From a virus (lineage: Duplodnaviria > Caudoviricetes): a stretch of DNA of 38,936 nt. Within the stretch, counting starts at the first letter, position 1, and each line of letters opens with the position of its first letter. The notes under the pieces were generated by a model. That model did not search any database. It was not told where the DNA came from and was given only the letters and a program-made list of their open reading frames with translations. The DNA lies in IMG/VR virus record IMGVR_UViG_3300001589_000046, positions 1 to 38,936 of that record; one strand, written 5' to 3'. Both the position numbers and the translations under genes were made by a program. Below are positions 1 through 38,936 of the stretch, piece after piece.

Positions 1-83
1 GGTATTACCTCAATGAAAGCCTTTTTATAACCACTATTTATTAAAACATTTAACTGTTCCTCGTTTTCTACAAGCCAGTACAT
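1..83 (-). CDS. 5' part of a gene running off the window edge (MYWLVENEEQLNVLINSGYKKAFIEVI...), function not determinable; possibly the first gene of a replication module
   Basis: ATG at 83, open to position 1, preceded by a CGTATATTAG promoter-like motif at about 102-111. Confidence 0.55.
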   Translation of the reverse strand, partial: MYWLVENEEQLNVLINSGYKKAFIEVI

Positions 84-101
84 ATAACCTTATTTTAATC
101 C

Positions 102-113
102 CTAATATACGAA
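102..113 (-). promoter_or_regulatory. Early/middle-type promoter motif TTCGTATATTAG
   Basis: Same core (GTATATT) as upstream of the RadA-like gene and the glycosylation operon; about 20 nt upstream of the ATG at 83. Confidence 0.5.
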
Positions 114-118
114 ATTAT

Positions 119-979
119 TTAGTACCCGCCACTATATCCTTCACTTCTTATGGTATTTGTTCTAGATATTGCTTTAGATTTGGTTTCTTGATTAGTAGAC
201 CCACTAATTGGAAGTAAATAATTATGAGGTGTAGAAACATGCTGTGCTCCTACCATAGGACCTTTATCTGGGTGGATATGGTAAAGTCCTCTATATCTTC
301 TACCTGTTTTTTCGATTATAAATTCTGTACCATCAGTTTTTAAATTTTCACCTGGTGTATATCTAAAATATTGATCGTATTTTTTTCTAAAATAGGATTT
401 AAAACCTGATATTTTATACTGAGATTCTATTCTTTCAATAGTTTTTTTATTAATATCTTCTACTTTACTTTTTACACCAGTTATAATCCAAGGAATTTGA
501 AATGTAAAATATTTTCTAAAATTAACATCTTGGATTTGATCTCTAAATTTTCTAAATTGTTTTAAATTTACTTCAACATACAAAGGACTTGAATATCTTT
601 TACAAAAATATCTTTGAAATTCACCTAACTTATAATTATTTTCAGAGGGAATTGGGAAAATTTGTGTTGGGTTTTGAGGTGGTGTTGATCGACTACCAAT
701 ACCTAATACATTTTTTTCAACATAAATTGGAGGTAAATCATAATTATTAGTAGTTGGATTTAATGCCCCAGGCTCTAAACCTTCTACGTCTTTATTAGAA
801 GACGGGGTTATACTAAATAATTCTTTTGAAGGTTTAACATTAGGGTTTTTTCCTGTAAATTTTCTTCCATCTGATGACATAAAATAATATCCTATATAAG
901 GCTTATTAGTAATAGCATCAGCCAATTCTGTTCCTTTAGTATATAAATTAGTTTGAATTTGAGAAGGTGGGAAATACAT
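119..979 (-). CDS. Phage hypothetical protein, probably virion/baseplate-associated, with a short domain repeated at both ends
   Basis: 286-aa ORF preceded by the late-type TATTTATA motif; N-terminal NLYTKGTEL...KPYIGYYF resembles C-terminal NLKTDGTEF...RRYRGLYH. Confidence 0.7.
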   Translation of the reverse strand: MYFPPSQIQTNLYTKGTELADAITNKPYIGYYFMSSDGRKFTGKNPNVKPSKELFSITPSSNKDVEGLEPGALNPTTNNYDLPPIYVEKNVLGIGSRSTPPQNPTQIFPIPSENNYKLGEFQRYFCKRYSSPLYVEVNLKQFRKFRDQIQDVNFRKYFTFQIPWIITGVKSKVEDINKKTIERIESQYKISGFKSYFRKKYDQYFRYTPGENLKTDGTEFIIEKTGRRYRGLYHIHPDKGPMVGAQHVSTPHNYLLPISGSTNQETKSKAISRTNTIRSEGYSGGY

Positions 980-1011
980 TTTATTATAAATATTTTAAAT
1001 TAAAAAAACTA

Positions 1012-4000
1012 TTAACCTGATAAATTTTTATCTCCGGGGTATATAATTCCCATTGTATTTATTTTTACAGCAACTCTTCGTAGACCTTCTATTAATTCTT
1101 TTTGAGGGAAAATATCTACTTTTGTTGATTTATAAGTATTATGTGTATAACAAGCTTTAGCCATTTGAGAATCAGATCTAAAGGCTGAATAATCAACTTT
1201 TGCCTTACCATTTAAATCACACCCAAAAAATGTTTGATACCAATCATCCCATACTTTTGTGCCATATTTAATAGGACATACAGGAATTTTATATTTTATT
1301 GCCCAATCTTTAACAACATCACACGTCGCTTTTACTTGTTTACTAGTATATTTTTGAAAATAACTATATTGTTTATAAGTAATTACTTGCCAACTAGACG
1401 AAGAATTTAAAAGTTTATTATAATCCTCTTCTTTAATATATCTATTAATTCCTTTATGATAATCTTTACCTTTTTGAATATCCTTTAAAATAGCATAAGC
1501 AGATGCAAAAACTATCCAAGCAGAAAATCCATCCATTTTATATTTTTGCCCATTAAAATCATATGTTTTAATTATGAAATTCTTTTTATTTCTATTATTA
1601 TATTGACTAAAGAATTGATCAGGTTTAGAGTAATTTATCCTATCTATACCAAAAACTTTTTGATCTAAATTTATACCAAAACGATAAACATTTTTATTTT
1701 TACCTTTAAACATATTTATATCATAAGGAGAGGCTGAATTATTAATCCATGCTGTTGTTGAATTAGTAGAAGTTCCAAATAAAACATTTTTAACGTATCC
1801 TAAACTTACAAGGGTATTTTTTTTATAACCTAAATGATTATACTTAAAAGGAAAACCTAAACCTTTTATGTAAGGTTCACCATTTTTTCCTATTGTAAAA
1901 TCTGAAATGCTACTAGGAAATTTATTTCCTTCGCTTGCATAATTGGTCCAGAATATTTGCCAAGCTTTTACTATGTTTGTTTCTGCTTGTCGTAATAATT
2001 TATCAAGATTCGTTGTATTTTTTTTATATCTTACGGGCCTAGCAACAGCTATTTCATTATTTTTCCATTTTTTAGATCCCTGTTTATACCCAGTTGAAGT
2101 TTTTGTTAAATAACCATAACTATCAATTTCAATAGATAACATATATGGTTCTTGCTGATCAGGGTCTCCAGTTGCCGCAGATTCTCCAGGAGTTTTTCCA
2201 ATATGGTTACTCCAATATTTATCTTCAAATAATCTAACTGCTCCATTTTTACCTGCATTAGGATTTCTTTCTATTATAAAATGAGTTGCAATTGCATAAG
2301 TTTTTCTAATCCAACCACGAACATAATCAGCACTACTACCATTACTTGCAGTATGATGAATTACAATTATTTTTTTATTAGGTTGTACGCTGTTTTTAAT
2401 AACTAAACCTGTATTAGAACAAGGGTTTATAAGTGAAATTGAAGGGTCATCAAAAGCAACTGTTGGAAAACCTGGTGCTGGGGGATAACTACAACCCTCT
2501 TTACTAATTTCTTGTTTTGTGTTACCCTGTGGCCATGGTTTTTGATTTAAATCACTTGATTTTATGTTGGATTCTTTTTCTTGAATAGGAATTGATACTG
2601 TTGTTAAAGATGTAGTCCAAGCATTATCTTTTAACGTATGGTCAATATTTTTAATAATAAAACTTAAAGTACTAGGATAATTATTTGGTAAAAAGTTTTG
2701 ACTTACATTAATTTTTTGAAATATTTTAAAAGTAGAAATACCATCTAAATCAAAACTAGATTCAATAGGTATAAAACCAGTAGAATTAGATACTACTCCA
2801 TTTTTTTTATAATCAACTACATCTTGTTCTGCTCTATTTAATTTATATAAAGATATCCCTTGATTTATAAAACTTGGGTTAATTTCAAACCATTTAGCAT
2901 TAGATATAGATACCTGTCTTTGTTCGACAACTGCAACATTTTGTACATCTCCTTGAGATGTATCAGCAGTGTCAATATTATAATTAAAATCTCCTCCAAA
3001 AGCCTCTGTTAAGTATTCTTGATAATTAGCTGGGTCTGTATTAAATCTTACTTCAGTACCAGCTAAACTTGCTAAATATTTTTTAGTTTCTTTTAAAATT
3101 TTTCCTTTAATTTCTCCTTTCCATCTTCCAGCTGATTCTCCAATCCAATACTCAGCATTATTTAAATTTTTACCCCAATGTAAATAATATTTATTATAAC
3201 CTTTATCATCTATAGCATAACCACCAGGTATATTATTTCCTTTAAATTCTAATTTTAATGTTCCACCACTAGGAGATTCCCAAGTAATATCAAATTGGGG
3301 AATACCACTCGAATTACCACCTTGTGCTATTCCAACCATTCCATCACCCCAAGTATATCCCCAATAAAATCTACCTTTTGTTTTATTTGTATTAGAATCC
3401 ATACCTCTATCATAGTTACTATGGCTTGAGTTTGATTTTCTTGTTGCTATATCATTTTTAAATGTGTTCCTAAACGCAGCTAAAATTGAACTTTCTTGAG
3501 TGTCTAATTTTGTTTCTACAGAAACTGGTCCAACTTCTATAGGGGGTTGATCATATGAGGGTTCAAATCTATTTATTAATCCTCTATTAAAATTATTAAA
3601 TGATAAAGCTTTTACCCCATTGGTTTGAGATTCAGGAGATGTTGCCCCAATTGAAATTAAATTAATAAGGTCTGGGGTTATTTTAGTTTTTATATTAAAA
3701 TTTTGAATAATACTAGCCTGGTTATTGTTAACGCCGTACCCATAAGCTTCAAATATAAAATCGTTTTTTGGAGTTAATTTTGTTATTCCTTTAGGTGTAT
3801 TTAATTCTATTATTTTTACATCTTTATCGTTATCAACAAATAATTCTAATTGAGTTTGGTTTGCCATAGCTTTATTTATGCCATTTAGAACATTTTGGAT
3901 ATAAATAAAAGTTGATATATTTCCCTTTTTATCTACATTTTTTCCTAACTCTTTAAGTAAAAAATCTATATTCAAATACATATTCATTACTTGCCCTAAT

Positions 4001-5580
4001 AATACATTCTTTTTTGTAGTAGTAAAATCAGCTACAGCAGAATTAGCTAATTTATCAGCTGAAGAAACTCCTGAAGTAAAACAGTTTTGTTTTGTAATTT
4101 CTGAAAAAACGGGTTTAAAATATAAAACTCTTGGATCAAAAGGAACCATATCCGCAGAATAATTACAGTAAGTGTCATCTGTTTGTAACCAATTTATTAT
4201 TGGTTGGTTTTTATCACTTTTTTGATTATTTTTAACTATGTAAAGATTAACAAGATCAAAATAATCATCTAAAAATCTACCAAACCTTATAAAATAACGG
4301 TTAGTTTTTGTTTTTTCTAAATTAAATCTTGCTTGTTGAAATCCGGTTGAAATAGTTTCATATAATCTATTACTTATATTTTGAATAGCAGTGTTTGTTG
4401 CAGCACTATTTGAAGTAATAACATCTCCACTACCCCCAATTATTTCTGTTATATATAAGTAATCTTCTTCATCTTTTAATGAATTAAAATTAACTTTTTT
4501 ACTATTTAAATATATAGAAATAGCATCAGTACCAATTTCGGGTGCGATAAATTTTGCTGCGTCTTGGTCTATATATTCTTGTTTTTTTGATGCTTCATAT
4601 TCATTTAAATCAACTATATTACCCAAATTTTGAGATAAATCAGTTATATTAGCTGAGCTTATTGCTGCCGGGATATTTGATTTTAAAGAAGCTATTAAGG
4701 AACCAATAGTTACTAAATCAATTGTAATATCATAAGTAAGATCTGTGTTAATTTTCCACGAAAAATTTTGAACTTTACCATAAAAACCATCATAATTCCC
4801 AGCATATTGTGATCTTAAAGATTCAATGCTACTATAAACATCATCATTTTTAAATCCAGCTTGAAAAAACCCAGTTTCTACTAACGTATCTTTTACATCT
4901 TCAATTAACCTAAATGAGGGATTATTATTATCTATTGTATTTTGAGGGTTTTTATCTAGGTCGGGGAGTCTAGCAACATATTTGTCATAACCCCATTCAA
5001 CAAGCATATTATAACCTAATCTAAGATATAAAGCTTCAATAATATTAAACTGCAGTTTATTATAACATTTTATAGTAATGGTTGCTTTTCTAATAGAACC
5101 CCTATTTAATGTTTTAATTTTTAAATTTTTAACACCTGGTCCCGGTTGTAATCCTCTATCCTGACCTATTCCTCCATATAAAGCAGAAGCACCAAAAGTA
5201 TCTCTATAATTATTTGATGTTGCAACTCCTGATCTAAAATCCCAATTACTATCTGCGTTTATAGTACTTGTTCCATTAAATAAGACAAATTGTTGAGCTA
5301 AATTTGAACCATTTAAGCCTAATTTTGATGTATCATCAGTATTAATAGTAATACCAGAATCTTCAAATATATTTTTTATTTTTTCTGATGCATATTGACC
5401 CCCAATATTTACCCCAGATGCAAATTTAATCCATGCATTACGATTATTTAAATAATTTATTATTTCTGGGGTTCTTTGGATATAGTTATCTCCATACCCT
5501 GCAGCTGCTACTGTTTGACGTACTTTTAATTGGGATGATGTTATTTGATCTAATCCTCCTCCTATTATATTCCCCAGCAT
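1012..5580 (-). CDS. Baseplate hub-like protein with C-terminal N-acetylmuramoyl-L-alanine amidase (Amidase_2-type) domain; virion-associated lysin
   Basis: 1522 aa, follows the LysM-like and tube-initiator genes. Hub-like beta-rich segments (GSIRKATITIKCYN, GKVQNFSWKIN, FIIKNIDHTLKDNAWTTSL). Amidase motifs IVIHHTAS, THFII, SIEID, YTSKQV, THN...KVDIFP. Confidence 0.75.
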   Translation of the reverse strand: MLGNIIGGGLDQITSSQLKVRQTVAAAGYGDNYIQRTPEIINYLNNRNAWIKFASGVNIGGQYASEKIKNIFEDSGITINTDDTSKLGLNGSNLAQQFVLFNGTSTINADSNWDFRSGVATSNNYRDTFGASALYGGIGQDRGLQPGPGVKNLKIKTLNRGSIRKATITIKCYNKLQFNIIEALYLRLGYNMLVEWGYDKYVARLPDLDKNPQNTIDNNNPSFRLIEDVKDTLVETGFFQAGFKNDDVYSSIESLRSQYAGNYDGFYGKVQNFSWKINTDLTYDITIDLVTIGSLIASLKSNIPAAISSANITDLSQNLGNIVDLNEYEASKKQEYIDQDAAKFIAPEIGTDAISIYLNSKKVNFNSLKDEEDYLYITEIIGGSGDVITSNSAATNTAIQNISNRLYETISTGFQQARFNLEKTKTNRYFIRFGRFLDDYFDLVNLYIVKNNQKSDKNQPIINWLQTDDTYCNYSADMVPFDPRVLYFKPVFSEITKQNCFTSGVSSADKLANSAVADFTTTKKNVLLGQVMNMYLNIDFLLKELGKNVDKKGNISTFIYIQNVLNGINKAMANQTQLELFVDNDKDVKIIELNTPKGITKLTPKNDFIFEAYGYGVNNNQASIIQNFNIKTKITPDLINLISIGATSPESQTNGVKALSFNNFNRGLINRFEPSYDQPPIEVGPVSVETKLDTQESSILAAFRNTFKNDIATRKSNSSHSNYDRGMDSNTNKTKGRFYWGYTWGDGMVGIAQGGNSSGIPQFDITWESPSGGTLKLEFKGNNIPGGYAIDDKGYNKYYLHWGKNLNNAEYWIGESAGRWKGEIKGKILKETKKYLASLAGTEVRFNTDPANYQEYLTEAFGGDFNYNIDTADTSQGDVQNVAVVEQRQVSISNAKWFEINPSFINQGISLYKLNRAEQDVVDYKKNGVVSNSTGFIPIESSFDLDGISTFKIFQKINVSQNFLPNNYPSTLSFIIKNIDHTLKDNAWTTSLTTVSIPIQEKESNIKSSDLNQKPWPQGNTKQEISKEGCSYPPAPGFPTVAFDDPSISLINPCSNTGLVIKNSVQPNKKIIVIHHTASNGSSADYVRGWIRKTYAIATHFIIERNPNAGKNGAVRLFEDKYWSNHIGKTPGESAATGDPDQQEPYMLSIEIDSYGYLTKTSTGYKQGSKKWKNNEIAVARPVRYKKNTTNLDKLLRQAETNIVKAWQIFWTNYASEGNKFPSSISDFTIGKNGEPYIKGLGFPFKYNHLGYKKNTLVSLGYVKNVLFGTSTNSTTAWINNSASPYDINMFKGKNKNVYRFGINLDQKVFGIDRINYSKPDQFFSQYNNRNKKNFIIKTYDFNGQKYKMDGFSAWIVFASAYAILKDIQKGKDYHKGINRYIKEEDYNKLLNSSSSWQVITYKQYSYFQKYTSKQVKATCDVVKDWAIKYKIPVCPIKYGTKVWDDWYQTFFGCDLNGKAKVDYSAFRSDSQMAKACYTHNTYKSTKVDIFPQKELIEGLRRVAVKINTMGIIYPGDKNLSG

Positions 5581-5586
5581 AACTTT

Positions 5587-5886
5587 TTAATTATTTATAA
5601 GTTGAAAATTTCTTACTGTCCCCGCATAATTTGTTGGAATTCTTAATTGTGTTCCTTCAGGTGGATAATATGAATTTTTTGGCAATTGAGGATTAGCTGA
5701 TACTATTACCCACCATAAACTAGGATCCCCATAATATTGTTGTGCTAATATATCATATCTATCTCCAGAATCAGTAAAAACATAAATATCACTAAAAGAT
5801 GTTGATATTAGAGGATATCGTACCGTACCCTTAAAAGGTTTTCCTGATTTTGTGAATAAATTATCTAAATTAGTATATCTTGCCAT
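5587..5886 (-). CDS. LysM/tail-X-like baseplate wedge protein (gp53-like)
   Basis: GDRYDILAQQYYGDPSLWWVIVSAN...GTQLRIP signature; typical position between tube initiator and hub. Confidence 0.85.
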   Translation of the reverse strand: MARYTNLDNLFTKSGKPFKGTVRYPLISTSFSDIYVFTDSGDRYDILAQQYYGDPSLWWVIVSANPQLPKNSYYPPEGTQLRIPTNYAGTVRNFQLINN

Positions 5887-5905
5887 AATTTAATTTTTCT
5901 TTAAT

Positions 5906-8230
5906 TTAATCTTCACTTGCAAAGGCTTCATCTATAACTGAAGTTGCTATTGGAGTATTAGAAATTTTTTCTACAGGAATTCTTAGATCCTCAACACCAG
6001 GTAAGTTTTGGCCTGTTAAATCAACAATGGTTTGTGGTTCAAGTATAGAACCAACTGCCGCAGGTTTTTCTCTAACAGTAGATCTTTTATCATAATTATT
6101 TCTTCCTCCATTTCTGTTATCACCTAAAGCTATATACCTTTGTGGTCCATATCCAGTTAAAATAGCTTCTTCAATTGGTGTGCCATTTTCAGTTCCATCT
6201 GCTTGAGCATCTCCATTATCTTGGCTATTTTCATCAAATATTTTTCCAAATTTATTCTTTTGAATTTGTGGTACAAACTCATGGATTGGGGTAAACTTAA
6301 ATCCAGTTACTTGCATTATAAATGGGAGTTGTTTAATACTTCCATCTTCTTCACCTTCTTCATTAACAGCTATTTCCCAAGGAGAATCTTTTGGTGGTGT
6401 AAAGTTAATACCACTCATAAATCCTGTTTGTTCAAATAAATAATCTCCTATAGTTAATTTAATTAAATTACCTCTCATATATCCATTTTCAGAATAATCT
6501 GGGGCGCAAATTGAAGCTAAGTAATTTAATTTTTTATACATTATTAATAGTTCTGCTCTAGATTGAGCTGCAACTGTCCAATCTAATGAAAATTCTCTTG
6601 AAAATCCAGTATAATTATAAAAACTTTCAGCCCTACCCATATAAGTTGTTTCATTCCATTTAGCAGAATAACTATCATTCATATTATCTATAAATGCTCT
6701 AAAATGTATGTACGTAGTAAAACTTGGATCATTATTATTAATAACACCAATTCTAAATTTACATAAATCTTTTTGTTTTCCTGCATAGGTAGCATTTTGA
6801 ACTAACCCTATACCTGTTGGATTATTGGTAGTATAAAGGGGATAAGCATTTACTTTATCTAAAGCACTACTAAAATTATTTAATGAGTTTGATGCAAATG
6901 AAAAAGAAGTTTTATTTAATTTATCATCTCTACCTGGGTCTCCTATATTAGTTCTACCTACTAATATTTTATCTCTATTAGTGTAAGATTGGTTAAATTT
7001 AGATCCATTTTTTCTAAAATCAATAATATTACCACCTTTAGCCCCGGCACCAGTATTATCACCTGCTGCTATTATTTCATCGTAGGTTAATCCTGGTTGA
7101 TTTCCTACAGAAGGATTAGGTAAAAAGGATTCTGGTTGGTAAACTGATAAACCTACATCAGCAATTAAACTACCATTAATATCACCATTATCAACTTTAA
7201 CTTGTCCATTATTAGACATTTCAAATAATGTAATATTACCAGTTATTTGTTCATAAATCCTACTAACTGATTTTATTTTATTTACATTACTATTTGTTTT
7301 ACCAAAATAAGTACCACCTCTAAAATTCCAAGGAAGGAGATTATTTACAAGATCTGTTGAGCTTTTAGTTATTGTTTTTTTACCAAAAACACTATAATCA
7401 TATCCAAAATTACTAACTTTAGAAACCCCAGTAGTATAAAATCCTGAAGTATCTAATTGAGGGTTATTAGTTCCTGTTCTTCCATCACCTGGCATATTAA
7501 CTTTAGTACGACCTCCTACTCCTAAAACAGAACCAGGTCCCCCACTATAAGAATATAAAATGCCAGGGTTTGTATCTTTTCTATTTACATTAAGAGAAGT
7601 AAAAGCTAATAATCTACTTGATGGTTTGTTTTCTAATCTTTCTTTTGATGCTAGAGTATTTATATAAAGGGGGTTTGATAAAGGATCATCAAAACCTAAA
7701 AGGTTAAAAAAGCCCCCATCACCATCTGTATCTGCTGTTGGGTCTATTCCCTGTTTTAATAGATGTGTTCCAATTCCAACCCCTGCTGCTTGTAATATAG
7801 TAGAAGTTGGTAAATAAATTCCATTATTAAATGCCCTATTATTTTTAGATCCATCTGGAAAATCTTCATTATTAGTACCTGCTAAAACATTTACACCTGA
7901 TCTCGATAGTGCCTCTTGTTTTGCTGTAAATAAAAGTCCATTAGGAGATTTTAAATCAGTAAACATTTTTGTTAATCTAGAAACATCTCTAAAAGCTATT
8001 TCAGGTAATAAAGCCCCTCCTCTTAATAAAAAGTCTTCTACTTGTCCTGCCTCTAATTGTGTTGAAGCATCAAAATCAGTCTCATTAAAGTTTCTTTGAC
8101 GTATTTCAATTACTTCATAGGGTTGACCACTCGCATTAGTATCACGAGGGCCTGCTCCACGTCTATCATAGCCGTATTGGGCAGTTCTATATTCGGAAAG
8201 ATCCGTCCTTATTGTAAGTAACCTAGGCAA
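5906..8230 (-). CDS. Baseplate/tail-tube initiator-like protein (tube-fold domain in the C-terminal half)
   Basis: 774 aa, TTG start; FRAFIDNMNDSYSAKWNETTYMGRAESFYNYTGFSREFSLDWTV...LIKLTIGDYL; located after the tape measure gene. Confidence 0.65.
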   Translation of the reverse strand: MPRLLTIRTDLSEYRTAQYGYDRRGAGPRDTNASGQPYEVIEIRQRNFNETDFDASTQLEAGQVEDFLLRGGALLPEIAFRDVSRLTKMFTDLKSPNGLLFTAKQEALSRSGVNVLAGTNNEDFPDGSKNNRAFNNGIYLPTSTILQAAGVGIGTHLLKQGIDPTADTDGDGGFFNLLGFDDPLSNPLYINTLASKERLENKPSSRLLAFTSLNVNRKDTNPGILYSYSGGPGSVLGVGGRTKVNMPGDGRTGTNNPQLDTSGFYTTGVSKVSNFGYDYSVFGKKTITKSSTDLVNNLLPWNFRGGTYFGKTNSNVNKIKSVSRIYEQITGNITLFEMSNNGQVKVDNGDINGSLIADVGLSVYQPESFLPNPSVGNQPGLTYDEIIAAGDNTGAGAKGGNIIDFRKNGSKFNQSYTNRDKILVGRTNIGDPGRDDKLNKTSFSFASNSLNNFSSALDKVNAYPLYTTNNPTGIGLVQNATYAGKQKDLCKFRIGVINNNDPSFTTYIHFRAFIDNMNDSYSAKWNETTYMGRAESFYNYTGFSREFSLDWTVAAQSRAELLIMYKKLNYLASICAPDYSENGYMRGNLIKLTIGDYLFEQTGFMSGINFTPPKDSPWEIAVNEEGEEDGSIKQLPFIMQVTGFKFTPIHEFVPQIQKNKFGKIFDENSQDNGDAQADGTENGTPIEEAILTGYGPQRYIALGDNRNGGRNNYDKRSTVREKPAAVGSILEPQTIVDLTGQNLPGVEDLRIPVEKISNTPIATSVIDEAFASED

Positions 8231-8243
8231 CTATATAATAATT

Positions 8244-8429
8244 TTAGTTACCTGTGTTATCTGTTATTCTTGTAGAAATATTGACAAGATAATCTTCATA
8301 AGTTCCTTGTTCAAAAGTATTATTAATTGGAATAGTACCAGGTCCAGGAGATAAAGGTCCTGTTGGTTTTTGTCCTTTTAAGAAAGTTACTTGTGAACCG
8401 TCTAATAAAAATTTGTTTAGTAAAGCCAT
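8244..8429 (-). CDS. Small hypothetical protein (61 aa), likely virion-associated
   Basis: Fills the gap between tape measure and baseplate genes; has its own TATTTATA motif at 8463-8470. Confidence 0.65.
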   Translation of the reverse strand: MALLNKFLLDGSQVTFLKGQKPTGPLSPGPGTIPINNTFEQGTYEDYLVNISTRITDNTGN

Positions 8430-8472
8430 AATTTGTATTTTAAGTTATTAAATTTATTTTATTATAAATATG

Positions 8473-10680
8473 TTACTGTATAGGAAATGCATTTAAACCT
8501 ACAGCAGTTCCCATATCTACTGAATCTATATTAATTTCAGGTTCTGGTCTATTAGCCATTCCCGTTAAGGTAGAGCTTATATTTTCAAGTGCTTTAGCCA
8601 TAACCCCAGTACCAGTATTATCACCACCACCACCACTACCTAAGTCAGTACCAGCTAAAACTGTATCCTTATTATTTAATGCAAAAGCTCCTTCGGGACC
8701 TAATAGCATTCTATTTCCATATCCACCACCCATTCCTGTACCTGGTGACATAAGGTCATCAGCTGTTGATAATTTACCTAATAAAAATCCTATTATCCCA
8801 GCCATTAAACCAATTGCAATAAATCCACCAACATATGGAATTTTAGAAACACTCTTACCAGCTTCTGCTGCTGCACCAATAGCATCTGCTGCCGCTTCTT
8901 TTTTAGCAGATTGAACTAATAATTTTTGAATACCTAACTGAGTACCCATTCCAATAACCATTTTGGCTATATTTCCAAGCATTAAAGTACCTAAAAGACC
9001 CATTGTAGCATAAATACCTTCTGAAGATGATAATATTGAAGCAAAACCTGTTATAAAATCTCCAAACGCACCATCCATCATTTCTCCTAATAAATCACCT
9101 AATTTAGTCATTGTATCTTGTAATTTTTCGGCTGCTGATGATTGTTCATATGCGGCTAACATTTGTTTACCAGTTTCTGATGTTTTTAATTCTTCTAGTC
9201 TACCTTCTTCTTCTAATTGTTTTATAGAATCAGCACCTATCATATTAAGAGTTTCTCTTTCTCTTAACATATTAGCTAATTGATCAGCAGTCATTCCTGC
9301 TGCTTTAGCTAAGGATTCTTGTTGAATAACATTTAATGAAGAAAATTCTTCTGCCGTTCCCATTTGTTCAGCTATCTCAGTTAAAGCTTCTGCACTTTTT
9401 CCTTCTAAAGCTAATCTTCTTGCTGTTTCAAGATTTATTGATTTACCTGTCATTAATTCAGCTTCCATTTCGGCCTCAATAGATGAACTAAAATCTAAAA
9501 GGTTTCTTGATATATCAGAAGCTTCTTTTAGTGTTACTCCTAATTTGTTAGCTGCTATTACTGCTTCCGATAATCTTTTAGTATTAAACCCATATTGGGC
9601 ACCTAATTGACCATTAATTTTAGATACTTCTTTTACAACTTTTCTTCCATCAACTCTTATTCCTGTTAACTTTGATTCAGCTGCTACTGAATCGAGTATA
9701 CCTTCTGTTATATCAGTAGTACTTTTACCAGTTAATGTAGTTACTTTAGCAAATTCAGCTGCTTCTTCAGTTGATAAACCCAGCTTTTTAGTTAGCATTA
9801 CCTGGTCTTCTAATACATCATTAGAAAGCTTATTTGAAATACCTAAAGCTTCTGTTATTCCTACTTGGGCAGCTCTTAATTTTGATATTGAAGCATATGA
9901 TCTGTCAGAGCTCATAGAAAATTCAACCATTTGTTTTCTCATATCAAAGGCTTGATCTCTAGACATACCTAAAGTTCTATTAAACTCTGTTGCAGCCTTA
10001 TTACCCTTTATAATCATACCAAGTAATGCTGCAGGACCAAATGCAGCCATTAATTGATTTCCAGCAGCTGCTGTTGCCTTCACAAAACCACCACCTTCTA
10101 CACGTGCTTCTCTAGCAGCTTTTGCTGCTTTACCAAAGGGTCCAGCGATTGCAGGGCCTATACCTGGAATAGTCTTAAGGGTATCTTCCATTCCCTTAAA
10201 AAATGCAGTCTTTTTGTTTAAATCAGCATTAGCTGCATTAATTTCATCAAAACTTCCTTCTAATGCTGCTGCTGCTTCTGAAGCTGCATATAAATTTTTT
10301 AAAGTTTTTTGAATGTTTTTGGCTTCTTTCCCAGTTGCATTTGCAGCTTTTTCTTGAAATAATTTAATCTGCTGTTCAACCTTTAACTTTTTAAGTTTTA
10401 TACTTTGAACTTCTTTTGCTAATGCCCTAGCTGCATTTTCATCTTTTAAAATATCTTTATTAACAACAGCTAATTTAGCAGCCGAAGCAGCTAATGAATT
10501 AGCGTCAGTACCTGCTAATTTAATAGCTTCCGAAAATTCTTCACTATTTTTAGCACTATCTCTAAGAGATGCTACTATTTCTTTAAATGTAGTTTGTAGA
10601 AATTGGCCTTCTTCTCGAAGACCCGATAAGATTTCTTTAGATTCGGAGAGATTATTTTTTAATTCCTTGCCGTCAGCCAT
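8473..10680 (-). CDS. Tail tape measure protein
   Basis: 735 aa, Ala/Leu/Glu/Lys-rich helical sequence with hydrophobic Gly/Ala segments; lies after the tube and chaperone genes and before the baseplate genes. Confidence 0.85.
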   Translation of the reverse strand: MADGKELKNNLSESKEILSGLREEGQFLQTTFKEIVASLRDSAKNSEEFSEAIKLAGTDANSLAASAAKLAVVNKDILKDENAARALAKEVQSIKLKKLKVEQQIKLFQEKAANATGKEAKNIQKTLKNLYAASEAAAALEGSFDEINAANADLNKKTAFFKGMEDTLKTIPGIGPAIAGPFGKAAKAAREARVEGGGFVKATAAAGNQLMAAFGPAALLGMIIKGNKAATEFNRTLGMSRDQAFDMRKQMVEFSMSSDRSYASISKLRAAQVGITEALGISNKLSNDVLEDQVMLTKKLGLSTEEAAEFAKVTTLTGKSTTDITEGILDSVAAESKLTGIRVDGRKVVKEVSKINGQLGAQYGFNTKRLSEAVIAANKLGVTLKEASDISRNLLDFSSSIEAEMEAELMTGKSINLETARRLALEGKSAEALTEIAEQMGTAEEFSSLNVIQQESLAKAAGMTADQLANMLRERETLNMIGADSIKQLEEEGRLEELKTSETGKQMLAAYEQSSAAEKLQDTMTKLGDLLGEMMDGAFGDFITGFASILSSSEGIYATMGLLGTLMLGNIAKMVIGMGTQLGIQKLLVQSAKKEAAADAIGAAAEAGKSVSKIPYVGGFIAIGLMAGIIGFLLGKLSTADDLMSPGTGMGGGYGNRMLLGPEGAFALNNKDTVLAGTDLGSGGGGDNTGTGVMAKALENISSTLTGMANRPEPEINIDSVDMGTAVGLNAFPIQ

Positions 10681-10703
10681 AAATTATTTTATTATAAATA
10701 TTA

Positions 10704-11010
10704 CTATTTATAGTTTGTTTTACCTTTATATGGTTGGGATTGTTTTGCAAATTCAGGAACATTAACTGATCCATCAGAATTTATTAAGTTTGTTTGGCCT
10801 TTTTTACCTTCAGATGCTTCTTTCATTTTTTTATTGGATGCTTGATAGTAATCATCTAATTCTTTCCAAGTAAATTTCCTTAACCAAATAGGCATATTAT
10901 ATATTGTATGCCAATCATATCCTCCATTACTATGGAAAACAATATTATGTATTTGTTTAAATAAACTAACTCTTACATTAGCTGCCTCACTAGACGTCAG
11001 GCCAAAAAAA
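10704..11010 (-). CDS. gp51-like second tail-assembly chaperone segment, probably made as a frameshift fusion with the upstream ORF
   Basis: LFKQIHNIVFHSNGGYDWHTIYNMPIWLRKF motif; no convincing start codon of its own; overlaps the end of the upstream ORF at a T7 run (11004-11010). Confidence 0.7.
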
Positions 11011-11718
11011 GTTGATGTTAATCGGGATGGATCTTCTGGATTGACTTCCTTCGGGAAAAAAAGACAGATCAACGTCTGGGGATATTTCTGATATATGTTT
11101 TCTTAAAGCTTTGGCATCTCGAGCTAATAATGCTTTATCAACATAATCTCTTATAAATTTTCTATCTCTTTCTTCATCAATAGAAGTAATAATATATTTT
11201 AAACGAGTAGAAAGTGTTGGGACATTATCTTTATATAATTTTTTTAAACCCTCTAATTCATTATCTATTTTCTTTTCATCGTGACCATTTAAAAGTTTCC
11301 AAGTAATTTCTGACTTTGTAAAAGGTAATGTAAATTTAAATTCATTTACTCCTTTAGTAAAATATTTTTCTTGTAAAGGTTTGTTATTAATTTCAGCTAA
11401 ATCTATTTTATGTGTTTTATTTATTGAAAAAAATTCATATTCACCACCATACCCTAAAACTCTTGCAGCAACCATAATAGCATTTTTATCTCCTGCTATT
11501 AAATCATCATATTTAATTTTAGTAATAATTAAAGCTTTAAGAAGTTTATCAATAACTATACCTTTCTCAATAAAAGATTGATTAGTTAATATATCCTCTT
11601 CTCTAGCAGTCATATATTTTATTTCTACTTTTCCACTAGATAATGGGTTATCTTCGGGGTATACTATTCCTTGTGAGGGTAAATCTACTGTTTCAGTAGG
11701 CATGTTAAATTCGGCCAT
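10990..11718 (-). CDS. T4 gp26-like baseplate hub / tail assembly chaperone
   Basis: MAEFNMPTETVDLPSQG...KVEIKYMTAREEDIL...INFFWPDV. Start placed at ATG 11718, not 11787, because the longer version runs through a terminator and the promoter motif. Confidence 0.8.
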   Translation of the reverse strand: MAEFNMPTETVDLPSQGIVYPEDNPLSSGKVEIKYMTAREEDILTNQSFIEKGIVIDKLLKALIITKIKYDDLIAGDKNAIMVAARVLGYGGEYEFFSINKTHKIDLAEINNKPLQEKYFTKGVNEFKFTLPFTKSEITWKLLNGHDEKKIDNELEGLKKLYKDNVPTLSTRLKYIITSIDEERDRKFIRDYVDKALLARDAKALRKHISEISPDVDLSFFPEGSQSRRSIPININFFWPDV

Positions 11719-11763
11719 AATCTTTATTGGTTTGTAACTATATTTATTATACATATGTAATAT

Positions 11764-11791
11764 AAAAAAAAGCTTGACCGAAGCCAAGCTA
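11764..11791 (-). terminator. Rho-independent terminator with C(UUCG)G loop downstream of the RadA-like gene
   Basis: Minus strand AGCTTGGC-TTCG-GTCAAGCT followed by a T run. Confidence 0.85.
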
Positions 11792-11818
11792 TTTTTAATT
11801 GTAAATAATAACTACTAG

Positions 11819-12622
11819 TTATATTGTCATATTTAAAGGCTCAGTAAATAACCACCCAACATGATTAGCTTGATCTAAGCTAAAATGTAATTTATTCATT
11901 TCTCCACCTCTACGATTTTTACTAAACCATATTGCTCTACCACCTTCAGCATTAAATTTCATATGCGCCATCGCGGTAATCATGTGTTTAAACCGGTTAC
12001 TACCAGCGAATTCTCCACCTTTGGTCACCTGCTGTATGATCATAAAATTAGTGTTTAATTTATTTAAATTTTCACCTTTATTATGTTTTTCAAATAAATT
12101 TAATAATTGAGTTTCTGCATTTTTCATTGTACCTCCATGAAAATCTTGAATAGCAACTGCAAGTTCAGCAAACGAATCTACTAAAACTGAGTCCCAACCT
12201 TCGCTTAAAATTGATTTTAAAATAACTAATGGGTCATTTTCGATCCAGTCACCCATAAATAAAATAGGCAATTGACCAAATTTAGGAAATCTTTTAACCA
12301 TTCCCACCATATCAATTTGTGTCATTTCACCTGAGATAAATAATACTTTATTGCCCTTATTTTTCATATTAGCAAGCATGTCTAATAATACAGTTGTTTT
12401 ACCAACTCCAGGATCACCAACAAATGCTACATTAGTACCTTTCATCATTCCACCTTCACTTGAAAGTAAATTATCAATTTTAGTTCCTGTTTTCATAGGA
12501 ATAAATAATTGAGGATCAAATTTAAAATCATCCATTTTCATTGTGTTTGGTTTAAATCTTTTAACAATTTTACCAATTTTTCGACTTGGACGACCTCTTT
12601 TAATTTTTACTACATTTGACAT
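11819..12622 (-). CDS. Stand-alone RadA/Sms-like RecA-fold ATPase
   Basis: Walker A GDPGVGKTT, LFISGEM, Walker B VLVDS, QVTKGGEFAGSNRFKHM and KNRRG (RadA KNRFG). Lacks the C4 zinc finger and the Lon-like domain. Confidence 0.85.
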   Translation of the reverse strand: MSNVVKIKRGRPSRKIGKIVKRFKPNTMKMDDFKFDPQLFIPMKTGTKIDNLLSSEGGMMKGTNVAFVGDPGVGKTTVLLDMLANMKNKGNKVLFISGEMTQIDMVGMVKRFPKFGQLPILFMGDWIENDPLVILKSILSEGWDSVLVDSFAELAVAIQDFHGGTMKNAETQLLNLFEKHNKGENLNKLNTNFMIIQQVTKGGEFAGSNRFKHMITAMAHMKFNAEGGRAIWFSKNRRGGEMNKLHFSLDQANHVGWLFTEPLNMTI

Positions 12623-12650
12623 AACCTTGATTTTTATTATTATTTACGGT

Positions 12651-12684
12651 GTGAATATACGAAAAATATCCAGGGTAACCAAAT
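12651..12684 (-). promoter_or_regulatory. Bacteroidota-like promoter (TTTG ... CGTATATTCAC) for the RadA-like gene
   Basis: Minus strand TTTGGTTACCCTGGATATTTTTCGTATATTCAC; resembles the TTTG(-33)/TAnnTTTG(-7) architecture. Confidence 0.55.
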
Positions 12685-12701
12685 TTTTTACGCGAAAAGG
12701 A

Positions 12702-12729
12702 AAAAAAAAGCTTGACCGAAGTCAAGCTA
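12702..12729 (-). terminator. Rho-independent terminator with C(UUCG)G loop downstream of the tail tube gene
   Basis: Minus strand AGCTTGAC-TTCG-GTCAAGCT plus T run; 27/28 identical to 11764-11791. Confidence 0.85.
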
Positions 12730-12753
12730 ATTTTATCAGGGGTGGGTAAAATT

Positions 12754-13242
12754 TTAAAAATTCAATACACAATAATCTGGTTGAACTGTCATTGATAATT
12801 CTACAGCAGTACTTTCAGTATCCCAATTATAATCACCAAAACTAGCTTCGGTAATCATTGCTCCTTTAATGATCCATTCTGATACAATGTCACCTACAGG
12901 ACCTAATACATTAACTGTAAGGTCTTTTTTATAGAAATCACTATACCCATCACGACCTGTTACAGATTCATGATGTAAACGAACCCACTCCATAACGGCT
13001 TGAGCACCAGATGGAGTTACAGGATCAAATAAAGTAAATGAAATTGTGTTCCATACTGTTTTTCCTTTTACATATCTTTGTACATTCATATGATTTAAAG
13101 GTACTGAACCTTGCGTTAGTGAAACAGCCCCTACTCCTTTCATTATGTAAGAAGGGAATCCATCAACAAATAGTATAAATCTATTTGCCTGTTTTGGCTC
13201 AAAAGCTGTGAAAAATATTTCGTTTGGGTTTAATACTGCCAT
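12754..13242 (-). CDS. gp19: Tail tube protein (T4 gp19 family)
   Basis: 162 aa immediately after the sheath; FEPKQANRF, KGKTVWNTISFTLFDP, YKKDLTVNVLGPVGDIVSEWIIKGA. Confidence 0.92.
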   Translation of the reverse strand: MAVLNPNEIFFTAFEPKQANRFILFVDGFPSYIMKGVGAVSLTQGSVPLNHMNVQRYVKGKTVWNTISFTLFDPVTPSGAQAVMEWVRLHHESVTGRDGYSDFYKKDLTVNVLGPVGDIVSEWIIKGAMITEASFGDYNWDTESTAVELSMTVQPDYCVLNF

Positions 13243-13284
13243 TTTATTATCTTATTTTATTATAAATATTTATCTTTTTAGTTT

Positions 13285-15063
13285 TTATGCTGGGAATGTT
13301 GCTCCAGTTGGTAATACATTGAAATCTAATATAATAAATTCAGCTGTTTTAGTTGGTTGTAAGAAAATTTGTCCAATTAACTCATTTCTATCTATAACAT
13401 CTGGTGTATTATTACTTTCGTCCATTACTACCTTAAATGCATATAATCCTTGTCTTTGCTGAACACTTTCTAAGTAAGGATTTACTTGTGTCAAGAAATT
13501 CTGTCTTGTTGCTATTGTATTTTGTTCAAATACTAAGTTATCAGAAATCTGTGAAATATAATCCTTAAGTGTTATTAACAATCTTCTAACATTTATTCTA
13601 TCTAATGCTGAAGCTGCTTTTTGTAATGTTTTCTGTCCAAATACTACTACTCCTTGTCCTGGGAATGTAGCTATTGGGTTAACATTTGCTTCATATAAAG
13701 TATCTCTATTATTAGAAGTTAATTTTCTTTCAGCTTTTACAACTTGTCCCATTCCTCCTCTAGTAATACCCGCTGGTGCAAACCATGGGTCTGATGATGC
13801 ATCTGTGAATGCATATACTCCAGGAATAAATGTGGATGGTGGAACAAAAACCATTTGCCCTGTATTTGGATCTATTGTTTGAACCCAAGGCCAGTAAGTA
13901 GCTGCGTAACTTGAATCAAATCCTGAGGATTGATTTATTACAGTTGCTATTGCTTGGTTATATCTAACTAAATCTAAAACAAAAATACTATCACCTCTAG
14001 CAATTGTATTATTTACTAAGGATGTTATTGGTGTTGCTGTTATTTGGTTAGTTAATCCAGGTACTGATATTACATTGTATTGGTAATCATCTACATTACC
14101 CATTAAAGCAATTGCTGTTGTATAATCATCTGCTATTAAACCTTGTGTATTTGCAGCTCCACTTGTTCCATCAATTAATTCATAGAATAAATTTGGTCCC
14201 TTTGTAGATATATTTGAACCTGCTCCAGCTCCAAATGATCCTCCATAACTACCAGAACCTACTACAGGTAATGATCCTGTATATTCATCTTTTGCAGATC
14301 CATCATTATTAAAATACTCTGGGGTTGCATAATTTACTTGTTTTACTCTAATATAATTTGAAATATTATTATATGATCCTGAGTCTTGAATAAATGTATC
14401 TGTTCCTTCTGTTATTACAGTTGTAGTCATATTTCCAATTGCTCTTTCAATATAATTTGAAGCAAAAGGATCTAATGAAATATTATTATATTGTTCTAAT
14501 ACTACTTTTTGGTTTTGAGTATCATTACCTCTTCTAACTAATAATGAAAATACACCGGATGCTGTATTAGTAGCTGCTATTTCCCATCTAACGTTATTAG
14601 CTGAACCACTTAATAATTGTCCATTTGTTCCGTCTGCCGGAGCTCCAGAAGCCATAGATCCTGTTGTATTCATTATCTCACCTTGTGAAATAGTTTCTAA
14701 TACAAAAGGAGCTAATCCTGTAGTAGGACCACCTGATCCTGTTTCCATTAATGAACTTGTAGCAGGAGCCCAAGTTGCCGAAGCTGATACCACACGTGTT
14801 ACTAATAATGATTCGCCACCATTTTGAAAATATTGGTTTGCTGCTATAGAAGTTAAGTAAGTAAATTGACCTGACCCACTTTTAAGAGCTCCACCAAAAA
14901 TTGCTTGGAAGGAACTAAACGAACTAACGTATGTTGGTCTTTCAACTGGTCCTAATACTGTTGGTCCAATTATAGATGCGCCTCTAACTACAGGTTGAGA
15001 TGTAACAAAGGATTGATCATTTTCTCTTGCTAATACTCCAGGAGATATTAATGTTTCTGCCAT
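13285..15063 (-). CDS. gp18: Contractile tail sheath protein (T4 gp18 family)
   Basis: ISPGVLAREND N-terminus; YAATYWPWV, WFAPAGITRG, NPIATFPGQG...GQKTLQ...DRINVRRL, FEQN, NNTPDVIDRN, QPTKTAEFI. Confidence 0.96.
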   Translation of the reverse strand: MAETLISPGVLARENDQSFVTSQPVVRGASIIGPTVLGPVERPTYVSSFSSFQAIFGGALKSGSGQFTYLTSIAANQYFQNGGESLLVTRVVSASATWAPATSSLMETGSGGPTTGLAPFVLETISQGEIMNTTGSMASGAPADGTNGQLLSGSANNVRWEIAATNTASGVFSLLVRRGNDTQNQKVVLEQYNNISLDPFASNYIERAIGNMTTTVITEGTDTFIQDSGSYNNISNYIRVKQVNYATPEYFNNDGSAKDEYTGSLPVVGSGSYGGSFGAGAGSNISTKGPNLFYELIDGTSGAANTQGLIADDYTTAIALMGNVDDYQYNVISVPGLTNQITATPITSLVNNTIARGDSIFVLDLVRYNQAIATVINQSSGFDSSYAATYWPWVQTIDPNTGQMVFVPPSTFIPGVYAFTDASSDPWFAPAGITRGGMGQVVKAERKLTSNNRDTLYEANVNPIATFPGQGVVVFGQKTLQKAASALDRINVRRLLITLKDYISQISDNLVFEQNTIATRQNFLTQVNPYLESVQQRQGLYAFKVVMDESNNTPDVIDRNELIGQIFLQPTKTAEFIILDFNVLPTGATFPA

Positions 15064-15119
15064 TTTCTTATGTTATTTAATATTATTTTATTATAAATAT
15101 TAAAAACCTTTTCAAAAAA

Positions 15120-15374
15120 CTATTTTACTAAAGTAATTTCTCCAGTTTCTAGGTTAATGTTTCCATCACCATATTTTTTCTGTAATTCTTTAGCCGTTTT
15201 ATTAGATTCTTCTTGCAAATCCGCTAGTTTATCAAGAATACTATTTCGTTGTCCTTCTAAAATTGCTCTTTGAATATCTACAGAACCTAAATTAAGGGTT
15301 ATTCCTTTATTTTTTTCTTGATATCCTTTAAGTTTTTCAAGTTCCTCTTTTGATAATTTGATTATTTCACTCAT
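15120..15374 (-). CDS. Small coiled-coil hypothetical protein (possible fibre/tail chaperone)
   Basis: 84 aa with heptad pattern, ends KYGDGNINLETGEI; has its own TATTTATA motif at 15387-15394. Confidence 0.7.
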   Translation of the reverse strand: MSEIIKLSKEELEKLKGYQEKNKGITLNLGSVDIQRAILEGQRNSILDKLADLQEESNKTAKELQKKYGDGNINLETGEITLVK

Positions 15375-15398
15375 GATTACTACTGTTATAAATATTAA

Positions 15399-16328
15399 TT
15401 AAACTTTAAAAAAATTATAGTAAGTTAAAATTTTACTTAATTCAGATTTACTTACTATTGTTTCATAGCTAGAAAATTCATTTTGTATAGAATCTTCTGC
15501 TATATTTTTATAATGCATATAAAATACATCATTTTCTTTACTATAAAATGTTCTTGGAGCCTCTTCTTTTGATATCATTATTTCATGTATTTTTTCTGAT
15601 ATTCTAGGCTTACCTATTTTGTACTTTAGTCCAAATTTCTTATTATATATTTCAAATAAATCTTTTACTTTAAAGGATTTTAAATTGGGTATTATATTAA
15701 ATCCACTAACTTTTAATCCCTCTTCTATTAAATCCATTGCGTCTTTAATATTAATCATAAAACGTGTCATTTCTTCAGAATATAAAGTAAGTTTATAATT
15801 TTTATTTATAGCATCCCAAATTAAAGGAATAATACTACCCGTTGAATTTAAAACATTACCATAAATAGCAGATGATAACCTTACATTTGATTTTTCAGCA
15901 TTTACTATAAAGGATTCACCCGCTATAAATTTCATAGAACCATATAAAGTTGTTGCCGAACGAGATTTATCTGATGATATAAAGCATGCTGATTTAAAAT
16001 TATTTTCTTCTGCTGCTCTTCTTGAATTAATAGACCCATTAATTAATACTTTAACTCCTTCTTCTACATTTTGATCTACAGCCTCTATTTGTTTTAATGA
16101 AGCAGCAAAAATACCAATAGTATGCCCTTTAGAAGACCTTTTTAATAAATCAAAATTACGAACATCTCCTATAACACAGTTAATATTTGGAAATCTTTTT
16201 TTAAGGTAATAATGTTTAGCTTCATCTCTAGAATATACAGTTATTTCATTATTATTATAATAACGAGCTACTAAATTAGAACCTAAATAACCAGCACCAC
16301 CAGTTATAAATATTTTTTCTCCATTCAT
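15399..16328 (-). CDS. UDP-GlcNAc 4,6-dehydratase-like SDR enzyme (PseB/FlaA1/CapD; Polysacc_synt_2 family)
   Basis: ITGGAGYLG, YSRDEAK, GDVR, AASLKQI, ISSDK...LYGSMK, YGNVLNSTGS, MTRF, EKIHE. Confidence 0.88.
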   Translation of the reverse strand: MNGEKIFITGGAGYLGSNLVARYYNNNEITVYSRDEAKHYYLKKRFPNINCVIGDVRNFDLLKRSSKGHTIGIFAASLKQIEAVDQNVEEGVKVLINGSINSRRAAEENNFKSACFISSDKSRSATTLYGSMKFIAGESFIVNAEKSNVRLSSAIYGNVLNSTGSIIPLIWDAINKNYKLTLYSEEMTRFMINIKDAMDLIEEGLKVSGFNIIPNLKSFKVKDLFEIYNKKFGLKYKIGKPRISEKIHEIMISKEEAPRTFYSKENDVFYMHYKNIAEDSIQNEFSSYETIVSKSELSKILTYYNFFKV

Positions 16329-17509
16329 GGGTTAATAATTTTTAATTCTGGGAAGGGAATAATATAAGGAATATTTAAATGTTTAGTTTTTTCTATTATC
16401 ATATCAGAAAAATTCCAAGCAAAAATTAAAATATAGTCCGCTTCACCTATTTTAGATGGGGGCAATATACGAATTTTCCCATTGGAAGTCAACCTATTAT
16501 ATCTTTCTGGTGATTCATCTATGATATAGTCGATATAAATTTCATCTAAATTTAAAGTACCTACAACTACATTAGCCCTACCAGAAGCACCATAACCTAT
16601 TATTTTTTTATCTTTATTATTATCTAAAAATGTTTTTAAATTAGATAATGCTTTTTCAATTGATAAAGAAAAGTTACTTAAATCCTTATATTCTTTTTCA
16701 CTTTCTATTAACTCTTCTACTATACTATTAACCTTAACATTTAAATCTTTAGTTGCAATTACTCTAATTGACCCTGAATGTATTGGTACCCTTTCAACAT
16801 CGATTATTTTAAGATTATGTTTAGAAAGTAAAGTTTTTAAACTCGTAATAGTATAATAATATAAATGTTCATGGTACATAAAATCAAACTGAAATTTATC
16901 AACTAAATCAACTAAATATTGTACTTCAATTATAAACTTACCATCCTTTTTTAAAGTTTGTTCAACTCCTTTAACAACTGAGTTAATATCTGTTATATGA
17001 GCAAAAGTATTACTTGCTAAAACATAATCAAATTTATTTTCCCACCTATTATCTTCAACAAATTTACTATTAAAGAAATCATTTTCAATATTTAATCCCT
17101 TTTTTCTACCTAATTCTACAATATTAGTAGCAGGATCAATACCTATGGTATTATGTATCCCTCTATATTTTAATGCATCTAGTAAAGGACCATCATTACA
17201 ACCAAATTCTAACACATTATCAATAGGTTTTACACCTTCTTTACTAACTAACCAATCAGCATATGAATTAAAATGTTTTTGCATGCCAACTGATGAAATG
17301 TATCTATAATCTTTAAACAATACTTTAGGTTCAATTAAAGTATCAGTTTGAACTAACCCACATTTTTTACATTTTATTATTTTTAAAGGAAAATATTCTA
17401 TATTTTGATTTTCTTTAGGAAAACTACCAGCTAATGGTATTTTACCAAAATCATATATTATATCAAATTTTCTTCCACTACACGAGGCACAACTTTTTCT
17501 ATTTTTCAT
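16325..17509 (-). CDS. NDP-hexose C-methyltransferase (TylC3/TcaB9-like; Zn-binding + SAM + C-terminal domains)
   Basis: CxxC (CASC) and CKKCGLVQ, EFGCNDG, GIDPA, NTFAHI, YHEHLYYY, HSGSIR, GYGASGRA, IFAWNF, IIPFP. Confidence 0.9.
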   Translation of the reverse strand: MKNRKSCASCSGRKFDIIYDFGKIPLAGSFPKENQNIEYFPLKIIKCKKCGLVQTDTLIEPKVLFKDYRYISSVGMQKHFNSYADWLVSKEGVKPIDNVLEFGCNDGPLLDALKYRGIHNTIGIDPATNIVELGRKKGLNIENDFFNSKFVEDNRWENKFDYVLASNTFAHITDINSVVKGVEQTLKKDGKFIIEVQYLVDLVDKFQFDFMYHEHLYYYTITSLKTLLSKHNLKIIDVERVPIHSGSIRVIATKDLNVKVNSIVEELIESEKEYKDLSNFSLSIEKALSNLKTFLDNNKDKKIIGYGASGRANVVVGTLNLDEIYIDYIIDESPERYNRLTSNGKIRILPPSKIGEADYILIFAWNFSDMIIEKTKHLNIPYIIPFPELKIINP

Positions 17510-18530
17510 CTAAATAATTTATAAAGGAGTAATTAGCTGATTTATATTCTTCTAACAAGTTTAAGTACTCATCTTTATATTCGATTCCTAATTTTTCTAT
17601 TTTAGGTAGATCTAAAATAATACTTTCACTTTCTTTTAACTTATATGTTTTATTATTTACTTTAATATTTAATTTTACTTTAACATCATAAATAAATAAT
17701 CTAGGTACCCAAGAATTTGATTTTAATTTTTTAAATGTATTGTCATTTTGTATAAATAACTTAAAATCTTCAGTATTACTTTTATTAAAAAGAGTAATAT
17801 CTTCAAATAACATTAAATCCTTAATATTATCAGGGTGTATTACATAATCAAAAACAGATATTAAATGTTTAAAATAATGTTCAGCATCTGTAAATTTATT
17901 ACCTTCAATATGAGGATGGGTATCTTTCATATAAAATTGTTTATCAAATAAAGATATTAATTTTTCTAAATGTTTTCTATCAAAAATATTTAACATAAAA
18001 CTAGGAAATCTATATCCTACTTCATTAAGATTATCTTCAACTCTTGATGTTAAAATAGGTATTGGGTTTTTTAAATCACCAATTATATTTTTAGTTAATT
18101 CTATATCATAATTTATAAAACTAAAATAATCATATTTAAATGAACTATCATATGTAGCCCATTTTCTCCCTTGAGTAGGTTCTTCTTCATATTTTTGAAG
18201 AGGTAAAGAAAAATTAGATGCTATAAAAATTTGATTAAAAGCTGTCCACCCATAATCATCAAGAACATTTTGTATTTTAATAGGTCTATTTTTGTGAGTA
18301 AAAGTTTTCCAAAAAGCTATGCCTCTATAAGGATAATTTAAAATTGGATTACTTTTATCAAAAATAGTATACTCTACTTTATTTTGTATTTCAATTGATA
18401 AAGGTAAGTGAGACACAACTAAAATGTCAAAACCATGACTTTTAATTTTGTTGATATTTTTATGTAATAGTTGTTCTTTTTTTTTACTATTACAATAACA
18501 AGTGATTATTACTAGATTATTGGTCGGCAT
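17499..18530 (-). CDS. Putative GT-A-like glycosyltransferase / glycan-modifying protein (paralog of 18517-19545)
   Basis: Shared N-terminus IITCYCN..KK...SH.P...SNPI and a NYD motif after a hydrophobic strand; embedded in the sugar operon. Confidence 0.5.
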   Translation of the reverse strand: MPTNNLVIITCYCNSKKKEQLLHKNINKIKSHGFDILVVSHLPLSIEIQNKVEYTIFDKSNPILNYPYRGIAFWKTFTHKNRPIKIQNVLDDYGWTAFNQIFIASNFSLPLQKYEEEPTQGRKWATYDSSFKYDYFSFINYDIELTKNIIGDLKNPIPILTSRVEDNLNEVGYRFPSFMLNIFDRKHLEKLISLFDKQFYMKDTHPHIEGNKFTDAEHYFKHLISVFDYVIHPDNIKDLMLFEDITLFNKSNTEDFKLFIQNDNTFKKLKSNSWVPRLFIYDVKVKLNIKVNNKTYKLKESESIILDLPKIEKLGIEYKDEYLNLLEEYKSANYSFINYLDEK

Positions 18531-19545
18531 AAGCTATTTCTATTGCTGAGTTGGCACTCAATTTAATTAATTCTTCTGGTATTTCCCAATCATTTATGAA
18601 AATTTTTAATCTTAAAGAAGGTTTATTTAATTCATCATATAATATAGGCATATAAATTAATTGATTATCTAATTTTTTATAAACAAAAGATTTATATACT
18701 AATTTATCATTAATAAATATTTTTACATCTAAATCTTCTAATATATCCCAAAAAAATAAAATTACTTTATCCGTTCCTCTTACTTCAGGGTCATTATCGA
18801 ACCATATTTTTTCTTGTCCTATAAACCATTTAAATTTATCTGTATTGTATTTAGCCCAAACATCCCCTTCCATTACAATGCTAGTTTTTATATTAGGTTC
18901 ATTTGGATTTTCTCCTTCCCATTTTTTTCTGGGGATTATTAAACTATTAATAGAATTAAATTTTTTAAATAAATAATTTTCAACTATAATTTCAGTTTTA
19001 ACATAATCAGTATAACTAATTGATTCTATATTTTCTATATATGGTTTTATTTTTAAAGCAAACCATGCCATATACATACTAGTATCATCATTTCCATATT
19101 TTAATATTATATTATCATATTTATTAAGATTTTTATTAAAATCATTAAACATTTTATCAGTAACTTCAAGATCATAATTTAAAACAATAGCTTCCTCATA
19201 TCCCATTCTACTAGCAAATAACAAACCTCTTTTAAATTGTTGTGCTGCTGCATAACCATAATCAACTGATAATGTATTTAATTTAAAGGGGATTGGATTA
19301 GATCTAAATTTATTTAATTTTTTCCAATTTATCATTGATTTATCCTTAACATTAGATATAGGGTTACTATAATCATATATTGAATAATCTACTAATAAGT
19401 GTATATCTTCTTCAATTGGATAGTGTGAAAATAAAATAATATCAATATTATATTTTTTAATATTAATAATAGTATTTTTTAATGCTTCTTTTTTTTCAGA
19501 AGTATTACAATAGGCAGTTACTAAAAAACAACGTTTATTTATCAT
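18517..19545 (-). CDS. Putative GT-A-like glycosyltransferase / glycan-modifying protein (paralog of 17499-18530)
   Basis: LVTAYCN..KK...SHYP...SNPI, DYG, LNYDLEV; overlaps both neighbours. Confidence 0.5.
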   Translation of the reverse strand: MINKRCFLVTAYCNTSEKKEALKNTIINIKKYNIDIILFSHYPIEEDIHLLVDYSIYDYSNPISNVKDKSMINWKKLNKFRSNPIPFKLNTLSVDYGYAAAQQFKRGLLFASRMGYEEAIVLNYDLEVTDKMFNDFNKNLNKYDNIILKYGNDDTSMYMAWFALKIKPYIENIESISYTDYVKTEIIVENYLFKKFNSINSLIIPRKKWEGENPNEPNIKTSIVMEGDVWAKYNTDKFKWFIGQEKIWFDNDPEVRGTDKVILFFWDILEDLDVKIFINDKLVYKSFVYKKLDNQLIYMPILYDELNKPSLRLKIFINDWEIPEELIKLSANSAIEIAYADQ

Positions 19546-22500
19546 AACAAGCTATATATTTTGTTGTGTCTTTTTTAGGATCATATTTTTCTATACATTC
19601 ATATTCTATGTAATTAGTATTGTTATTATTTTTAAACCAATTACCATTATTAGTTAAAATATGATTTATAATATCTTTTTCTACTTTATATAAATCTAAT
19701 AATTGTTTTTTTCTATGTAAGATTAAATTATCTAATTTTTTATCTGATTTTCCAAAAACATAAAAATTATCTGTAAAAGATTTGACTGTATCAAATAATA
19801 ATTTATGTTGTGGGTGTCCATATTCCCCAATTGGATTATGAGTTACTATTTTTTCCCACTTATTATCTTTAAAATATCTAGAAAGATTTAAAGTTTGAGT
19901 ATTAGGATAAAGAGTATCTTCATAATCTAAAAGTTCCCACGATCCAATATTTAATTCACCCATTACTTGAGAAAATTCTTTTACTCTAGTTTTATCCTTA
20001 GGATTAGTAATACATACAATTTTATATTCATGACCATAATTTATTAATTCGGCCCCACCAAAAATTAATTCATCATCTGGATGGGATATAATCATTAATT
20101 TTTTTAGAATAGTTTCATTAAAGGCATGGTTTAATACATTAGCATTTTTTTTCTTAACTGATGGGTCTGGTCCATGAAAAAAATAAGGAAGAAGAGATTT
20201 TTCATCGTACATTACATCAAATCCTTCTTTAGTAAGTTTATTTGGTACTTTTATTTCTTCTTTACTACTATAATAATTATCCCAAGTTACAGGTAAATAA
20301 GAATTATTATTATCTCTCCACATTATATAATTAGCTATTCTTTCTTCTGATAAAGCATTATCGTCTACAAAAACTGTTAAGTGGTAATTATTTAGTTCTT
20401 TATGTATATCTAAACATTCATTAAAAAAAGGTAAAGAATTTATATCATAAAAATAAAAACCAGTAGCTATAATTCTATTATTAGGGTTTCTTTCAATATT
20501 TTTAAAGTCACAAATTTCAGTTCCATATCTGCCTTGTAGCTTAATACCATTATAAGACCTCCACTGTCCTATATCTTCATGATAATATCTCATAAATAGA
20601 GGATAATCTCTTACTAAATTTAAATACTTTAAAGATTTATCTATATGTTCAGTAACAAAAGCATCTCCATCTAACCAAGCATAAAAATCATAATTTTCTT
20701 CTATAGAATCAATACTAGCTAAATATTTAGCATAGTATAAAGAAAAATCTTTATTAATTAAGTCTTGTTCACCACTCCAAACTATATCTTTTTTACGATT
20801 AAAATCTACTCTTTTATTAATAACATTAGGCAAATTAATTTCTGAATCACAATTGAATCCATAAACAATTAATTTATATTTTGAATGTTTTAATAAACTT
20901 TTAGCTAATACCTCTATCATAGATAGGTAATGTTTATCACCTCCAGTAATCCAAATAAAATCATCTTTATTTGTTGGGTTTAAAATTTTATAAGATTTAT
21001 TTAATACTTGATTTACTGTGATTGATTTTTGGCATATATGTTGTTGATCAGTTCCTTTTTTTATTGGACACCAATCCCAATCTCCAGCATCAAAAACCGA
21101 TTCTGGTTTTGTCCAGCAACCATTACAAACATTAAAATTTTGAACTCTAGTTATATTATTTGTAAATTCATGTTCTGGTGTTGAAAACCCATTAAGCATT
21201 AATGTATGTTTATTTAATGCCCAATTAATCCAAGATAAACCTGATCCTAATCCTATAAATAATTCTGCATGGTATAGGTAATTAAATAATTCATCCCAAG
21301 GTAAATTATTTTTGCTTATAATATTAGGCCCATTAAATCCTTTTAAACTTAAACTTATTACTTTATATCCTTTAACCTTAAATTTAGTAGCTAATTCTTT
21401 CCACCTATCATGGGGCCATTCTTTACAACCAGAAGTTGCTTGGGGCCCGATACAAATATATTTTTGTTTTATAGGTCTTTTTTTAGGTTTAAAATAAACA
21501 CCATAATTAATTTCTTTATAAGGAAGACCTAAAATATCTGTTGCTGCCTGAATTAAAGGTATTGTATTAACTTGATTTGGATGATCTTTACTATTTTTAA
21601 AATCACCACTTTCACTTCTAAACCAACCTATTTTATATTGGACATAAGATTTACATCCTTTATTTGGTTTTATAAAAGTTAAATTTTTATATTCTTCCTG
21701 TTTTTCAAACCAACTATTATGAAATGTTGATATTATTACTTTACAATTATGTTTCTTTTGAAATTCAACTGCTTGTGGAGCCCAAGCTAATGTATCACCT
21801 AGAGAATTTGAGTCAAATGATATTTTTACAGTTTTATCTTTTAAATTAAAAGTATGTGCTACTTCACCATTAATTTTTATTACCCAAGGAATATAATATG
21901 TTTTATTACATTGAGTCCACATATTATTTTCTATATTTGAAGAATGTATTACTTCATTATTTTCTCCATTTATAAATTCAATAAAATATTTTTGATTTTT
22001 AGAACCTACAATTTCTACTTTAGGGCCTGAATTAAATGTTATTTTTATTTCGTTAGGTTGGATATTATTATATAGATATTTAATTTCTTTATTAGCTATT
22101 TTTACAGCATTTTCCCAAGTAAATTTATTCCTAATTTGTTCGGATTCTATTAATGCTTTCTTTTTATGTTTACCATAATTTTTATAAGCATCTCTCATTA
22201 CTTTTTTTAAGTCTTCATAATCAGGTTGATAAAATTCCCCAGGTAAATCTGATTGGGAATATGTTGAATATTCTCCACCTAAAGCTGGGATTGTTCCTTT
22301 TATTTTAACGGGTAGTCCCTTTCCTTTAGCAAATTCAAGTTGAGCACTACAATTAGAATATATAGAAGGAGTTCCACAAGCCATAGCTTCTATTAACGGT
22401 AAGTTCCATCCTTCAGACCTGGCACAAGATAAAAATACATGGCCTTTTTGTAAATATTTTATATACTCTTCTCTTGTAGGAAAATGTTTTATTTTTAATC

Positions 22501-23257
22501 TAGGGTCAACTAATTTATAATGTTTTAATCTTTCTTCAGTTGTTTCAAATTTATCTTTAGCAAATACATTATCAATAGATAATACTAAATCAATAGGTTC
22601 ATCTTTATTAAATTCTTCTAAAAATGATTTTATTATTTCTTTTGTTGATTTTCTATAATCCCACCTACCAAATAAAATAAATTTAAATCTATCATCATCA
22701 TATTCAGGTAAAGTAGATTTTTCATTAGGGTAAAAAGTATTACTATCAACAGCTTCAGGTACTACTTTTACTTTATCTTTATCCATACCCTGTTCTATAG
22801 TACATTCTCTTTGCCATTTAGATGCTACCCAAACTTGGTCATATTCTTTTAAACTATTAAAAAATTGTTCTGGTAATCTAGTAGTTTCCCAAACTGTATA
22901 TCCTATTTTTGGGCCATTATAATTTTGGTAAAAAAAGTGATGATTACATTCAGCTAAAACTATATTAAGATCATGGTTAAAATTATTTGGATAATTAGTA
23001 TATAAATCTTTATCTACTAAAAATTGTTCCTTACCAAATAAAGCTTGTGAAACTAAAAGTTTTTTATCAAGATTAGTTAAATAATCTTCCTCATTAAAAG
23101 GTTCTAAGTTATAACCATTCCAATAAGTAGGTACTGTAAAGTTCCTTACTTTAATTTCAAAGGATTTAGATAATTCTCTAAAAAAATCTCGTGTATGGTT
23201 ATTGTAACCTGTATGACCTATATAACAACTATGTGCATATATTTTGGGTTTTCCCAT
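19535..23257 (-). CDS. Four-domain glycosylation enzyme: GT4 + Aah/TibC-like O-heptosyltransferase + GT-A-like + PIG-L/LmbE-like deacetylase
   Basis: GT4: TGY, VWET, GRWDYRKS, RSEGWNLPLIEAMACG. Heptosyltransferase-like: SLGDTLAW, FIGLGSGLSWINWA, CNGCW...WCP...C. GT-A-like: WITGGD, WLDGDAFV. PIG-L-like: SHPDDELIFGG, THNPIGEYGHPQH. Confidence 0.85.
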   Translation of the reverse strand: MGKPKIYAHSCYIGHTGYNNHTRDFFRELSKSFEIKVRNFTVPTYWNGYNLEPFNEEDYLTNLDKKLLVSQALFGKEQFLVDKDLYTNYPNNFNHDLNIVLAECNHHFFYQNYNGPKIGYTVWETTRLPEQFFNSLKEYDQVWVASKWQRECTIEQGMDKDKVKVVPEAVDSNTFYPNEKSTLPEYDDDRFKFILFGRWDYRKSTKEIIKSFLEEFNKDEPIDLVLSIDNVFAKDKFETTEERLKHYKLVDPRLKIKHFPTREEYIKYLQKGHVFLSCARSEGWNLPLIEAMACGTPSIYSNCSAQLEFAKGKGLPVKIKGTIPALGGEYSTYSQSDLPGEFYQPDYEDLKKVMRDAYKNYGKHKKKALIESEQIRNKFTWENAVKIANKEIKYLYNNIQPNEIKITFNSGPKVEIVGSKNQKYFIEFINGENNEVIHSSNIENNMWTQCNKTYYIPWVIKINGEVAHTFNLKDKTVKISFDSNSLGDTLAWAPQAVEFQKKHNCKVIISTFHNSWFEKQEEYKNLTFIKPNKGCKSYVQYKIGWFRSESGDFKNSKDHPNQVNTIPLIQAATDILGLPYKEINYGVYFKPKKRPIKQKYICIGPQATSGCKEWPHDRWKELATKFKVKGYKVISLSLKGFNGPNIISKNNLPWDELFNYLYHAELFIGLGSGLSWINWALNKHTLMLNGFSTPEHEFTNNITRVQNFNVCNGCWTKPESVFDAGDWDWCPIKKGTDQQHICQKSITVNQVLNKSYKILNPTNKDDFIWITGGDKHYLSMIEVLAKSLLKHSKYKLIVYGFNCDSEINLPNVINKRVDFNRKKDIVWSGEQDLINKDFSLYYAKYLASIDSIEENYDFYAWLDGDAFVTEHIDKSLKYLNLVRDYPLFMRYYHEDIGQWRSYNGIKLQGRYGTEICDFKNIERNPNNRIIATGFYFYDINSLPFFNECLDIHKELNNYHLTVFVDDNALSEERIANYIMWRDNNNSYLPVTWDNYYSSKEEIKVPNKLTKEGFDVMYDEKSLLPYFFHGPDPSVKKKNANVLNHAFNETILKKLMIISHPDDELIFGGAELINYGHEYKIVCITNPKDKTRVKEFSQVMGELNIGSWELLDYEDTLYPNTQTLNLSRYFKDNKWEKIVTHNPIGEYGHPQHKLLFDTVKSFTDNFYVFGKSDKKLDNLILHRKKQLLDLYKVEKDIINHILTNNGNWFKNNNNTNYIEYECIEKYDPKKDTTKYIACYDK

Positions 23258-23281
23258 ATTGTTTATAACTTATTTTATTTA

Positions 23282-23313
23282 CTAATATACAATAAAAATT
23301 TAAACTATCCCAA
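23282..23313 (-). promoter_or_regulatory. Bacteroidota-like promoter (TTG ... TGTATATTAG) for the glycosylation operon
   Basis: Minus strand TTGGGATAGTTTAAATTTTTATTGTATATTAG, about 25 nt upstream of ATG 23257; same layout as 12651-12684. Confidence 0.5.
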
Positions 23314-23330
23314 TTATTTATTATTTTTTA

Positions 23331-24065
23331 CTATACACCAACTACCGTAGATATATTTCCTGTTGCTACATCAACAACCTCACCAATATTAGCACTACTT
23401 ACATCAACAATTTCATTACCATAACCCGGAGCTACAGCATCAAAAGACATAAAAGGAACAAAACCACTAGATGGAGTATTAAAATTTAGATAATATCTAT
23501 AATATACATCATCTCCTTGATCAGTATCAGTAGCATCATTTGGATATTGTACAATTGCTATTTTTAATTCTCCTGTCGACGATGCTGCTGCAGTAGCGGT
23601 AGAGTTTAAATCTAAAGTAGCAGATGAATTTGCATCTGTCCATTGTTCAACTGTACCCGAATCAGGAGAATAATTTTCAGTAAAATCAATGTCATCAAAA
23701 AATTCTGAATTAGAATATTGTGAAAAGGATGGACCACTTCCCATTCCATTAAATTCGAATATGGTTGCACCTAAACCAGTACCTAATCCTGAAACAGCTG
23801 TAGAAGTAGTTGATCTATAATTAAATTTTAAATTTGTTATTGTATATCCAACGTAACTACTAAAATCAAATACTGCAAAAAATCTATAAAATCTATAATT
23901 TGAGTTTCCTTTTCCTGAGTCTCTAAAAAACTGTATTGATTGTAAGTTAGATGAAGTTGAAGAATCATTAAAACTATTTGAATCAGATTCTCTTGCTGTT
24001 GTAAAAGAATTTGATGCTAGTGTTCCAACGGCTCTTGAATATCGTACGGCTGTAAGATTTGGCAT
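23331..24065 (-). CDS. Fibre-associated protein, putative beta-sandwich tip/adhesin with a short C-terminal repeat
   Basis: 244 aa, starts 3 nt after the fibre stop; RFFAVFDFSSY...ITNLKF pattern; C-terminal (I..VVDV/VVGV) x3. Confidence 0.6.
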   Translation of the reverse strand: MPNLTAVRYSRAVGTLASNSFTTARESDSNSFNDSSTSSNLQSIQFFRDSGKGNSNYRFYRFFAVFDFSSYVGYTITNLKFNYRSTTSTAVSGLGTGLGATIFEFNGMGSGPSFSQYSNSEFFDDIDFTENYSPDSGTVEQWTDANSSATLDLNSTATAAASSTGELKIAIVQYPNDATDTDQGDDVYYRYYLNFNTPSSGFVPFMSFDAVAPGYGNEIVDVSSANIGEVVDVATGNISTVVGV

Positions 24066-24068
24066 AAT

Positions 24069-27000
24069 TTAAGCTATTACTATATAAGTTGGATCTGGGT
24101 TAAACCAAATTGTGTTTGAATCAACTGCATACCCCACAACTCTTACTACATTACCTGTACTACTTGGAGCTGTATTTGACATGTTTCCTGTTCCAGCACT
24201 AGCACTTAAATAAAGTGGTGCTCCAACAGTAAACCCATGTGATGATTGTTTAACAAATCCTATTAATACAATACCACTGGATGTAGCTGAAGAATTGCTG
24301 GCATTATATCCTAATAATCCTTTAGATGTTGATTCTGTGTTAGCTCCTGTTTTAGCCCAATCTCCGCCAGAGGTCCAATAAACAACTTTTGTGGTTGTTA
24401 CACTTGCTGATCCTATTTTAGTAATAATACCAGACAGTGATCCTAATGAGGTTAAAGAACCATCTAATTCAATTGCCGAATGATTATTAAGTGTCAGCAA
24501 ATTCCCACTAAGTCCTTGGGCATTTACTGTAATAAACTGCGACACGGTTAAACTTGCTCCACTACCTCCATATACTACAACTCCATTAGATGTACTACCT
24601 GTTATTGTTGCTGTACCTGAAGTACCTGAAGAACCACTTGTTCCAGAAGAACCACTAGTACCTGAACTACCACTTGAACCTGGTGAACCATCTCCACCAC
24701 TTACACCTGATGAACCACTTGAACCATTATTACCACTTATACCTGAACTACCACTTGAACCCGGTGCACCATCTCCACCACTTACACCTGATGAGCCACT
24801 TGAACCATTTGCACCTGACACACCTGATGAACCACTTGAACCTGGTGAACCATCTCCACCACTTACACCTGATGAACCACTTGAACCATCTGAACCACTT
24901 ATACCTGAACTACCACTTGAACCATCTGAACCACTTATACCTGATGAACCACTTGAACCATCTGAACCACTTACGCCTGAGCTACCACTTGTTCCAGAAG
25001 AACCTGATGAGCCACTATTACCAGAAGAACCACTTGAACCATCTGTACCACTTATACCTGAACTACCACTTGTTCCTGATGAACCTGAAGTTCCTGATGA
25101 ACCCGAAGTTCCTGATGATCCACTTGAACCATCTGAACCACTTATACCTGAACTACCACTTGAACCATCTGAACCACTTATACCTGAACTACCACTTGAG
25201 CCTGAATCACCAGAAGTACCTGAAGATCCACTTGAGCCTGAAGTTCCTGAAGAACCTGAAGAACCACTTGTTCCTGAAGAACCACTTGTTCCTGAACTAC
25301 CACTTGAACCATCTGCTCCATCATCACCACTTGTACCTGATGAACCTGAGCTACCACTTGTTCCAGAAGAACCTGATGAGCCACTTGTTCCCGAAGATCC
25401 ACTTGAACCACTATTACCAGATGTTCCTGAAGTTCCAGAAGAACCACTTGAACCTCCTGCTCCATCTATACCTGAAGTTCCTGAGCTACCACTTGAACCT
25501 GAAGTACCAGATGAACCTGAAGATCCACTTGTTCCTGAAGAACCACTTGTTCCTGAACTACCACTTGTACCAGATGTACCACTTGAACCAGAAGAACCTG
25601 CTGCACCATCTATACCACTTGTACCTGATGATCCGCTTGATCCAGAAGTTCCTGATGAACCACTTGAACCACTAGTTCCTGATGAACCACTTGTTCCTGA
25701 AGAGCCACTTGAACCTCCTGCTCCTTGTTCACCTGAAGTACCTGAAGTACCACTTGAACCTGAAGAACCACTTGTTCCTGATGAACCTGAAGAGCCACTA
25801 GTACCTGAACTACCACTTGTACCAGAATCACCTGTTACAACAAATGAACAAAGTACATCTTCTCCGTTTGTGAATGGAGATGCAGCTGAAGAAGCTTCAG
25901 GTATAACAGTTAATGTCCACCATGCCCCATTATCAGCTAATTCATCAATAGCAAATAAAATAAATTGAGTTGTATCAAACTTATTTGATATTCTTATGTG
26001 ACCTTTTATAGCTGAGGTCGAACTATCTATTGTTTCTAAAAATGATTCTAAACTATTACCATTATCATCAGTTTGACTAATATAAACAGCAGTTGCTGTA
26101 TTTTGACCTTGTGCTGATGATTTATTTAGTTTTACATCACCAGATCCTGGATCGGATGTAGCTGTATTTGTATCAAAAGTATAATCAAATGTTGCACCCC
26201 CAAATGAACCATCTTGTCCTGATGTACCAGATGAACCTGAAGATCCGCTTGTACCAGATGAACCACTTGTACCTGATGAACCTGATGAGCCACTTGTTCC
26301 TGATGAGCCTGAAGTTCCTGAAGAGCCACTTGAACCGTCTGCTCCATCATCACCACTTGTACCTGATGAACCTGATGAGCCACTTGTTCCTGAAGAACCA
26401 CTTGAACCAGAATCACCACTTGTTCCTGAAGTTCCAGAAGAACCACTTGAACCGCTTGTACCTGAAGAACCACTTGAACCATCTACACCAGAAGTTCCGC
26501 TTGTACCTGATGAACCTGAGGATCCGCTTGTACCTGATGATCCGCTTGAACCACTATCACCGGATGTTCCTGAAGTTCCAGAAGAACCACTTGAACCTGC
26601 TGCTCCATCTATACCACTTGTTCCTGAACTTCCACTTGAACCAGAAGTACCAGATGAACCTGAAGATCCGCTTGTACCAGATGAACCTGAAGATCCGCTT
26701 GTACCTGATGATCCGCTTGAACCATCTACACCAGAAGTTCCACTTGTTCCTGAACTTCCGCTTGAACCAGCTGCACCATCTATTCCTGAAGTTCCAGATG
26801 AACCTGAAGAACCGCTTGTTCCTGAAGAACCGCTTGAACCGTCTGCTCCATCATCACCACTTGTACCTGATGATCCGCTTGAACCATCTACACCAGAAGT
26901 TCCTGATGAACCTGAACTACCACTTGTTCCTGAAGAACCGCTTGTTCCTGAAGAACCTGAACTACCACTTGTTCCTGAAGAACCGCTTGAACCATCTGCT

Positions 27001-30000
27001 CCATCATCACCTGAAGTACCACTTGTACCTGAGCTTCCGCTTGTACCATCTATCCCACTTGTTCCTGATGATCCTGAAGAGCCACTTGTTCCTGAAGAAC
27101 CACTTGAGCCACTATCACCTGATGTTCCTGAGGTACCAGATGAACCACTTGTACCATCTATACCACTTGTACCAGATGATCCACTTGAGCCTGAAGTTCC
27201 TGATGAACCTGAACTACCACTTGTTCCTGATGAACCACTTGTTCCTGAAGAGCCACTTGAACCGTCTGCTCCATCATCACCTGAAGTACCACTTGTACCT
27301 GAAGAGCCACTTGTACCATCTATTCCACTTGTACCTGAAGTTCCTGAAGAACCAGAAGAACCACTTGTTCCTGATGAACCACTTGAGCCACTATCACCTG
27401 ATGTTCCCGAAGTACCACTTGTACCTGAACTACCGCTTGAGCCTGCTGCTCCATCTATTCCTGAAGTTCCTGAAGAACCTGAAGAACCACTTGTTCCTGA
27501 AGAGCCACTTGTTCCTGAAGAACCTGATGAACCACTATCTCCTGTTACAACAAAGGATGCTACAATATCTTCACCATCTGTTAATGCATTACCACCTTGT
27601 ACTTCACTTGCAACTGTTAAGGTCCAATAATCACCTTGATCTACAAGATTATTAATAGCAAAAACAATAAAATCACTTGCATCATCTTTATCAAATAATC
27701 TTACATGACCTTTTGGTATTGAATTTGAAGCCTCTACAGTTTGAAGGAAAGATTCAATGCTATTTCCATCATCATCATCTTGACTTATAGATAATACTGT
27801 TGCAGAAGGTTGAGTAGAATTATTTAATCTAATATTACCTGTTCCTGGATTTTCACTTGTATTAGTATCTGTTTTAAAAGTATAATCAAACGAAGCACCA
27901 CCAAATGAACCATCTTGTCCTGAAGACCCACTTGTACCTGAACTACCACTTGATCCTGATGTTCCTGAACTTCCACTCGAACCATCTGCACCATCTACAC
28001 CTGAAGTTCCTGATGAACCACTTGTACCACTTGTTCCTGATGACCCACTTGAACCTGAAGTTCCACTTGAACCTGATGTACCACTTGAACCAGAAGTTCC
28101 ATCTATACCACTTGTTCCTGAAGATCCTGATGTTCCATCTATTCCTGAAGTACCCGATGATCCACTTGAACCTGAAGTACCAGACGAACCTGAAGATCCA
28201 CTTGTTCCTGAAGAACCACTTGAACCTGAGTCTCCACTTGTTCCAGATGAACCTGAAGAACCATCATCACCTGAAGTACCACTTGTACCTGATGATCCAC
28301 TTGAACCTGAATCACCACTTGTTCCACTTGTTCCTGAAGAACCACTAGAACCTGAAGTTCCAGAAGAACCACTTGAACCATCTACACCCGAAGTTCCACT
28401 TGTTCCTGATGAACCACTTGTACCATCTATTCCACTTGTACCTGATGAACCTGAAGTTCCATCTATACCAGATGTACCAGATGAACCACTTGAGCCTGCT
28501 GCTCCATCAATACCACTTGTTCCTGATGAACCTGAAGAACCGCTTGTTCCTGAAGAACCGCTTGAACCGTCTACACCAGAAGTTCCACTTGTTCCTGATG
28601 AACCAGAAGAACCTGCTGCACCATCTATTCCTGAAGTTCCACTAGAACCAGATGAACCACTAGTTCCTGAACTACCGCTTGAACCATCTGCACCATCTAT
28701 ACCTGAAGTACCTGATGAACCACTAGTACCATCTATACCTGAAGTACCTGAAGAACCACTTGTACCATCTATACCTGAAGTACCTGAAGATCCGCTTGAA
28801 CCATCTGTTCCATCATCACCTGAAGTTCCAGAAGAACCACTTGAGCCACTTGTTCCAGATGAACCACTTGAGCCAGAATCACCACTTGTTCCAGAACTTC
28901 CACTTGAACCATCGGCTCCATCATCACCTGAAGTTCCAGAAGAACCACTTGATCCTGCTGCTCCGTCTATACCTGAAGTACCTGATGAACCACTTGTACC
29001 ATCTATACCACTTGTTCCTGAAGACCCACTTGACCCTGCTGCTCCATCTATACCACTTGTACCTGAAGAGCCACTTGAACCAGAATCACCACTTGTTCCT
29101 GATGAACCTGAGGAACCGCTTGTTCCTGAAGAACCGCTTGAACCGTCTGCTCCATCATCACCACTTGTACCTGATGAACCACTTGTTCCAGATGAACCAC
29201 TAGAACCTGAAGTTCCACTTGAACCCGATGTACCACTTGTTCCTGATGAACCAGAAGAACCAGAATCACCTGTTACAACAAATGAACAAAGTACATCTTC
29301 TCCATTTGTGAAAGGTGAAGTTGCTGAACTTGCTTCAGGTGTAACTGCTAATGTCCACCATGCTCCATTATCTGTTAAATTTGTAATTGCCCAAAGAATA
29401 AATTGAGTTGTATCAAATTTATTTGATATTCTTATGTGACCATTTACAGCACCTGTTGAAGCTTTTACTGTTTCTAAAAATGCTTCTATACTATTACCAG
29501 CATCATCTTCTTGACTTATATAAACAGCAGTTGCTGTATTTTGATCCGAATTATTTACTTTAACATCTCCACTACCTGGATCTGAAGTTGTTGTATCTAT
29601 ATCAAAAGTATAATCAAATGTTGCACCTCCAAATGAACCATCTTGTCCTGATGTACCACTAGATCCGCTTGTTCCAGATGAACCACTTGATCCATCTGTA
29701 CCACTTGTACCTGAAGATCCGCTTGTACCATCTATACCACTTGTACCTGAACTACCACTTGAGCCTGAATCACCAGAAGTACCTGAAGATCCACTTGAAC
29801 CACTAGTACCAGAACTCCCACTTGAACCATCTACACCAGAAGTTCCACTTGTTCCTGATGAGCCACTTGAACCAGCTGCACCATCTATTCCTGAAGTTCC
29901 TGATGAACCTGAAGTTCCATCTATACCTGATGTACCAGAACTTCCACTTGAACCTGATGCACCCTCATCTCCACTAGTACCTGAGCTTCCACTTGAACCT

Positions 30001-32303
30001 GATGTACCTGAAGACCCTGAAGAACCACTTGTTCCTGAAGAACCACTTGTTCCAGAAGAACCAGAAGAACCATCTGCACCATCATCACCTGAAGTTCCTG
30101 AAGAGCCACTAGACCCTGCTGCTCCATCTATACCAGAAGTACCGCTTGAACCAGAAGTTCCATCTATACCACTTGTACCAGATGAACCAGAAGTTCCGTC
30201 TATACCACTTGTACCAGAAGTTCCACTTGAACCTGAAGAGCCACTAGTACCTGAACTACCACTTGAGCCTGAATCACCAGAAGTACCTGAAGATCCACTT
30301 GAACCATCATTTCCATCTACTCCTGAAGTTCCTGAAGAACCTGAAGAGCCACTTGTTCCTGAACTTCCACTTGTGCCTGATGATCCACTTGAACCATCTA
30401 TACCTGATGTTCCAGAACTTCCACTTGAACCTGAAGTTCCTGAAGAACCACTAGTTCCTGAAGAGCCACTTGAACCTCCTGCTCCATCTGTACCACTTGT
30501 TCCCGATGATCCACTTGTACCATCTATTCCACTAGTTCCAGAGCTACCACTTGAGCCTGCTGCTCCATCTATACCAGAAGTTCCAGATGAACCTGAAGAA
30601 CCACTTGTTCCAGAACTTCCACTTGAACCATCATCTCCGCTGGTACCCGAAGTACCACTTGAACCAGAAGAACCATCTGCACCATCTATACCAGAAGTAC
30701 CAGAAGAGCCACTTGTACCGTCTATACCACTTGTCCCTGAAGAACCACTTGAGCCTGCTGCTCCATCTATACCACTTGTTCCTGAAGAACCTGAGCTACC
30801 ACTTGTTCCAGAAGAACCACTAGAACCTGAATCTCCACTCGTACCTGAAGTACCTGAAGAACCACTAGTTCCATCTATACCACTTGTTCCTGATGAACCA
30901 CTTGTACCGTCTATTCCACTTGTTCCTGAAGATCCTGAAGTTCCATCTATACCTGAAGTTCCACTTGAACCGGAACTACCACTTGTTCCAGATGAACCAC
31001 TTGAACCACTATCACCTGATGTTCCTGATGATCCGCTTGAACCATCTACACCTGAAGTACCAGAAGAGCCACTTGTACCATCTATACCTGATGTTCCACT
31101 TGAACCAGAAGTTCCGTCTATACCTGAAGTACCTGAAGATCCACTTGAACCAGAATCACCTGTTACAACAAAAGAACAAATTACATCTTCTCCATCAGTA
31201 AATGCACTTCCACCTGAAGCTTCATTACTTACTGCTAATGTCCACCAATCCCCATTATCTGTTAAATCTGTAATTGCAAATAAAACAAAATCATTTGTAT
31301 TAAATTTATCTGATATTCTTATGTGACCATTTACGGCACCTGTTGAAGCTTTTACTGTTTCTAAGAATGCTTCTATACTGTTACCAGCATCATCTGTTTG
31401 ACTAATGTATACCGCTGTTGCAGAAGGCTGAGTAGAATTATTTAATTTTACTTTTCCTGAACCAGGATCTGATGTATCAGTATCTGTTTCAAAAGTATAA
31501 TCAAACGAAGCACCACCAAATGAACCGTCTTGTCCTGAAGTACCAGAAGTACCTGAAGAACCACTTGTACCATCTATACCAGAAGTGCCTGAACTGCCAC
31601 TTGAACCGGATGTGCCACTTGAACCAGAACTACCGCTTGTACCAGAAGAGCCACTTGAACCTGATGTACCACTAGAACCACTTGTTCCTGATGATCCACT
31701 TGAACCATCCACACCACTTGTTCCTGAAGAGCCTGAAGTTCCATCTATACCTGAAGTTCCACTTGAACCACTTGATCCCGAAGTTCCACTTGAACCTGAA
31801 GACCCATCTGCACCATCATCACCAGAAGTACCTGAAGTACCACTTGAACCTGAAGATCCACTTGTTCCTGATGAACCTGAAGACCCGCTTGTACCTGAAC
31901 TACCAGAAGTACCATCAATACCACTTGTTCCAGAAGAACCTGATGAACCTTCTATACCAGAAGTTCCAGAAGAACCACTAGTTCCTGAAGAGCCACTTGA
32001 ACCACCGCCACCATCAGAACCAGAAGTACCTGAAGTACCACTTGAACCTGAAGAACCACTAGTTCCTGAAGAACCTGATGATCCGCCTGCACCATCTATA
32101 CCAGAAGTTCCGGATGTACCTGATGATCCACTTGAGCCTGAACTACCTGAATCGCCAGATGTTCCAGAAGTACCTGAAGATCCTGAAGAACCACTTGTTC
32201 CAGAGGACCCTGAGCTTCCATCTGAACCAGCACTTTCATCTAATACATTATAAGCGCCAACTTTTAAAGCATCTACAAATCTTACGTTATTCTGACTAGC
32301 CAT
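24069..32303 (-). CDS. Giant collagen-like (Gly-X-X) Ser/Thr-rich virion fibre protein with four repeated globular domains and a C-terminal domain
   Basis: 2744-aa uninterrupted ORF directly after the neck/terminator genes; Gly at every third residue in five long tracts (GSS, GTS, GID, GDS, GAD). Confidence 0.88.
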   Translation of the reverse strand: MASQNNVRFVDALKVGAYNVLDESAGSDGSSGSSGTSGSSGSSGTSGTSGDSGSSGSSGSSGTSGTSGIDGAGGSSGSSGTSGSSGSSGTSGTSGSDGGGGSSGSSGTSGSSGTSGIEGSSGSSGTSGIDGTSGSSGTSGSSGSSGTSGSSGSSGTSGTSGDDGADGSSGSSGTSGSSGSSGTSGIDGTSGSSGTSGVDGSSGSSGTSGSSGTSGSSGSSGTSGSSGSSGTSGSSGSSGTSGIDGTSGSSGTSGTSGQDGSFGGASFDYTFETDTDTSDPGSGKVKLNNSTQPSATAVYISQTDDAGNSIEAFLETVKASTGAVNGHIRISDKFNTNDFVLFAITDLTDNGDWWTLAVSNEASGGSAFTDGEDVICSFVVTGDSGSSGSSGTSGIDGTSGSSGTSGIDGTSGSSGTSGVDGSSGSSGTSGDSGSSGSSGTSGSSGSSGTSGIDGTSGSSGTSGIDGTSGSSGTSGIDGTSGSSGTSGTSGDSGSSGSSGTSGSSGSSGTSGIDGAAGSSGSSGTSGIDGTSGSSGTSGIDGADGSSGSSGTSGTSGDDGSSGSSGTSGSSGSSGTSGIDGAAGSSGSSGTSGIDGTSGSSGTSGTDGAGGSSGSSGTSGSSGTSGSSGSSGTSGIDGSSGSSGTSGSSGTSGSSGSSGTSGVDGNDGSSGSSGTSGDSGSSGSSGTSGSSGSSGTSGTSGIDGTSGSSGTSGIDGTSGSSGTSGIDGAAGSSGSSGTSGDDGADGSSGSSGTSGSSGTSGSSGSSGTSGSSGSSGTSGDEGASGSSGSSGTSGIDGTSGSSGTSGIDGAAGSSGSSGTSGTSGVDGSSGSSGTSGSSGSSGTSGDSGSSGSSGTSGIDGTSGSSGTSGTDGSSGSSGTSGSSGTSGQDGSFGGATFDYTFDIDTTTSDPGSGDVKVNNSDQNTATAVYISQEDDAGNSIEAFLETVKASTGAVNGHIRISNKFDTTQFILWAITNLTDNGAWWTLAVTPEASSATSPFTNGEDVLCSFVVTGDSGSSGSSGTSGTSGSSGTSGSSGSSGTSGSSGTSGDDGADGSSGSSGTSGSSGSSGTSGDSGSSGSSGTSGIDGAAGSSGSSGTSGIDGTSGSSGTSGIDGAAGSSGSSGTSGDDGADGSSGSSGTSGDSGSSGSSGTSGSSGSSGTSGDDGTDGSSGSSGTSGIDGTSGSSGTSGIDGTSGSSGTSGIDGADGSSGSSGTSGSSGSSGTSGIDGAAGSSGSSGTSGTSGVDGSSGSSGTSGSSGSSGTSGIDGAAGSSGSSGTSGIDGTSGSSGTSGIDGTSGSSGTSGTSGVDGSSGSSGTSGSSGSSGTSGTSGDSGSSGSSGTSGTSGDDGSSGSSGTSGDSGSSGSSGTSGSSGSSGTSGSSGSSGTSGIDGTSGSSGTSGIDGTSGSSGTSGSSGTSGSSGSSGTSGTSGSSGTSGVDGADGSSGSSGTSGSSGSSGTSGSSGQDGSFGGASFDYTFKTDTNTSENPGTGNIRLNNSTQPSATVLSISQDDDDGNSIESFLQTVEASNSIPKGHVRLFDKDDASDFIVFAINNLVDQGDYWTLTVASEVQGGNALTDGEDIVASFVVTGDSGSSGSSGTSGSSGTSGSSGSSGTSGIDGAAGSSGSSGTSGTSGTSGDSGSSGSSGTSGSSGSSGTSGTSGIDGTSGSSGTSGTSGDDGADGSSGSSGTSGSSGTSGSSGSSGTSGSSGSSGTSGIDGTSGSSGTSGTSGDSGSSGSSGTSGSSGSSGTSGIDGTSGSSGTSGTSGDDGADGSSGSSGTSGSSGSSGTSGSSGTSGSSGSSGTSGVDGSSGSSGTSGDDGADGSSGSSGTSGSSGSSGTSGIDGAAGSSGSSGTSGTSGVDGSSGSSGTSGSSGSSGTSGSSGSSGTSGSSGSSGTSGIDGAAGSSGSSGTSGTSGDSGSSGSSGTSGSSGSSGTSGTSGVDGSSGSSGTSGSSGSSGTSGTSGDSGSSGSSGTSGSSGSSGTSGDDGADGSSGSSGTSGSSGTSGSSGSSGTSGSSGTSGSSGSSGTSGQDGSFGGATFDYTFDTNTATSDPGSGDVKLNKSSAQGQNTATAVYISQTDDNGNSLESFLETIDSSTSAIKGHIRISNKFDTTQFILFAIDELADNGAWWTLTVIPEASSAASPFTNGEDVLCSFVVTGDSGTSGSSGTSGSSGSSGTSGSSGSSGTSGTSGEQGAGGSSGSSGTSGSSGTSGSSGSSGTSGSSGSSGTSGIDGAAGSSGSSGTSGTSGSSGTSGSSGTSGSSGSSGTSGSSGSSGTSGIDGAGGSSGSSGTSGTSGNSGSSGSSGTSGSSGSSGTSGSSGSSGTSGDDGADGSSGSSGTSGSSGTSGSSGSSGTSGSSGSSGTSGDSGSSGSSGISGSDGSSGSSGISGSDGSSGSSGTSGSSGTSGSSGTSGSSGISGTDGSSGSSGNSGSSGSSGTSGSSGVSGSDGSSGSSGISGSDGSSGSSGISGSDGSSGSSGVSGGDGSPGSSGSSGVSGANGSSGSSGVSGGDGAPGSSGSSGISGNNGSSGSSGVSGGDGSPGSSGSSGTSGSSGTSGSSGTSGTATITGSTSNGVVVYGGSGASLTVSQFITVNAQGLSGNLLTLNNHSAIELDGSLTSLGSLSGIITKIGSASVTTTKVVYWTSGGDWAKTGANTESTSKGLLGYNASNSSATSSGIVLIGFVKQSSHGFTVGAPLYLSASAGTGNMSNTAPSSTGNVVRVVGYAVDSNTIWFNPDPTYIVIA
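24612..32228 (-). repeat. Degenerate 9-bp-period coding repeat (Gly-X-X triplets) in five tracts
   Basis: Plus-strand units such as CCACTTGAA, CCTGAAGTT, CCACTTGTT and CCTGATGAA, with synonymous variation. Confidence 0.95.
25830..31520 (-). repeat. Four copies of an approx. 120-125-aa domain (FGGA[S/T]FDYTF...SFVVTGD) at about 31159-31520, 29268-29633, 27540-27905 and 25830-26204
   Basis: Direct comparison of the translated copies and their DNA. Confidence 0.95.
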
Positions 32304-32306
32304 ATA

Positions 32307-33296
32307 TTAACTTTGTTTTAATTCACTACCACGCGTCACGTCGGAAATATTAGATAAATTTCCTTTATCTTCCCTTTGGCGCCTAGTTCTGCCATCTCTT
32401 GTTTTTGTTACATTACTTTCAAATATTTCTTCATTAGCTGTTGTTTCCATTTGAACAATAAATTTGCCTTTAGTGTTATATTTGTTTAATGATGTCATTT
32501 CTTTTTGTATTGTATCTGGTACAATATACCCCCTAAGTCTAATATTAAAATTACCTTTTACTAATCTATCTCTACCAGTTGTTAATTCTGTTGCAGTAGT
32601 AAAGGAATCAATAAAAGCTCTAAATTTAAATCTTTCTGGATTACCCCAATAAGCATCAGAAGCATATTCACAAGCTTCTATTATTTTATTTAGTTGTTCC
32701 ATATAATAAGTTTGGATTAAACAACTATATTCTATAGTTACAAAATCAGGAACAACAACAGCATACATCTGTTTTACTGGTTTTTTATTATTAATAGCTG
32801 CAAAATTGCTATAAAAATTTTTTGGATTATATGGTCTTTGAAAACTAGCATATAAATTAGGATCATTAGCATCAAGTTTATTATATACTGATCTATCTTT
32901 TGTTATTACATTTCTTTTAATAACAATAATAGGTAACATTATTGATCCTTTTTTATCTCTATAATATCCATCTCTTTGATATGATTTCCATCTTTCAGGA
33001 GATCCATAAATTATCGGAACTTCTCTTCTTTCTCCATTTTGGTATACAAAAGGTTTAATAACATTTTCAAAGTAAAAAAATACAGCTTCATCTATATCCT
33101 TAATACCAATTGAAAAAGGTTTTGTTGTATCACCTTTCCAAGATAATTTTTCTGATCTATTAAAAGGTATTCCTGTTTCATTTTCATTAATTTGTGCTGT
33201 AATATTAGGATTACCATATCGTGCATCAGTTGGAGAATGTAAATCTCTACTAATTTCTTTTTGTGTTTTTGGTATAGGTTTTCTAATCTTTGCCAT
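32307..33296 (-). CDS. Tail terminator / sheath stabiliser (T4 gp15-like)
   Basis: VPIIYGSPERWK, LPIIVIKR, VPDFVTIEYSCLIQTYYMEQLNKIIE; follows the two neck genes. Confidence 0.7.
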   Translation of the reverse strand: MAKIRKPIPKTQKEISRDLHSPTDARYGNPNITAQINENETGIPFNRSEKLSWKGDTTKPFSIGIKDIDEAVFFYFENVIKPFVYQNGERREVPIIYGSPERWKSYQRDGYYRDKKGSIMLPIIVIKRNVITKDRSVYNKLDANDPNLYASFQRPYNPKNFYSNFAAINNKKPVKQMYAVVVPDFVTIEYSCLIQTYYMEQLNKIIEACEYASDAYWGNPERFKFRAFIDSFTTATELTTGRDRLVKGNFNIRLRGYIVPDTIQKEMTSLNKYNTKGKFIVQMETTANEEIFESNVTKTRDGRTRRQREDKGNLSNISDVTRGSELKQS

Positions 33297-33826
33297 TAAA
33301 ATCTTTCTATATAAGGTGAAATTGCAGGTTTATCTGCTGAAATATAATATGTTGATACTAATATTGATAAATTTGTTCCAAATAATTGTAGATTTGGATT
33401 TAACGGATTATCTGTACCATCTGAATTATTATTAGGATAATCTGGGTTTTTACCACTCCAATATTGATTACCAACTGTACTTTGAACTCCATAATAACCC
33501 TCTTGATATAAAATTATATCTCCTACATCTGGTACTACGTTTGCGTCAACTAGATCATCTCTTAAGAAATAAAAATCAATTGATTGTTCAAATTGTATAC
33601 CTTCTTCATTTTCAGGGTATTGTTGGTCTTGTCTACTTATTAAAACATTAAATAAAAAGGGACCATTATAAAATTTTTCATCAGCAGCTTCTCCATAAAT
33701 ATTTACTTTGGTTTCTTCTAATTTAAATTGATAGATAGCACATTGTTGAGTAATAACATTACCCATAACTTCTCTATTTAAATGTCTTACCAGAGAAACA
33801 TCTCTCTGTCTTGCGAACATTGCCAT
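33296..33826 (-). CDS. Neck / head-closure protein (T4 gp14-like)
   Basis: NIYGEA..KF, PDVGDIILY motifs; position between the gp13-like and gp15-like genes. Confidence 0.65.
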   Translation of the reverse strand: MAMFARQRDVSLVRHLNREVMGNVITQQCAIYQFKLEETKVNIYGEAADEKFYNGPFLFNVLISRQDQQYPENEEGIQFEQSIDFYFLRDDLVDANVVPDVGDIILYQEGYYGVQSTVGNQYWSGKNPDYPNNNSDGTDNPLNPNLQLFGTNLSILVSTYYISADKPAISPYIERF

Positions 33827-33827
33827 A

Positions 33828-35021
33828 TTATCCTATATAAATTACACGTGGTACTTGATCTAATTCTTTTAGTACTGCATCTGCTTCTAAAACTTTTCTT
33901 TCTAACAATTTAGCTCTTGAAGTTTCATCAAAATATGCTCTTAATCTTTCTAATAAAGCTGTTTTTTCAGCAGTTGCTGCTGCTAAAAGATCAGCTTGAT
34001 TTAATGTCATATCAGCATTAGGAATAGGTACTGTACTATATTTACCCCTAACATACCCTAAAATTTCTTTACATAATGCTAATGTATATTCAAAAATCCA
34101 TTGTCTACCTACTGAGTTAATTAATGCATAAGTAGGGTTTTGATAAGGAATATTTGAAACATTACTAATTAAACCTTCTGCACATTGAATACTGCTACTT
34201 ATTCTATCATTTCTTTTAATATACTCAAACCATAAATTTCCACAGTGAAAACCATTATCTTCTTCATCCTCACCTACTCCACTTACTTCGTAAGGTCCTG
34301 GTATTGGGAATATTCTAATTACATTGTTATGTATTTCAAAACTGTAATTAGATAATCTAACCATTTCATTTAATTCAATAGCTTGAATAACTTGCATATC
34401 ATAATTAAGTGGCATCATTAAATAACCACCTGCTCCTCCAAATCCACCTAGTCCCATTAAACCTGCTGCAGCAACACCACCAAAACCAAACCCATCAAAA
34501 GGATCTAAATACCTAGCTGATGCTGGAACGGGTGTTTGATAAAATACTCTTTTTATTTCTATACTACCCGTTATACCCTGATCTTTTGCCCATACTTTTA
34601 AATCATAATCCTGAACGCTAGAAGTTAAGGGTATACTTCCTTTATACCAAGTAACGTTTCCTCCTACACCTGCTTCTTCACCATATTGTTCTGACATTCT
34701 AACTATAGTTTCAAAATTTGGTGAAATAATTGTTTCACTTAAATCTAATTCAGCATATGGTAAACCTGTAAGATCTAGTATATTTTCTCTAATAAGATAA
34801 GCATATAACTCATTTCCATAAGTAGTTATAGCTTCTTCGAATGCAGTATAAATAGAACCTGATTGGAGTTCAACATCCATTAATGGGTACCCTAATCTTG
34901 TAGTTATAAATTTAGCTACTTTTAAACAATCAACTTGAAATTCAATATCATTATTGTAAAAGCCAAAAGCAGTGGCATTTGGATTCCATAAGGGATTACC
35001 ATCATAAATTGGAATATTCAT
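33828..35021 (-). CDS. Neck / head-tail adaptor protein (T4 gp13-like)
   Basis: RLGYPLMDVELQ, QWIFEYTLALCKEILGYVRGKYSTVPIPNADMTLN, C-terminal IYIG. Confidence 0.78.
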   Translation of the reverse strand: MNIPIYDGNPLWNPNATAFGFYNNDIEFQVDCLKVAKFITTRLGYPLMDVELQSGSIYTAFEEAITTYGNELYAYLIRENILDLTGLPYAELDLSETIISPNFETIVRMSEQYGEEAGVGGNVTWYKGSIPLTSSVQDYDLKVWAKDQGITGSIEIKRVFYQTPVPASARYLDPFDGFGFGGVAAAGLMGLGGFGGAGGYLMMPLNYDMQVIQAIELNEMVRLSNYSFEIHNNVIRIFPIPGPYEVSGVGEDEEDNGFHCGNLWFEYIKRNDRISSSIQCAEGLISNVSNIPYQNPTYALINSVGRQWIFEYTLALCKEILGYVRGKYSTVPIPNADMTLNQADLLAAATAEKTALLERLRAYFDETSRAKLLERKVLEADAVLKELDQVPRVIYIG

Positions 35022-35047
35022 AAGAATCTAGTTTTATTATAAATATG

Positions 35048-35074
35048 AAAAAAAAGACCTCAAATTGAGGCCTT
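35048..35074 (-). terminator. Rho-independent terminator
   Basis: Minus strand AAGGCCTCAATTTGAGGTCTT followed by a T run. Confidence 0.75.
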
Positions 35075-35099
35075 AAATTTTTATTTTATTTACTTTTTA

Positions 35100-35393
35100 T
35101 TATGGGTTAAATATCATTAAATATCCAGAACCACTTGCGGATCCATCCCCACTACCTGATATCCAAAGTGAACCAGTTACTAAAGGTTCTGATGTGGATA
35201 AATTTTCCCATCTAATTGAACTATCACCACTAGCACTTATAACTAAAGAGCCTGTTATTGTTACACTACCCGAAACTGTAAATGATCCAGATACATCGTG
35301 TGACCCAGTAAAAAATCTAAAATTATTATCTAATTCGTCTATTGTTAAAGCTGATCCTTTCCCTCCGGAACCTGTTCTAAATGTTAATGCCAT
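35100..35393 (-). CDS. Small structural protein with fibre-type N-terminal motif (KGSALTIDELDNNF) and TGS/SGS repeats
   Basis: 97 aa; has its own TATTTATA motif at 35415-35422. Confidence 0.65.
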   Translation of the reverse strand: MALTFRTGSGGKGSALTIDELDNNFRFFTGSHDVSGSFTVSGSVTITGSLVISASGDSSIRWENLSTSEPLVTGSLWISGSGDGSASGSGYLMIFNP

Positions 35394-35422
35394 TTTTATT
35401 TAATTTAATTTTATTATAAATA

Positions 35423-35965
35423 TTAAGAAGAGCCTACAAGATACTCTATTCTAACGTCTGCGTTATTTGCTTTTGCTTTTATACTATAAAGCGATGAAAA
35501 TGATGAATAATACTGTATATCAACATACCCATCTACTACATAATCATAATAATTACTACTTTCAAATTGAGCATTAGATAACATCATTGATTTTCCTGCA
35601 TCTAACCTAAATACACCTTCATCTCCTGATCCCACATTACCTGTATTAGGAGATTGAGCATCTGGGCTATCTTGGATTAAATAAATAGATACGTAATTAG
35701 TACAATCTAAATTGGTAAATCTTAAATATTTAACAGTATCTCTTACAAATGAACCAGCTACTTGAGAAGCTTCATTATCAACAAATCTTAAAATTTCAAC
35801 TCCTGTTCCCTCCCAATTTGCAGATATTGTATCTATTCTTCTTACTAATTGGTTTACATTAGCTATTTTTATATTATTTGTAGCAACTTCTTCATTGCCA
35901 TTTGGTAAAGTTATGCTTTCACGTATAAAAACATCTAATGAACCTGTTGTAGTACACAATGCCAT
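35423..35965 (-). CDS. Hypothetical, likely head-associated structural protein
   Basis: 180 aa, beta-rich, directly downstream of the capsid gene; TATTTATA motif at 35979-35986. Confidence 0.65.
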   Translation of the reverse strand: MALCTTTGSLDVFIRESITLPNGNEEVATNNIKIANVNQLVRRIDTISANWEGTGVEILRFVDNEASQVAGSFVRDTVKYLRFTNLDCTNYVSIYLIQDSPDAQSPNTGNVGSGDEGVFRLDAGKSMMLSNAQFESSNYYDYVVDGYVDIQYYSSFSSLYSIKAKANNADVRIEYLVGSS

Positions 35966-36145
35966 AATTCTTTTTTATTATAAATATGAAATGAATTGTT
36001 ATAATTATAAATATTAATTAAAAATATTTTATGTATTTTCTTGGAATATAATTATCTTCAGGGGGTAATATTACTATTATTATTAAATTGAGTAAATACG
36101 TAAATATACATATAAAATTAAATATAAATATAAGGAGATAAGGAT

Positions 36146-36171
36146 AAAAAAACCCGGCAAAAAGCCGGGTT
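36146..36171 (-). terminator. Rho-independent terminator after the major capsid gene
   Basis: AACCCGGC-N5-GCCGGGTT hairpin with T run on the minus strand. Confidence 0.88.
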
Positions 36172-36196
36172 ATTTTATTAAGAAAAGTAAATACTA

Positions 36197-37897
36197 CTAT
36201 AAAGTATTTAATCCTGCTACGTTGATTAAACCATAAAATTCTGGTCTTACCATTTTCTTAGCATATCTAGTTAATAGACCTTTTCTAGGTACGAACGTAT
36301 CTGGATCGTATACTAGTGGAGTCATGATTAACGGAATATATGGAGCAAATACAGCACCACTTTCTAAGAACTGAGAACCTCTATATCCTAAAAGGATTTG
36401 GTTAGCAGTCATATAAGGATTTTTGTAAACTTTCTGACGGTCATTTAGAGCACCAACTTTTTGTACACCAAATGCATATGTCATTTTAGCAGCATCACCA
36501 TCAGAATTAGCAGCAAATCCTGGAATTGATTCTAGAATAGTTGCAACTGTTGGAGAAACTACCATAAAGTTAGCTCCACCTCTCAGTGTTTTCTGGTGAA
36601 TAATATTACTTAGTTTTTGGATTTTAGTTCCTAATGTTTGGAACCATTGTCCTTGTGAATTATAAAATCCAAGATCTCCTAATGCTATGTTAGCACCAGT
36701 TCCAGTAACTGACTGGTTGTTTACAGCTGACCAGTTTTCTGTTCCAGCAGCAGCAGACTCAATTAACATACTTAAGATTTCTAAGTCTATTTCTAATGAA
36801 ATATACTCACTTAAGATTGAAGTTAATTCAGCTTCAGCATCTAGAGCGTGGTAAGCGTTAAGATCTTGAGCAAATTCTGGAGTCCATACAGCTTTAAGTT
36901 TTCTAGTTTTAGCAACGATTGCAGATGATTGCATCTGAATGTTGATTTCTGGAATAACTTGCTCTGGGCAACAGTCATCACTGTTATTGTAAGAATTTGG
37001 TTTTGCATTTCCAGCTTCGAAATCACCTCTGAATTTATCAGTTGGTTGAAGTTGGTAATTCACCCAAATTGAACCAGTACCATTAGTAGCAAAGGCCGAT
37101 TTAGTAGCAACAAATGTAATGTCACCACCTTGTGAATATGCAGTAAATTCAGATAATTGAACACCTGGTACTGTTCCATCAGATCCTGTAATTACAGCAG
37201 CTGTTAATGAACCAGTAAAGACGTTAAATCCTTTAACTCCTTGTACATCAGCAAAAGCTAATGAAGAAGTTGGTACTGCAATAGCATAAAAATGACTTGC
37301 TGCAGAAGAAGCTGAATATGTACTGTTAAAGTTTAATTGGTCCCAAGTCGCAGTAGCCCAATCTCCCGCAACTAAAGTTACTTTTGATTGAGTATTTTGA
37401 ATTGAGTAACCAAATCTACCTGAACCGTATAATCCACCTTCATTTGTGTTACCAAATGGATTATTGTTAGCATCTTTGTTACCATATAATGAACCACCAG
37501 CACCGAAAGGTGTTTTAGCACTTCCATATTGGAAATCTAGATAAAACACTAGTCCTGAAGGTAAGTTCATTGGTTGTACTGATACGAATTCTTGGGCAGC
37601 TATCTGTCCAAAAACTTTACGTACCAATGGTAAAGCAACACCTGCCCACTGACCACCTACATTCACACCTGTTTGTGACTGAAATGTACCAGTAGAAGAC
37701 GCACCTCCACCTGTTGAGCTTTGCTCAACTACAAGTTGTTTAGCTTGGTTTTCAAGAATAATTCCCATATTATTTTTGTGGGAACCTCCTAAACCTTCTA
37801 ATAAACCTGTTTTTTCCCATTTACCAGCTAATTTAGCAGCATCACTCTGTAGTGATTGGTAAGGGTTTGCACTTTCTAAAAGAGAATTTAAACTCAT
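36197..37897 (-). CDS. gp23: Major capsid protein (T4 gp23 family)
   Basis: LPLVRKVF, VSVQPMNLPSGLVFYL, AKTRKLKAVWTPEFAQDLNAYHALDAEAELTSILSEYISLEIDLEI, TLRGGANF, FAPYIPL, DPDTFVPRKGLLTRYA. Confidence 0.97.
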   Translation of the reverse strand: MSLNSLLESANPYQSLQSDAAKLAGKWEKTGLLEGLGGSHKNNMGIILENQAKQLVVEQSSTGGGASSTGTFQSQTGVNVGGQWAGVALPLVRKVFGQIAAQEFVSVQPMNLPSGLVFYLDFQYGSAKTPFGAGGSLYGNKDANNNPFGNTNEGGLYGSGRFGYSIQNTQSKVTLVAGDWATATWDQLNFNSTYSASSAASHFYAIAVPTSSLAFADVQGVKGFNVFTGSLTAAVITGSDGTVPGVQLSEFTAYSQGGDITFVATKSAFATNGTGSIWVNYQLQPTDKFRGDFEAGNAKPNSYNNSDDCCPEQVIPEINIQMQSSAIVAKTRKLKAVWTPEFAQDLNAYHALDAEAELTSILSEYISLEIDLEILSMLIESAAAGTENWSAVNNQSVTGTGANIALGDLGFYNSQGQWFQTLGTKIQKLSNIIHQKTLRGGANFMVVSPTVATILESIPGFAANSDGDAAKMTYAFGVQKVGALNDRQKVYKNPYMTANQILLGYRGSQFLESGAVFAPYIPLIMTPLVYDPDTFVPRKGLLTRYAKKMVRPEFYGLINVAGLNTL

Positions 37898-37931
37898 TGT
37901 TTTCTGTTTTTAGGGTTATTAATTGATTTTT

Positions 37932-38936
37932 TTAAATTAAACCAGCTAGTTTACGCATTCTGTTGTAAACATCGTTTGATTCAATTATTGGTTGTTTTTT
38001 AGCTTCAGTTATTGTTCCAGTAGCTTTAGAAGCACTACCTTGTGGTCTTGTCTTAACTGCTGATTTTGATATTAAACCTTCGTTTAATGTTTCAAAAATA
38101 ACTTTAGCTTCTTTTACTGAAGACGCTTTGTCAAATGCCTTAAGCACTTTGACTTTTTTACCTTCAGATAAATTTTTAGATTTGAAAATTTTGTTTGTGT
38201 AAAGTAGTTTAGCATTTAAAAGGTTTACTTCATTCAATTCTTTTTTAAGCTCCTGGATTTCATCCATTGCTTCTTTGAATCTCATTTTTTCGGTCTCTTT
38301 TTCAATTCTAGAGTCATCTCTGTCTCCATCCTCGTTTCCAACACCTTTTTCGCCTTTGTCCATGTCTTTTGCTTCGTCGATTTCTATATCAACATCCACA
38401 TCTTCAACATCTTCCACATCCATCATTTCCATATCTTCCTCTTCGAATTCTCCGCCTGCTTCGATAGTTCCATCTGATACCATATCTTTAATAACATCTT
38501 CGATAAACCCTTTCAGGTCATCTTCAGACATATCTTCTAGATCGATATCTTCGTCATCCATATCTTCCTTTTCGTCCTTCATACCATCTTTGTAGCCTTC
38601 TTCTTCGGCATCTGTTCTGGCATCTTCTTTGACGTCCTCTTTATCTTCAGTTTCATCAATTTTGTCTTTGATATCTTTAGCATCTTCACCAGCATCTTTA
38701 GCTAGTTTAGATATTTGGTCTAAATCATCTCTGACAGCATCAACTTCTCTGTCGACTTTTTCTTTTTCGGAATCTGACATTTCTTCATCAAGTTCGGCTA
38801 ACAATTCATCAAGGTTAATTTCATCAAGCTCTTCTTTAGCTTCATCCATATCTTCTTTCTCTTCTTTCATATCATCTTTAGAATCCATTTCTTCTTTAAC
38901 GTCGTCTTCTTCATACTTTTTACCGTATCCTTCGTC
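37932..38936 (-). CDS. Prohead scaffold/core protein (5' end outside the window)
   Basis: Very acidic low-complexity region, then coiled coil LNEVNLLNAKLLYTNK and C-terminal RMRKLAGLI; directly upstream of the capsid gene; frame stays open to the window edge. Confidence 0.8.
   Translation of the reverse strand, partial: DEGYGKKYEEDDVKEEMDSKDDMKEEKEDMDEAKEELDEINLDELLAELDEEMSDSEKEKVDREVDAVRDDLDQISKLAKDAGEDAKDIKDKIDETEDKEDVKEDARTDAEEEGYKDGMKDEKEDMDDEDIDLEDMSEDDLKGFIEDVIKDMVSDGTIEAGGEFEEEDMEMMDVEDVEDVDVDIEIDEAKDMDKGEKGVGNEDGDRDDSRIEKETEKMRFKEAMDEIQELKKELNEVNLLNAKLLYTNKIFKSKNLSEGKKVKVLKAFDKASSVKEAKVIFETLNEGLISKSAVKTRPQGSASKATGTITEAKKQPIIESNDVYNRMRKLAGLI

Follow-up and report, generated by a model that had tools for sequence, protein, structure and literature searches.

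We propose that a marine myophage encodes a cassette of sugar genes that O-glycosylates the phage's own giant collagen-like fibre, with the sugars playing a structural role. This is the best single account of the gene content and we put its probability at roughly 70%, a figure that overlaps with the likelihood given below to a glycosylated but non-helical fibre, and the likelihoods do not sum to one.

A probable fibre gene and a sugar-gene cassette between neck and sheath genes

The window, meaning the whole 38.9-kb virus record analysed here, carries T4-like myophage head, neck, tail and baseplate genes on the minus strand. By capsid protein the closest cultured relatives are Flavobacterium phage immuto (55% identity) and Microcystis phage Mel-JY01 (PP395634.1; 49%), and the gene order of the slot described below is the same as in immuto. 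The phage appears to be an Immutovirus-like marine myophage, as judged from the capsid and the gene order around the slot. In 14 runs, all of them marine or seawater, 50% or more of the words sampled from the transferase gene were present; RNA runs either contained just 6-17% of these words or were of doubtful RNA nature, and all of them consist of contigs. The host may belong to the Bacteroidota, a guess taken from immuto.

The fibre gene, a partner gene and five sugar genes all lie on the minus strand between neck and sheath genes, so that fibre and cassette belong to one same-strand structural gene run. The upstream frame of this slot (32307..35021, minus strand) consists of a 397-aa head-tail adaptor (PHROG 211), a 176-aa gene and a 329-aa gene; the latter two had no match in Pfam or PHROG family searches, and the 329-aa gene is presumed by position only to be the tail terminator. 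The downstream frame (13285..15374, minus strand), identified from family searches and relatives, is a conserved 84-aa gene and the tail sheath, with the tube gene after them. The partner gene starts 3 nt after the fibre gene, the five-gene run begins 73 nt further on, and overlaps within that run are 11, 14, 11 and 4 nt. An initial annotation had described a giant Gly-Ser/Thr-Ser protein followed by a partner and an overlapping five-gene sugar operon at this neck-sheath position, and the coordinates bear it out. A promoter and terminator scan stayed at chance level (83 vs 74.9 ± 9.1 and 1 vs 2.2). A foreign origin of the cassette, considered for its low GC (0.22-0.26), was rejected as third-position GC (0.10-0.12) equals that of the neighbours.

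A 2744-aa Ser/Thr collagen-like protein

The fibre gene (24069..32303, minus strand) encodes a 2744-aa Ser/Thr collagen-like protein with five repeat blocks, four spacers and a 179-aa C-terminal domain. The blocks (residues 26-265, 382-894, 1012-1470, 1588-2037 and 2158-2565) contain 690 uninterrupted Gly-X-Y triplets, or 2070 residues, in agreement with the roughly 2000 residues of Gly-Ser-Ser/Gly-Thr-Ser triplets first reported. The commonest triplets are GSS (310) and GTS (220). Ser/Thr occupy 80% of the X and Y positions, giving 1110 such residues within the repeats: the X position holds 323 Ser and 225 Thr, and the Y position holds Ser in 562 of 690 triplets and Thr in none. The repeats contain 128 Asp/Glu. 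With only 3 Pro and 0 Lys/Arg, they lack the usual collagen stabilisers, namely Pro/Hyp and Lys-Asp/Glu salt bridges. Glycine nevertheless recurs at every third residue over long runs, as in the collagen family PF01391, and the protein matches Pfam Collagen and PHROG tail-fibre families, matches that are driven by the repeat. At the collagen rise of 0.29 nm per residue, the repeats could in a fully extended state reach a length of about 600 nm.

The fibre gene is unlikely to be an assembly artefact, as its longest exact DNA repeat measures only 68 nt. Contigs of two runs from other studies, neither run being flagged as a possible source of the window, bridge 22646-24698, which covers the transferase start, the partner and the fibre end, without mismatch; the exact fibre length rests on IMG/VR contigs L081 and L004, possibly of the same source as the window. 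Long reverse-strand ORFs across the fibre gene were discarded as shadows of the repeat.

The N-terminal 25 aa (32229..32303, minus strand) form a motif shared with the first protein of the slot in relatives. It occurs at 34 of 83 loci, in every case in the gene immediately following the 329-aa gene and regardless of fibre type, and is possibly a virion-docking motif. Between the repeat blocks stand four copies of a globular domain of ~117 aa, all on the minus strand: copy 1 (residues 266-381) at 31161..31508, copy 2 at 29271-29621, copy 3 at 27543-27893 and copy 4 at 25833-26192. The copies are 61-78% identical to one another, and the spacer is 35% identical (E 1e-6) to a Pelagibacter phage HTVC010P protein that carries the annotation 'putative tail fiber'. 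A profile search of the PDB with the spacer alignment gave no clear match and none under E 0.04. Given the spacer homology to an annotated fibre, the shared N-terminal motif and the place among virion genes, as expected of a phage tail or neck fibre, the 2744-aa protein is likely a virion fibre.

The C-terminal non-collagen domain (residues 2566-2744; 24069..24608, minus strand) is found in some relatives only and is likely the fibre tip. The 244-aa partner gene (23331..24065, minus strand) follows fibres with the same tip type and is for that reason likely a tip partner or chaperone; profile searches gave no family match, and none of its 28 homologues is functionally named. This gene tracks the fibre tip instead of the enzymes, and it also occurs in G014, a contig without a TibC domain.

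A four-domain enzyme with an Aah/TibC domain

The first gene of the five-gene run (19535..23257, minus strand) encodes a 1240-aa enzyme in which profile, PDB and alignment evidence points to four domains: GT4, Aah/TibC, GT-A (GT8-like) and PIG-L-like. The GT4-type (GT-B) domain (22073..23257, minus strand) scores above the PF00534 cut-off, matches PHROG 2170 and has an E-X7-E motif at residues 282-290. The Aah/TibC (BAHT) domain (residues 401-755; 20993..22057, minus strand) was assigned from TIGR04414, whose cut-off of 200 bits it passes with 229.6 bits over model positions 9-371 of 374, as the initial annotation had anticipated; it aligns with the TibC structure 4RAP at E 3e-42.

We surveyed this domain in 71 phage sequences against the key residues of TibC, which the accessible text of PMC4358343 defines as Asp110 (catalytic base), Thr226, Lys230 and Trp305 (donor-binding) and a four-Cys iron finger. 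The equivalent of Asp110 is Asp488, an Asp in 71 of 71. Thr608, Lys612 and Trp676 correspond to Thr226, Lys230 and Trp305 and are kept in 69, 71 and 71 of the 71 sequences, and each iron-finger cysteine (Cys711/714/730/742) is kept in all 71. Pro300 of TibC is not kept in the phage domain, nor is Arg286, which according to the same text selects the adenine of ADP-heptose: its equivalent is Leu657, with Arg in 5 of 71, in a column that sits just after an alignment gap to TibC. By its sequence the domain is a BAHT-family enzyme, which we do not class as an ADP-heptose transferase because the Arg286 equivalent is Leu; the heptose donor first envisaged is thus doubtful. A family scan of 26 window proteins gave no autotransporter match, the passenger type that a TibC-like enzyme might be expected to modify.

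The third domain (residues 765-1048; 20114..20965, minus strand) is likely a GT-A transferase of GT8-like type, an assignment that should be read as a lead only. Its D-x-D motif is invariant in 19 sequences, and it belongs to an Atlas cluster (score 0.97) in which 16% of the members carry PF01501. Its best PDB match is weak (E 0.89), and a PDB profile search with the third-domain alignment returned nothing under E 0.04; a single-sequence fold had a pLDDT of 37 and was not used. The fourth domain (residues 1054-1159; 19781..20098, minus strand) resembles PIG-L de-N-acetylases (PF02585, 36.4 bits, cut-off 28.2). A scan of bacterial and archaeal genomes with a single domain sequence, which reaches close relatives only and is silent on bacterial members, returned one phage-like MAG contig with the same gene order (L446) and one weak match.

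Proposed extension and donor-sugar genes

The 342-aa protein (18517..19545, minus strand) has a predicted GT-A fold with a C-terminal beta domain. Foldseek searches with its AlphaFold2 model (pLDDT 85) returned 3CGX (E 1.2e-6), BoGT6a 4AYL (E 2e-6) and glycogenins; the top matches are all GT-A or NDP-sugar folds, with TM by target up to 0.58. The protein has NYD at the usual DxD place, NYD and DYG are conserved in its family, and the top match BoGT6a is metal-independent. The 343-aa protein (17499..18530, minus strand) is 26% identical to it, carries a WavE lead (score 0.90) and is, by paralogy only, likely a second GT-A transferase. A PDB profile search with the 342/343-aa family alignment found nothing under E 0.04. 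Up to five transferase domains are present in the operon, more than were first seen.

The 394-aa protein (16325..17509, minus strand) is a homologue of NDP-sugar 3-C-methyltransferases: PF08421 (Zn-binding N-domain), PF13489 (SAM) and PF08484 (C-domain) all score above their cut-offs, and full-length PDB alignments were obtained with 4RV9 (E 3e-57) and TcaB9 (E 5e-53). The 309-aa protein (15399..16328, minus strand) is a UDP-GlcNAc 4,6-dehydratase homologue whose best match, 4TQG (E 4e-38), ranks ahead of 2GN4 and CapE. It keeps the Rossmann, S-D-K and YxxxK motifs and falls below the PseB and FnlA equivalog cut-offs (154 of 408 and 102 of 730 bits). According to the available text of PMC9614988, 4TQG is Megavirus Mg534, a UDP-GlcNAc 4,6-dehydratase/5-epimerase of the fibril glycogene cluster. 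No reductase or aminotransferase that would finish the donor sugar was recognisable in the window cassette; some relatives add an RmlD-like gene of 236-243 aa (weak Pfam matches).

Ser/Thr collagens and TibC-domain genes co-occur across phages

The linkage between Ser/Thr collagens and TibC-domain genes that the initial annotation had proposed as a test is present in three directions. Starting from 78 viral TibC-domain loci, we searched the fetched flanks for a collagen of at least 10 triplets with at least 50% Ser/Thr and found one at 49 of 78 loci, in 30 of 43 clusters at 90% identity and in 16 of 24 at 70%. Many of the misses are short contigs. When five of them were searched whole, the repeat lay elsewhere in three (G190, G191 and G192) and was not found in G193 (16% complete) or in G194 (154 kb, 52% complete); the latter has a TibC domain, no match to a six-triplet pattern and an adjoining collagen with 45% Ser/Thr.

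In the reverse direction, we compared the longest distinct contigs of two lists, 50 from each: one list with 80 of the 158 Ser/Thr-pattern loci, for which the set came to 48, and one with 80 of the 129 Gly-Pro-Gln loci. Among these listed loci, a third of the sampled Ser/Thr-collagen contigs carry the enzyme: TIGR04414 matched 16 of 48, vs 1 of 50 Pro-Gln-collagen contigs (Fisher p 2.8e-5, kinship ignored, with the Pro-collagen control skewed to smaller phages). The lone Pro-Gln contig, G052, also has a Ser/Thr collagen and stands in the Ser/Thr set as well. Among listed contigs at least 90% complete the ratio was 5/7 vs 1/11 (p 0.013), and within the fetched flanks of the listed loci it was 11/74 vs 1/80 (p 0.0017). 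Ser/Thr repeats without a TibC match occur in the near-complete G051 (a giant-virus bin) and G053 (58 kb) and in G065 (84%). The third direction started from the capsid: among 44 contigs of at least 30 kb out of 159 loci, 3 had both parts, 2 the fibre only, none the enzyme only and 39 neither (p 7.6e-4, kinship ignored). The two fibre-only contigs are fragments (13% and 18% complete), and the 39 with neither part include all seven near-complete genomes of this set. In Mel-JY01, a cultured phage with both parts, the fibre gene lacks an annotation and seems to continue over the cut point of the deposited sequence. An estimated 3500 or so IMG/VR stretches match the Ser/Thr repeat pattern. At the level of gene content the fibre-enzyme pairing is real and widespread, and we propose that it reflects a functional link.

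This tie to Ser/Thr over Pro collagens is not accounted for if the cassette instead alters host LPS or capsule against rival phages, as part of a variable host-recognition island and with no action on the fibre. Such a role has precedent in that the accessible part of PMC7029224 ascribes transferases in the pelagimyophage host-recognition island to LPS, and WavE and GT9 are LPS-linked families. We nonetheless consider it very unlikely: the Aah/TibC domain that reaches 229.6 bits on the protein-modifying TIGR04414 scores below 27 bits on LPS heptosyltransferase models, and all the enzymes are free of membrane-like segments (highest 19-residue hydropathy 1.26 vs 2.23 for the tape measure).

In close relatives the enzyme set changes with the fibre type

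A quick tree of the 329-aa gene (71 rows) placed the window within a clade of 18 rows with a support of 99. Of the 14 contigs searched that have a Ser/Thr fibre in this slot, 12 carry the enzyme; the other two break off early. Nested in the window clade, L093 and L101 carry a GAT/GIQ collagen with 31% Ser/Thr, and the closed slot of L101 holds sulfotransferase, GT2-like and APS-kinase-like genes and no GT4-TibC. L091 and L092, likewise nested in this clade, have a non-collagen fibre, and no transferase gene precedes the 84-aa gene of L092. G014, from the sister clade, combines a Thr/Gln collagen with a different enzyme set without TibC. Since the fibre is swapped in close relatives that lack TibC, the enzyme set follows fibre chemistry.

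Fibre and enzyme are not always neighbours. When 89 slots were classed, 17 were closed with enzymes and no fibre, 26 closed with neither part and 2 closed with both, the last number being kept small by fibre slots longer than the 10-kb flank. Fourteen enzyme-only contigs were searched over their full length. The repeat was seen only in G027 (119 kb), whose GTS/GSS protein lies roughly 108 kb away from the enzyme, at the other end of the contig and past genes resembling baseplate genes; the other 13 are 9-22% complete and show no repeat. The self-contained, adjacent module originally proposed is at odds with the 17 closed fibre-free slots, with the distant fibre of G027 and with the lack of a recognisable donor-finishing gene. 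By gene content, enzyme and fibre are a module linked at genome level and not always adjacent, which for the enzyme-only clade is seen in one contig.

The cassette itself varies in length and not in order among 43 loci in which the stretch between the TibC gene and the 84-aa gene is complete. GT4-TibC comes first and may stand alone. Where more follows, the third domain and PIG-L come next, in one protein or in separate ones, then either a single GT-A gene or two paralogues, and after these the C-methyltransferase, the dehydratase and a gene of ~240 aa. The window cassette is among the longest versions, and L077 is an exception with its fibre after the enzyme. In six loci GT4 is not encoded in the TibC frame, two of them being cut by the contig end and four with a separate 358-362-aa gene directly before, which is GT4 by Pfam for L144. 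These patterns suggest that GT4 and TibC are a constant priming core with variable glycan genes downstream.

That the cassette keeps its place between neck and sheath genes even with the fibre encoded at a distance would also fit a general action on virion proteins such as capsid, sheath and neck, with the fibre as one substrate or a bystander; mycobacteriophage transferases do modify capsid and tail tube according to the available portions of PMC12363180 and PMC12619734. Enzyme presence, however, follows fibre type in close relatives, and in a comparison of 26 TibC-bearing with 20 TibC-free loci the [ST]G[ST] content of sheath and capsid was not higher in the TibC-bearing phages (sheath p 0.22). 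The 397-aa neck protein showed a small excess of this motif (p 0.04, uncorrected). Taken together, we regard a general virion target as unlikely. Glycosylation of phage DNA bases against restriction enzymes we judge extremely unlikely. Phage transferases are known to modify DNA (PMC12619734, accessible text), a GT4-conflict model gives a weak match below its cut-off and about three quarters of the genome lies outside the window. Against this, family searches found no base hydroxylase or hydroxymethylase among the window proteins, and the cassette sits among virion genes and covaries with the fibre.

A proposed route from gene run to glycosylated fibre

The reading that we favour is that the cassette glycosylates the fibre. 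The GT4 and TibC core would add the first sugar or sugars to serines of the new chain in the cytoplasm, with the TibC domain, using Asp488 as base, as the preferred initiator and a donor that is probably not restricted to ADP-heptose. Glycan extension would fall to the GT8-like domain and the two GT-A paralogues, and removal of an N-acetyl group to the PIG-L domain. By homology, the Mg534-like dehydratase and the C-methyltransferase could convert UDP-GlcNAc into a 3-C-methyl-6-deoxy-HexNAc donor, for which the finishing reductase would be supplied by the host or encoded in another part of the phage genome. Three chains may then form five helical rods and four globular knuckles, up to about 600 nm long and docked by the N-terminus. 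Relatives keep the core and gain or lose downstream genes, and the glycan would be expected to change with them, much like a serotype. Adhesion, shielding and mimicry, the roles first suggested for the fibre, would be putative functions of such a coat.

The sugars likely supply the stability missing from a proline-free, lysine-free triple helix. According to the text available of PMC11923368, proline and Lys-Asp/Glu salt bridges stabilise collagen-like proteins, and (Gly-Pro-Thr)10 becomes triple-helical only when its Thr is galactosylated. Dense O-glycosylation is a plausible stabiliser here because the fibre has neither proline nor salt bridges. The peptide is an analogy and not a match, since it has Thr at Y and Pro at X whereas this fibre has Ser at Y and Thr only at X. 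Riftia cuticle collagen and BclA, as cited in the same text, are similar to this fibre in being hydroxyproline-poor, with an O-linked sugar as the proposed stabiliser. A TibC-type enzyme would most simply act on the chain before folding.

The same composition could instead mean that the fibre is glycosylated without being a triple helix, its repeats acting as flexible mucin-like or polyproline-II tethers between the spacers. The want of Pro and Lys-Asp bridges, the 128 acidic residues with no basic ones and the exclusion of Thr from Y would all suit such tethers. A disordered linker would not, however, need the Gly that is kept through 690 triplets without a slip, and relatives L106 and L127 have collagens with Pro in this slot, together with the same spacer. 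We consider this alternative unlikely and retain the helical reading. A further hypothesis goes beyond it and is put forward tentatively, with the odds somewhat against it: a proline-free Gly-Ser/Thr-Ser helix that folds only after TibC-type glycosylation may represent a third kind of collagen in large aquatic phages, built as a bottle-brush whisker several hundred nm long. It would be primed by GT4 and TibC, and swappable extension, deacetylation, methylation and sulfation genes would set a 'glyco-serotype' on which binding to hosts or particles depends, in this phage by way of a C-methyl-branched amino sugar.

Relation to known glycosylation systems

The nearest known systems are TibC-TibA and Aah-AIDA-I of E. 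coli (TIGR04414, 4RAP/4RB4). The whole domain aligns with TibC and retains the catalytic Asp, the Thr and Lys that bind phosphate, the Trp and all four Cys of the iron finger, and the phage gene lies beside a Ser-rich repetitive protein much like the adhesin partners. The known substrate of TibC is, in the literature sections available, a beta-helix of an autotransporter passenger and not a collagen, whereas the presumed phage substrate is a Gly-X-Y chain. The phage enzyme further differs in being fused to three more domains and in lacking Arg286 and Pro300, and extension and donor genes follow it. In the serine-rich repeat adhesins modified by GtfA/GtfB, a GT4 enzyme is likewise encoded beside a long Ser-rich repeat protein and further transferases extend the glycan. 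Here, by contrast, there is no accessory Sec system or cell-wall anchor, and the repeat is a triplet and not a dipeptide.

Among viruses, mycobacteriophages Che8, Corndog and Myrna (Freeman 2023, via the accessible parts of PMC12363180 and PMC12619734) show that a tailed phage can encode its own virion transferases. Their targets are capsid and tail tube; here we find a TibC-type enzyme, a long Ser/Thr fibre and the phage's own sugar-synthesis genes. The Megavirinae glycogene clusters (PMC9614988, available text) resemble this cassette in their virus-encoded donor synthesis, clade specificity and multi-domain transferases. They differ in belonging to eukaryotic giant viruses, and the window cassette has no counterpart of Mg535/Mg536. 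Mimivirus L230, in the same text, is a viral enzyme that glycosylates viral collagen on hydroxylysine, whereas the repeats of this fibre have no Lys. Prophage EPclA/EPclB (PMC3368898, available text) are Gly-X-Y fibres with globular domains between the blocks, as here. As described in that text they are Pro-rich, charged and unglycosylated when made in E. coli, unlike this nearly Pro-free fibre without Lys/Arg in its repeats.

In the mostly open-access literature covered, partly as excerpts, we found no paper linking a TibC-type enzyme with phages or with Ser/Thr collagen fibres. If our reading is correct, a family known from E. coli adhesins would have a second, widespread use in phages, and virion glycosylation, known from mycobacteriophage capsids, would come to include fibres of great length in aquatic phages. 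The fibre would also serve as a natural experiment on the stabilisation of a proline-free collagen helix by sugar alone, and the cassette as a soluble O-glycosylation pathway of several steps with which bacteria could be made to produce mucin-like or collagen-like materials. Of the two cultured relatives, immuto lacks both parts and Mel-JY01 has both, so that the question is directly testable.

Fibre genes at record and contig boundaries

The GTS/GSS fibre of Mel-JY01, a cultured Microcystis phage with both fibre and enzyme, appears to be divided in its record (PP395634.1) between the record end (locus L614, positions 15688-18002) and the record start (locus L002, positions 1-3052). The two parts seem to form one frame of about 770 + 1016 codons that continues over the cut of the linear record. 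No fibre is annotated in this region of the record, whose entries there are short ORFs on the minus strand and a tail piece of 177 aa. Contig ends also frequently fall within the Ser/Thr repeat (contigs G190, G191 and G027), so a fibre missing from short contigs is weak evidence of absence. A contig filed under a bacterial MAG (L446; JAAEPJ010000383.1) is a phage of the window's lineage that carries the fibre, the sugar cassette, the sheath and the tube. The Gly-Ser/Thr-Ser pattern is also present in a giant-virus bin (G051; L168), in which the Aah/TibC family model TIGR04414 found no match.

Other genes of the slot and tail region

The neck-sheath slot of relatives harbors further genes. Sulfotransferase, APS-kinase-like, HAD and cytidylyltransferase-like genes lie there in L610 (682-6782; contig G021) and in L119 (7126-8571), and given these genes the fibres or glycans of relatives may also be sulfated. 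Between the fibre and the core cassette, relatives encode GT25, PhyH and 2OG-Fe oxygenases, and several methyltransferases (L008:4873-7490, L012:2467-3087 and L164:2594-6795). A 291/292-aa protein recurs in the slot (L008:7916-8794, L089:11131-12006, L164:7165-8040 and L610:2661-3539), both with and without a TibC gene, and is absent from the window cassette. It had no Pfam matches, and its N-terminal start, GGLGK, recalls a GT9 motif. The end of the variable slot is marked in nearly all relatives by an 84-aa gene ahead of the sheath gene (window 15120-15374), for which we found no family match.

Further along the tail region, a KaiC/RecA-like ATPase gene (window 11819-12622), flanked by the tail tube and baseplate hub genes, is shared by only some relatives (L005, L013 and L033). 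The 1522-aa gene that follows the baseplate wedge/hub gene (window 1012-5580) is possibly a tail lysin, as residues 1070-1155 gave a weak, below cut-off amidase match.
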